Assembly: GCA_045543215.1 (NCBI GenBank)
Contig: JAZQMD010000149.1
Coordinates: forward strand, 1-43,001
Direction: 5' to 3'
Length of the DNA stretch: 43,001 nucleotides
DNA from: Oscillospiraceae bacterium
Lineage (GTDB): Bacteria; Bacillota; Clostridia; Oscillospirales; Oscillospiraceae
Part shown: positions 1-43,001 of the stretch, in pieces
Position numbering within the stretch: position 1 is the stretch's first letter
How the letters are laid out: each line of letters opens with the position of its first letter
The notes under the pieces: model-generated
The model's input: only the letters and a program-made list of their open reading frames with translations
Told to the model about the DNA's origin: nothing
The model's database searches: none
Program-made: the position numbers and the translations under genes

Positions 1-679
1 GTACCTCCTCTCTAAGGGAGGGGTTGTAACGCACTACCAGCAGGGGGATGGTCAGGGAGAAGCATATTGCCATTACAACCAGGGACCAGCCTGGGAGCCA
101 GTGGCCCTGAAGCCAGCGATCAGTGAAGAGTTCAACCCCCATGAGGAATACACCAATAGAAGAGATAATAAGAGTGATAGAGGACAAGGTGGAGCGATGC
201 CGCAGGGTGATGCCTAAAAAAAGGAGTACTGCAGTGGCCAGCAGTACGATGGGAAGAGCCAGACTCCAGAACCAGTCCCAGCCGTCCAGGGTGGTGGCAA
301 TGAGGAAAAGAAATACGCCTACAGCCACACCGTCCATCCCCAGACGAAAGGTAAGTGGGAGGCCGCGGACCCACAGAGGAAGGGCCAGCCAGATCCACAG
401 TACGGCGGCACCCCCCACTACAAATAAGGACCAGTGCACCTGAGGCCGCAGGAAGATGTTGAGTAGGGAGCAACATATAGCTACCGAAAGGAGCATGGTG
501 CTTATAAGCAAGGCGGCCTCTCGCTTGGAGGCTGTGGGAATCTCGGTCCGCTGAGTGGGGAAGGGTGTGGGGGAAGTGGTATCCACCGGTTGGTTGGGAT
601 TGCAAACCGGCGTACGGCATAGTGGACAAAATGTGCAGGTTCGATCCAGTTCTACACCGCAGTATATACAATAGGACAT
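1..679 (-). CDS. Zinc-ribbon N-terminus plus polytopic membrane protein. Partial: the 3' end runs off the left window edge.
   Basis: Absent from the ORF track because it has no in-window stop. The minus-strand frame from ATG (complement of 677-679) reads MSYCIYCGVELDRTCTFCPLCRTPVCNPNQPVDTTSPTPFPTQRTEIPTASKREAALLISTMLLSVAICCSLLNIFLRPQVHWSLFVVGGAAVLWIWLALPLWVRGLPLTFRLGMDGVAVGVFLFLIATTLDGWDWFWSLALPIVLLATAVLLFLGITLRHRSTLSSITLIISSIGVFLMGVELFTDRWLQGHWLPGWSLVVMAICFSLTIPLLVVRYNPSLREEV. It has a CxxC...CxxCxxC cluster followed by several hydrophobic helices. A GGAAAGGGG SD-like element lies just upstream, and the start is 16 nt after the stop of the 696-2000 gene. Confidence 0.65.
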   Translation of the reverse strand, partial: MSYCIYCGVELDRTCTFCPLCRTPVCNPNQPVDTTSPTPFPTQRTEIPTASKREAALLISTMLLSVAICCSLLNIFLRPQVHWSLFVVGGAAVLWIWLALPLWVRGLPLTFRLGMDGVAVGVFLFLIATTLDGWDWFWSLALPIVLLATAVLLFLGITLRHRSTLSSITLIISSIGVFLMGVELFTDRWLQGHWLPGWSLVVMAICFSLTIPLLVVRYNPSLREEV

Positions 680-695
680 GAGAGGACCCCTTTCC

Positions 696-2000
696 TTAAA
701 ATATACGGTTACTCTCCACTTTTACAGGAAGGCCGGCTTTCACCAAAAAACGAAAAAATTCACGTTCTACATCGGTTTCCCGAATTGTGCTGGCAAAAGT
801 GATATTCATAATATTACCGTAGGAGATAGAGGCGCAGTTAACCTGGTGGCCGATGGGTTGTCCTAAAATGATTTCCATGCGCTGGATGTGAGGGGCCATC
901 TCTTCTGGCACCTGGAATGCACCGGGATTGGTGTAGGTGGTAGAATAGGGGCGCACTCCGGCCAGCTGGTAGGTGAGAGATACAATGGGGTTTTTTAAAA
1001 TAACAGGGATGATTTGGAGCAAAGGATTGTGCTGGAAGCGAACGTTTCCGGTGAAGCGGGAGCGCATTCGTGGTTTATCCATGTTCAGGCGCATATAGTG
1101 GTGGACCTGTCCAACAATTTCCTCAAAGGTATATTGCCCCAGGCGGGGATCTATAGAGGGACGGATGGTAAGAATAAAGTTGCGTAGAGTATCAGAGGGG
1201 AAATGGGGGCGTAGGTTAATAGGGATAGCTAAGGCTACCTCCCTGGGATAATGCCGATTCTCTTTGGACTGGAGTTTCAAAAACACATGGATGAGTACAG
1301 AAGAAAGGTATTCAGTCACGGATGCCCGGTAGGAACCTGCTACGGTTTTTAGTTTGTCCAGGGGGATGAAGCCCATAATAAAATTGAGGGTATAAAAGGG
1401 TTCGGGGGTACCCCGAAAGGAATAGGCAGTTTTGTACCATCTTTCCCGGAGGCGGCGGTGGGAGGCATAGCGGGCATAGGCATCTTCCAATTCCTCTTTT
1501 CTGGGTGCCTGTGCCAAATCCAGAACGCCAGGAGCTGGAGGTAGGTCATAGCCCAGTTCAGAGAGATAGGTGTGGAGGAGGGTGCGGAAAAAAACCAAAG
1601 CCCCTGCTCCATCACACAGCACATGGAAACATTCAATAGAGATCCGTTTCTCATAAAAGTAAATCCGCAGCAGCCAGCCATCCCCTTCTTTGGTCCGAAT
1701 AGGCTGGCAGGGATTGGCGATATCAGGCTGTACCATGGGGCCGGGGAGATCCAAGGGTTCCAGGTAGTACCAAAAGGCCCCGGGGCGCATGCGTACCCGG
1801 AGGCTGGGAAAGCGGGGCATGGTACGGTTTACCGCCCGTTGAAGCGCGTTAGGCTCCACCGGGGCTGTCATGAGGGCAGAAAAGCGGTAAACTGCAGAGT
1901 AAGAATCGTTTTGGATGGCGGAGTAAAGTAAGGCTGCGTTGTCCAACCGAAACCAGTTGGGGGAGTCCTTGTTTAATTGGTTGCGTATGAAGCTCACCAC
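696..2000 (-). CDS. Acyltransferase of the condensation / WS-DGAT / PapA5 / alcohol-acetyltransferase-like superfamily (HxxxDG)
   Basis: 434-aa ORF containing FHVLCDGAG (HxxxDG catalytic motif) about 130 aa from the N-terminus. An N-terminal WFRLDNAALLYSA segment resembles this family. The only in-frame start is GTG at 2000, with no obvious SD, so the start is uncertain. Confidence 0.6.
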   Translation of the reverse strand: MVSFIRNQLNKDSPNWFRLDNAALLYSAIQNDSYSAVYRFSALMTAPVEPNALQRAVNRTMPRFPSLRVRMRPGAFWYYLEPLDLPGPMVQPDIANPCQPIRTKEGDGWLLRIYFYEKRISIECFHVLCDGAGALVFFRTLLHTYLSELGYDLPPAPGVLDLAQAPRKEELEDAYARYASHRRLRERWYKTAYSFRGTPEPFYTLNFIMGFIPLDKLKTVAGSYRASVTEYLSSVLIHVFLKLQSKENRHYPREVALAIPINLRPHFPSDTLRNFILTIRPSIDPRLGQYTFEEIVGQVHHYMRLNMDKPRMRSRFTGNVRFQHNPLLQIIPVILKNPIVSLTYQLAGVRPYSTTYTNPGAFQVPEEMAPHIQRMEIILGQPIGHQVNCASISYGNIMNITFASTIRETDVEREFFRFLVKAGLPVKVESNRIF

Positions 2001-2088
2001 CTTGGGCCGGTAAGAGCCGGCAGCATAGAATAGTTTATTTTAACATGATTACCTTGGCGGGACAAGGGGAAAGAAGGGCTTTCCTTTA

Positions 2089-2097
2089 TGATATAAT
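2089..2097 (+). promoter_or_regulatory. Extended -10 element (TGaTATAAT) for the esterase gene
   Basis: TGATATAAT at 2089-2097, about 40 nt upstream of the ATG at 2136. AGGAG SD at 2124-2128. No clear -35. Confidence 0.4.
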
Positions 2098-2135
2098 CAT
2101 GACATGATACGGGAAACTGGAACAGGAGTGGAACT

Positions 2136-3107
2136 ATGGAGGAGAAGAAACCCCGCAGATTAAGGTTTGGTCGTGCTGGTCTGCGCACCGGCCGCAATGG
2201 AGATGAGCATGAAAAGCTGGGACCTTTTATGAAGGCACTGAAAATAGTCTATTCGGCTGCCAATCCTGGTTCTTTGGAGAAGGAGGACTTAGAGCGGCAG
2301 CGTAGGGGACAGGAGTTGCTGGGCAGACTGATCACGCCTGGTATCGGCATGGATCGAGAGGAACTGGTCATAGACGGGATGAATGCAGCTTGGATCCGTC
2401 CGGAGTTTGGACACGACCATCGCCACGCTATTTTGTACTGCCACGGAGGGGGCTATACCAGTGGAAACTTGGGCTATGCCCGTGTCTTGGCCTCAAAACT
2501 CTCCTATGTTACCGGGTATGAGGTGCTTTCCTTTGATTACCGCCTGGCCCCCGAGCATCCCTATCCTGCCGCTATTGAGGACGCAGTACGGGCTTGGGAT
2601 CATTTAATGTACCTGGGGTATGGTGCCCGGGACGTGATCGTGGCGGGGGACTCTGCCGGAGGGAACCTGGCCCTATGTCTCACGCTTACCCTGAAAAGCC
2701 AGCACAGAATGCTTCCCAAAGCCCTTATCCTCATGTCCCCGTGGACGGATATGACTTCCAGTGGAAAGTCATATAGGGAAAATGCGGATATTGATCCCCT
2801 CATCACTAAGGATTATATTTGCGCCGTTCGGGCGGCTTACGCGGGGGAAGAAGCTGATTATGCAGAGCCTATGTTATCCCCCCTTTTTGCTGACCTGAAA
2901 GGATTCCCGCCTGTCTTTATCCAGGTGGGTAGTCACGAGATTCTGTTGTCTGACTCAGTGCGTCTGCGGGACCGATTGGTAATGGCAGGGGTACCTTGCC
3001 GGTTGGAGGTGTGGAAACAGATGTGGCATGTATTTCAAATGTTCCCCATAAAAAAGGCTGGGGAGGCGATGGAGAGCATCGGCCGGTTTTTGCTTGAGCA
3101 GTTTTAA
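2136..3107 (+). CDS. Alpha/beta hydrolase, esterase/lipase of the hormone-sensitive-lipase (Aes-like) type
   Basis: HGGGY oxyanion motif, GDSAGGNLA nucleophile elbow, and a late His in WHVFQ. AGGAG SD lies 7 nt upstream of the ATG. Confidence 0.85.
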   Translation: MEEKKPRRLRFGRAGLRTGRNGDEHEKLGPFMKALKIVYSAANPGSLEKEDLERQRRGQELLGRLITPGIGMDREELVIDGMNAAWIRPEFGHDHRHAILYCHGGGYTSGNLGYARVLASKLSYVTGYEVLSFDYRLAPEHPYPAAIEDAVRAWDHLMYLGYGARDVIVAGDSAGGNLALCLTLTLKSQHRMLPKALILMSPWTDMTSSGKSYRENADIDPLITKDYICAVRAAYAGEEADYAEPMLSPLFADLKGFPPVFIQVGSHEILLSDSVRLRDRLVMAGVPCRLEVWKQMWHVFQMFPIKKAGEAMESIGRFLLEQF

Positions 3108-3120
3108 AGATAGAAAAGGG

Positions 3121-3156
3121 AAAAAGGCTTGCCGCAAAAGTGGCAAGCCTTTTTAA
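3121..3156. terminator. Bidirectional intrinsic terminator between the esterase and ferredoxin genes
   Basis: AAAAAGGCTTGCC-gcaaaagt-GGCAAGCCTTTTT: a 9-bp GC-rich stem flanked by an A-run and a T-run. Confidence 0.7.
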
Positions 3157-3171
3157 TCCGATTTTAAATAT

Positions 3172-3342
3172 TTAGCCCGGAGAGATCGCGTTCACGGGGC
3201 AGGTATCGACGCAGGAGCCGCAGTCGATGCAAGTACCTGCATCAATCATCATATGCTCCTCGCCCATCGAGATAGCGCTCACGGGGCAGGAACCCTCACA
3301 AGCGCCGCAGCTAATGCATTCGTTACTAATGACATGAGCCAT
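3172..3342 (-). CDS. fdx: 2x[4Fe-4S] clostridial-type ferredoxin
   Basis: Two CxxCxxCxxxCP motifs (CISCGACEGSCP, CIDCGSCVDTCP). The start is taken at the internal MAHVISNE Met, which has GGAGG 7 nt upstream. The track ORF starts 15 nt further up at 3357. Confidence 0.9.
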   Translation of the reverse strand: MAHVISNECISCGACEGSCPVSAISMGEEHMMIDAGTCIDCGSCVDTCPVNAISPG

Positions 3343-3518
3343 GTAAAACACCTCCAAGTAGTTATGTTGCGAACCATGTTTATTCTAGCACAATTTTAAT
3401 AAATTGCAATAACAAAATTAAAGTGGGCAGAAAAAATTATGGGGAAACTTGTCTTTCTGTTTCAGCTGGTATAAATCTCCTAAAAAAGAGAAATCATGAA
3501 GTGGAAAGAGGTGGTTAA

Positions 3519-5585
3519 ATGAACAAGATACGCTGGCTCAGCCGGCTGAGAGGTGTTTTGGCATCCCTTGGGAAAGGAGAGGGAGGTACCGTGCCCTCTC
3601 CGGGGCTGGGAAAATCGAGGGAACGGGAGTTTGGAGAGACCAGACTGACCGACCGATTTTCCAGGGACCTGACTCGCTTGGCAGCAGAGGGTGGGCTGGA
3701 CCCGGTTATTGGACGGGAAGTGGAAGTGGATCGGATTATCCAGATTCTCTCTCGTCGTACCAAGAATAATCCGGCTCTGATTGGATCTCCCGGCGTGGGC
3801 AAGACCGCTGTGGCCGAAGCCTTGGCCCGACGCATCGCAGCAGGAACGGTACCAGATTGCCTGAGAGGGAAAAGATTACTTTCTCTGGACTTGGCCTCTA
3901 TGGTAGCAGGCACAAAGTATCGAGGGGAATTTGAGGAGCGGGTGAACAACATTCTTCAGGAGGTTTCACGTGCCCGCAATGTCATCCTATTTTTGGACGA
4001 GCTGCATAACATCGTGGGCGCAGGAAGCGCCGAGGGGGCAGTAGATGCGGCCAATATTCTCAAGCCTGCCCTGGGCCGAGGAATCTTTCAGGTAGTAGGG
4101 GCGACTACCACCGAGGAATACCGACGCTATATTGAAAAGGATGCAGCTCTGGAGCGTAGGTTCCAGCCTGTGACGGTAAGCGAACCCGACCGAAGGGCGG
4201 CCCGTGTTATCCTGGAGGGGCTGCGGCCCAGGTATGAGGCCCATCACAGTCTGACCATAGGGGATGATGCGCTGGATGCAGCTTTAGACCTGTCCATTCG
4301 CTATCTGCCTGACCGCTGCCTGCCTGACAAGGCGATCGATTTGATGGACGAGGCGGCTGCGCGGGTGCGCATGGAGCGCCAGTCGGCTCCCGATAATCTG
4401 CGTAAGCTGGAGGAACGGGCAGAGCGTGCCCGCCGAGACCGGGAGGAGGCCATTGCCTCACAGCAGTATGAGACTGCTGCGGTACTGCGGGACGCGGAGC
4501 GGGATTTCCGCCGGGAGCTGGAGCGTAAGCTGGGCCGCTGGCAGAGTCGGGGCGGCCCCCGATCTGTGTCCGCCGAGGATGTGGCTGCGGTGACATCCCA
4601 GTGGACAGGCATCCCATTGACCTCCATCACCCGTCAGGAGTCCGACCGCCTTCTCATGTTGGAGCAGGAACTGCATCGCCGAGTGGTGGGGCAAGGGGAG
4701 GCGGTAGCGGCTGTATCCCGGGCTATCCGCCGGGGCCGAGTGGGGCTGAAGGAGGCTGGACGGCCTGTGGGAGCTTTCCTCTTTTTGGGGCCGACCGGTG
4801 TGGGTAAAACCGAACTATGTAAGGCCTTGGCGGCTTCTTTGTTTGGTAGTGAAGAGGCTCTCATCCGCTTTGATATGTCGGAGTATATGGAAAAACATTC
4901 TATTTCCCGTCTGGTAGGGGCCCCTCCGGGGTATGTGGGGCACGAGGATGGAGGACAACTCACCGAGCGGGTGCGGCGCAAGCCTTGGTCAGTAGTTCTA
5001 TTTGATGAGATTGAGAAGGCCCACTCCGACTTGTGGAATCTCCTTCTTCAGGTGATGGAAGATGGGGTGCTTACCGATAGCCAGGGCCGGAGAGTGGATT
5101 TCCGTAATACGGTGCTGGTGATGACCTCTAACATTGGAGCGCGGCGGCTGGTGAGTGGAGCTCCAATCCTGGGCTTTGACACTGGCATAGATCAGGATAG
5201 ACGTGAGAGCCGCAGATCGGCAGTGATGGGAGACTTGAAGAGAACCTTCCGTCCTGAATTCCTCAACCGACTGGATGAGATTATCCTCTTTGACCGACTT
5301 ACAGAGGCGGAAAATCGCTCTATTGCCCGAAAAATGCTCTCTGATCTGGAGGGGCGGCTAAAGGGACTTGGGGTGTCTCTGGAGGCATCCGAGGAGGCGG
5401 TGGACTGCCTATCCAGAACAGGCTTTGATGAAAGCAATGGGGCCCGTCCCCTCCGGCGTACTATCCGCCGCCAGGTGGAGGACCCTGCCGCTGAACTATT
5501 GCTCTCCGGGATGCTAAAGTCGGGGGATACCCTTCGCTTATACGTGGAAGCCGGTGGGGTAAAGGTCAGACCAAAGATGATTTAA
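3519..5585 (+). CDS. clpC: ClpC-like class III AAA+ unfoldase (two AAA modules) lacking the N-terminal Clp_N repeat domain
   Basis: D1 Walker A GSPGVGKTA, D2 Walker A GPTGVGKTE, ClpC-like collinear blocks (DPVIGRE..RIIQILSRRTKNNP, KYRGEFEER, ALERRFQPV), UVR-like linker QQYETAAVLRDAE, and a ClpP-docking LGF tripeptide at 5169-5177. Only about 45 aa precede D1. Confidence 0.9.
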   Translation: MNKIRWLSRLRGVLASLGKGEGGTVPSPGLGKSREREFGETRLTDRFSRDLTRLAAEGGLDPVIGREVEVDRIIQILSRRTKNNPALIGSPGVGKTAVAEALARRIAAGTVPDCLRGKRLLSLDLASMVAGTKYRGEFEERVNNILQEVSRARNVILFLDELHNIVGAGSAEGAVDAANILKPALGRGIFQVVGATTTEEYRRYIEKDAALERRFQPVTVSEPDRRAARVILEGLRPRYEAHHSLTIGDDALDAALDLSIRYLPDRCLPDKAIDLMDEAAARVRMERQSAPDNLRKLEERAERARRDREEAIASQQYETAAVLRDAERDFRRELERKLGRWQSRGGPRSVSAEDVAAVTSQWTGIPLTSITRQESDRLLMLEQELHRRVVGQGEAVAAVSRAIRRGRVGLKEAGRPVGAFLFLGPTGVGKTELCKALAASLFGSEEALIRFDMSEYMEKHSISRLVGAPPGYVGHEDGGQLTERVRRKPWSVVLFDEIEKAHSDLWNLLLQVMEDGVLTDSQGRRVDFRNTVLVMTSNIGARRLVSGAPILGFDTGIDQDRRESRRSAVMGDLKRTFRPEFLNRLDEIILFDRLTEAENRSIARKMLSDLEGRLKGLGVSLEASEEAVDCLSRTGFDESNGARPLRRTIRRQVEDPAAELLLSGMLKSGDTLRLYVEAGGVKVRPKMI

Positions 5586-5723
5586 TAAGGGGAGTATATA
5601 CCAATTAACGTGAGTGAATAGGAGGAGCAGGTGAAAAATGGGAACTTTTTTACACCGCCGTCGTCCAATCCCTTGGAGTAAACGACTCTGAAAAAATGTA
5701 AGTTTAGTTTAAGGAGAATCAAC

Positions 5724-6242
5724 ATGAAAAAGACTGTGTATCTGCTCATGGCTGCCGCGCTGATGATGGCTGGCCTTACTGCTTGCCAGAGTAAGTCCGC
5801 TCAGAGCGAACGTACCCCTGAGGAGCTGACCTCTCTATATTCCGAGGCCATTACCGCGGCTCGCACTGATGAGGATAATGAGTATAATCCTCTGCTCACC
5901 AATGCTGAGGAGAATCCTGACGCTGAACTCACACTCTCTGTCCTGGGCCTGACTGCCGAGGATATGGATGCCTATGCCATCAGTGTTTCCCTCATGAATG
6001 TACGGGCTTACGCAGTAGCTGCAATTAAGCCTGCCGAGGGAAAGGAGGAGACGGTGACCACCGCGCTTCAGACCTATGTGGATAACACCAAGGCATCTTT
6101 TGAGTTCTACCTCCCCGAGCCCTTTGAGGTGGCATCCAATGCCCGCCTGGAGATTCTCGAGGATGGTACTGTCCTGCTTGTCATGTGCGAAGACCAGGAT
6201 ACAGTGTTTGACAGTATCTCAGAAGCCATTCTCGAAGGATAA
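5724..6242 (+). CDS. Secreted lipoprotein, DUF4358-like
   Basis: Signal peptide with lipobox MKKTVYLLMAAALMMAGLTAC. AAGGAG SD upstream. The C-terminal pattern (AAIKPAEGKEE...YLPEPFEVASNARLE...LLVM) resembles DUF4358 proteins from memory. Confidence 0.7.
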   Translation: MKKTVYLLMAAALMMAGLTACQSKSAQSERTPEELTSLYSEAITAARTDEDNEYNPLLTNAEENPDAELTLSVLGLTAEDMDAYAISVSLMNVRAYAVAAIKPAEGKEETVTTALQTYVDNTKASFEFYLPEPFEVASNARLEILEDGTVLLVMCEDQDTVFDSISEAILEG

Positions 6243-6263
6243 AGGTATAAAAAAGTTAAAAAA

Positions 6264-6311
6264 GGCAGGGCGGACAGGGTAAGGATCCCTGCCCACTCTG
6301 CCCTTTTTCTT
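6264..6311 (+). terminator. Intrinsic terminator after the lipoprotein gene
   Basis: Long imperfect GC-rich stem GGCAGGGCGGACAGGG-taaggat-CCCTGCCCACTCTGCC followed by CTTTTTCTT. Confidence 0.7.
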
Positions 6312-6340
6312 ATAAGGGATGGACAAGTATACAAAACTCT

Positions 6341-6373
6341 ATGAATATTCACTTTTCCAAGAATAATATTCAT
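6341..6373 (+). promoter_or_regulatory. Two AT-rich palindromes resembling ArgR/AhrC ARG half-boxes
   Basis: TGAATATTCA (6342-6351) and GAATAATATTC (6361-6371) share the TGAAT..ATTCA arms of ARG boxes. Their spacing differs from the 18-bp consensus, and they sit about 70-90 nt upstream of the predicted promoter. Confidence 0.3.
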
Positions 6374-6434
6374 AACTCATTAAATTTATACCATAAAATT
6401 TGGTTAGTATTCGTATGATTATGCAAAAAAGCAC

Positions 6435-6463
6435 TTGCATTTTTTGCCTGAGGATGGTATGCT
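6435..6463 (+). promoter_or_regulatory. Sigma-A type promoter of the arg operon
   Basis: -35 TTGCAT (6435-6440), 17-nt spacer, extended -10 TGgTATGCT (-10 hexamer at 6458-6463). It lies about 55 nt upstream of the argG ATG. Confidence 0.55.
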
Positions 6464-6519
6464 AGATTTAACATTAAAATCCGTCTTACAGGGCGGAGGA
6501 AAGTGGGAGGATACATAAC

Positions 6520-7737
6520 ATGGCTGACATTAAAAAAGTAATCTTGGCCTATTCTGGTGGACTGGATACCTCCATTATTATCCCTTGGCTGAAAGAGAAT
6601 TACAACAACTGCGAGGTGGTGGCCGTCTCAGCCGATGTGGGGCAGGGGGATGAACTGGACGGGCTGGAAGAGAAGGCCATTAAGACAGGGGCCTCTAAGT
6701 TGTATGTTGAGGACTTGGTGGACGAGATGGTGGATGAGGTAATTATCCCTTCCATGAAGATGGGGGCCAAGTATGAGCAGTACCTGCTGGGCACCGCTTT
6801 TGCCCGGCCTATTATAGCCAAGCGGCTGGTAGAGATCGCCAAGCAGGAAGGGGCGGATGCCATCGCTCATGGCTGTACTGGTAAGGGTAACGACCAGGTG
6901 CGCTTTGAGTTGGCCATCAAACGGTTTGCCCCTGAAATGAAGATTATCGCCCCTTGGCGGGAGTGGGATATTAAAGGGCGGGATGAGGAGATCGATTATG
7001 CCGAGGCCCACAACATCCCTTTGAAAATCTCCCGGGAGACCAATTACTCTAAAGATAAGAACCTGTGGCACCTGTCCCACGAGGGCCTGGATCTGGAGGA
7101 TCCGGCCAGTGAGCCCCAGTATGAGAAACCGGGTTTTTTGGAGATGAGCGTCTCTCCCATGCAGGCTCCCGATAAGCCAACCTATGTTACATTGGACTTT
7201 GATAAGGGTGTGCCGGTGGCCATCGATGGGGAGAGGATGAAGGCATCGGATATTGTACGTAAGCTCAACAAGCTGGGGGGGGACAACGGCATTGGTCTGC
7301 TGGATATTGTGGAAAATCGGCTGGTAGGTATGAAGGATCGGGGCGTGTACGGAACTCCCGGCGGTGCGATCCTCTACCATGCCCATGAGGTGCTGGAGAT
7401 GATTACCATTGATAAGGATACAACTCATATGAAGACTAAGCTGGCGGTAGACTTTGCTGATCTGGTTTACAATGGCAAGTGGTTTTCTCCATTGAGGGAG
7501 GCTCTGTCTGCCTTTGCGGACAAGACCCAGGAGCATGTCACCGGAACGGTGAAGCTCAAGCTATATAAGGGTAATATTATCAACGCTGGAGTCACCTCCC
7601 CCGAGTCCCTGTATTCTGAGAACCTGGTTACTTTTGAGGAAAGCGATTATGATCAGGGCCAGGCCGGTGGCTTTATTAACTTGTGGGGCTTACCCGACAC
7701 GGTGCAGGCGCTACGGGAGCAGGGAAAGCTGAAGTAA
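6520..7737 (+). CDS. argG: Argininosuccinate synthase
   Basis: 405 aa. N-terminal [12 protein letters not shown]-binding motif, full-length collinearity with ArgG, GGAGG SD upstream. Confidence 0.97.
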
Positions 7738-7749
7738 GGAGCGGTTAGT

Positions 7750-9144
7750 ATGAAACTCTGGGCCGGACGCTTTCAGAAAGAAACAGACACCCTGGTCAAT
7801 GACTTTAATTCCTCCATTGCCTTTGATGCCAGGCTGTATCAGCAGGATATTGCCGGCTCCATCGCCCATGCTGACATGCTGGGCAAGACGGGGATCATTG
7901 AAGTGGAGGAGGCAGAAAAGATTATTCGGGGACTCAAGGCTATTCTGACCGACATTGAGGGTGGACAGGTAGAGTTCTCCCTGGACAATGAGGACATTCA
8001 CATGAATATTGAAGCCTTGCTTACTCAGCGTATTGGGGCCACGGGTAAGCGGCTGCACACCGCGCGCTCTCGTAACGACCAGGTGGCTACCGATTTCCGC
8101 CTTTATGTCAAAGAGCAGATTACGGTGATTGTGGGGATGATCCTGGATCTGGAGCAGGTGCTCATTAAAAAGGCAGAGGAAAATCTGGACACTGTTATGC
8201 CGGGCTATACCCATCTTCAGCGGGCCCAGCCAACCACCTTCGCCCACTATATGATGGCCTATGCCAACATGCTAAAGCGAGATGTTACCCGCTTGGAGGA
8301 CTGCCTTGAGCGCTTGGACGAGTGTCCCTTGGGGGCGGGCGCTTTGGCAACCTCTACTTATCAGGTGGATCGGTTCCTTACTGCCGCCGCCCTGGGCTTT
8401 TCCCGGCCTACCGACAATTCCATGGATTCAGTTTCCGACCGGGATTATGCCATTGAATTTTTGTCTGCCTGTTCTATCCTTATGATGCACTTGTCTCGTT
8501 TTTCTGAAGAGATCATCCTGTGGTGTTCCTGGGAGTTCAAGTACGCAGACCTGGACGATGCCTATTCCACAGGCTCATCCATTATGCCCCAGAAGAAGAA
8601 CCCGGATGTGGCTGAGTTGGTGCGGGGTAAGACCGGTCGGGTATACGGGTCGCTTATAGCGTTGCTGACTGTTATGAAAGGCTTGCCTCTGGCCTATAAC
8701 AAAGATATGCAGGAGGATAAGGAGCCGGTGTTCGATACGATAGATACTGTTCAGATGTGTTTGCCTGTGTTTACAGCAATGCTGAATACGCTTACCGTTC
8801 GACCTAAGAACATGCAGAAGGCGGCCTCAGGCGGTTTTATTAATGCCACCGACTGTGCCGATTACCTGGTAAAGAAGGGGATGCCCTTCCGAGAGGCTTA
8901 TATGATTGTGGGCCGTCTGGTAAACATGTGTATTAAGTCTGGTGAGAGTCTGGACACCTTGCCCCTGAAGGATTTTCGCGCTATCTCCGGTCTGTTTGCA
9001 GAGGACGTGTATCAGGCTCTGGAGCTGCGCACCTGTGTCAATGGCCGCACGGTCTATGGTGGCCCAGGCAAAGAGAGTGTTCAGACCCAGATCGGCCGGA
9101 TAAAAGAGTTTGTGCAAGTAAGACAGAAGGATGAAACAGGGTGA
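7750..9144 (+). CDS. argH: Argininosuccinate lyase
   Basis: 464 aa. Starts MKLWAGRF. Fumarate-lyase signature GSSIMPQKKNPD. Confidence 0.97.
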   Translation: MKLWAGRFQKETDTLVNDFNSSIAFDARLYQQDIAGSIAHADMLGKTGIIEVEEAEKIIRGLKAILTDIEGGQVEFSLDNEDIHMNIEALLTQRIGATGKRLHTARSRNDQVATDFRLYVKEQITVIVGMILDLEQVLIKKAEENLDTVMPGYTHLQRAQPTTFAHYMMAYANMLKRDVTRLEDCLERLDECPLGAGALATSTYQVDRFLTAAALGFSRPTDNSMDSVSDRDYAIEFLSACSILMMHLSRFSEEIILWCSWEFKYADLDDAYSTGSSIMPQKKNPDVAELVRGKTGRVYGSLIALLTVMKGLPLAYNKDMQEDKEPVFDTIDTVQMCLPVFTAMLNTLTVRPKNMQKAASGGFINATDCADYLVKKGMPFREAYMIVGRLVNMCIKSGESLDTLPLKDFRAISGLFAEDVYQALELRTCVNGRTVYGGPGKESVQTQIGRIKEFVQVRQKDETG

Positions 9145-9150
9145 GCAGAT

Positions 9151-10122
9151 ATGGCAAAGCCTAAAATCTACATTGACGGTAAGGAGGGCACTACCGGGCT
9201 TCAAATTTACAGTCGACTGGCAGCCCGGGAGGATATTGAACTGCTTATCATTGATGAGGATAAGCGCAAGGATGAGGGGGAGAGAAAACGGCTCATGGAT
9301 GAGGCTGATCTGGTCTTTCTTTGCTTGCCCGATGAGGCGGCCCGACAGGCGGTAGAAATGATTGATTTTGAATGTACGCGGGTCATTGATGCTTCCACTG
9401 CTCACCGTACTGCGGTGGGGTGGGTGTATGGTTTCCCAGAGCTTACCGGCCAGCGTGAGAAGATTCGGACTGCCTCAAAAGTGGCAAACCCCGGTTGTCA
9501 CGCGACCGGTTTTATCAGTATTGTCCGACCATTGGTGGAGTTGGGCCTGCTGCCAAATAGTGCGGCCCTATCCTGCTTTTCTCTCACCGGTTACTCTGGT
9601 GGAGGGAAGCAGATGATCCAGGAGTACGAGGGACAGGAGAAAAAATTTACGTTATATAGTCCTAATATTTATGGAATAGCTCAGAACCATAAGCATTTGC
9701 TTGAGATGCAGAAGATGTGTGATTTGTCTTATCAACCTGTGTTTTCCCCTATTGTGAATGACTACTATAAGGGGATGGCTACGACAGTACCATTTCATAT
9801 GGAGCAACTACGTAAGGGATATACCCTCCATAGTGTATGGAGGGCATTGTTTGACTACTATGGTGGATATGACGGGCAAAAGGTAGTTTATGTAACTGGT
9901 GATCCCACAGATGAGAAGGGGGAAATCCAGCCAGACTCCAAAATTTACAGCAGCGCAATGGCGGGAAAGGATAGCTTGGTCCTTGTTGTAGCCGGCAATG
10001 ACAAGCGGTTTACCATCACCGCCCTTTTTGATAATTTAGGGAAAGGAGCTTCTGGAGCAGCAGTTCAAAATATGAACCTGATGCTGGGCTTTGACGAAAG
10101 GATTGCTTTAGCGGTAAAATGA
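9151..10122 (+). CDS. argC: N-acetyl-gamma-glutamyl-phosphate reductase (short, type-2 ArgC)
   Basis: 323 aa. GTTGLQ NAD(P)-binding N-terminus and catalytic Cys in NPGCHATG. Confidence 0.9.
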   Translation: MAKPKIYIDGKEGTTGLQIYSRLAAREDIELLIIDEDKRKDEGERKRLMDEADLVFLCLPDEAARQAVEMIDFECTRVIDASTAHRTAVGWVYGFPELTGQREKIRTASKVANPGCHATGFISIVRPLVELGLLPNSAALSCFSLTGYSGGGKQMIQEYEGQEKKFTLYSPNIYGIAQNHKHLLEMQKMCDLSYQPVFSPIVNDYYKGMATTVPFHMEQLRKGYTLHSVWRALFDYYGGYDGQKVVYVTGDPTDEKGEIQPDSKIYSSAMAGKDSLVLVVAGNDKRFTITALFDNLGKGASGAAVQNMNLMLGFDERIALAVK

Positions 10123-10161
10123 AAAAACTAGGGATATTGGCCCTGTTTGGAGGGATTTGGG

Positions 10162-11382
10162 ATGAAAGAGGTTCAAGGTGGAATTACCGCCCCCAGGGGA
10201 TTTCGGGCGGCAGGGATTCACTGTGGGGTGAAAAAGGGTAGCAATTTGGAGAAAAAGGACCTGGCAATGATTCTCTCCGATTGTGAGTGTGAGGCGGCGG
10301 CTACCTACACCATGAACCGGGTGAAGGCAGCCCCTTTATACATCACCATGGATCACCTGGAGGACGGTGTGCTCCGTGGAGTGGTGATCAACAGCGGGAA
10401 TGCAAACGCTTGTGCTCCAAACGGTCATGAGCATGCCCGGTCCATGTGTCAGGCGGCGGCGATAGCCACCGGCCTGAAGGAGCGAGACTTTGCTGTAGCT
10501 TCTACCGGGGTAATTGGACAGGAGCTGAATATTGAGGCAATCCAGGAGAGTATGCCTGAACTGGTGGCCCGGCTTTCCGGACAGGGTTCTGATGAGGCGG
10601 CCCGGGCTATTATGACCACGGATACGGTGAAAAAGGAGCTTGCCGTTACTATTGAAATCGGGGGCAAGCTGGTGACCATTGGGGCTATTGCCAAGGGCTC
10701 GGGCATGATCCATCCCAACATGGGTACTATGCTGGCATTTATTACGACCGACTGCGCGATTACCGATGATATGCTGCAGGAGGCCCTTCATGATGTTGTT
10801 CCCCGTACCTTTAATAGGGTTACTGTGGATGGGGATACGTCCACCAATGATATGTGCCTGGTGTTGGCCAACGGATTGGCAGGAAACGGGCAGATCGAGT
10901 GGAAGGATGACGATTATGATCTATTCTGCAAGGCGCTTCGCTACATATGTGAGTATTTGGCGCGGGCTATTGCTGCAGACGGAGAGGGAGCCAGTCGCCT
11001 GGTTACCTGTACGGTACGTAACGCCCGCAGTGAGGAGACTGCCGAGCGTTTGGCCAAGTCAGTGGTAGGCTCACCTCTGGTAAAGGCGGCTATGTTCGGA
11101 GCGGATGCAAACTGGGGGCGGGTGCTATGTGCCATGGGCTATTCCAAGGCCCCCTTCCGTCCGGAGTATGTGGATATAAAATTTTCCTCTGATCTGGGGG
11201 AGGTGTTGGTTTGTAAACAGGGGACAGGGCTTGATTTTGACGAGGAATTGGCCAGGAAGGTTCTCAGTCGGGACGAGGTAATCATTGACGTGGGCCTCAA
11301 CGAAGGAGCGCATACCGTATCCTGTTGGGGATGTGATTTAACCTATGAGTATGTGAAGATTAACGGCGACTACCGGACTTGA
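10162..11382 (+). CDS. argJ: Bifunctional ornithine acetyltransferase / N-acetylglutamate synthase
   Basis: Autoprocessing site HPNMGTMLAFITTD. The start is taken at ATG 10162 (GGAGGGA SD at 10149-10155). The track ORF starts at TTG 10147. Confidence 0.93.
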   Translation: MKEVQGGITAPRGFRAAGIHCGVKKGSNLEKKDLAMILSDCECEAAATYTMNRVKAAPLYITMDHLEDGVLRGVVINSGNANACAPNGHEHARSMCQAAAIATGLKERDFAVASTGVIGQELNIEAIQESMPELVARLSGQGSDEAARAIMTTDTVKKELAVTIEIGGKLVTIGAIAKGSGMIHPNMGTMLAFITTDCAITDDMLQEALHDVVPRTFNRVTVDGDTSTNDMCLVLANGLAGNGQIEWKDDDYDLFCKALRYICEYLARAIAADGEGASRLVTCTVRNARSEETAERLAKSVVGSPLVKAAMFGADANWGRVLCAMGYSKAPFRPEYVDIKFSSDLGEVLVCKQGTGLDFDEELARKVLSRDEVIIDVGLNEGAHTVSCWGCDLTYEYVKINGDYRT

Positions 11383-11469
11383 AGGCCGGGGATCTCCCGG
11401 GAAAAGACAGATAATCGATATAATTAATTTTCAAGGGTGCGAAAACGGAATTTTTGGAGTGGATGAGTC

Positions 11470-12327
11470 ATGCCCTATTCTTATACGGAACGCGCGCAGG
11501 TGCTGGTGGAGGCCCTGCCTTATATCCAGAAATTTACCGGTAAAACTGTGGTGATTAAATACGGTGGAAACGCTATGATCTCTGATGAATTGCGCCATGC
11601 GGTGATCTCCGATATTATTCTGCTCAACTTGGTGGGTATCCGGGTGGTGGTGGTTCATGGCGGTGGGCCGGAGATCAATGACATGCTCAAAAAGATTGGT
11701 AAGCAATCCAAATTTGTGGATGGCTTGCGCTATACTGATCGGGAAACCATGGATATCGTTCAGCAGGTGCTGTGCGGCAAAGTGAATAAGGACTTGGTTG
11801 GCACCATCAATTGCACAGGAGGAAAGGCCATCGGATTGTGCGGTATGGACGGGGGTATGTTCAAGGCAGTATGCCTGGATGAAAAATACGGCCTGGTAGG
11901 GGAGATTAGGGAGGTTGATCCTACAATTGTGGAGGACTGCCTCAATGCCGGCTATATTCCGGTGGTGTCCACCGTAGCCCAGGGCGAGGATGGGCAAACT
12001 GCGTACAACGTTAATGCGGATACTGCTGCAGCTAAACTGGCTGTGGCTATTGGGGCAGAGAAGCTGGTTCTCCTTACCGATGTACGGGGCCTGTTGCGCA
12101 ATCCAAAGGATGACTCCACCCTCATCAATGTGGTTCGGGTGTCTGAAGTGCCTGGTCTGGTGAAGGACGGTATGATCTCCGGCGGCATGACTCCCAAGGT
12201 GGACTGCTGTGTGGAGGCAGTACGCTCCGGTGTAGACCGCACTCATATTCTGGATGGACGCATCCCACATGCTATTCTCATTGAGATGCTTTCCGACCAG
12301 GGCGTTGGAACCATGCTACTAAAGTAA
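11470..12327 (+). CDS. argB: Acetylglutamate kinase
   Basis: 285 aa. VVIKYGGNAM amino-acid-kinase motif and VVVHGGGPEIN. Confidence 0.95.
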   Translation: MPYSYTERAQVLVEALPYIQKFTGKTVVIKYGGNAMISDELRHAVISDIILLNLVGIRVVVVHGGGPEINDMLKKIGKQSKFVDGLRYTDRETMDIVQQVLCGKVNKDLVGTINCTGGKAIGLCGMDGGMFKAVCLDEKYGLVGEIREVDPTIVEDCLNAGYIPVVSTVAQGEDGQTAYNVNADTAAAKLAVAIGAEKLVLLTDVRGLLRNPKDDSTLINVVRVSEVPGLVKDGMISGGMTPKVDCCVEAVRSGVDRTHILDGRIPHAILIEMLSDQGVGTMLLK

Positions 12328-12333
12328 AGGAGA

Positions 12334-13518
12334 ATGTCCGTGGATCACAAAGAACTGGTCTGTTTGGATCACCAATACATCATTCAGACCTATGGCCGAA
12401 ACGATGTGGATATCGATCATGGCAGCAATGCCACGCTATACGACCTTGCAGGAAAGCAGTATATTGATTTTGCTTCTGGTATTGGAGTGCTCAGTGTGGG
12501 TATGGCTCATGAGAAGTGGGTGGCTGCAGTCACCGATCAAGCGGCAAAACTAGGTCACGTATCCAATTTATTCTACTCACAGCCTTCTGTAAAGCTGGCG
12601 CAGCAGCTTTGTACCCGCTCCGGAATGGCAGCGGCCTTTTTTGCCAATTCCGGAGCGGAGGCAAATGAGGGGATCATCAAGCTGGCCCGCAAGTATTCTT
12701 TTGACAAGTACGGTATGGGCCGATCCACTATCCTGACCCTGAAGAACTCCTTCCACGGCCGCACGATTACAACCCTTAATGCCACTGGCCAGGACGTGTT
12801 TCACAATTATTTTTTTCCCTTTACTGAGGGTTTCCGTTACGCAGACCCAGATCTGGAAGGGATTAAAGAGGTAGCCGGGCACGATGTTTGTGCTGTTTTA
12901 GTGGAACTGGTGCAGGGGGAGGGCGGAGTGCTTCCCCTGGATAAGACCTTTGTTCAAGCTTTGGCAGAGCTATGTGCCGAGCGAGACTGGCTATTATTGG
13001 TGGACGAGGTGCAGACGGGAATTGGCCGTACCGGTTCGTTGTTTGCCTTTCAGCAGTACGGTATTGTGCCGGACGCAGCCTCCTTTGCCAAAGGAATTGC
13101 CGGTGGTTTGCCCATGGGTGGTTTTTTGGTCAACGAGGGCTGCCGAAAAGTACTCACGGCAGGTACTCATGCTACCACGTTTGGTGGAAATCCCATCTGT
13201 GCCGCTGCTGGCTGTGCCGTACTGGATATTCTGGATGACGCTACTCTGGTTCAGGTCCGGAAGAAGGGAGAGTATCTGCGTTCAAGGATTGAGGCCATGA
13301 GGCTACCCTGCTTGGGGCAGACCCGGGGGCTGGGGCTGATGATTGGCGTGGAAGTGACCGAGGGATACGGGAACAAAGAGTTGTGCGCCAAGCTCAATCA
13401 GGCGGGATTGCTTTCTCTTACTGCCGGGAAGGGATTGCGCTTCCTTCCGCCTTTAACCATCACCCAGGAGGAGATGGACAAGGGATTGACCATTTTAAAT
13501 GGGGTGTTGTGCGCCTAA
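12334..13518 (+). CDS. argD: Acetylornithine aminotransferase (class III PLP aminotransferase)
   Basis: 394 aa. DEVQTGIGRTG and the PLP-lysine context SFAKGIAGG. The SD AAGGAG abuts ATG 12334, so GTG 12340 is a possible alternative start. Confidence 0.92.
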   Translation: MSVDHKELVCLDHQYIIQTYGRNDVDIDHGSNATLYDLAGKQYIDFASGIGVLSVGMAHEKWVAAVTDQAAKLGHVSNLFYSQPSVKLAQQLCTRSGMAAAFFANSGAEANEGIIKLARKYSFDKYGMGRSTILTLKNSFHGRTITTLNATGQDVFHNYFFPFTEGFRYADPDLEGIKEVAGHDVCAVLVELVQGEGGVLPLDKTFVQALAELCAERDWLLLVDEVQTGIGRTGSLFAFQQYGIVPDAASFAKGIAGGLPMGGFLVNEGCRKVLTAGTHATTFGGNPICAAAGCAVLDILDDATLVQVRKKGEYLRSRIEAMRLPCLGQTRGLGLMIGVEVTEGYGNKELCAKLNQAGLLSLTAGKGLRFLPPLTITQEEMDKGLTILNGVLCA

Positions 13519-13541
13519 TTTTGAGAAAAGGGGTTGAAACC

Positions 13542-14459
13542 ATGCAAAAGGATCTACTGAAACTGCTGGACCTCTCCCGAGAGGAAATTTTGAATATCCT
13601 GGATGTGGGCGACCAGATGAAATACGACCAAAAACACGGTCTTATCCACAACCGGCTCCAGGGTAAAACGCTGGCTATGATTTTTGAGAAAAATTCTACT
13701 CGTACCCGGGTTTCCTTTGAGGTTGGAATGTATCAGCTGGGTGGGCATGCCCTCTTTCTTTCAGGGAAGGAGAGCCAGATCGGCCGGGGGGAGCCTATTG
13801 AGGATACTGCCCGGGTGCTCTCCCGGTACTGTGACGGTATCATGATCCGTACCTATGCTCAGCAGTCAGTGGAGACTTTGGCGAAACATGCTTCCATCCC
13901 TGTTATTAATGGACTGACCGATTTTTCCCATCCTTGCCAGGTATTGGCGGATCTTATGACGATTCGGGAGAAAATGACTCGGCTGGATGGGTTGAAGTTA
14001 TGCTTCATTGGGGACGGCAACAATATGGCTAACTCCCTCATTGTGGGAGGACTAAAGTGTGGCATGGACGTATCGGTGGCCTGTCCCGAGGGGTATGATC
14101 CAGATGCCAGGGTACTGGATTTTGCTAAGACAGTGACAGACGCGAAGTTTCAACTATGCCGAAAGCCGGAGCAGGCCGCTATTGATGCCGATGTAGTGGT
14201 TACAGATGTGTGGGCCTCCATGGGACAGGAGGAGGAAAAGGCCAAGCGGGAGAAGGCCTTTTCCGGTTATCAGGTAAACAATGCTTTGATGGAACTGACC
14301 CATCCAGGCTGCATGATACAGCACTGCCTTCCGGCTCATAAGGGGGAAGAAATTACAGCAGAGGTCTTTGAGGCCCACGCAAATGAGATATTTGAGGAGG
14401 CGGAGAATCGTCTCCATGTTCAGAAGGCAGTCATGTATTTGCTTATGGGGGCAAAGTAA
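13542..14459 (+). CDS. argF: Ornithine carbamoyltransferase
   Basis: STRTR, HPCQ and HCLP motifs. The start is taken at MQKDLLKLLDL (ATG 13542). The track ORF from 13383 overlaps argD and its first 53 aa look non-coding. Confidence 0.95.
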   Translation: MQKDLLKLLDLSREEILNILDVGDQMKYDQKHGLIHNRLQGKTLAMIFEKNSTRTRVSFEVGMYQLGGHALFLSGKESQIGRGEPIEDTARVLSRYCDGIMIRTYAQQSVETLAKHASIPVINGLTDFSHPCQVLADLMTIREKMTRLDGLKLCFIGDGNNMANSLIVGGLKCGMDVSVACPEGYDPDARVLDFAKTVTDAKFQLCRKPEQAAIDADVVVTDVWASMGQEEEKAKREKAFSGYQVNNALMELTHPGCMIQHCLPAHKGEEITAEVFEAHANEIFEEAENRLHVQKAVMYLLMGAK

Positions 14460-14483
14460 AATTTTACATATGATTAAAATAAA

Positions 14484-14520
14484 AGTCAGCCTGATTTTTA
14501 TAACCCAGGCTGGCTTTTTA
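14484..14520. terminator. Bidirectional terminator between argF and ireB
   Basis: CAGCCTG (14486-14492) pairs with CAGGCTG (14506-14512). The stem is flanked by an A-run upstream and GCTTTTTATTTTT downstream. Confidence 0.6.
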
Positions 14521-14523
14521 TTT

Positions 14524-14772
14524 TTATTCAGATAAATAGCTTTTTAGCAGGGTCTGGAGTAACTCATCGCGATCGATTTTACGAATAAGGGTTCGGGCAC
14601 CGTTGTAATTGGTAATATAGGTGGGATCCTCGGAAAGGATATAGCCCACGATTTGATTGATGGGGTTGTAGCCCTTCTCCTGTAAGGCGTTATAAACTGA
14701 GGTCAGCGCTATCTTGATTTCATCATCCTTATCGTAATTCAAGCTAAATTTCCGGGTATAATCCATCTCCAT
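14524..14772 (-). CDS. ireB: IreB-family regulatory phosphoprotein (UPF0297)
   Basis: [38 protein letters not shown] matches the conserved UPF0297/IreB core. The start is taken at the ATG at 14772, with GGGAGG 8 nt upstream. The track start (GTG 14781) abuts the SD. Confidence 0.85.
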
Positions 14773-14873
14773 CCGGCGCACCTCCCAAAAGGTTTATGTC
14801 ATCATTGTAGCCCAATTGCAGAAGACTGTCAAATGAAAACCATAAACTTTTTAAAAAATTGTAAAGAATGGGG

Positions 14874-17573
14874 CTAGCGCAAAATGGCTCCAAACTTCGT
14901 TTCCAGTTCAGTTAAAATATGCTTCACATCCTCATCAGCTTGTTCGCCGGTGAGAGAGCGGTCATCGGCCCGGAGGGTGAGGTTAAAGGCGACTGACTTT
15001 TTGCCCTCTGGAACCCCCTTGCCGCGATAGATATCAAAGAGTTCTATTTTTTTCAGAAAACCTTTAGTTCCACGGCTGATGCAGGCTTCCAAAGCTCCCA
15101 CAGTAATCTCATCATCGCACACCAGGGCGATGTCCCGAATGACCGAGGGAAACTTGGGCAGTGGTAGATATTCCGCATCGGCCCCCTTAGCTAAAAATAA
15201 CTCCTCAAAGAAAAGCTCGGCGCAGTAGAGAGGAGCGTCCACACTATAATTACGGGCTGTCAAAGGATGAATCTGACCAAACATACCCAGACAGTTGCTG
15301 CCGTTCCAAACGGTGGCGCAACGACCGGGATGGTAGGAGCGTCCCAGGGGATTGTCCTGGGCGATAGGCAGGAAACGTATCTCCTTAACTCGGATATCCT
15401 CTAAAATTGCCTCAATAGTTCCTTTTAGGACAAAGAAGTCCATATCATCCCCATAGGCTCCTAGAGTAAGCACTTTTGCTTCGTTGGCCAAGCCGTTCTC
15501 ACCATCCGGGAGGTAGACGCGACCTAGTTCATAAAGTTTGACAGACTTGTTGCGGTAATTGTAGTTGCGAGTTAGGATTTCCAGCATGGAGGGCAGAGTG
15601 GTGGTGCGCATGATGGAGGTATCCTCTCCCAGGGGGTTCAGGATTTTGAGGGACTTGCGCAGATGAAAATCCTCAGGCCAGCGAATCTTGTTATAATATG
15701 AAGGGGAGATAAAGGAATAGGTGATGATTTCGCTGTACCCGCAGGTACGGCACAGGGCGCCCAGCTGGTTTTCCATCTGCTGTCTGGGAGAATAGCCGCC
15801 CTGGGTGGTCTGGCCCTGCATGGGGGTGGCGGGGATGTTGTTATAGCCGTAGAACCTGGCCACCTCCTCAGCCAGGTCGGCCATGGTGGACACGTCCCCA
15901 CGCCAGGATGGTACGCAGACGGTGTTTCCCTCCGTCTGGAATCCAAGCTTGGTAAGGATACTGATCATTTCTTCGGTGGATACATCGGTACCCAGGAGGG
16001 CATTAATTTTCCCTGGTTCCAGCTTAAGGATGGTTGGCTGAGGAACATGGTTGAGGATATCAATGATTCCATCCACAACATGGCCGGCCCCCAATAACTC
16101 CACCAGTTCGCAGGCCCGATTGACGGCGGGAAGGGTGTTCATAGGGTCCAGTCCCTTTTCAAACTTGGCAGATGCTTCGGTGCGCATGCCTAGAGCCAAA
16201 GCTGTTTTACGAATGGAGGTTCCATCAAAACAGGCGGACTCAAACACCACGTCCACGGTGTCGTTCACAATTTCGCTATTTTCCCCACCCATAATGCCTG
16301 CCAGACCAACTGCCCGGTCTTCATCGGCAATAACCAGCATAGTACAGTCCAGTTTGCGTACATTGCCGTCCAGTGTGGTAAGCTCCTCCCCTTCATGGGC
16401 CCGGCGTACGATGATATGTCCACCTTTCACATATCGGTAGTCAAAGGCGTGCATGGGTTGACCGTACTCCAGCATAACGTAGTTGGTGATGTCCACAATA
16501 TTATTAATAGGCCGTATGCCCATAGCCCGTAGCCGCTCCCGCATCCATTTTGGGGAGGGGGCGATCTTCACGTTACGCACCATACGGGCGGTGTAACGAG
16601 GGCATAGATCGGTATCAGAAGTGGTAACTTCCAGTAGATCGGCCAGTGACCCATCGGCCCCGCCCTTAACCATCGGTTCATGGAGGATAAGGTGAGTACC
16701 AAAGGTGGCGGCCGCCTCCCGGGCTAGACCAATGATGGACAGGCAGTCGGGACGATTGGGGGTGATCTCGAACTCCACGATCTGATCGTCTGCGCCAATG
16801 ATAGGTTTGATATCATCACCTGGCTTTATCCCATCCTCCTGGAGGACAAAGATACCGTCGGGAATACAGTGAGGAAACTCCGCCTGCTGGGCGTGAAGAT
16901 CAGCTAGAGTACAGATACGCTCTTTCTCCGTGTCCAATGCTATCATGTCGTGGGGGTGAATGTTGGCGCAGTTGGTGGTCACGGTGTGCTGTTGATCACC
17001 GCTGTTGCAGACGATGACATACTGGCTGTCGACGGATTCTACGGATAAAACAAGAGCAGCCTTCACCTTACCAAAGATGGGATGGCCTGGGGAAACACCA
17101 TTGGGAATAGAGGGGTTCTCTGGGTCCAGGGGCTTATAATCGTTGAGCAAGGCGGCGGCAGTAATGACAGCGTAGGGGAAATCACGCTCATCCAGATTCA
17201 GCTCCTTCAGGGAGCATAGCATACCGTTGGACAGCACGCCGCGCAGCTTGCCTTTTTCAATCTTTTTGCCGCCGGGGAGAAGGGACTTGTGCAGAGCTAC
17301 AGGAACCATGTCTCCCTCATGTATGTTCCAGGCGCCGGTGACGATTTGGACAGGTTCCATTTGTCCTACATCTATCTGACACACCCACATATGGTCGCTG
17401 TCCGGGTGGCGTACCATGGACAAGATTTGGCCTACAACAACGTTTTTAATCTCGGCTCCCAGGTCAGTGGTAATCTCCACCTTGGAGCCGGAGAGGGTCA
17501 TAGCTTCTGCAAATTCTTTCGGGGAGGCATTGACCGTGACAAATTCATGAAGCCATTTACGGGATAAATTCAT
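14874..17573 (-). CDS. pheT: Phenylalanine--tRNA ligase beta subunit, carrying an extra ~100-aa insertion
   Basis: 899 aa. N-terminal tRNA-binding OB domain (HPDSDHMWVCQIDVG, KLRGVLSNGMLCS), TPNRPDCLS B3/4 block, C-terminal FDX-ACB-like end. AAGGAG SD upstream, immediately downstream of pheS. Confidence 0.95.
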   Translation of the reverse strand: MNLSRKWLHEFVTVNASPKEFAEAMTLSGSKVEITTDLGAEIKNVVVGQILSMVRHPDSDHMWVCQIDVGQMEPVQIVTGAWNIHEGDMVPVALHKSLLPGGKKIEKGKLRGVLSNGMLCSLKELNLDERDFPYAVITAAALLNDYKPLDPENPSIPNGVSPGHPIFGKVKAALVLSVESVDSQYVIVCNSGDQQHTVTTNCANIHPHDMIALDTEKERICTLADLHAQQAEFPHCIPDGIFVLQEDGIKPGDDIKPIIGADDQIVEFEITPNRPDCLSIIGLAREAAATFGTHLILHEPMVKGGADGSLADLLEVTTSDTDLCPRYTARMVRNVKIAPSPKWMRERLRAMGIRPINNIVDITNYVMLEYGQPMHAFDYRYVKGGHIIVRRAHEGEELTTLDGNVRKLDCTMLVIADEDRAVGLAGIMGGENSEIVNDTVDVVFESACFDGTSIRKTALALGMRTEASAKFEKGLDPMNTLPAVNRACELVELLGAGHVVDGIIDILNHVPQPTILKLEPGKINALLGTDVSTEEMISILTKLGFQTEGNTVCVPSWRGDVSTMADLAEEVARFYGYNNIPATPMQGQTTQGGYSPRQQMENQLGALCRTCGYSEIITYSFISPSYYNKIRWPEDFHLRKSLKILNPLGEDTSIMRTTTLPSMLEILTRNYNYRNKSVKLYELGRVYLPDGENGLANEAKVLTLGAYGDDMDFFVLKGTIEAILEDIRVKEIRFLPIAQDNPLGRSYHPGRCATVWNGSNCLGMFGQIHPLTARNYSVDAPLYCAELFFEELFLAKGADAEYLPLPKFPSVIRDIALVCDDEITVGALEACISRGTKGFLKKIELFDIYRGKGVPEGKKSVAFNLTLRADDRSLTGEQADEDVKHILTELETKFGAILR

Positions 17574-17591
17574 GGTTGATACACTCCTTTC

Positions 17592-18617
17592 TCAGAATTG
17601 CTCCAGGAAGCGAATATCATTTTCAAAAATTAAGCGCAAATCGGCAATTTTAAACCGTCGCATGGCAGTCCGCTCCAGACCGATACCAAAGGCCCAGCCG
17701 GAATAGATGCTGGTATCGATGCCCGCCATCTCCAGTACCTTGGGGTGGATCATGCCAGCTCCCAGTAACTCGATCCATCCCTCACCTTTGCAGGTGGGAC
17801 AGCCGATGCCGCTGCATTTGTGGCATTGCACATCCATCTCGCAGGATGGCTCGGTAAAGGGAAAGTGGTGGGGGCGAAAGCGGGTCTTGGTACCCTTTCC
17901 ATACAGCTGTTCCACAACCGTGTTCAGGGTACCTTTTAAATCAGCCATGGTAATCCCTTTGTCAATGACCATGCCTTCCACCTGGTGAAACATGGGGGAG
18001 TGGGTGGCATCCACCTCGTCCTTTCGGTACACTCGCCCGGGAGCAATGATACGGATGGGTAATTTCATAGTGTCCATGGCCCGTACCTGCATGGGAGAGG
18101 TCTGGGAGCGGAGCATTACCCGGCTATTCTTGTCGAAATAGAAGGTATCTGACCAGTCTCGGGATGGGTGGCCTTCTTCGGCGTTGAGCCGATCAAAGTT
18201 ATATTCGGCAAACTCTACTTCCGGGCCATCTAATACGGTGAAACCCATACCGATAAAAATTTCTTTCAGTTCATCCAAGACGATATACATGGGATGCCTA
18301 TGGCCAATCTGGATGTGCTTGCCAGGGATGGTTACGTCTACCGTCTCCGCTTTGAGGCGTAATTCCAAAGCAGCTTCTTCCAGCTTACGGGAGGTGGCGT
18401 CCAGGGCGTATTCCAGGGCGGTGCGCACCTCATTGGCAATTTGACCCATTATTGGACGCTCTTCAGCAGACAATTTGCCCATCTGTTTGAGCAGAACGGT
18501 AAGCTCTCCTTTTTTACCAAGGTACTGAACCCGTAAGATGTCCAGGTCGGCGGGAGTCTTGGCCTGCTCGAAGGCGGCCAAGGCTTCGGTACGAATCTTT
18601 GCTAGCTGTTCTTTCAT
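17592..18617 (-). CDS. pheS: Phenylalanine--tRNA ligase alpha subunit
   Basis: 341 aa. Class II motifs FRPHHFPFTEPS and GWAFGIGLERTAM. AAGGAG SD lies 9 nt upstream. Confidence 0.97.
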   Translation of the reverse strand: MKEQLAKIRTEALAAFEQAKTPADLDILRVQYLGKKGELTVLLKQMGKLSAEERPIMGQIANEVRTALEYALDATSRKLEEAALELRLKAETVDVTIPGKHIQIGHRHPMYIVLDELKEIFIGMGFTVLDGPEVEFAEYNFDRLNAEEGHPSRDWSDTFYFDKNSRVMLRSQTSPMQVRAMDTMKLPIRIIAPGRVYRKDEVDATHSPMFHQVEGMVIDKGITMADLKGTLNTVVEQLYGKGTKTRFRPHHFPFTEPSCEMDVQCHKCSGIGCPTCKGEGWIELLGAGMIHPKVLEMAGIDTSIYSGWAFGIGLERTAMRRFKIADLRLIFENDIRFLEQF

Positions 18618-18734
18618 CTGCGTACAGCTCCTTTTCGGATGAAATGGACAAGGTCAATCATGCGACTTTATCATTCACGTAGGGGCGGATAATGAAATTG
18701 TAGTTTAGGTAAATAATATGATGTGGTGCGGAAA

Positions 18735-18975
18735 TAAAAAAGCCTTTCCTCCCCGTAATGGGGACGAAAGGCATAGCTCCCGCGGTACCACCCACCATTC
18801 GTGCAAAGTTTGCACGCGCTTATAGCCCATAACGGTGGCTGGCCGGTTCCGTCTTTCCCCAGAACCCCTCCCAGGCGAACTAAGCGCAGCACCCCGGGAC
18901 GGCTTGCAGCCAATGGCCGACCCTCTCTTAGAGATGCGGGAATACGCTATTTTCCTGTTCAAAGGGTTTAAACTA
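18735..18975 (-). promoter_or_regulatory. T-box leader (tRNA-Phe responsive) with terminator/antiterminator
   Basis: The minus strand reads AATGGTGGGTGGTACCGCGGGAG (T-box consensus; complement of 18781-18803). Next comes terminator GCCTTTCGTCCCC-atta-cGGGGAGGAAAGGC + TTTTTT (18735-18772). Stem I shows AGAGAG and GGTGC elements. The candidate specifier UUC is the complement of 18877-18879. Confidence 0.85.
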
Positions 18976-18980
18976 AATTT

Positions 18981-19009
18981 TTTATACCACACAGGAGGGA
19001 AAAATGCAA
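18981..19009 (-). promoter_or_regulatory. Promoter of the pheST T-box leader
   Basis: Minus strand: -35 TTGCAT (19004-19009), 17-nt spacer, TGg-extended -10 TATAAA (18981-18986). Confidence 0.55.
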
Positions 19010-19083
19010 GCCCTAATTTCGACTTAACTAACCTGAGCCATCCAAGGCATCAAAATAGTCTTTATATAATGATGCAAATAAAC

Positions 19084-19116
19084 ACCCTGGCGCGGAGATT
19101 TGCTCCGCACCAGGGT
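19084..19116 (-). terminator. Intrinsic terminator closing MFP/ABC/SLH operon 1
   Basis: 12-bp GC-rich stem CCCTGGTGCGGA-gcaaat-CTCCGCGCCAGGG on the minus strand, followed by TGTTTATTT. It starts 12 nt after the SLH gene stop. Confidence 0.8.
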
Positions 19117-19127
19117 CTTATATTTCT

Positions 19128-21440
19128 TTATCTGGATACCAAGATACGTACTTTACCACCCTCATTGGGATTGCGGTCATAATAAGCAACAAATGTGTTG
19201 GAGGAGGCTAGAAAATCGTTGAGTGAGGCCACCCAGCTTCCGCTGCGGCTATTGTAGCACAGCAAATCTGAAGACAGAGGCAGGGTTAGGATACCTGCCT
19301 TGACGCTGTTGCTTTCCAGGTCAATGTTCTGGCGGGAAAAGCTGGTGGTAGGTATGAGTCCTATGGTGCGCACCAGGGTCTGCTTTGTTCCATCAGAACT
19401 GGAGGCAGAAACCCAACCTACAAATTGGCTACCGAAATCAGTAGATACACCGGAGGTGACTGTAATGGAGTTTTTGGGGTTAGAAAAGGTTATATTGTAG
19501 GATTGGCTAGATGGGTTGCCATTTTCGTCCTTTTCCTCCGAGAGCGAAGTACTGACTATGCCATACTGATATGCGGTTCCCGTAATATCATTCAAAACAA
19601 TTAGATCGACCTTGCCCGCATAATTGGTACGAGCGTAGGTAATATCATCGGCAGGAACGGAAAGGAAGGGTATATCAGCAAGGGCTACCTCTACCACAGG
19701 CCCCTTTCCAACCCGATCATAGATATGGACAGTGTTGGACAGAGGGGTGGAGCCTAAGGTCTTTCTTGATACATCAAGGGCACCGGGAAGGGATGAGGAG
19801 GTGAGACGAACCAGAGAAAGGTTTCCGCCCCTGCCGCTATAGGTTACTGATACCAGTTGGCCGTCTAGGTTACCCACATTGCTGCCGATATAAGTACCCT
19901 TAAGCTCAGGTAAGACGGAGTCCAGTAGTTTGACGGTGGCGGTGGAGCCGCTGATGGAGGCGATGCCTACGGCGTTGGCCCGACATTCAGAGGGGGAGAC
20001 AGCCCCAGCTACCATACCGTCTGAAGTGAAAAGCAAGGTCATGGCAGAGCCGACCTGGAAGTTGCGCAGGGTATCCCAGGCGGATTCCAGCACAGGAAAC
20101 TCAGCACCCAAAAGCTTAATTTTGGTAGGCGCAGTAAGGTTTGGAGTAGCCTCCTCGTAAACACCGGAAAGGCGCAGATCGGAAACCATCAGGCTGCGGG
20201 TAGTGGGGTCATAGGTGGCCACATCGTACTGACGGATATCGGAGGAAGTGGCCTGACTACCGTTTTTATAGATGGTGTATCCGGTATCTTTGCCCACCAG
20301 GGAAAGAAAGGGATTGCCAACATTGTTTCCAAAATTGATTACAGCACCGCCGGTGGAGGAGGTGGTATTTACATAAATGTAGTCAACCCCGCCAGCGGCG
20401 GTATAGTAGACCGTGAGGGAGACTCCCCTTCGGTCCAGGGTAACCCAGCTTTCCCCATAGGTCGATTTTTCATCATTACGCCAAACAGGAGTAGAGGCGG
20501 AAAGGGCAAGAAAGGTGCCGTTGTTCAGGGTCAAACCGGAGGCAGAGGCTCCATTGGAAATCACGGTGGAATTACTGGTGCCCTGGTTTGGCAGGAAGGT
20601 GAGAAACCGCCCTGCGGAGTTGTATACTGCAATTCCGCTTTTGCCCTGGAAGAAGGAGGCGGGATTATTCACCGCAGGGAGCACCGCGTCCTTACCAGAT
20701 ACCTGGACAGCACCGGAAGAGCCATCGGCAGTCTTGGCATTGCAGTTTAGCAATAGTGCTCCAGACACCACTGAGCCACGGGAGGCAGCATAAATATCTC
20801 CACTCTCCTTAGGATTGGCAAGTAGCATGTTGTAAAACAGCAAGGCGGCCTGACCTCGAGTGATGGCATCTCCACTGGTAAGGAAGGGAAGGCCCTTGGT
20901 CAATCCAATAGTCTGGGCGGTGGAGATGGCACCCTGGGGCCAGCTTACACTGGCCTCAGCAGTATAGCCCAGAACGCGTAAGAGGATGGTAATTGCCTCG
21001 CCGAAGGTAATGTTGCGCCCTGGACGGAAAGTACCATCCCCTATTCCCATGATGAGGCGGGCACCTGAGCTTTGCTCCACCACTTGGGCGGAGGCTAGGT
21101 TAATATACCCTCTGGCCCAATATGTGCCAGTCACGTCAGAAAAGACGGTACGGTTGGCTTGGGCGGCAACTTGGTCACCCAGACCCATGATGGTCACGGT
21201 TAGTTTACAGAATTCAGCTCGATTGAGATTGCCTTCGGGATTATAAGTACCGCCGGGCAGGCCGTCGATAACTCCCATCATGCGTAGGGCCTCCACTGAC
21301 TCGCCCAGGGTTGGATCAGTAATATCGGAGAAGGTGGATACCGTGCCGCTGGCGGAAGAGGCTGCGGCAGAGGGGACAACGATAAGGCTGGATAAGCAGG
21401 CAGCAGTCAAAATAGACGCTAAAATTGGTTTTATCTTCAT
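19128..21440 (-). CDS. Secreted SLH-domain cell-wall-anchored protein with a large uncharacterised beta-rich C-terminal region (cassette 1)
   Basis: 770 aa. Signal peptide MKIKPILASILTAACLSSLIVVPSAAA. Three SLH repeats (FSDITDP...NLNRAEFCKL; FSDVTGTYWARGYINLA...FRPGRNITFGEAITILLRVLG; ...ITRGQAALLFYNML). About 550 aa of Ser/Thr/Gly/Val-rich sequence follows. The GAGGAG SD overlaps the permease stop, and the intergenic gap is 13 nt. Confidence 0.85.
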   Translation of the reverse strand: MKIKPILASILTAACLSSLIVVPSAAASSASGTVSTFSDITDPTLGESVEALRMMGVIDGLPGGTYNPEGNLNRAEFCKLTVTIMGLGDQVAAQANRTVFSDVTGTYWARGYINLASAQVVEQSSGARLIMGIGDGTFRPGRNITFGEAITILLRVLGYTAEASVSWPQGAISTAQTIGLTKGLPFLTSGDAITRGQAALLFYNMLLANPKESGDIYAASRGSVVSGALLLNCNAKTADGSSGAVQVSGKDAVLPAVNNPASFFQGKSGIAVYNSAGRFLTFLPNQGTSNSTVISNGASASGLTLNNGTFLALSASTPVWRNDEKSTYGESWVTLDRRGVSLTVYYTAAGGVDYIYVNTTSSTGGAVINFGNNVGNPFLSLVGKDTGYTIYKNGSQATSSDIRQYDVATYDPTTRSLMVSDLRLSGVYEEATPNLTAPTKIKLLGAEFPVLESAWDTLRNFQVGSAMTLLFTSDGMVAGAVSPSECRANAVGIASISGSTATVKLLDSVLPELKGTYIGSNVGNLDGQLVSVTYSGRGGNLSLVRLTSSSLPGALDVSRKTLGSTPLSNTVHIYDRVGKGPVVEVALADIPFLSVPADDITYARTNYAGKVDLIVLNDITGTAYQYGIVSTSLSEEKDENGNPSSQSYNITFSNPKNSITVTSGVSTDFGSQFVGWVSASSSDGTKQTLVRTIGLIPTTSFSRQNIDLESNSVKAGILTLPLSSDLLCYNSRSGSWVASLNDFLASSNTFVAYYDRNPNEGGKVRILVSR

Positions 21441-21453
21441 ATTTATTCTCCTC

Positions 21454-22704
21454 TTAATCTGCCCTCAGGGCCTCCACAGGCTGCAGGCGGGAAGCTTTTG
21501 CGGCGGGGTATAGACCAAAAATGATGCCAAGGGCCACCGAGATAGCGAAGGCCCCTACGGTGATCTCAATACCGGGCAACATGATAACATTAAAGGACAT
21601 TTTGCCTACGATAAGGGTACCAAGACAGCCAACTATAATACCAAAAAGTCCACCGATACCACAAATCATGGCCGCCTCAATCAGGAATTGGACAATAATG
21701 CTCCTGCGTTCAGCGCCAATCGCTTTGCGAATGCCGATCTCGCGGGTGCGTTCAGTGACGGTAACCAGCATAATATTCATGATACCGATACCGCCAACCA
21801 GAAGGGAAATGGCCGCAATGCCGCCCAAAAACCGTTGCTGGAGGGCGTTTGCTTCATTTTGCTCCGCTTGAAAGACACTCTCGTTGAACACGTCTGAATA
21901 ACCGTAACCATTACTAATCAGGCCGCTGAGAAAACCTTTTATGAGAGTGGCAGCGTGCATGGCAGACCGGCTATCTTTCGCCTTCACAATATACTGCTCG
22001 ATAGGCTGGTTGTTGTTAAATATCCGATTAAAGGTATGGGGGATGACCACGATGCGGTCCATGCGGCTCATCTCCATCTGTTGCCAGTTGTCTCCCTCCT
22101 CATTGGGCTGGGTTACGCCAGAGCCTTTGGCTCCGTATACCCCTATAACCAGAAAGGGTAGTCCGTTGATGGTGATGGTCTTGCCAACCGGGTCTACTAA
22201 GTTGAACAGGGTGGAGGCGATGCCAGAACCAAGCACACATACCTGGTTAGACTTTTGCACGTCTAAGTAGCTCAGCTCCCGACCGTTTACTACCTTATAA
22301 TTGTTGCATAAGCCAAACTGGTCATTGCTTAAGTAGAGGGTGGGGCGGGTGTTCCAGTCCTCCTCAGCTCCTATGGATTGGACGCCGTATTTAATGATAG
22401 TGTTGCTTGATACCTGACCCATAGGGGTAACTCCGGTTACGTAGTCATCTAGTTGGAGACAGTAATCATATAGTTCTCCGGCCACGTCGATCCCGCCTTG
22501 CCAGGTGGATGCATGTACGGTGAGTTTATTGTTACCCATGCTATCATAATACTCTTGAAGGGCAAGATTCTGACCCTTGGCATAGGACACCAGGATAATG
22601 ACAGCGGCCAAACCAATGATGACACCCAACATGGTGAGTAAAGAGCGCCCTTTGTTGGATGAAATGGATTTTGCAGCCATCTTAAGAGCTTGGGTGATGT
22701 TCAT
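21454..22704 (-). CDS. MacB-type ABC transporter permease (MacB periplasmic-core domain + FtsX)
   Basis: 416 aa. N-terminal TM helix, an extracytoplasmic domain of about 250 aa, three C-terminal TM helices, and the conserved ends ERTREIGIRKAIGA and GLYPAAKASRLQPVEALRAD. Its start overlaps the ATPase stop by 4 nt. Confidence 0.9.
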   Translation of the reverse strand: MNITQALKMAAKSISSNKGRSLLTMLGVIIGLAAVIILVSYAKGQNLALQEYYDSMGNNKLTVHASTWQGGIDVAGELYDYCLQLDDYVTGVTPMGQVSSNTIIKYGVQSIGAEEDWNTRPTLYLSNDQFGLCNNYKVVNGRELSYLDVQKSNQVCVLGSGIASTLFNLVDPVGKTITINGLPFLVIGVYGAKGSGVTQPNEEGDNWQQMEMSRMDRIVVIPHTFNRIFNNNQPIEQYIVKAKDSRSAMHAATLIKGFLSGLISNGYGYSDVFNESVFQAEQNEANALQQRFLGGIAAISLLVGGIGIMNIMLVTVTERTREIGIRKAIGAERRSIIVQFLIEAAMICGIGGLFGIIVGCLGTLIVGKMSFNVIMLPGIEITVGAFAISVALGIIFGLYPAAKASRLQPVEALRAD

Positions 22705-23399
22705 AGTCCGACCTCCTCTCGGCTTCCGTCGGCTACAATGTGTCCATCGGAGATACGTACAATGCGTGAGGCAGTAGATGCAATACCGTTGTCGTGGGTA
22801 ATTAGAATAATGGTGCGGCCTTCTTCTTCATGGAGAGCGTGGAGTATCTCCAGCACATGTCGCCCGGTTTTGGAATCCAGAGCGCCGGTTGGTTCATCCG
22901 CCATAATAATGGGGGGGCGGGTAGCAATGGCCCGGGCGATGGCTACCCGCTGTTGCTGACCACCAGACATCTCAGAGGGCTTATGGTCGGCCCGGCCATC
23001 CATGCCAACTTTTTCAAGGGCCGCCATGATTAGCTCCTTCCGTTTCCCAATAGGGATGCCCTGATAAATCAGGGGAAGTTCTACATTTTCATAAGCGGAC
23101 AGGGCGGGAATGAGATTGTAGCCCTGAAAGATAAATCCGATCTCTTTGTTACGAATGTGGGCCAGTTCCCGGTCATTAAGCTCGGTGATATCAGTGCCGT
23201 CCAGGTGATAGTCTCCATGGGTTGGAATGTCCAGACAGCCCAGGATGTTCATCAAGGTAGATTTACCTGAACCAGAGGTACCGATAATAGCCACAAACTC
23301 TCCCCGGTCAATGGAAAGGGAGACTCCATCTAAGGCGCGCACTTCACTTTCCAGGCCCTCGTGATAGATTTTATATAGGTTTTGAATATCGATTAACAT
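22701..23399 (-). CDS. MacB/LolD-type ABC transporter ATP-binding protein
   Basis: Walker A GTSGSGKST, signature [13 protein letters not shown], Walker [14 protein letters not shown]-loop ITHD. Confidence 0.95.
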   Translation of the reverse strand: MLIDIQNLYKIYHEGLESEVRALDGVSLSIDRGEFVAIIGTSGSGKSTLMNILGCLDIPTHGDYHLDGTDITELNDRELAHIRNKEIGFIFQGYNLIPALSAYENVELPLIYQGIPIGKRKELIMAALEKVGMDGRADHKPSEMSGGQQQRVAIARAIATRPPIIMADEPTGALDSKTGRHVLEILHALHEEEGRTIILITHDNGIASTASRIVRISDGHIVADGSREEVGL

Positions 23400-23410
23400 A
23401 AGACCACTCC

Positions 23411-25120
23411 TTAATATGCGGTGGTCATTACATAGCTGTTAAAAACAACGTCGCCTTCGTTAAGACCAGAGGTAATCTCTACATTGTAACGGTCACTCAG
23501 GCCAGTTTCTACCGGGACAGGATAATAACCGTCTTTTTCAGTGGGATACTGGAGGGATGTGTCCCCTGGCGCAGATTCGGGCAGATCGGCATCCACGGTA
23601 TTTTCTGGGCGGCTGTCTGCCTCAAGAAAGACCACGGTGACTGGATTTCCATCTTTATCACTTATGGACTTAACACATTGAATGGGAATGGTAACACAGT
23701 TTTCCGATTCGCTGGTGACAAAGGAGTAGGTCAGCCACATGCCCTGCAGAAGAGTACCGTCTTGGTTATCGACAGTGAGGGTAACAGGATAATTGGTCAT
23801 ACCAGAGGAACTGGAACCACCACTCCCACCGGCGGTCATGTTGATATTAGTGACGGTACCCGTGTATGTGTTTTCGTTGTGATCAGTCAGATCAATGGTC
23901 ATGCCTGGCTTGACAAAGCTGATGTTGCGGTCATCTACCGTAATTTCTACGATCATGCTGGTTGTATTGGAAATGGTAATAACAGTGTCGTTGGCTTTGA
24001 CGCTCTGTCCCGGAGAAATAGTGCAGGACATAACAACCCCGTCAATTGGTGCTACAGCATTGAAGTTGGCAAGTGCCTTCTGGGCCTCACTCAGCTTGTC
24101 TTGGGCATCACTAATCTCTTTTTGTTTAGCCCGAATAAGGGACTCCTGCTCTTCCGAGCCAAGCGCCAGCAGGGTTTGCCCAGCAGTGACGTTGGCATAC
24201 TTAAGTAAATCTACCGATAGAACAGGTCCTCCTGCCTTTGTAGTAATCTCCCGTGTTTCGTAATACTCCAGCTTTCCGTTTTCATAGGGAAAGATGGATG
24301 AGCCGTCGGCAGCAATCATGGAGGCGGTGGCCTCCATATCGGCGGTGAGGGTGCCGGGATTTTTAAGGGCGACCACAACCTCGAAGAGGGTAGCCCCTTC
24401 TGGAACCACACGGCTAACCTTGTTAATGGTTTCCACTGTTCCGGTGTGAGTGCCCATAGTGGAGGGGATAGAGACCTCTACGCTCTGGCCTATGTAAATG
24501 TCATTTTCGTAGGCGTAACTGTAATAGAGGGGCAGCTTCAGAGTGAGGTCGTTGACTAAGGTAGCCACAGCAGCACCAGAAGCGGCGTTTTCACCCACCT
24601 GAAATTTTCCGACTTCAATCAGTTTTCCGGAGAAAGGGGCGGTAATCGTCAGATTATTAAGGGCTTTTTGAAGGTCGTTCATGTCTTTACGCAGGCCATT
24701 TAAAGATTCCTGGGCGGCGGTAACGGCATCCTGGGCCACGGTGGAGTTGATGGTGTATAGGGGCTGGCCAGCCGTGACCGTTTCACCTTCAGATACAAAG
24801 ACCTCCTGCACAGTGCCTCCGGCGGTAAGGGTAATTGCGGCGGTGTCTTTGGGTTTGGCATTGCCGTTGCCCTGTACGGTACTGCGGATGGTATCGACGG
24901 TGGCAGTGGAAGGGAGGATACTACCTTGAGTGTTGGGCTTTCGGAATACGAAATACCAGATGGAAAAAACCGCAGCGGCCAAGATGGCAATCGTGACTAC
25001 AATGCCAATGATTCGTTTAATTTGCCGTTTACTGCGTTTTTTCTTAACTGGCTTGCCGGGCATAGTGGGTGCGGCTGGCGCTTCTGCCACAGCTACGGCA
25101 CTATTTTGCTTTTCTGACAT
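23411..25120 (-). CDS. HlyD/membrane-fusion-protein family periplasmic adaptor, unusually long (cassette 1)
   Basis: 569 aa. Basic N-terminus plus one TM anchor (IIGIVVTIAILAAAVFSIWYFVF). Lipoyl/barrel-sandwich-like GETVTAGQPLYTI. Coiled-coil segments (AQESLNGLRKDMNDLQKALNNL; KEISDAQDKLSEAQKALANF). AGGAGG SD upstream. Confidence 0.85.
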   Translation of the reverse strand: MSEKQNSAVAVAEAPAAPTMPGKPVKKKRSKRQIKRIIGIVVTIAILAAAVFSIWYFVFRKPNTQGSILPSTATVDTIRSTVQGNGNAKPKDTAAITLTAGGTVQEVFVSEGETVTAGQPLYTINSTVAQDAVTAAQESLNGLRKDMNDLQKALNNLTITAPFSGKLIEVGKFQVGENAASGAAVATLVNDLTLKLPLYYSYAYENDIYIGQSVEVSIPSTMGTHTGTVETINKVSRVVPEGATLFEVVVALKNPGTLTADMEATASMIAADGSSIFPYENGKLEYYETREITTKAGGPVLSVDLLKYANVTAGQTLLALGSEEQESLIRAKQKEISDAQDKLSEAQKALANFNAVAPIDGVVMSCTISPGQSVKANDTVITISNTTSMIVEITVDDRNISFVKPGMTIDLTDHNENTYTGTVTNINMTAGGSGGSSSSGMTNYPVTLTVDNQDGTLLQGMWLTYSFVTSESENCVTIPIQCVKSISDKDGNPVTVVFLEADSRPENTVDADLPESAPGDTSLQYPTEKDGYYPVPVETGLSDRYNVEITSGLNEGDVVFNSYVMTTAY

Positions 25121-25257
25121 TTTATAATCCTCCTAAAATCAGGTATAGGTGTCAGTGTAATGTAAAGAAGGATAAAATACAATTACAAAAAAGAAACAAA
25201 TCTGTTAAAATTTTTTAAAATTAACCCTTATTTTTCATTTTTCCTACATTAGTAAAA

Positions 25258-25302
25258 TTCGTCTCAATGAATAAGACGAAAAAGGTAGAGGAATGTTTCC
25301 TC
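25258..25302 (-). terminator. Candidate terminator hairpins downstream of asnA
   Basis: The minus strand shows GAGGAAacaTTCCTC followed by TACCTTTTT, then TCGTCTtattcattgAGACGA followed by ATTTT. Confidence 0.5.
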
Positions 25303-25393
25303 CTAATAATGAAAAAATTTAGAGTCTAATTAAGACAGCGCCGGGACCGATTCAGAAGCATGTCATTTAAAGAAAGTATGGATTGGGGTGAAA

Positions 25394-26407
25394 TTACAAC
25401 AACACTACCCCAGCGGCTTTACAGGTATCCATGGTTTCCTTATCCCAGATACTGGCCTGAACCTCACCGATATGGGCGTTGCCCAGCAGGTGCATACACA
25501 GGCGGGACTGTCCAATACCGCCACCGATGGTCGGTGGGAGCTTACCCTCCAGCAGCATTTTGTGGAAGGGAAGGGAGCGCCGGTCGTCACAGCCGGCAGC
25601 AGAAAGCTGACGGTTCATGGCATCAGGATCTACCCGGATGCCCATGGAGGATAGCTCAAGGGCACGTTCCAGTACAGAGTTCCAAACAAGGATGTCCCCG
25701 TTGAGGGTCCAGTCGTCGTAGTCGGGAGCACGGCCGTCATGGGGTTTTCCCGACTTCAGGGGGGAGCCGATAGACATAAGGAAGGTAGTGGGATGTTCCT
25801 TTACAAAGGCATTCTCCCTCTGCTTGGGGGTAAGCTCAGGCCAGCGATCCTCCAATTCTTGGGTGGTAACAAAGGCCACATCGGTATCGATCAAGGGGAG
25901 GGAGGCCAGCTGAGAGTAGACTGCCTGCAGGGTGTTCTGAGTCTCCCGCATGGCCCCAACAATGGCGCGGACGGTTTCCTTTAAGTAACCCTCGTTCCGA
26001 TCCCGGGGGGCAATGACTTTCTCCCAGTCCCACTGATCCACATAGACTGAATGGAGATTGTCAGGAATCTCATCCCGACGAATGGCATTCATATCGGTAT
26101 ACAGCCCTTCTCCAACAGAGAATTGGTAACGGTATAGAGCCATACGTTTCCATTTGGCTAGGGAATGAACCACCTGTGCGTCCCGACCGGAAGCGGGTAC
26201 ATCGAAGCCCACCGGACGCTCCACACCGTTGAGGTCATCGTTTAAACCGGTGGAGGCCTCCACAAATAAGGGGGCAGATACCCGGCGTAGATGGAGGGCC
26301 CCGGAAAGGGTATCGGCAAAGAGACGCTTCAAAAGACCAATGGCCTTTTGGGTATCATATAAATTAAGCTTAGGAGAGTATCCTTGGGGGATATAAGTCT
26401 TTTCCAT
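25394..26407 (-). CDS. asnA: Aspartate--ammonia ligase (asparagine synthetase A)
   Basis: 337 aa. Class-II-aaRS-like AsnA blocks: LKRLF..., RVSAPLFV, VYVDQWDWEKVI, IGGGIGQSRLCMHLL. AAAGGAG SD upstream. Confidence 0.95.
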   Translation of the reverse strand: MEKTYIPQGYSPKLNLYDTQKAIGLLKRLFADTLSGALHLRRVSAPLFVEASTGLNDDLNGVERPVGFDVPASGRDAQVVHSLAKWKRMALYRYQFSVGEGLYTDMNAIRRDEIPDNLHSVYVDQWDWEKVIAPRDRNEGYLKETVRAIVGAMRETQNTLQAVYSQLASLPLIDTDVAFVTTQELEDRWPELTPKQRENAFVKEHPTTFLMSIGSPLKSGKPHDGRAPDYDDWTLNGDILVWNSVLERALELSSMGIRVDPDAMNRQLSAAGCDDRRSLPFHKMLLEGKLPPTIGGGIGQSRLCMHLLGNAHIGEVQASIWDKETMDTCKAAGVVLL

Positions 26408-26532
26408 AGTAATTACTCCTTTGCATTTTAGTATAGTTTAATTTTAAAAGCAGCGGGATGATTTTGCTCAGCAGAAATCTATATTTACACTTACCTGAGC
26501 ATCTTTATGCCAGCCCGCTTTTCTTGGCAATT

Positions 26533-26561
26533 ATTATAGGGGATTTGCCGAAAAAAGGCAA
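26533..26561 (-). promoter_or_regulatory. asnA promoter
   Basis: Minus strand: -35 TTGCCT (26556-26561), 17-nt spacer, -10 TATAAT (26533-26538). It is about 125 nt upstream of the asnA ATG. Confidence 0.6.
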
Positions 26562-26575
26562 GGGAAATTCGACCC

Positions 26576-26604
26576 TTGTTTTTTTTGCCTATGCACCCTA
26601 TAAT
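26576..26604 (+). promoter_or_regulatory. icd promoter, back-to-back with the asnA promoter
   Basis: -35 TTGTTT (26576-26581), 17-nt spacer, -10 TATAAT (26599-26604). Confidence 0.55.
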
Positions 26605-26640
26605 AGGCTTAGATTTGAAAGAGAAGGCAGGGTGGTAGCC

Positions 26641-27849
26641 GTGGAAAAGATTAAGATGAGCACCCCTCTTGTGGAGCTGGATGGGGATGAAATGACCCGC
26701 ATTCTTTGGCAGGACGTAAAGGATATTCTTCTCACCCCTTATATCGATTTAAAGACCGAATATTACGACCTGGGCTTGCCTGAGCGGGAGCGCACTGGCG
26801 ACCAGGTTACTGTGGAAGCTGCACAGGCCATCAAAAAGTATGGAGTGGGGGTTAAATGTGCCACCATTACCCCAAATGCCCAACGGGTTGAAGAATATAA
26901 GCTGACTCAGATGTGGAAGTCCCCTAACGGCACCATCCGGGCTATCCTGGATGGCACTGTGTTTCGCACTCCCATTATGGTGAAGGGGATCAGTCCCGTG
27001 GTGAAAAACTGGCAGCGGCCTATTGCCATTGCCCGCCACGCCTTTGGGGATGTATATAAGGCCAGTGAATATCGAGTCCCTGGTCCCGGCAAGGCGGAGT
27101 TGGTGGTCACTGGCGGGGACGGAAAAGAATACAGACAGATGATACACGATTTCAAAGAACCTGGCGTACTTCAGGGGCAGTTTAATCTGGATGGATCGAT
27201 TTCTTCCTTTGCCCGTTCCTGTTTCCAGTATGCGGTGAATACCAGGCAGGATTTGTGGTTTTCTACAAAGGATACCATTTCCAAGCAGTACGATCATACC
27301 TTTAAGGATATTTTTGCGGAGATTTTCGTCCAAGAGTATGAAGCCAAGTTTAAAGAGCTGGGGCTTTCCTATTTTTATACCCTGATCGATGACGCGGTGG
27401 CCCGTGTCATCCGATCCAAGGGGGGCTTTATCTGGGCCTGCAAGAATTATGACGGGGACGTAATGAGTGATATGGTTTCTACTGCCTTTGGCTCCCTGGC
27501 TATGATGACCTCTGTGCTGGTTTCTCCCGACGGTAAGTATGAGTACGAAGCCGCCCACGGAACTGTGACCCAGCACTATTACCGCCATTTGAGAGGGGAA
27601 GAGGTCTCCACCAATCCCATGGCCACTCTATTTGCCTGGACAGGGGCCTTGGCCAAGCGGGGAGAGCTGGATAGCATTCCCCAGCTGACTGCCTTTGCCC
27701 AAAAGGTGGAAAAGGCGGCTGTTTCTACGATTGAGGGGGGAACCATGACGGGGGACCTGGCCGGACTGTGGGAGGGTGCTAAGCCCGCTTGTAAGGTAAC
27801 TGGCCGGGAGTTTCTTCAGGCCATCCGCGCCACGATGGAGGCCATGTGA
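26641..27849 (+). CDS. icd: NADP-dependent isocitrate dehydrogenase (eukaryote-like, ~400-aa subfamily)
   Basis: [40 protein letters not shown] blocks. The start is taken at GTG 26641, giving (M)[14 protein letters not shown] as in homologues. ATG 26656 is an alternative. The track start at 26458 lies upstream of the predicted promoter. Confidence 0.9.
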
Positions 27850-27872
27850 TTCATCCAAAAAAGGAGAACACT

Positions 27873-28973
27873 ATGAATAAAACAATGCGCAAACTGGCTG
27901 CTGTTGGGGTGGCTGTGGCCACCGCCGCCGCCCTTATGACACCAGCTTTGGGGACTGGATTAACCTCCGTTACGCTGGAGGTCCACAAGGGGATCAATCT
28001 GTATGTCAATTCTTCTCCCTATTTGTCCACCGATGTAAACGGTCAGGAAACAAATCCCTTTCTTTATAACGGAACCACCTATGTACCTTTGCGGGCTATC
28101 TCCGACATGTTGGGGACAAATCTGGAGTGGGACGATGTAAGAAAGCGGGTGAATATTGCCTCTTTATTTGATGCCCAGCCGATGAATAACACGGAAGGCC
28201 GGGCGGATACCGTGCTAACTGAAGCGGAGATCAGTGCGGTGCAGGGGGTGGAAATTTATGTGGATGGGGAACGATTTATTCCGCGGGATGCGGAGGGGGC
28301 GGAGGTAGCAGTTTACTTGGTAGATGGCACTACCTATGTGCCGATACGTGCGCTGTCCTCCCTGTTTCAGGTGGATATCTCTTATGACCGGGATAGCGCC
28401 CGGGTATATATTGGCATCCAACCTGGCTGGGGAGAGGAGACGGAGGGACAAACCCAGCTTTATCCTAATTTGAGTGGGGAAAGAAACGTTCAGCTTCAGC
28501 GGTATCGAGAGTATATCAAGCTTATGCAGCCGGTAGTGGAATTGATGTGGTCTAAGCAAACTGCTTACAAAGAACTAAAGCAGCTGGCAAATAGCTATGT
28601 AAATGCAGTGATGGCACTGATCGGGGAGGCCCAAGAGTCTGGAAATTCTGCTCTGGCAGGTAAGCTGGAGGCCCATTGGCAGACGTTGGATGGCTTATGC
28701 AAGCAGATAAACGGCATGGTTAGTAATATTGATTTAGCAGCTACCCGTTTTGCCGAAGCCTCGTCCTATATCCAGAGGGTCCCCTTTGATGTGAAGGAAT
28801 CCGAACTCAGTGAATTTACTCTATTTGAGAAATGTGGGCAGATTCTGGACAGGTTCTTTAAGGAACGGGAGAAAATAGTGGAGATATCCAGCGGGGAATC
28901 TATCTCCAGACTCCAACTGGGTGTTGAGGAAGCTTATAAAGCTGCTCTGGCGTTGGGGAGGGGGCCTTCCTGA
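27873..28973 (+). CDS. Secreted protein with two copper-amine-oxidase-N-terminal-like (stalk) repeats and a helical C-terminal region
   Basis: Start at MNKTMRKLAAVGVAVATAAALMTPALG (signal peptide) with AAGGAG SD. The NGTTYVPLRAISDMLGTNLEWD and DGTTYVPIRALSSLFQVDISYD repeats are typical of Cu_amine_oxidN1-like domains. Confidence 0.75.
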   Translation: MNKTMRKLAAVGVAVATAAALMTPALGTGLTSVTLEVHKGINLYVNSSPYLSTDVNGQETNPFLYNGTTYVPLRAISDMLGTNLEWDDVRKRVNIASLFDAQPMNNTEGRADTVLTEAEISAVQGVEIYVDGERFIPRDAEGAEVAVYLVDGTTYVPIRALSSLFQVDISYDRDSARVYIGIQPGWGEETEGQTQLYPNLSGERNVQLQRYREYIKLMQPVVELMWSKQTAYKELKQLANSYVNAVMALIGEAQESGNSALAGKLEAHWQTLDGLCKQINGMVSNIDLAATRFAEASSYIQRVPFDVKESELSEFTLFEKCGQILDRFFKEREKIVEISSGESISRLQLGVEEAYKAALALGRGPS

Positions 28974-29048
28974 AGCGGGAGTTGTATATGTAATAGGATA
29001 AGGGATTCAGGGCATACTGTATATACCAAAATTTTGGAGGTATACATT

Positions 29049-29678
29049 ATGTCGACTGAATTTCACAATTACACCAAAGGAAATGTTGATTTCATGCAGA
29101 GTAAGACGCGAGAAAACTTGATGCGAGCCTTTGCCGGGGAAAGCCAGGCCCGAAACCGCTATGCTTTTGCGGCTGCTTTCGCCCGTAAGGAGGGGATGGC
29201 GGTAGTGTCCAAGGTATTTGAGTTTACTGCTGACCAGGAGAAAGCCCACGCCAAGGTTTTTTACGATCTGCTCAAGGAATGCTCCGGGCAGAATATTAGT
29301 ATTGACGGAACCTACCCCGTGGATATTTTCGACAGTACCCTGGGTTATCTACGGGCTGCTCAGCACAATGAGTATCAGGAGTGGCAGGATGATTATGCGG
29401 CCTTTTCAAAAGTAGCATATGAGGAGGGCTTTCAGGTCATTGGAAAGCAGTTTGAAATGATTGCCGGCGTAGAGAAGATTCATGGGGATCGATTTGGCCG
29501 ATTCGCTGACCTGTTGGAGGAGGGAGAGTTGTTTTCCCACTCCGATGAGACAGCCTGGATGTGCCTCAACTGCGGACAGATCGTCCATGCTTCTGCTGCG
29601 CCCGGGGAGTGTCCTCTCTGCCGCCATGGGCAGGGATGGTATGTTCGATTGGATATGGCTCCCTATGTCTGTAAATAA
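29049..29678 (+). CDS. rbr: Rubrerythrin
   Basis: ENLMRAFAGESQARNRY ferritin-like di-iron domain and a C-terminal rubredoxin-like CLNCG...CPLC. The start is taken at MSTEF with GGAGG upstream. Confidence 0.93.
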   Translation: MSTEFHNYTKGNVDFMQSKTRENLMRAFAGESQARNRYAFAAAFARKEGMAVVSKVFEFTADQEKAHAKVFYDLLKECSGQNISIDGTYPVDIFDSTLGYLRAAQHNEYQEWQDDYAAFSKVAYEEGFQVIGKQFEMIAGVEKIHGDRFGRFADLLEEGELFSHSDETAWMCLNCGQIVHASAAPGECPLCRHGQGWYVRLDMAPYVCK

Positions 29679-29716
29679 AAAAGGCCCTTCCGGAAGATTT
29701 TTCGGAAGGGCCTTTA
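29679..29716 (+). terminator. Terminator hairpin after rubrerythrin
   Basis: AAAGGCCCTTCCG-gaagattttt-CGGAAGGGCCTTT, a 13-bp stem with a weak T-tract. Confidence 0.6.
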
Positions 29717-29824
29717 CATGTTTCAAGTGAAGCTAGCTGGCTACATATTATTATTTGGTGAAATAAAGCAATGCTACTTTAAGTTGCGTAAATGTAAAAT
29801 AAAAAACGGTAATACGTACATCTA

Positions 29825-29857
29825 TTGCCAGAGTGTGGTATTTTTGATATCATACCA
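29825..29857 (+). promoter_or_regulatory. Promoter of the MBL-fold gene with an overlapping inverted repeat
   Basis: -35 TTGCCA (29825-29830), 17-nt spacer, -10 TATCAT (29848-29853). The inverted repeat TGGTAT (29836-29841) / ATACCA (29852-29857) spans the -10. Confidence 0.45.
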
Positions 29858-29929
29858 TGCATAGATAGGCCCTTGAGAGGGCAGATGCTTTTGTTTGGTA
29901 TGAGCGCACCCGGCGTATGGAGGTTAGTT

Positions 29930-30640
29930 ATGAAGATCACCTATATCGGACACAGCGGATTTTTAGTAGAGCTGGAGCATACCCTCCTGCTCTTTGATTA
30001 CAGCGAGGGAGAGGTTCCTCCCCTGAATCTTGAAAAAGACTTATATGTATTTTCCAGTCATGCCCACTCGGACCATTTTAAATTTGAAAGCTTTAAACTG
30101 GGTCATCCAAACTCCCATTATGTGTGTTCGCAGGATATCCGAAAGGCTAGAGATGCTGGTAACTTTGCCAGTCATGGAGTGCCAGGATCGGTATTTGAGA
30201 AGATCCTGTTCCTCTGTCCTCATGAGAAGGTCTGCTTGGACGAGATTGTGGTGGAGACATTGGACTCTACCGATGAGGGGGTTGCGTTTCTGGTGGAGGC
30301 GGAAGGAAAGTCTATCCTTCATATGGGTGATTTGCACTGGTGGGTGTGGGCTGGTGAGCCGGAGGAGGACAACTGCCGCATTGAGGAAAAGTGGAACCGT
30401 GAGCTCAGCGGCTTGAGCGGACGGCATGTTGATATTCTCTTTGCGGTTCTTGATCCCAGGCAGGAGGGGGATTTTTGGAAGGGGCTGGATCAGTTGGCCA
30501 GAACGGTGGATGCGGATGCCATTTATCCCATGCACATGTGGGGGCGACCAGAGCTGGTGGATCATCTGCGGGAACTACCCTGCTCCCAGCCATATCGGGA
30601 TAAACTTCCTTCAGTAAATTTTTATCGAAAAAAGGCTTGA
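29930..30640 (+). CDS. MBL-fold metallo-hydrolase
   Basis: MKITYIGHSGFLVE start with GGAGG SD. SHAHSDHF metal-binding motif. The track ORF begins 105 nt upstream, within the promoter region. Confidence 0.8.
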   Translation: MKITYIGHSGFLVELEHTLLLFDYSEGEVPPLNLEKDLYVFSSHAHSDHFKFESFKLGHPNSHYVCSQDIRKARDAGNFASHGVPGSVFEKILFLCPHEKVCLDEIVVETLDSTDEGVAFLVEAEGKSILHMGDLHWWVWAGEPEEDNCRIEEKWNRELSGLSGRHVDILFAVLDPRQEGDFWKGLDQLARTVDADAIYPMHMWGRPELVDHLRELPCSQPYRDKLPSVNFYRKKA

Positions 30641-30680
30641 AACAGGCTCTGGGAAACTACTGTTTCCCGGAGCCTGTTTG
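30640..30680. terminator. Bidirectional terminator (MBL gene / SLH gene of cassette 2)
   Basis: AACAGGCTC-tGGGAAAC-tac-tGTTTCCCg-GAGCCTGTT extended stem, with T-rich flanks on both strands. Confidence 0.7.
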
Positions 30681-30701
30681 CGTTGTTGGCATATATATCC
30701 T

Positions 30702-32537
30702 TTAAGTGGGTTTAGCCACGATTACCCGGATGCAGCCTCCCTGGGCTATGGGCTTATCATAGTATCCGGTGAGGGAATAGTCCCCGGTCACATATCCCAG
30801 TGAGGCAAAGAACCAGTCGCCGTCATAGATAAATACCTGTACCTCATCAGACAGCCTCCAGGCGGCGCCGCTTTTATCGTAGCCAATGCCTGCTGACAGG
30901 GAGGTAAAGGGAACCTTTCCAGTAAGGGATGCCAAAGAGCCGTCGGTGCGTAGAGCAAAGGGGCCAGGCTGAACGTAATAGAGTAGGTTCAATAAGTGGG
31001 CCTGGGACTGCCCACCAATGTTATAGGTATAGCGGGCAGAGACGCTAAGGGGGGAAGACAGATCTTGAATGGCGGTGAGGATACCATACTGATCTAGGTC
31101 CCCGGTCACATCGTTTAGGATTAAATGACTGATGCGACCAGCGGAGTCTGTGGCATAAAAGCGTACCATGTTGTCGGTAAGGTGGACCCCAGCCAGACGA
31201 GCAGGATAGACCCGCAGGGTTTCCGTGGGGCTGCGAACGTCTAAGATCTGGACCTCTCCAGCCAGCTCATAGTTGCCGATGGTCTGGGCCTGGTCGTCCA
31301 CCCTTCCGGAAATGGAAGCGGAAGAGACGTTGGTCAGTCTGACAGATCCGTCATCTGTGATTTTCACTTGCATCAGGCTGCCCAGGGTGGGAAGATAGTC
31401 CTGGGTTGGATAGGTATAGGAAAGGCCATCCGTGGCGGTGAGGGTAACCGTTTTGGAGGTATAGCTCTCTCCATCGGCATTGGAGAATGAGCCTGTTCCG
31501 GTAGCGGAAACTACACCGTAAAGTACACCGGCAGAGTCCAAGGGGGAGAGGACGGCGGCTACGCCTCCATCCTTACCCAGCAGCAGGGTAATCTGATCTC
31601 CAATCCTGTAGGTTCCAAAGCTGGAAAGGGCATGGGAGGCAGAGGCAGTCTCAATCGCGTAGGTTTTGCCAGCAACGGTTACGGAAGTGGGGCTGGAAGG
31701 AGAGGGGGAGGCGTTTTGATAGATACCGGTAATCTTCCTGGTATAGGCCCAAACAGTACTCATTGATTTGGAATAATAAATTACATCGTTTTCCTCAATC
31801 GCGGACAGAGAGGAGAGGAAACCGCTGCGGTAGACTGTCCTGGGGGTAAAATCCAACTGGGGGGCCAAATCCTGTCTGGCTACAATAGGCCCCTCCATAG
31901 CAGAGTGGATCAGATCGTTTACGTCAATCTCACCCGAGAGGGTAAGTGTGTGGCCTAAGGTGGTGAGATAAATGGACCCATCCTTGGCGGGGGTGGTAAG
32001 CATGTTATAGAATAAATACATGGAATCCCGGCGGGTGAGGGGTGTAGAGCTGTCGGTGGAGGCTACCCCTTTATCCAGACCCAGGGCACGGTATTTGGCC
32101 ATCCTGCCGGTTACACCATTAAAGTCGCTGTTTGGATAGCCTAGCAGTCGCAGGACAATGGTCACTCCCTCCAACAGGGTAATTTGGTTGCTGGGGCGGA
32201 AAGTACCGTCTAAATAACCGGTAATCAGCCCGGTGGAGACGGCTTTTTCCACATAAGGGGCAGCCCAGTGAGTATGGGGTACATCGGGATAAGGGGAGAC
32301 AGCGGTTTGCCCCCCTATGGAGGTTCCATAGGGAGAGGCGGCCACCGCCATTTTGACAAACTGGGCTCGATTGACGTGGCTGTCCAAGCTCAGGTTTCCT
32401 TTTTCGTCCCCCACCATGATGTCTAAGGCAGCCATGGTGGTGATGATCGGGGATAAATCAGCGTTGATGGCAGAAACCGAAAGGATGGGGGTGAGCAAGA
32501 GGGAGGAGAGGAGCAATGCGGTCAGTCTTCGCTTCAT
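30702..32537 (-). CDS. Secreted SLH-domain cell-wall-anchored protein, paralogue of 19128-21440 (cassette 2)
   Basis: 611 aa. Signal peptide MKRRLTALLLSSLLLTPILSVSA. SLH repeats (VNRAQFVKMAVAAS; YPDVPHTHWAAPYVEKAVSTGLITGYLDGTFRPSNQITLLEGVTIVLRLLG; LTRRDSMYLFYNML). The C-terminal region shares motifs with the cassette-1 protein. AGGAGG SD lies 9 nt upstream, and the gap after the permease stop is 26 nt. Confidence 0.85.
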   Translation of the reverse strand: MKRRLTALLLSSLLLTPILSVSAINADLSPIITTMAALDIMVGDEKGNLSLDSHVNRAQFVKMAVAASPYGTSIGGQTAVSPYPDVPHTHWAAPYVEKAVSTGLITGYLDGTFRPSNQITLLEGVTIVLRLLGYPNSDFNGVTGRMAKYRALGLDKGVASTDSSTPLTRRDSMYLFYNMLTTPAKDGSIYLTTLGHTLTLSGEIDVNDLIHSAMEGPIVARQDLAPQLDFTPRTVYRSGFLSSLSAIEENDVIYYSKSMSTVWAYTRKITGIYQNASPSPSSPTSVTVAGKTYAIETASASHALSSFGTYRIGDQITLLLGKDGGVAAVLSPLDSAGVLYGVVSATGTGSFSNADGESYTSKTVTLTATDGLSYTYPTQDYLPTLGSLMQVKITDDGSVRLTNVSSASISGRVDDQAQTIGNYELAGEVQILDVRSPTETLRVYPARLAGVHLTDNMVRFYATDSAGRISHLILNDVTGDLDQYGILTAIQDLSSPLSVSARYTYNIGGQSQAHLLNLLYYVQPGPFALRTDGSLASLTGKVPFTSLSAGIGYDKSGAAWRLSDEVQVFIYDGDWFFASLGYVTGDYSLTGYYDKPIAQGGCIRVIVAKPT

Positions 32538-32563
32538 GGTAGAGGCCTCCTAGAGAGTTTGAA

Positions 32564-33754
32564 TCAATCATAACGTAAAGCATCAATGGGATTGAGGGCA
32601 GCAGCCTTATTGGCGGGCAGGTAGCCGAACAAAATACCCACTCCGGCAGATACACCGAAGGAGACGCAGATAGCCATCACCGAAGGGACTGCGGCCACCC
32701 CTACCATGGAGCCTGCCAAACCGGCCAGAGCAATTCCAAGAAGGATGCCAATGATTCCGCCCACAGCGGAGGTAGTCGCCGCCTCGATGATGAACTGGCT
32801 GCGAATGTCCCGGCGCTTGGCCCCCAGGGATTTGCGAATACCAATCTCCCGGGTGCGCTCGGTAACCGAGACCAGCATGATATTCATAATGCCAATTCCA
32901 CCGACCAAGAGGGAAATGGCTGCGATGGCTACCAGTACGGTCATGACCGTGTCGGTGATGGTACCCATGAGGCTCATCATCTCGCTCATAGAGATAACCA
33001 TGTAGTTGTTATTGTCATCCCCTTCCTCCAGGCTGTAGAGTCGGTCCATAGCGGTCTCAATGACCGCCTTGGCCTGGGTGGACACTTCATCACCGGCGGC
33101 GGAAAAGTTATACTGGGTGACTGCGGTGCTGCCGTTAATCCGACCAGCATTGGTGTAGGGAATGTAAATGGTGTTGTCATCGCCGTAGGAAGTGTTGTCG
33201 GCACTTTCGGTAAGCACCCCGATGACCTGGTAAGTTACGCCGTTGATGTGGAGGGACTGACCGTAACCTGCGCCGTTAAAATGCTCTTCGTCTATATAGG
33301 AGCCAATGACGCACACATTCTGCATCCTTGCTACATCAATGTATTGAAGGAAACGGCCCTGGGACACCTCGAGGGATTTAATGGCAATATAGTCCTCTCC
33401 CACGCCGGTGACGGTGGAGGTAAAAACCTCATCTTTAGTCTTGAGGCGTGGCTCATTGAGAGAGACTACCGGGGAGACGGCCCGTAAGTATTGGGGATAT
33501 TCTTCAGCTAACTCGTACATATCCTCTGGTTTGCTCTGGACTGTTCCGCCACGTCCTATGTCATAGACTTGAAGGAGATTGGAACCCATTTTATCAAACT
33601 CCTCGTTAATCAGGGCATTCATACCGTCTCCCAAGGAGATGATGATAATGACGGCAGCCACACCGATGATGATACCCAACATGGTAAGCAAGGCACGCAT
33701 CTTGCTGGTGGACAGGGCCTTAAGAGCCAGGCGAAAGGACTGGGTAAAATTCAT
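32564..33754 (-). CDS. MacB-type ABC transporter permease (cassette 2)
   Basis: 396 aa. Same architecture as 21454-22704. ERTREIGIRKSLGA and GYLPANKAAALNPIDALRYD. 4-nt overlap with the ATPase gene. Confidence 0.9.
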   Translation of the reverse strand: MNFTQSFRLALKALSTSKMRALLTMLGIIIGVAAVIIIISLGDGMNALINEEFDKMGSNLLQVYDIGRGGTVQSKPEDMYELAEEYPQYLRAVSPVVSLNEPRLKTKDEVFTSTVTGVGEDYIAIKSLEVSQGRFLQYIDVARMQNVCVIGSYIDEEHFNGAGYGQSLHINGVTYQVIGVLTESADNTSYGDDNTIYIPYTNAGRINGSTAVTQYNFSAAGDEVSTQAKAVIETAMDRLYSLEEGDDNNNYMVISMSEMMSLMGTITDTVMTVLVAIAAISLLVGGIGIMNIMLVSVTERTREIGIRKSLGAKRRDIRSQFIIEAATTSAVGGIIGILLGIALAGLAGSMVGVAAVPSVMAICVSFGVSAGVGILFGYLPANKAAALNPIDALRYD

Positions 33755-34482
33755 AAGCCGCCCCCCTCATCGGCGGAGACTACCGCCCTTGGATCGTGGG
33801 CGGGGCCGTCGTAGATGATTCTGCCGTCCTGAAGGCGGATAATGCGGTGGGCTTTGATGGCAATAGCGTTGTCATGGGTAATAAGGACAATGGTATTGCC
33901 TGCATCATTGAGCTTTTGAAGAAAATCGATAACTTCCCGGCCGGTGCGGGAGTCCAGCGCGCCGGTGGGCTCATCGGCCAAGATAACTGAAGGCTCCCCA
34001 GCCAGGGCCCGGGCGATGGACACCCGCTGCTGTTGGCCCCCGGAAAGCTGGGAGGGACGGTTTTTCATTTTATCGGACAGTCCCACCAGGGCCAAAGCCT
34101 GGGAGGAGCGTTGGTGGCGCTCGGCAGCGGAGAAACCGGCATAGAGTAGGGGAAGTTCCACATTTTCCTGTACATTAAGTGTGGGAATAAGATTATACTG
34201 CTGGAAAATGAAGCCCAGCATCCTGTTACGAATCTCAGCCTGCTGGTCATCATCCATGCCGGACACATCCTGTCCGTCAAGATAGTAGCTGCCTGAGGTA
34301 GGTACATCCAGGCAACCGATGATGTTCATGGCAGTAGACTTGCCTGAGCCGGACTGGCCCACAATGGCTACAAACTCTCCCCTGTTGATACTCAGGGAGA
34401 TTCCATCCAGGGCATGGATATGGTCATCCCCCATCTGATAGATCTTGTAAAGGTTCCGGAACTCGATGAGATGCCCATTCAT
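33751..34482 (-). CDS. MacB/LolD-type ABC transporter ATP-binding protein (cassette 2)
   Basis: Walker [10 protein letters not shown], signature [13 protein letters not shown], Walker [13 protein letters not shown]-loop ITHD. Confidence 0.95.
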
Positions 34483-36119
34483 GGTATGTCACCCATGTTT
34501 CCGGGACTGGCGGTCATAGCCATGCCCATCAGTTCATAGATAGAACTGGCCGTGTTGACAATAGCCACCGTATCGCCCTCATCCAGGCCGGAGCGCACTT
34601 CAATGTAGTCCTCGTCGTTGCGGCCCAGTTCCACCGTGGTTTCAACCAGCCGGTCAGGAAGGAGATTGCCTTGATCGTCAAAAGCATCCACCCCAGCCAG
34701 CAGGACGGTGTTCCCACGCTGCACCGCACCTACAGGAATTCGCAATACATTCTCAGCCCGCTCCACCAGGATATGGGCGGAAACATTCATGCCGGGAAGA
34801 AGATCCTCACCATTGTCGATGACCACGGTGACAGGATAGTTGGTTACCCCTCCCATGGTGGTGCCGTTGATGTTAATGGTTTCCACCCAGCCGTGAAAGG
34901 TCTGCCCCTCGGCTGCGTCGGCAGTAATTTCCACCTTCTGGCCGGGTCTCACCTGGGAAATATATAGTTCATCTACATTCATGTCAAAGGTGAGGGTGGA
35001 CATATCGAAAATGACTGCCAAATAACCTGCCCCAGCTTCCAGATTGTCTCCCGCCTGAAAGTTTTTTTCAATGACCGTGCCGGAAATGGGAGAGGTAATG
35101 GTATAGTCCTCCAGTCGATCCTGGGCATTTTTCAGGGCAAGTTGGGCAGTTTCCAGGGAGATACGGGCGCTCTCCACCTGGGTAGAGATGCTATCATTGT
35201 TATAAGAGCCCAAGGTCTGGTTCTTGGAAACCCAGTCACCTTCGGATACATACAGCTCAGACAGGGTGCCGTTGTTGCGGGCATGGACAGTGGATTGGGC
35301 AGAGTAGGAGAAGGTTCCTACAGCCGAACAGCTGGCCTCTCCCACCGTAGCTGTACCTGTCATGCCCTCGGTAAGAGCACCCGGATTAGCCACCTGAATC
35401 GTTACTTTGCGAGTAAGGGCACCTCCGGCTCCCACTTCATTGATGGGAGAAATTTGGGTGATTGTACCTGTCAAAGGCTCCAAGGCATCCCCGGCCAAGA
35501 CCACGGCGGACTGGCCGATCTGAAAGCCTTGAGCTTGGGAGCTGTGGAAGGGCAGTTCCAGGGTCATGGTGTTCCGGTCCAGGATGTCAATTATGGGGGA
35601 GCCGGAGGTCACATAGTCCCCTTCATCCACATAGAGTTTGGTAATTATCCCGGTGTCGGTGGATTTTAGAGCGCTGTCTCCCTGCGTGGCGATGAGAGAG
35701 TCGTAACTAAGCTGGGCCTGCTCTACAGACAGACGGGCCTGGGCGATGGAGTTCTCCAGATCGGAGGAATCGATCTGGTAGAGCACATCCCCTTTCTGTA
35801 CCGTGTCTCCGACCTGAAAAGGGGCATCCAGAATCTCCCCGGTGACCAAAGCAGTCACTCGGTAGGAGTTGTTTGGTTCCACCACAGCTGAGCCGGAGAC
35901 TTGGACAGTGATCTCTCCTATATCGGCTGTAGCGGGGATGTAAAGAGAGGAGGCCAGTTGCTTGCCTGCAGAGCTGATAGAATGCAGGAGCAAAGCCCCG
36001 GCCAGACCAATGATAATCAGGATGATGGCAAGACGGATAGGCCATTTGTGTTTCTTCTTCGGGACGGGGAGATTAGGGGCTGGAGCTCCCGTAGCTCCTT
36101 GTGTGGTGACGCTTTGCAT
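34479..36119 (-). CDS. HlyD/membrane-fusion-protein family periplasmic adaptor, unusually long (cassette 2)
   Basis: 546 aa. Basic N-terminus plus TM anchor (IRLAIILIIIGLAGALLLHSI). GDTVQKGDVLYQID lipoyl-like motif. Coiled-coil segments (IAQARLSVEQAQLSYDSL; ARISLETAQLALKNAQDRL). AAGGAG SD upstream. 4-nt overlap with the ATPase gene. Confidence 0.85.
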   Translation of the reverse strand: MQSVTTQGATGAPAPNLPVPKKKHKWPIRLAIILIIIGLAGALLLHSISSAGKQLASSLYIPATADIGEITVQVSGSAVVEPNNSYRVTALVTGEILDAPFQVGDTVQKGDVLYQIDSSDLENSIAQARLSVEQAQLSYDSLIATQGDSALKSTDTGIITKLYVDEGDYVTSGSPIIDILDRNTMTLELPFHSSQAQGFQIGQSAVVLAGDALEPLTGTITQISPINEVGAGGALTRKVTIQVANPGALTEGMTGTATVGEASCSAVGTFSYSAQSTVHARNNGTLSELYVSEGDWVSKNQTLGSYNNDSISTQVESARISLETAQLALKNAQDRLEDYTITSPISGTVIEKNFQAGDNLEAGAGYLAVIFDMSTLTFDMNVDELYISQVRPGQKVEITADAAEGQTFHGWVETININGTTMGGVTNYPVTVVIDNGEDLLPGMNVSAHILVERAENVLRIPVGAVQRGNTVLLAGVDAFDDQGNLLPDRLVETTVELGRNDEDYIEVRSGLDEGDTVAIVNTASSIYELMGMAMTASPGNMGDIP

Positions 36120-36285
36120 ACGGATGCTCCTTGCTAAATAGTTTGGAGAGGTAATCAGTTCAAATCATTAATATGCTTATTAAAAATAATCTCCCTCTTA
36201 AATAAAGTCAAGGACGGCATTATATTGTTTACGGAAACTTTAAACTTTTTCCAAAAGGCGGTATAAAGATAGTCCCTTGGTGCCC

Positions 36286-36315
36286 TTGACGGCAGAAAGT
36301 TCCTTATGGTATAAA
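36286..36315 (+). promoter_or_regulatory. fhs promoter
   Basis: -35 TTGACG (36286-36291), 18-nt spacer, TGg-extended -10 TATAAA (36310-36315). Confidence 0.55.
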
Positions 36316-36391
36316 ATACTATCACATGAATGGGATATGGGGCCTGCGTAAAGGTGGGCCTTGTACCGGGATAAGAAAGGGAGTTACTGCC

Positions 36392-38059
36392 ATGAAGACT
36401 GATATCCAGATTGCCCAGGAGGCCCGTCTGCTGCCAATTAACCAGATCGCTGCTTCCATAGGAGTGCAAGAGGAGTTTTTAGAGCCTTACGGACGCTATA
36501 AAGCTAAAATTGATACCGCTGTGCTTGAAAATCTGCCCCGGAAGGGTAAGCTTATCCTGGTTACTGCCATCAATCCAACTCCCGCCGGAGAGGGCAAGAC
36601 TACCACCTCTGTGGGCTTGGCCGATGCGCTGCATAAGCTGGATCAAAAGGTGATCCTGGCCCTGCGGGAGCCATCCTTGGGCCCGGTATTCGGGGTGAAG
36701 GGAGGCGCAGCCGGCGGAGGCTATGCCCAGGTGGTGCCCATGGAGGACATTAATCTTCATTTCACCGGAGATTTCCACGCCATCGGTGCGGCCAACAATC
36801 TGCTGGCAGCCCTGTTGGACAACCATATTCAGCAGGGGAATGCCCTGGGCATCGATGTGAAGAAAATCACATGGCGGCGCTGTGTTGATATGAATGACCG
36901 TCAGCTGCGTAATATTGTCGATGGTCTGGGTGGGCGCATGCAGGGGGTACCCAGGGAGGACGGCTTCGATATCACCGTGGCATCTGAGGTCATGGCGGTA
37001 CTCTGCCTGGCCTCAGGACTGAAGGATCTGAAGCAGCGGCTTGGTCGTATGGTGGTTGCGTACACTTACGATGACAGGCCGGTGACCGCTGCCGATTTAA
37101 AGGCCCAGGGCGCTATGGCGGCCCTGCTCAAAGACGCGATCAAGCCAAATCTGGTACAGACCCTGGAGCATACCCCAGCCTTGATCCACGGTGGACCTTT
37201 TGCCAACATTGCTCATGGGTGCAATTCGGTCGCCGCCACTGACGCTGCGCTTCGTCTGGCCGACTATGTGGTAACTGAGGCGGGATTTGGCGCTGACCTG
37301 GGAGCAGAAAAGTTTTTGGACATCAAATGTCGCTGGGCTGGATTGAGGCCGGATGGGGTGGTCATCGTTGCCACAGTACGGGCCCTAAAGCACCATGGCG
37401 GTTGTCCAAAGGATGGTTTGAGCAAGGAAAATCTGTCTGCTCTGGAGGCTGGACTGCCTAACTTACTTAAGCATGTAGAGAATGTTACTCGGGTATTTGG
37501 CTTGCCAGCCGTGGTGGCCATCAATCAGTTTGTCAGTGACACCGAGGCGGAGTTATCCCTTATCCGGGAAGCCTGCGGTAAATATGGAGTGAATGTGGCT
37601 CTCTCCCAGGTGTGGGAAAAAGGGGGACAGGGCGGTGTAGAGCTGGCCCGGGAGATTATCCGGGTGATGGAGGGGCAGGAAAACCGCTTTGACTTTGTTT
37701 ATCCCGATGGGATGGGTTTGCGGGAGAAAATAGAGGCGGTTGCCTCAAAAATATATGGAGCAGAGGGGGTGGACTTTTCCCCTGCTGCGTCCAAAGAGTT
37801 GGCCCGGTTGGAGGAACTCGGCTTCGGAGCTTTCCCGGTGTGCATGGCCAAAACCCAGTATTCTCTGTCCGATGACCAGGGTAAGCTGGGGGCTCCTAAG
37901 GGGTTCCGCATCACAGTACGTAAGGCCAAGGTAGCTGCAGGAGCCGGTTTTGTAGTGGCCCTTACGGGAGATATCATGACCATGCCGGGCCTACCCAAGG
38001 TTCCAGCAGCTGAGGAAATTGATGTAGACGAAAGCGGGAAGATTATCGGTCTGTTTTAA
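36392..38059 (+). CDS. fhs: Formate--tetrahydrofolate ligase
   Basis: [11 protein letters not shown] start with [21 protein letters not shown]-loop. Full-length FTHFS collinearity. The track ORF starts 66 nt upstream. Confidence 0.96.
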
Positions 38060-38070
38060 ACGAGGTTTTT

Positions 38071-40488
38071 ATGCAAATAAGGACAAAGCAGCTTACACTG
38101 GAAGAGGTCACCCCGGGAAGAAGTGTAGTCATCTGTGCCGTTGGTAACCATCGCGGGGCATTGAAGAGGCGGCTGGTGGACATGGGACTGACACCAGGAA
38201 CTGTGGTGACCGTTCGTAAGGCAGCTCCCTTTGGAGATCCTATTGAGGTAAATCTAAGGGGGTATGAACTCTCTTTACGTAAGGAGGATGCCGCCTATAT
38301 CACAGTTTGTGCGCCTGAAGAGGCCCCTGCTCATGAGCAGCGAGAGCGCAGGGGAATGCTCCAGCGGATACCTGAAGAGGAAACCTTAAAGCGTATGGCT
38401 GCAGCTTACGAGCCCGGCGGTTTCTCCGGTTGCGGGAGCGGCTGTGTGGGGACGATGAAGCTGGCCCTGGTGGGCAACCCAAATTGCGGAAAGACGACTT
38501 TGTTTAACGCCCTGACCGGTTCCAACCAGTATGTGGGAAACTGGCCTGGTGTAACGGTGGAGAAGAAGGAGGGAATGGCCCAATTGGACGGCGAAAGGGC
38601 CACCATTGTGGATTTGCCGGGCATCTACTCACTCTCCCCTTATTCCATAGAAGAGGTGGTGGCGCGCAACTTTGTGGTGGGGGAGCAGCCGCACGCTATT
38701 ATCAATATTGTAGATGCGTCTAATATTGAGCGCAACCTTTATTTGACCGTCCAGTTGCTGGAATTGGAACGGCCTATGGTCATTGCCCTCAATTTCATGG
38801 ACGAGGTGACTAAGCGGGGGGATCACCTGGATGTGGAGAGGCTGTCACGGGCCTTGAATGTGCCTGTGGTTCCCATTACCGCCCGTACTGGGGAAAATAT
38901 TGATATATTGCTTAAAACAGCTTATAGACAGGGGGGTATGGGGTATACCATCCAACCCGAAAACCTGTACGATGATTTTACCCATCAGATCTGTTATGAG
39001 GTAGAGGAGGTCATCCGTGACAGGGCACGTGCCGCCGTAATCCCCTCCCACTGGGCTTCCATCAAGCTCATTGAGGGGGATAATTTGCTGGAGGAAGCTT
39101 TAGAGCTGGAGGCAGAGGATAAGAGAAAGGTGGCCTCTATCATCAAGCGTTATGAGGAGGCTTATCCCCTTGGAGATCGGGAGACGTTAATGGCCGATGC
39201 CCGTTACCGTTTTATTCAAAAGGTGGTCAAGCTGGGTATACAAAGGGGAAGTCCCATGGAGAGGTCTTCTCTGTCTGATAAGATTGATTCTATTGTCACG
39301 GACAAGTATTTAGCAGTACCAATATTTCTGCTTGTAATGCTCTTTATGTTTATCCTTACCTTTGGCCCTGTAGGTTCCTTTCTGTCTGACGGAGTGGACT
39401 TTCTGATCAACCATTACTTTGCCCAGAAGGTAGGCCTTGCCCTGTCTACCGCCGGGGTGGCTCTTTGGGTGGAGCATCTGGTGGTAGATGGGATCATTGC
39501 TGGGGTAGGGGGAGTAATCAGCTTCTTACCCCAGATCGCACTGTTGTTCTTTTTTCTTTCTTTATTGGAGGATTCAGGGTACATGGCCCGGGCAGCTTTC
39601 ATTATGGATCGGCTGCTGCGGAAATTTGGGTTATCAGGCAAGGCTTTTATCCCCATGCTGATGGGATTTGGTTGTACTGTGCCCGCTATTATGGGTGCCA
39701 GGACGATGGAAAATGAGAAGGATAGGCGCATGACCATCATGCTGGTTCCCTTTATGTCATGTTCCGCCCGGCTACCGGTGTACGGTCTGATTTCCGCTGC
39801 CTTTTTCCCACAGTATGGGGGACTGGTAGTCTTTTCATTATATGTATTGGGTATGGTATGTGCGGTTTTGTCCGGGTTGATATGGAAAAGGACTTTATTT
39901 CAGGGGGAACCTGCTGCCTTCGTTTTGGAACTGCCTCCCTACCGCTTGCCAACTGCTCATAATTGCCTAATGCATGTGTGGGAGCGGGTACGGGGATTTT
40001 TGGTGAAAGCGGGGACACTCATTCTGGTCATGAGTGTGGGGCTATGGTTTCTCCAGTCTTTTGGTCTATCAGGGGGCATTTGCATGGTTGATTCTCCTGA
40101 GGACTCTATTTTAGGGATGGTAGGATCCTTCTTGGCACCGATGTTCGGCCCTCTTGGGTTTGGTACCTGGCGGGCCGCTGTGGCCATCCTCACTGGTTTT
40201 ATTGCTAAGGAGTCGGTAGTCTCTTCTCTGGCTTTGCTCTATGGTTTCTCTACTCTGGATGCCGGTGGAACAGTGGCTGCAGCGCTGTCAGGTGCCTTTG
40301 CCACTCCTGTGGCAGCCTATGCTTTTTTGGTGTTTGTTTTGCTCTATGTTCCCTGTATCGCTGCCGTTTCTACTTTATATCGAGAGATGAACAGCATGAA
40401 ATGGACGCTGTACTCTGTGCTTTGGCAGCTACTAGTAGCCTGGTTGGTGTCTTTCTCAGTGTATCAGATTGGGAGCCTGCTGTTTTAG
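38071..40488 (+). CDS. feoB: Ferrous iron transporter, fused FeoA-FeoB
   Basis: The N-terminal ~80 aa form a FeoA-like SH3 domain (LTPGTVVTVRKAAPFGDPIEVNLRGYELSLRKEDAAYI). A ~45-aa linker follows, then the FeoB G-domain (LALVGNPNCGKTTLFNALTG, DLPGIYSL) and a polytopic membrane domain. It starts 11 nt after the fhs stop. Confidence 0.92.
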   Translation: MQIRTKQLTLEEVTPGRSVVICAVGNHRGALKRRLVDMGLTPGTVVTVRKAAPFGDPIEVNLRGYELSLRKEDAAYITVCAPEEAPAHEQRERRGMLQRIPEEETLKRMAAAYEPGGFSGCGSGCVGTMKLALVGNPNCGKTTLFNALTGSNQYVGNWPGVTVEKKEGMAQLDGERATIVDLPGIYSLSPYSIEEVVARNFVVGEQPHAIINIVDASNIERNLYLTVQLLELERPMVIALNFMDEVTKRGDHLDVERLSRALNVPVVPITARTGENIDILLKTAYRQGGMGYTIQPENLYDDFTHQICYEVEEVIRDRARAAVIPSHWASIKLIEGDNLLEEALELEAEDKRKVASIIKRYEEAYPLGDRETLMADARYRFIQKVVKLGIQRGSPMERSSLSDKIDSIVTDKYLAVPIFLLVMLFMFILTFGPVGSFLSDGVDFLINHYFAQKVGLALSTAGVALWVEHLVVDGIIAGVGGVISFLPQIALLFFFLSLLEDSGYMARAAFIMDRLLRKFGLSGKAFIPMLMGFGCTVPAIMGARTMENEKDRRMTIMLVPFMSCSARLPVYGLISAAFFPQYGGLVVFSLYVLGMVCAVLSGLIWKRTLFQGEPAAFVLELPPYRLPTAHNCLMHVWERVRGFLVKAGTLILVMSVGLWFLQSFGLSGGICMVDSPEDSILGMVGSFLAPMFGPLGFGTWRAAVAILTGFIAKESVVSSLALLYGFSTLDAGGTVAAALSGAFATPVAAYAFLVFVLLYVPCIAAVSTLYREMNSMKWTLYSVLWQLLVAWLVSFSVYQIGSLLF

Positions 40489-40585
40489 TTGGCTTTCAAG
40501 GATAACCTGATGTTGTTTGCTTTATTTTTATGTTGTGGTTATGTCGTAATAATATGGAGCAAAATAGACAAAGGAGGTAAAGTGG

Positions 40586-41314
40586 ATGGAAGAAGAGCTG
40601 CACCAATTGCAGGCGTGGATTGATGACACTGATAATATTGTCTTTTTTGGAGGGGCAGGGGTGTCTACTGAGAGCGGTATCCCTGATTTCCGCAGTGTAG
40701 ATGGTTTATATCACCAGAAATACGACTATCCCCCGGAGACTATTTTGAGCCATACCTTTTTTGTCACCAATCCAGAGGCATTTTACACGTTTTACCGGGA
40801 TAAGCTGGTGTGTCCTGCTGTTATGCCCAACGCTGCGCATTTGAAGCTGGCTGAATTGGAAGGAGCAGGTAAGCTGAAGGCTGTGGTCACCCAAAATATC
40901 GACGGCCTTCATCAGGCAGCGGGTAGTATAAATGTGCTGGAGCTTCATGGCTCTATCCACCGCTGCTATTGTTCCAAGTGCCGCAAGGCATATCCAGAGT
41001 CTGCGATCAACGAGGGAGTGGGTGTGCCTTGTTGTGAGTGCGGAGGAGTAATCCGTCCTGATGTGGTACTTTATGAGGAAGGATTGGATCAGGAGATCAT
41101 GGAGAGGGCAATTTTCTACATTTCTCAGGCAGAGACACTCATCGTTGGGGGGACCTCCCTTGTGGTTTACCCGGCGGCGGGGCTAATTAACTACTACCAA
41201 GGCAGTAAGCTGGTACTTATTAACAAGGATCCAACTGCCTACGACCAAAAGGCTGATCTGGTCATTAACGGTTCTATCGGTCAAATACTAAAGGGAATTC
41301 AGGTCAAAAGTTAA
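40586..41314 (+). CDS. cobB: NAD-dependent protein deacylase (Sir2/CobB family)
   Basis: GAGVSTESGIPDFRS, TQNIDGLH, the catalytic H in ELHGS, and a zinc-binding CSKC...CECGG. AAAGGAGG SD upstream. Confidence 0.93.
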   Translation: MEEELHQLQAWIDDTDNIVFFGGAGVSTESGIPDFRSVDGLYHQKYDYPPETILSHTFFVTNPEAFYTFYRDKLVCPAVMPNAAHLKLAELEGAGKLKAVVTQNIDGLHQAAGSINVLELHGSIHRCYCSKCRKAYPESAINEGVGVPCCECGGVIRPDVVLYEEGLDQEIMERAIFYISQAETLIVGGTSLVVYPAAGLINYYQGSKLVLINKDPTAYDQKADLVINGSIGQILKGIQVKS

Positions 41315-41382
41315 CCACAGAGATGGCAGATTGAAATAAGGGTATCTATTTAGCCATAGGGTGTTAATATCATTAACATAAA

Positions 41383-41422
41383 ACAGTAAGGGATACGGTG
41401 ATCAGACCGTATCCCTTACTGT
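41383..41422. terminator. Perfect 17-bp hairpin downstream of cobB
   Basis: ACAGTAAGGGATACGGT-gatcag-ACCGTATCCCTTACTGT. It is preceded by a smaller hairpin TGTTAATatcATTAACA (41362-41378). There is no clean T-tract on the + strand, but the minus strand has TTTTATGTT after the stem. Confidence 0.55.
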
Positions 41423-41837
41423 GTAATTAACCGTACTTGAGGGAAGGAGAAAAGTATCTTCAGGCTGGAAGATGGAAAGAGCGGTATTTGCTATGAGAAT
41501 TCCCTTTTTATCGGTAATTTCAACTGCTGTGGAACACAGGAAGTAGCCTTGGTATCGTGGGGAAGCTGAGTCCGGGACAATGACGGGGAGTTTGTCCGAT
41601 GATGGTCTATGGAGCCTTCGATGGCGTAGCGATAGCCGTTGGTACAGGGTAGCGGCAGTAGCCGCATATTGTGGAGCAGTAGCCATAAAAAGGGTGGACA
41701 GAGTTAAAATCTTAAAAAAATAAAACCAGTGTGGCCTGGATCTAATCTAAGTTTACATAAGTTTAAATATGATTCTGAAATGGTTGTTCTGTTTGGCGTA
41801 GACTCTCTAGACTTTGAAAATTCATGGAGCAATCTTC

Positions 41838-42407
41838 CTAAGTCAGAATGATTCGACCGTTTTCTACGCCATGGAAGGTGACCAGGGACTTCACGTCCAT
41901 ATTCATACGGCGCAGGACAGCGCCGCCATCCCGGTTAGTTTTCTCAATGGCTACGCCAACGCCAACAGGCTCTGCTCCGGCAATGGCGATAAGTTCCAGA
42001 AGACCCAGGATGGCCTGACCATTGGAGAGAATATCGTCCACTATCAATACTCGATCCTCTTTTTGAAGATAGCGTTTAGAAATGCGCAGGGTGTAGGATT
42101 TATCAAACTCAAAGGAATGGATTTCAGTAGACCATACTTCCGGGTCGATAAAGCCAGTTTGAAACTTTTTGGCATAAACTGCAGGAATTTTAAGGGCTTT
42201 GGCAACAAAGACGGCAACAGCAATACCGGAACTTTCGGAAGTGATTACTTTATCTGGCCTGGTAGACTTGAAGCGTTTTGCCAGTTCTGCTCCGATGTTT
42301 TCAAGCAGGTCTACATCTAACTGGTGATTGAGAAACATATCTACTCGAAGAATGCCATTTTCGTCCACTGTGGCTTCACTTAAAATTCGTTTCATTAATT
42401 GTTCCAT
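41838..42407 (-). CDS. xpt: Xanthine phosphoribosyltransferase
   Basis: 189 aa. Xpt-like N-terminus (ILRVDMFLNHQLDV) and PRPP-binding motif VLIVDDILSNGQA. AAAGGAG SD upstream. Confidence 0.92.
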   Translation of the reverse strand: MEQLMKRILSEATVDENGILRVDMFLNHQLDVDLLENIGAELAKRFKSTRPDKVITSESSGIAVAVFVAKALKIPAVYAKKFQTGFIDPEVWSTEIHSFEFDKSYTLRISKRYLQKEDRVLIVDDILSNGQAILGLLELIAIAGAEPVGVGVAIEKTNRDGGAVLRRMNMDVKSLVTFHGVENGRIILT

Positions 42408-42955
42408 GAAGGCTCCTTTTATTAAAATATGTGTATTGTTTTTTTAAAATCTTAGAATGGATTTAGGGTTTTATACTAAATATTTTATAAAGCTGAACAC
42501 TAAAAGGAGTTTAAATAGGAGCTTGGATTCTATGGAGGCTAAAACCTGCCGCATGGGGAAATTTACAGCTAGTAGAGGTTTTGATAGTTAAGTGCGACGG
42601 CGCACTAAAGTTTTGCAAGCCAATCCTTGGAGGCAATTTAAGAATATATGGTATCACAGAATCTTATTTTTTTAAAGCTATTATAGCGGAAATATGTAAT
42701 GGTTTCAATATTGACAATTGGGATGGAATAGGGTATCTTAGTGTAGCGAATTATCGTTGTAGCAAATAGAGTATGGTGATATTTAAATTGGTCAAAGGCA
42801 GAGTGATGTAGATTTACACGTCTTTTCAAATTATATTTCTTAGTTCATATGATAATCAAGGGAAATACGGAGATATATTTGAAGTGGTTATAGTGAGCGT
42901 AACTTGGAAATTATTGCTGTTCTATCATCTGGAATAGAAGAAATTAAGGCCATAA

Positions 42956-43001
42956 GGAGAGATGTCCGAGTGGTTTAAGGTGCAGCTCTCGAAAAGCTGT
43001 G
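42956..43001 (+). tRNA. tRNA-Ser (anticodon CGA), 5' portion only, truncated by the window end
   Basis: GGAGAGA acceptor 5' arm, a class-II-type D-arm (TCCGAGTGGTTTAAGG), anticodon stem CAGCT/AGCTG, and loop CTCGAAA, giving anticodon CGA. Confidence 0.8.

What the first reader, a model, noticed from the sequence alone, without database searches (positions are those of the whole stretch)
19128..25120. MFP + MacB-type ABC pump co-transcribed with a secreted SLH-anchored wall protein (cassette 1)
Four minus-strand genes are packed with an 11-nt gap, a 4-nt overlap and a 13-nt gap, and the SLH gene's SD overlaps the permease stop codon. The only convincing terminator is the one after the SLH gene (19084-19116). 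The first three genes form a canonical MacA/MacB-like set.

In diderms such pumps are completed by a TolC-type outer-membrane factor. In the best-known monoderm relative, B. subtilis YknWXYZ, the fourth component is a Yip1-type membrane protein. Here the fourth gene encodes a Sec-exported 770-aa protein with three SLH repeats. About 550 aa of Ser/Thr/Gly-rich, apparently all-beta sequence follows, in which I recognise no domain. The adaptor is also long: 569 aa, against roughly 370-400 aa for classical MacA-type adaptors.

My hypothesis is that the SLH protein is a wall-level partner, either a docking or conduit element through the peptidoglycan/S-layer or a dedicated cargo or receptor. That would make this a four-component envelope machine I am not aware has been described.
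Basis: partly seen in the sequence, partly recalled or inferred. Interest (0 to 1): 0.7.

Follow-up and report, generated by a model that had tools for sequence, protein, structure and literature searches.

The report
MacB pump with wall-anchored fourth partner
A drug-pump-like ABC exporter in a gut Clostridia relative is always encoded together with a secreted, cell-wall-anchored protein of unknown fold. This points to an undescribed fourth component for such pumps in bacteria that lack an outer membrane.

Summary
Four minus-strand genes (25120 to 19128) encode an HlyD/MacA-type adaptor, an ABC ATPase, a MacB-type permease and a Sec-exported SLH protein. The gaps are 11, -4 and 13 nt, and one strong terminator follows the last gene.

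New findings:
1. A paralogous four-gene cassette lies at 36119-30702.
2. The gene order adaptor-ATPase-permease-SLH held in every related locus examined: 80 of 80 species genomes, plus 8 further contigs covering divergent and long variants. The median permease-to-SLH gap is 17 nt. All four genes co-segregate by cassette type.
3. The adaptor is long because it is an internal tandem duplication of the lipoyl/hairpin/beta-barrel module.
4. The SLH protein consists of a signal peptide, an SLH triad, a variable stalk (a ~105-aa module in 1-6 copies) and a conserved ~280-aa C-terminal head.
5. The stalk module plus head is modelled as one compact all-beta unit (pLDDT 92, pTM 0.84). It has no Pfam, NCBIfam or PDB match. 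The family has about 1,500 clusters at 50% identity, and every named relative seen is Oscillospiraceae or unclassified Clostridia.

A dedicated pump-partner relationship is strongly supported. Whether the partner is an exit or docking element, a client or a regulated effector is untested. I rate it a new variant of a known kind.

The parts
25121..25393 (-). Upstream intergenic region. It holds the terminator-like hairpins of asnA (25303-25258) and presumably the cassette promoter.
   Evidence: The region is A+T-rich and 273 nt long. No strong sigma-70 consensus was found on the minus strand, so the promoter is inferred only.
23411..25120 (-). Adaptor (MFP/HlyD/MacA-type), 569 aa. It has an N-terminal TM anchor, two tandem lipoyl/short-hairpin/beta-barrel modules and a C-terminal membrane-proximal segment.
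   Evidence: Pfam HlyD_3 (two stretches), HlyD_D23 and Biotin_lipoyl. NCBIfam RND_mfp, 142 bits. PDB MacA 4dk0 and Spr0693 5xu0. The N module aligns to the C module at 23% identity, E 3e-7.
22701..23399 (-). ABC ATPase (MacB/LolD/FtsE-like nucleotide-binding domain), 232 aa.
   Evidence: Pfam ABC_tran, E 1.4e-34. NCBIfam best hits are the MacB NBD and LolD.
21454..22704 (-). MacB-type (type VII ABC) permease, 416 aa, with a large extracytoplasmic core domain.
   Evidence: Pfam MacB_PCD plus FtsX. PDB MacB 5lil E 4.6e-45, Spr0695 5xu1 E 1.4e-40.
21441..21453 (-). 13-nt junction with the GAGGAG Shine-Dalgarno sequence directly after the permease stop codon.
   Evidence: In 78 related loci the gap has a median of 17 nt, and 76 of 78 have an SD-like motif.
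21360..21440 (-). Sec-type signal peptide of the SLH protein (about aa 1-27).
   Evidence: Sequence MKIKPILASILTAACLSSLIVVPSAAA. The signal peptide is conserved in the family consensus. The cleavage site is inferred.
20796..21335 (-). Triad of SLH repeats (about aa 36-215), the wall-polymer anchor.
   Evidence: Pfam SLH, E 3.2e-15. Foldseek matches to the Sap and SpaA SLH domains, probability 1.0, TM 0.69-0.77 on the target. PDB sequence hits.
20289..20783 (-). D1, a beta-rich stalk segment (aa 220-384) specific to the cassette-1 lineage.
   Evidence: AF2 model. It is absent from the cassette-2 paralogue. It is not detectably related to D2 or the head. No Pfam match.
19974..20288 (-). D2, a ~105-aa stalk module (aa 385-489) present in 1-6 tandem copies in family members.
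   Evidence: HMM counts over 470 family proteins. Long variants P0241 and P0301.
19131..19973 (-). Conserved C-terminal head (aa 490-770). It carries the invariant motifs DVTGDxYxYG and YYD(x5)GGx(I/V)R.
   Evidence: It is always at the very C terminus. With D2 it is modelled as one compact unit, pLDDT 91.9 and pTM 0.84. No PDB fold neighbour. No Pfam match at E<=10. Invariant columns are listed.
19084..19116 (-). Intrinsic terminator that ends the cassette.
   Evidence: It is followed by the pheS T-box leader at 18971-18757.
34479..36119 (-). Cassette 2 adaptor (546 aa), also tandem-duplicated.
33751..34482 (-). Cassette 2 ABC ATPase.
32564..33754 (-). Cassette 2 MacB-type permease.
30702..32537 (-). 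Cassette 2 SLH protein (611 aa): SLH triad, one D2 module and the head. It starts 26 nt after the permease stop, with a GGAGG Shine-Dalgarno sequence.

Best explanation
The four genes form one operon that encodes a four-component envelope machine.

Shown:
- There is a MacB-type ABC pump, made of a separate ATPase and a four-helix permease with a large extracytoplasmic domain.
- There is a membrane-anchored adaptor that is an internal tandem duplication.
- There is a Sec-exported protein whose N-terminal SLH triad has the fold that anchors proteins to wall polymers.
- That protein carries, on a stalk of variable length, a conserved ~280-aa head of unknown fold.
- The four genes have stayed together, in this order and tightly coupled, in two paralogous lineages that diverged as whole cassettes.

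Inferred:
- Three copies of the tandem adaptor would give the pseudo-hexameric ring that six MacA copies give elsewhere.
- The adaptor's hairpins are short, so the ring cannot itself reach far from the membrane.
- The SLH protein is the pump's dedicated extracytoplasmic partner. It is pinned in the thin wall or outer-layer envelope typical of these Gram-negative-staining bacteria that lack an outer membrane. Its head meets the top of the adaptor ring or the permease domain.
- ATP-driven mechanotransmission would then expel a substrate from the membrane surface or the sub-wall space through the ring, and pass it to or past the wall-anchored partner. The substrate is probably a peptide or a lipophilic toxin, as for other Gram-positive MacAB-like pumps.
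- In function, the partner would take the place that TolC holds in diderms.
For: Operon anatomy.

Domain identities.

A second paralogous cassette in the window has homologous SLH C termini (23% identity over ~400 aa) and homologous adaptors.

Synteny:
- 80 of 80 genome loci from Flavonifractor, Pseudoflavonifractor, Lawsonibacter, Intestinimonas, Sporobacter, Papillibacter and related genomes have the permease directly upstream on the same strand.
- The full adaptor-ATPase-permease-SLH order is seen wherever the contig allows.
- The same order holds for cassette-2 orthologues, for long-stalk variants of 906-1329 aa, and for divergent members.
- The permease-to-SLH gap has a median of 17 nt, 52 of 78 gaps are <=30 nt, and 76 of 78 have an SD-like motif.

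Co-segregation: all four components best-match the same cassette type in 75 of 80 cassette-1-type loci and in all cassette-2-type loci. The cassette therefore duplicated and diverged as a unit.

Adaptor: tandem duplication in both adaptors. The hairpin segments are about 35 aa, against about 80 aa in Spr0693 (alignment).

SLH protein architecture: SLH triad, then 1-6 D2 modules, then a head that is always C-terminal. The head unit is confidently modelled and compact.

Envelope context: Flavonifractor plautii stains Gram-negative, has a multilayered wall and lacks LPS and BamA genes (PMC11448272).

Open question in the field: the role of adaptors in bacteria without an outer membrane is stated as unresolved in PMC5985334.
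Against: - There is no direct evidence of contact between the SLH protein and the adaptor or permease.
- The orientation of the head, inward towards the pump or outward, is unknown.
- Related tandem-adaptor pumps without an SLH gene exist, for example the convergent sets in L033, L061 and L074. The partner is therefore not needed by every such pump.
- The substrate is unknown. Only one orthologue was seen with an adjacent TetR regulator.
- Weak promoter-like matches inside the permease gene leave room for separate transcription.
- Oligomeric state and ring formation are inferred from MacA, not tested.
Confidence: 0.5

Rival explanations
1. The SLH protein is the pump's client, not its subunit. 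After Sec export, the MacB-type pump and adaptor would release it from the membrane surface, or help move or fold it into the outer wall layer. This is in the manner of LolCDE with lipoproteins or AatPABCD with dispersin.
For: - Each paralogous pump has its own SLH protein. Such a one-system, one-client layout is typical of dedicated secretion operons.
- MacB-family systems act on substrates that are already outside the cytoplasm (PMC5985334).
- Conserved translational coupling would equally fit co-production of a machine and its client.
Against: - The protein has its own cleavable signal peptide and a self-sufficient wall anchor, and the family consensus has no lipobox.
- It is 65-150 kDa, far above the protein substrates known for MacB systems, which reach about 10 kDa (PMC5985334).
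- Stoichiometric coupling as the last gene of a pump operon is unusual for an abundant surface client.
Confidence: 0.15
2. The pump acts as an FtsEX-like mechanotransducer. ATP-driven movements of the permease's extracytoplasmic domain would switch the activity of the wall-anchored SLH protein, for example a wall- or surface-layer-remodelling or binding activity in the conserved head. No substrate would be transported.
For: - Type VII ABC proteins include FtsEX, which controls extracellular partners, and this permease has weak FtsX-family matches.
- The head has invariant Asp, Tyr and Arg positions (D406, Y626, D755, R765), which could form an active or binding site.
Against: - The permease is far closer to MacB proper (E 1e-45) than to FtsX (E 1e-5 to 1e-3).
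- An HlyD/MacA-type adaptor is present, which the known FtsEX systems do not use (own knowledge).
- The head has no hydrolase, coiled-coil or other recognisable effector domain.
Confidence: 0.15
3. The SLH protein is an independent wall protein, such as a shield, an adhesin or a surface-layer accessory. It would merely be co-expressed with the pump because both serve the same stress response, without physical or mechanistic coupling.
For: - SLH proteins are numerous in these genomes, and other SLH genes flank the cassette in several loci.
- No contact has been shown.
Against: - Gene order, spacing and co-segregation are invariant across two ancient paralogous lineages and more than 85 loci.
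- This head family was never seen away from a MacB permease in any locus examined.
Confidence: 0.1

Closest known systems
MacAB-TolC tripartite efflux pump (E. coli, A. actinomycetemcomitans)
   Same: It has a MacB-type permease with an extracytoplasmic core domain, a MacB/LolD-like ATPase and an HlyD/MacA-family adaptor in one operon. A further envelope-level component completes the gene set.
   Different: - ATPase and permease are separate genes here.
- The adaptor is a tandem duplication with short hairpins.
- There is no outer membrane, and no TolC/OEP gene among the window ORFs scanned.
- The extra component is a soluble, SLH-anchored all-beta protein, not a membrane barrel.
Spr0693-0694-0695 MacAB-like pump of Streptococcus pneumoniae (PMC5768738)
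   Same: It is a monoderm MacAB-like pump with separate ATPase and permease. The permease matches Spr0695 at E 1.4e-40, and the adaptor matches Spr0693.
   Different: The pneumococcal system has three components. Its single-module adaptor has a long hairpin channel, which is thought to span the sub-wall zone (PMC5985334). Here the hairpins are short and a fourth, wall-anchored protein is always present.
YknWXYZ (Bacillus) and AS-48EFGH (Enterococcus) four-component MacB-type systems
   Same: Both are Gram-positive MacB-type pumps with an adaptor plus a co-transcribed fourth protein (PMC5985334).
   Different: Their fourth protein is a polytopic membrane protein with four transmembrane helices. 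Here it is a secreted wall-anchored protein whose only hydrophobic segment is the signal peptide.
OmpM / SlpA-type SLH tethers of diderm Firmicutes and Deinococcus
   Same: An N-terminal SLH anchor links an envelope-level protein to the wall. PDB OmpM entries 8bys and 8bym match the SLH region only.
   Different: Those have one SLH motif plus a membrane beta-barrel porin. Here there is a three-repeat SLH domain followed by small soluble beta domains, with no porin-like match.
FtsEX with PcsB, CwlO or EnvC
   Same: A type VII ABC complex is functionally tied to an extracytoplasmic wall-associated partner.
   Different: - Those systems have no adaptor.
- Their partners carry coiled coils and hydrolase or activator domains.
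- This permease is MacB-like rather than FtsX-like.
- The head has no such domain.

Membership tests
MacB-type (type VII) ABC efflux system with adaptor | Permease with four TM helices and a large extracytoplasmic core domain between TM1 and TM2 (MacB_PCD plus FtsX) | tested here: met
   Pfam MacB_PCD E 2.1e-28 and FtsX E 1.1e-18. MacB 5lil E 4.6e-45 over residues 3-414.
MacB-type (type VII) ABC efflux system with adaptor | Cognate ABC ATPase of the MacB/LolD/FtsE group | tested here: met
   ABC_tran E 1.4e-34. Best NCBIfam hits are the MacB NBD (E 4.5e-76) and LolD. The 4-nt overlap with the permease gene is shown.
MacB-type (type VII) ABC efflux system with adaptor | HlyD/MacA-family adaptor encoded in the same operon | tested here: met
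   HlyD_3 and HlyD_D23. RND_mfp at 142 bits, above its cut-off of 94.9. MacA 4dk0 and Spr0693 5xu0.
Tripartite efflux pump of diderms (MacAB-TolC) | Outer-membrane factor of the TolC/OEP family | tested here: not met
   No OEP/TolC family among the window ORFs scanned. The relatives are bacteria without LPS or BamA genes (PMC11448272).
YknWXYZ-type four-component pump | Fourth component is a polytopic membrane protein (YknW or AS-48E type) | tested here: not met
   The fourth gene product has a single N-terminal hydrophobic signal segment and is otherwise soluble beta structure. There is no further small membrane-protein gene in the cassette.
SLH-anchored cell-wall proteins | Three SLH repeats forming the three-pronged SLH domain | tested here: met
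   Pfam SLH. Foldseek to Sap 3pyw and SpaA 6cwc/7sv5, probability 1.0, 165-190 aligned columns.
SLH-anchored cell-wall proteins | Binding to pyruvylated secondary cell-wall polymer (CsaB-dependent) | not testable with these tools
   The window holds no csaB. The rest of the genome is not available. The first repeat keeps an NRAE version of the TRAE motif.
OmpM/SlpA SLH-porin tethers | C-terminal membrane beta-barrel | tested here: not met
   The C-terminal region is modelled as small soluble beta domains. There is no porin or barrel match in the PDB.
FtsEX effector partners (PcsB, CwlO, EnvC) | Coiled-coil plus CHAP, NlpC/P60 or LytM domain | tested here: not met
   No such Pfam match even at E<=10. 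The model has no long helices.
LolA/LolB-like acceptor proteins | Unclosed beta-barrel with lid, detectable by fold | tested here: not met
   The only LolA match is rank 26, E 0.79, probability 0.02.

The most novel reading that the evidence does not exclude
The SLH protein is the distal element of a trans-envelope conduit in bacteria that have no outer membrane but have a thin wall with outer proteinaceous layers. Its head would dock on a pseudo-hexameric ring made of three tandem adaptors. Its stalk, of 1-6 modules, would set the distance to the wall anchor. It would thus be a protein-only analogue of TolC, making these cassettes a previously unrecognised class of four-component efflux or export machines.
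Probability: 0.25. Interest if true: 0.85.

Novelty: new variant of a known kind. Interest (0 to 1): 0.66.

Why it matters
Reviews of MacB pumps state openly that the role of adaptors in bacteria without an outer membrane is unresolved (PMC5985334). This finding offers a large, strictly conserved family in which such a pump always comes with a wall-anchored partner that has a new, confidently modelled fold. The family has about 1,500 clusters at 50% identity.

That makes the question directly testable by pull-downs, multimer models, cryo-ET and deletions. The named relatives are gut Oscillospiraceae (Flavonifractor, Pseudoflavonifractor, Lawsonibacter, Intestinimonas), whose envelopes are poorly understood.

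The work also defines two unannotated domains, the D2 stalk module and the C-terminal head. It identifies tandem-duplicated adaptors, which would change the expected stoichiometry of the adaptor ring.

Tried and rejected
1. Known domain in the C-terminal 550 aa: rejected.
   - Pfam at E<=0.01 on the whole protein and at E<=10 on four segments gave nothing.
   - NCBIfam gave only a spurious SLH-region hit, and PADLOC gave nothing.
   - A profile search of PDB sequences gave only SLH entries.
2. Known fold: rejected.
   - Foldseek of the full model against the PDB gave only SLH domains. Weak OB- or cold-shock-like array hits had probability <0.55.
   - BFVD gave nothing meaningful.
   - Foldseek of the high-confidence 386-aa unit gave no hit at E<=0.001. 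The best probability was 0.11 and TM about 0.1, and those hits were beta-propellers.
3. Outer-membrane barrel (OmpM-like) and LolA-like acceptor readings: rejected on the same results.
4. Variants without an SLH anchor: the ~420-aa family members start mid-domain and look like gene fragments, so there is no evidence for another anchor type.
5. D1 as a degenerate D2 copy: not supported.
6. Link between adaptor length and stalk length: suggestive in 8 loci (546-569 aa with one D2, 603 aa with three, 727-759 aa with five). It is broken by Flavonifractor-type loci, which have long adaptors and one D2, so it is not claimed.
7. Literature: five full-text searches found no paper that ties SLH proteins to MacB or HlyD systems or that describes tandem adaptors.
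8. Rfam at gathering threshold found nothing in the window. The T-box appeared only in the E-value search.
9. Complex modelling was not attempted. The structure tool returns no coordinates or inter-chain error estimates and accepts only single native sequences.

Full report
**1. Observation**

- adaptor, 23411-25120 (569 aa)
- ATPase, 22701-23399 (232 aa)
- permease, 21454-22704 (416 aa)
- SLH protein, 19128-21440 (770 aa)

The spacings are 11 nt, a 4-nt overlap and 13 nt. The last junction reads GAT TAA GAGGAG AATAAAT ATG, so the ribosome-binding site starts at the permease stop codon.

The only strong terminator-like hairpin on this strand is 19116-19084, with 14 pairs, 10 of them G-C, and a T-rich tail. 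The other candidates are short, and their number is no greater than in shuffled sequence.

Downstream of that hairpin lies a full-length T-box leader (18971-18757, 83.5 bits, E 1.3e-18, just under Rfam's curated threshold), followed by pheS and pheT. The cassette therefore has a clear 3' boundary. Upstream, asnA ends with its own hairpins at 25303-25258, and a 273-nt A+T-rich spacer precedes the adaptor gene.

**2. The pump**

The permease carries MacB_PCD and FtsX domains. It matches solved MacB structures at E 4.6e-45 and the pneumococcal Spr0695 at E 1.4e-40. Its matches to LolC and FtsX are far weaker. The ATPase is of the MacB/LolD/FtsE group. The adaptor passes the NCBIfam RND_mfp model and matches MacA and Spr0693. 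The first three genes are a bona fide MacAB-like set.

**3. Why the adaptor is long**

Pfam reports two HlyD_3 stretches. Direct comparison shows that residues ~115-310 align with residues ~311-500 at 23% identity (E 3e-7). The alignment covers half-lipoyl, hairpin, half-lipoyl and beta-barrel.

The cassette-2 adaptor shows the same duplication (26% identity, E 1e-7). Precomputed Pfam hits on orthologues also list the barrel-sandwich family twice.

The adaptor is therefore an internal tandem duplication, followed by one membrane-proximal segment that aligns with the end of MacA. Each hairpin segment is only about 35 residues, against about 80 in Spr0693 (alignment positions).

By inference, three copies would build the six-module ring that six MacA copies build. 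That ring would be squat rather than a long tube.

**4. The fourth protein**

It has a Sec-type signal peptide. An SLH triad follows, which superposes on the three-repeat SLH domains of B. anthracis Sap and P. alvei SpaA (probability 1.0, TM 0.69-0.77 on the target). About 550 residues then follow that are 33% Ser+Thr+Gly.

The full-length AlphaFold model (36-sequence alignment; pLDDT 80.9, pTM 0.51) is all-beta after residue 222 and breaks into small domains. The last 386 residues were modelled alone with a 94-sequence alignment. They come out as one compact unit (pLDDT 91.9, pTM 0.84).

No known family or fold matches this region:
- Pfam, even at E<=10, finds nothing.
- NCBIfam finds nothing.
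- A profile search of PDB sequences finds only SLH entries.
- Foldseek finds no hit at E<=0.001 for the compact unit; the best probability is 0.11.
- BFVD gives nothing meaningful.

**5. Family and architecture**

A profile of the C-terminal unit was scored against 1.84 billion representative proteins. It finds 1,497 clusters at E<=0.001 and 755 at E<=1e-30. Every named member seen is annotated only as an S-layer homology domain-containing protein or left unnamed. The named members come from Flavonifractor, Pseudoflavonifractor, Sporobacter and unclassified Clostridia.

HMMs for two sub-regions were run over 470 retrieved proteins:
- A ~105-aa module (D2) is present in 1-6 tandem copies.
- A ~280-aa head is always single and always at the very C terminus (median of one residue after it).

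The cassette-1 lineage has an extra unrelated segment, D1 (aa 220-384), before its single D2. The cassette-2 protein has just one D2. Long variants of 900-1450 aa have three to six D2 copies.

Positions invariant across both lineages cluster in the motifs DVTGDxYxYG and YYD(x5)GGx(I/V)R at the C-terminal end. The design is anchor, variable-length stalk, conserved head.

**6. Synteny, the key test**

The window contains a second cassette in the same order (36119-30702). Its SLH protein shares the D2-head unit with the first (23% identity over ~400 aa, E 1e-16), and its adaptor is 26% identical.

A scan of one genome per species returned 356 related stretches, of which 80 loci were kept. In all 80 a MacB-type permease lies directly upstream on the same strand. 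Wherever the contig is long enough the order is adaptor-ATPase-permease-SLH.

The same order holds in the further contigs examined:
- cassette-2 orthologues in P. capillosus and in metagenomes
- variants of 906, 1306 and 1329 aa
- a divergent 747-aa member
- a member whose head falls below detection

The permease-to-SLH gap has a median of 17 nt, is <=30 nt in 52 of 78 loci, and has an SD-like motif in 76 of 78.

In 75 of 80 cassette-1-type loci all four proteins are closer to cassette 1. In all cassette-2-type loci all four are closer to cassette 2. Most of the five exceptions appear to involve truncated contigs. The whole four-gene unit was therefore duplicated long ago, and each copy has since evolved as a unit. 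This is what a specific functional partnership predicts.

**7. Setting**

Both cassettes sit among housekeeping genes: arginine biosynthesis, pheST, asnA, icd, rubrerythrin, formate-tetrahydrofolate ligase and feoAB. No TolC-type gene and no polytopic fourth membrane protein is present.

The relatives belong to Oscillospiraceae. Flavonifractor plautii is reported to stain Gram-negative, to have a multilayered wall and to lack LPS and BamA genes (PMC11448272). These cells therefore have a thin wall with outer non-lipid layers, and the sub-wall space may be bounded more tightly than in classical Gram-positives.

**8. Mechanism**

The composition of the system, its operon structure, the co-inheritance of the four genes, the tandem adaptor and the modular stalk-head design are shown.

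The following is inferred. The SLH protein is the pump's dedicated extracytoplasmic partner, pinned in the wall by its SLH triad. Its head engages the adaptor ring or the permease domain. The pump expels a substrate from the membrane surface or the sub-wall space by mechanotransmission, as proposed for other MacB systems (PMC5985334), and the partner provides the docking or exit element at wall level. I give this 0.5.

The rivals are:
- The SLH protein is the pump's client (0.15). The protein's own signal peptide, its self-sufficient anchor and its size argue against this.
- An FtsEX-like switch controls an activity of the head (0.15). The MacB-like permease, the presence of an adaptor and the lack of any effector domain argue against this.
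- Co-expression without coupling (0.1). This is hard to reconcile with invariant synteny in two lineages.

Related tandem-adaptor pumps without an SLH gene exist next to some cassettes (L033, L061 and L074). The partner is therefore a lineage-specific addition, not a general requirement.

**9. Comparison with known systems**

The system works like a MacAB-type pump and passes the membership tests for that family. It fails the tests for the tripartite diderm form (no TolC) and for the YknWXYZ or AS-48EFGH form (the fourth protein is not a membrane protein). The SLH protein is a member of the SLH-anchored wall proteins. It is not an OmpM/SlpA-type porin tether, an FtsEX effector or a LolA-like acceptor.

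Full-text searches found no paper that connects SLH proteins with MacB or HlyD systems.

**10. Verdict**

The interpretation as a four-component machine is well supported at the level of a dedicated partnership, and untested at the level of contact and role.

It is a new variant of a known kind: a MacB-type pump with a tandem adaptor and a wall-anchored partner of new fold. Interest is 0.66.

Noticed in passing
window 18757-18971 (-): A full-length T-box leader lies upstream of pheS. It scores 83.5 bits, below Rfam's gathering score of 93, so it was missed at the curated threshold. A TTGCAT-17-TATAAA promoter-like site lies just upstream of it.
   Followed up: partly
window 30702-36119 (-): A second, paralogous adaptor-ATPase-permease-SLH cassette lies 5.6 kb from the first. 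Its SLH protein (611 aa) lacks the D1 segment.
   Followed up: yes
L085 3419-5698, L089 3615-5798, L086 4182-5993, L087 4379-6076: Adaptors of long-stalk and divergent systems carry a Pro/Glu/Met-rich low-complexity insert before the last membrane-proximal strands. They also have Gly/Met-rich C-terminal tails (GGMPGGG repeats). The window's adaptor 1 has no such tail, and adaptor 2 has only a weakly Met-rich end (window 34479-34640).
   Followed up: partly
L033 10812-14424, L061 10797-14367, L074 10365-13792: In Sporobacter-like genomes a second adaptor-ATPase-permease set, without an SLH gene of its own, converges on the 3' end of the SLH gene.
   Followed up: no
L081 3730-4362; L081 2687-3430; L083 3347-4081: A TetR-family regulator sits directly upstream of the cassette-2 orthologue in Pseudoflavonifractor capillosus. 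An M23 peptidase gene lies divergently upstream in two cassette-2-type loci. Neither is present in the window.
   Followed up: no
window 26458-27849 (+): The isocitrate dehydrogenase ORF is 463 aa, but family matches begin at residue 63. Only 50 nt separate it from the divergent asnA. The true start codon is probably about 60 codons downstream.
   Followed up: no
window 27846-28973 (+): A 375-aa protein with a copper amine oxidase N-terminal-like domain, a type common in clostridial envelope proteins, lies between the two cassettes. It has no NCBIfam match.
   Followed up: no
window 38071-40488 (+): An FeoA-FeoB fusion protein (805 aa) lies next to formate-tetrahydrofolate ligase and a Sir2-family gene.
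   Followed up: no
window 132-2000 (-): Two adjacent ORFs (179 aa and 434 aa, starting with TTG and GTG) have no Pfam match.
   Followed up: no
window 1-43001: GC skew is positive throughout although genes lie on both strands. G+C falls from about 0.52 to 0.42 in the last 2 kb.
   Followed up: no

Follow-up and report, generated by a model that had tools for sequence, protein, structure and literature searches.

A four-gene cassette and its paralogue in the window

The window, a stretch of 43,001 nucleotides from an Oscillospiraceae bacterium (contig JAZQMD010000149.1, positions 1 to 43,001), carries a cassette, hereafter cassette 2, with the following genes and signals:

34479-36119, minus strand: adaptor (MFP), 546 aa (ORF and Pfam)
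33751-34482, minus strand: MacB-type ABC ATPase, 243 aa (ORF and Pfam)
32564-33754, minus strand: MacB/FtsX-type permease, 396 aa (ORF and Pfam)
30702-32537, minus strand: SLH protein, 611 aa (ORF and Pfam)
32546-32551, minus strand: AGGAGG Shine-Dalgarno of the SLH gene, 8 nt 5' of its ATG, within the gap after the permease stop (direct sequence reading)
30629-30679, minus strand: terminator, a hairpin pairing 17/18 bp (30641-30679) followed by a T-run (direct sequence reading)
36183-36211, minus strand: promoter-like site TTGACT-17-TATTTT (consensus scan, 9/12 matches)

The order, strand and lengths of the four genes are exactly those given by an earlier sequence-only reading of this DNA, and the junctions also match its account, with 4-nt overlaps between the adaptor and ATPase genes and between the ATPase and permease genes, and a 26-nt gap with the Shine-Dalgarno ahead of the SLH gene. 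The terminator that it had placed at 30640-30680 is likewise present; it sits between the SLH stop codon and the convergent gene at 29825-30640 and is common to both. This hairpin is absent from the output of a simple consensus terminator scan because its T-run begins 7 nt past the stem. The promoter-like site falls in the 206-bp divergent intergenic region common to the adaptor gene and fhs, and constitutes weak evidence because the number of such sites in this region, by the consensus scan, is not above the shuffled expectation. Cassette 2 comprises exactly four genes, none of them YknW-like, and neither it nor the flanking genes yielded a match to the OEP/TolC family. Among public runs, none was found to contain this DNA.

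About 10 kb away lies a paralogous unit, cassette 1, identified by ORFs, Pfam and pairwise alignment:

19128-25120, minus strand: cassette 1, four-gene unit
23411-25120, minus strand: adaptor, 569 aa
22701-23399, minus strand: ATPase, 232 aa
21454-22704, minus strand: permease, 416 aa
19128-21440, minus strand: SLH protein, 770 aa

The ORFs and Pfam families bear out the earlier claim that one architecture recurs on the same strand, as the four families and their order are identical in both cassettes. Pairwise alignment gave identities of 26% for the adaptors (over 544 columns), 58% for the ATPases, 36% for the permeases and 31% for the SLH parts of the SLH proteins. The latter are related outside their SLH repeats too, over about 400 residues (23% identity, 398 columns, E 1e-20), which disposes of the possibility that they share the repeats alone. 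These values of 23-58% agree with the description of the cassettes as clearly diverged and exclude a recent duplication, and the proposal of an old paralogous pair is supported because each type has its own orthologues in other genomes.

Domain architecture of the pump and the SLH protein

The ATPase matches ABC_tran (Pfam, 2e-35) and covers residues 4-235 of E. coli MacB (NF007826, 2.5e-85, under the equivalog cutoff), the NCBIfam matches that follow being, in order, LolD, DarD, FtsE and DevA. The permease matches MacB_PCD over residues 22-234 (4.7e-39) and FtsX over residues 276-389 (6.7e-22; Pfam), covers residues 253-645 of E. coli MacB in the NCBIfam alignment, and is predicted to carry the extracytoplasmic MacB_PCD domain. 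Together they show the hallmarks of the MacB, or type VII ABC, assemblage, namely a MacB/LolD/FtsE-like ATPase and a permease combining MacB_PCD with a C-terminal three-TM FtsX bundle. Orthology to E. coli MacB was considered and rejected, given scores of 287 and 223 bits against an equivalog cutoff of 966 bits and the encoding of NBD and permease by separate genes; by sequence, the pair belongs to the MacB family as a member and not as a MacB orthologue.

The adaptor displays the complete domain set of the MFP or periplasmic adaptor family (lipoyl, alpha-hairpin, beta-barrel and membrane-proximal domains), scoring 189 bits against TIGR01730 RND_mfp (cutoff 94.9), with HlyD_D23 and HlyD_3 each matching two stretches and Biotin_lipoyl also matching (Pfam). 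In its AF2 model (pLDDT 83.5), a TM helix (residues 26-57) precedes a first unit with lipoyl-1, a short hairpin (119-147) and beta-barrel-1 (184-259), a second unit with lipoyl-2, a short hairpin (309-339) and beta-barrel-2 (366-462), and a membrane-proximal domain (471-521). The two halves align to each other with 26% identity (E 3e-8). The adaptor is thus an internal tandem duplication, two fused units whose hairpins are very short at about 30 residues each, and the usual one-unit adaptor with a hairpin of helical-barrel length does not describe it. The best Foldseek match is MacA of MacAB-TolC (E 4e-18), followed by AcrA, MexA and Spr0693, with matches to MacA, AcrA and MexA spanning E 1e-16 to 1e-18. 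These matches are all single-unit proteins of about 340 aa, and the PDB yielded no solved example of a tandem adaptor. Precomputed Pfam matches of the adaptor's homologues include BSH_YknX and Beta-barrel_YknX. Neither the internal duplication of the adaptor nor the tripartite design of the SLH protein, set out below, figured in the sequence-only reading.

The SLH protein resolves into four segments:

32460-32537, minus strand: Sec-type signal peptide, residues 1-26 (...SVSAINA|D), with a basic N-terminus, hydrophobic core and AxA-like site; putative cleavage site
31899-32453, minus strand: SLH anchor of three SLH repeats, residues ~29-213 (Pfam SLH, 55 bits, cutoff 20.8)
31545-31928, minus strand: spacer unit D1, all-beta, residues ~203-331 (phmmer domain table; AF2 strands)
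30705-31544, minus strand: constant C-terminal head, residues 332-611 (invariant columns; AF2 pLDDT ~85)

Residues 1-25 are modelled at pLDDT <50, and there are no TM helices past the signal peptide. The anchor is a three-repeat, three-pronged SLH domain by Pfam and Foldseek, superimposing on the SpaA-SLH and Sap-SLH crystal structures with TM 0.64-0.77 (E 2e-5, 160-172 columns) and aligning to Sap and SlpA in HMMER. Its motif positions read NRAQ, TLLE and TRRD; R57 in repeat 1 is invariant and R169 in repeat 3 nearly so, with Leu in repeat 2. SpaA too has a degenerate middle SLH motif. Binding of SLH domains to pyruvylated secondary cell-wall polymer needs TRAE-type arginines and the pyruvyl-transferase CsaB in the genome; no CsaB gene lies within the window. 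Sap of B. anthracis and SpaA of Paenibacillus alvei share the three-repeat N-terminal SLH fold and the arginines of repeats 1 and 3. However, they are self-assembling S-layer proteins with strong promoters of their own, whereas the SLH protein shares an operon with a pump, its gene following at a small gap, and its C-terminal module has no relationship to the S-layer assembly domains found in the PDB.

The D1 spacer (~125 aa) is present once here and in 2-5 successive copies in relatives of 750-1306 aa (phmmer). The head (~280 aa) is modelled as small beta-barrels strung together and bears the conserved motifs LILNDVTGD..QYG and YYDK...GGRIRV. It has no Pfam or NCBIfam match and no convincing PDB match, Foldseek returning only weak OB-like hits (the MalK C-terminal domain, S12 and cold-shock domains; E >=4e-3, rmsd >15 A). 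Pfam, NCBIfam and the AF2 model revealed no hydrolase or coiled-coil regulator domain in the SLH protein. The C-terminal module alone retrieves 957 clusters at 50% identity. By these sequence and model features, the fourth protein is Sec-secreted and has a canonical SLH anchor, a spacer that varies in copy number and a constant head, and is predicted to be held in the wall.

Shared inheritance of the four genes

Gene neighborhoods seeded with the SLH gene, through which the loci were mostly ascertained, display the complete adaptor-ATPase-permease-SLH order at ~70 of 80 species loci; the incomplete ones are mostly cut by contig ends, and the true exceptions number only two. In the converse direction, all three adaptor homologues on long contigs have an SLH gene downstream. 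Between the permease and SLH genes the median gap is 15 nt, and 58 of 78 cassettes have one of at most 50 nt. The pairing of pump and SLH gene spans Oscillospiraceae, Lachnospiraceae and Sedimentibacter, and the type-1 orthologues in metagenome contigs (L087-L104) keep an identical gene order throughout. Both types co-occur in the genome of the window and in those of L053 and L060, in the last case in tandem. Type-2 cassettes also occur in the cultured Flavonifractor plautii ATCC 29863 (L020) and Pseudoflavonifractor capillosus ATCC 29799 (L015).

We found 78 complete cassettes in other genomes, of which 67 are type 2 in every component and 10 are type 1 in every component, with one near-tie on the ATPase; no mixed combination of SLH and pump types was found. 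Trees of the adaptor, the ATPase, the permease and the non-SLH C-terminus of the SLH protein (quick IQ-TREE runs with SH-aLRT support only) agree on the type-1/type-2 bipartition at 100% and on one nested 14-member set at 92-96%. Patristic distances among the components correlate at 0.90-0.97, values reached by 0 of 200 permutations, and the adaptor-SLH correlation (0.97) equals that of adaptor and permease. The lengths of adaptor and SLH protein correlate weakly (rho 0.43), a value that is phylogenetically confounded.

Given the congruent trees and the single-type cassettes, the whole cassette underwent a single, ancient duplication, and the SLH gene has diverged in step with the pump. The four genes are tightly coupled and were duplicated as a unit, and their co-divergence extends over 78 or more cassettes of Oscillospiraceae and neighbouring Clostridia. 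The incongruence that would have told against the sequence-only reading was not seen, and its contention that the SLH gene belongs to the system holds at the level of inheritance, not at that of biochemistry. The co-divergence speaks for shared inheritance and constraint and not for physical interaction.

These observations largely refute the notion that the SLH gene encodes an unrelated surface protein hitch-hiking on a shared transcript, its second copy being coincidental or recent. In its favor, the link of pump and SLH protein is a genomic one, an SLH-family gene occurs without a pump at two loci (L059 and L065), and two Lachnospiraceae loci have the order SLH-adaptor-ATPase-permease. Nevertheless, the orphan copy at L065 adjoins an integrase, which suggests rearrangement, and the lack of mixed cassettes, the two nested bipartitions identical in four trees, the retention of the pairing across three lineages and the divergence between the cassettes render this explanation highly improbable.

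A proposed MacB-type pump with a wall-anchored partner

Gram-positive MacAB-like pumps protect against peptides, with an adaptor tube reaching ~154 A to the wall (PMC5768738, PMC8277102). A close parallel to cassette 2 is Spr0693-0694-0695 of Streptococcus pneumoniae (PDB 5XU0/5XU1; PMC5768738), with a single membrane, a separate ATPase, a four-TM MacB-type permease with an extracytoplasmic domain, a membrane-anchored adaptor whose fold matches ours (5xu0_B, E 1e-10, TMt 0.80; Foldseek), and a proposed role in resistance to antibiotics and antimicrobial peptides (PMC5768738). Spr0693, however, is a single unit of ~400 aa with long hairpins forming a 56-A helical barrel in a 154-A assembly (PMC5768738), in contrast to the fused tandem here, and the pneumococcal operon is a three-gene unit that lacks a wall-anchored partner. 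The SDP-resistance system YknWXYZ of B. subtilis and B. amyloliquefaciens (PMC4887032, PMC8277102) is also a four-component MacB-type system of Firmicutes, with YknX as adaptor, YknY as ATPase and YknZ as permease. Yet YknX is single-unit and YknW is a small four-TM membrane protein; the 611-aa secreted SLH protein is not YknW-like, and cassette 2 was hence not assigned to the YknWXYZ type. MacAB-TolC of E. coli and Aggregatibacter (PDB 5NIK, 4DK0, 9QGY) provides the best structural match of the adaptor and a MacB along whose full length the cassette ATPase and permease together align, and it too joins a pump and adaptor to an element anchored in the outermost part of the envelope. In contrast, MacB fuses NBD and permease, the cassette 2 host has no outer membrane, and TolC is an alpha/beta-barrel trimer unlike the all-beta, SLH-anchored fourth protein; membership through an outer-membrane factor was rejected, there being no TolC-like gene in the cassette or its flanks.

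We propose, at a probability of roughly 0.55, that the cassettes encode a MacB-type (type VII ABC) single-membrane export machine with a dedicated wall-anchored fourth component, present as two ancient paralogous operons. Its likeliest function, as we infer it, is efflux, with the adaptor docking on the wall-anchored partner. By ATP-driven mechanotransmission, the permease/ATPase dimer would drive a toxic amphiphile or antimicrobial peptide off the outer membrane face. The substrate would thereby enter a chamber built from three fused-dimer adaptors, the equivalent of the usual hexamer. The SLH protein head may cap or lengthen this chamber, as the adaptor hairpins are too short for the long tube of MacA or Spr0693. 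The SLH domain would hold the protein in the wall on pyruvylated secondary cell-wall polymer, making it a docking or exit factor, which would either pass substrate across the wall or tether the pump there. A role of the head as conduit is speculative, for neither the AF2 model, with its small beta-barrels, nor the Foldseek matches display a channel-like or TolC-like fold. Presumably the paralogues differ in the substrates they handle or in the conditions under which they act.

The co-inheritance fits equally well a wall-resident binder that would receive the product of the pump, a lipid-linked or amphiphilic molecule, or would capture an incoming toxic peptide in the wall and bring it to the pump. 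The tethered spacer/head design suits such a hand-off, as do the OB-like small beta-barrels, a common ligand-binding fold, and MacB relatives such as LolCDE employ soluble acceptors, LolA receiving lipoproteins from LolCDE (PMC5768738). However, Pfam and NCBIfam detected no ligand-binding family, and the OB-like matches are statistically weak with a high rmsd; we hold this alternative to be rather unlikely, though the present data agree with it and with docking alike.

In one sub-clade a TetR regulator gene lies directly upstream of the cassette, which points to efflux-type regulation. In one sub-clade a membrane-anchored M23 peptidase gene is divergently upstream, as might be expected of an FtsEX-like mechanotransducer, in which ATP-driven movement would, with no transport, pass via the adaptor to switch the wall-borne SLH protein in activity or conformation, comparable to FtsEX with PcsB, CwlO or EnvC. 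The FtsEX-PcsB precedent (PMC5768738), the FtsX/MacB superfamily membership of the permease and its weak FtsX_Gpos matches are compatible with this. On the other hand, the window, the type-1 cassettes and most type-2 cassettes lack the M23 gene; the permease, with its complete MacB_PCD, matches MacB rather than FtsX along its whole length; adaptors do not occur in FtsEX systems, but a complete one is conserved here; and the SLH protein lacks a recognisable hydrolase or coiled-coil regulator domain. Considering also the TetR regulator, we regard this mechanism as improbable. Membership among the FtsEX hydrolase regulators proper was rejected, FtsX models reaching no better than E 4e-6 to 2e-4, well under their cutoffs, and a full adaptor being present.

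Our literature search found no paper on the pairing of a MacB-type pump with an SLH-anchored partner. The constant co-inheritance, in gut Clostridia, of this pump and the SLH protein suggests that single-membrane bacteria equip MacB-type pumps with a dedicated wall-bound partner. More tentatively, it is possible that SLH-spacer-head proteins form a class of 'wall factor' not recognised before, which in single-membrane bacteria would correspond to the outer-membrane factor. The adaptor trimer would then sit on the head, the SLH domain would pin the assembly to the secondary wall polymer, and spacer copy number would be matched to wall thickness. If true, such a factor would turn clostridial MacB-type pumps into true trans-envelope machines and would account for the retention of adaptors where there is no outer membrane.

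The two four-gene cassettes and their genomic setting

The adaptor (MFP), ABC ATPase, MacB/FtsX permease and SLH protein genes of cassette 2 were recovered as open reading frames with the order and protein lengths that the sequence-only reading had claimed, and Pfam matches place the same four families in matching order in the paralogous cassette 1:

34479-36119, minus strand: cassette 2 adaptor, 546 aa (Pfam HlyD_D23/HlyD_3/Biotin_lipoyl)
33751-34482, minus strand: cassette 2 ATPase, 243 aa (Pfam ABC_tran)
32564-33754, minus strand: cassette 2 permease, 396 aa (Pfam MacB_PCD and FtsX)
30702-32537, minus strand: cassette 2 SLH protein, 611 aa (Pfam SLH)
23411-25120, minus strand: cassette 1 adaptor
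22701-23399, minus strand: cassette 1 ATPase
21454-22704, minus strand: cassette 1 permease
19128-21440, minus strand: cassette 1 SLH protein
32546-32551: AGGAGG motif, from reading of the sequence
30641-30679: 17/18-bp hairpin with a T-run, between the SLH stop codon and the convergent gene that ends at 30640
36183-36211: weak promoter-like site in the divergent region shared with fhs

The two 4-nt overlaps and the 26-nt gap containing AGGAGG that had been described for cassette 2 are borne out by junctions of -4, -4 and +26 nt, and its proposed closing terminator is present as the hairpin with T-run, an element absent from the list of a consensus terminator scan. A search of public runs returned none that contains this stretch. 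The gaps, taken with the conservation of the arrangement, suggest that the cassette genes are co-transcribed.

Around the cassettes the window holds chromosomal housekeeping genes (arg genes, pheST, asnA, icd, fhs, feoAB and cobB). It also contains a 434-aa ORF with no Pfam match (696-2000, minus strand), and a FeoA-FeoB fusion encoded as one 805-aa ORF (38071-40488, plus strand) 11 nt 3' of the formate-tetrahydrofolate ligase gene. A 375-aa Cu_amine_oxidN1-domain protein (27846-28973, plus strand), whose gene overlaps the end of an isocitrate/isopropylmalate-dehydrogenase-family gene by 4 nt, is probably a secreted wall-associated protein of Clostridia.

Linkage of the SLH gene to the pump genes

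Many homologues share 45-65% identity with the cassette 2 SLH protein, BACCAP_01674 of Pseudoflavonifractor capillosus being one, and their annotation goes no further than 'S-layer homology domain-containing protein' or 'hypothetical'. With its non-SLH part (residues 200-611) as sole query, we recovered 957 clusters at 50% identity (E<=1e-3), 329 of them with E<=1e-30; none of the Pfam or NCBIfam models matches this part. Scanning one genome per species with an alignment of the C-terminus only yielded 80 loci, mostly from Oscillospiraceae (Flavonifractor, Pseudoflavonifractor, Lawsonibacter, Intestinimonas, Flintibacter, Muriventricola, Oscillibacter and Faecalibacterium), the remainder being a few Lachnospiraceae and one Sedimentibacter. 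The full adaptor-ATPase-permease-SLH order is present in about 70 of the 80, and most of the others end at contig edges. Two lachnospiraceal loci (L064:6374-11210 and L071:72-5682) retain the partnership in the permuted order SLH-adaptor-ATPase-permease. The true exceptions are two orphan SLH-family genes: one (L065:4442-8095) has a phage-type integrase directly upstream and adjoins an AbiEi-like gene and a second SLH protein, and the other (L059:5422-8266) stands alone beside a Peptidase_C39-like protein, with another SLH protein of 969 aa nearby. Starting from the pump side, we found the SLH gene downstream of each of three adaptor homologues on long contigs; the adaptor search gave matches of at least 48% identity only, within this clade. 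Across 78 cassettes the median gap between permease and SLH gene is 15 nt. Short family matches of 351-572 aa, considered as possible alternative anchors in place of SLH, proved to be truncated gene calls starting inside the SLH region or the module, and were rejected as such. In one otherwise intact cassette (L106:7397-8616), gene calling divides the MacB-type permease in two (260 aa, MacB_PCD; 143 aa, FtsX), possibly reflecting a pseudogene or an assembly error.

We term cassettes type 1 or type 2 according to which of the two window cassettes their genes best match. In a sub-clade of Flavonifractor, Pseudoflavonifractor and Intestinimonas, a TetR-family regulator lies 17-130 nt upstream of the type-2 cassette, and beyond it lies a divergent gene for a membrane-anchored Peptidase_M23 (L001:2687-4362, L003:1708-4336, L105:3312-4987, L106:3375-4970 and L107:3154-4961). 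One or both occur upstream of about 26 of 68 type-2 cassettes, all in this sub-clade, as judged by tblastn with four queries, which divergent TetR proteins may escape; neither was found at type-1 cassettes or at the two window cassettes. We therefore rejected them as extra core components. The upstream TetR regulator is consistent with an inducible efflux role.

A common history of four genes

Between cassettes 1 and 2, identity is 26% for the adaptor, 58% for the ATPase, 36% for the permease and 31% for the SLH region of the SLH protein; over about 400 non-SLH residues the two SLH proteins still align at 23% identity (E 1e-20), and are therefore related beyond their SLH repeats. A further 18 loci came from scanning metagenomes with a cassette-1-type alignment; they show the four-gene order wherever the contig permits, and each of their components has its cassette-1 counterpart as best match. 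Among 78 complete cassettes, from loci ascertained mostly via the SLH gene, all four genes are of type 2 in 67 and of type 1 in 10, the latter a small set in which three contigs are near-identical; the remaining cassette has a near-tie in the ATPase only.

Trees of the adaptor, ATPase, permease and C-terminal 385 residues of the SLH protein, a stretch free of SLH repeats, were built with IQ-TREE (LG+C20+F+G4, quick search, SH-aLRT support, no bootstraps). All four recover the type-1/type-2 bipartition with 100% support, and a nested set of 14 members, comprising the ten type-1 cassettes and four further loci (L067, L069, L074 and L078), with 92-96%. As the same splits appear in all four, the component phylogenies are congruent. 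The four further loci form a third deep cassette lineage, grouping with type 1 in every tree; their adaptors (600-779 aa) are longer, as are their SLH proteins (747-914 aa), which contain additional spacer units. Spearman correlations of patristic distances are 0.90-0.97 across all cassettes and 0.81-0.95 inside type 2, values that none of 200 label permutations reached; the adaptor-SLH correlation of 0.97 equals that between adaptor and permease. Adaptor length correlates with SLH-protein length (rho 0.43), but phylogeny and over-extended ORF starts confound this, and it was not used as evidence. Congruence of this kind proves co-inheritance, not contact. That the SLH gene is a mere hitch-hiker beside the pump is opposed both by the all-type-1 or all-type-2 composition of the cassettes and by the congruent trees, and is largely excluded. 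The proposal of an old paralogous pair is thus supported, and so, at the level of inheritance, is that of the SLH gene as a part of the system.

Both types occur together in three genomes: in the window, in convergent orientation at L053, and in direct tandem at L060:1-9468 of Clostridiales bacterium UBA1446, where the type-2 cassette is followed directly by the type-1 cassette on the same strand. This tandem is likely the ancestral arrangement, and the three genomes suggest a tandem duplication as the origin of the two types, which then diverged in function. The type-1 SLH gene of the tandem is split into overlapping ORFs (7257-8243 and 7873-9468), reflecting either a frameshift or a sequencing error.

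A fused adaptor and its putative wall-side partner

Taken together, the ATPase and permease alignments span the full length of E. coli MacB; their scores fall short of the equivalog cutoff, and the two parts are encoded by separate genes, as they are in YknYZ and Spr0694-0695. The adaptor exceeds the RND_mfp subfamily threshold and is an internal tandem duplication (residues ~60-265 versus ~266-460; 26% identity, E 3e-8). Its AlphaFold model (pLDDT 83.5) has a TM helix (26-57), two lipoyl/short-hairpin/beta-barrel units with hairpins at 119-147 and 309-339, and a membrane-proximal domain. Its best Foldseek matches, MacA in MacAB-TolC (E 4e-18) followed by AcrA, MexA and Spr0693, are all single units of ~340 aa, so the tandem form is without a solved structure. 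Foldseek also matched PDB 9qgy and 9tg4 (2025-2026), in which MacAB-TolC and AcrABZ-TolC carry the lipoprotein YbjP; E. coli thus now provides documented cases of tripartite pumps with accessory envelope partners, a useful comparator.

The SLH protein (model pLDDT 83.8) carries a Sec-type signal peptide, so it does not depend on the pump for crossing the membrane. Its SLH domain superposes on the SpaA and Sap crystal structures (TM up to 0.77), with TRAE-position arginines retained in repeats 1 and 3, and is followed by a modelled all-beta region. Domain mapping on longer relatives showed that residues 203-331 occur in 1-5 tandem copies and that residues 332-611 are constant; the design is therefore an anchor, a variable spacer and a conserved head. 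A PDB profile search for the head fold returned SLH chains only, and Foldseek with the full model gave significant E-values for SLH domains only. The remaining matches (MalK C-terminus, LEF-3, S12 and cold-shock domains; rmsd 15-20 A, E at least 4e-3) hint that the head might comprise small OB-like barrels.

In MacB-type transporters, mechanotransmission drives substrates from the outer face of the membrane out through an adaptor assembly; Firmicutes use them as a defence against peptides and antibiotics, and the adaptor tube of S. pneumoniae is thought to extend to the peptidoglycan (PMC8277102, PMC5985334, PMC5768738). We posit as likeliest that three fused-dimer adaptors would form a ring on which the head of the SLH protein would dock, serving as a wall-side exit or anchoring factor, because the hairpins are too short for a tube of the S. 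pneumoniae kind and the wall-anchored protein co-diverges with the pump. Less probably, the SLH protein could be a tethered hand-off or capture protein with LolA-like logic, or the pump could regulate a wall protein in the manner of FtsEX.

Spr0693-0694-0695, YknWXYZ and MacAB-TolC are the closest systems to cassette 2, sharing its ABC/adaptor core and differing in lacking the fused tandem adaptor. The secreted SLH-anchored protein stands where MacAB-TolC has TolC and YknWXYZ has YknW, whereas Spr0693-0694-0695 has no fourth component; neither of the two studied systems, YknWXYZ and Spr0693-5, has a wall-side partner. Full-text literature searches returned no paper tying MacB-type or HlyD/FtsX operons to SLH proteins. 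What is new here is the demonstration that two ancient paralogous lineages both kept the SLH partner and that the four genes have a single history.

It is a long-standing question why Gram-positive bacteria retain membrane-fusion adaptors, and what these connect to. Here the conserved wall-anchored protein has diverged in step with the pump, no less tightly than the pump subunits have among themselves, and the adaptor is a structurally unrepresented fused dimer, which opens the question to direct tests in cultured gut commensals (such as Flavonifractor and Pseudoflavonifractor). The head and spacer modules, with their 957 clusters, would define new, so far unnamed domain families. Since human and animal gut Oscillospiraceae, Faecalibacterium included, are rich in this family, it may bear on how well these species tolerate bile, host defence peptides or bacteriocins.
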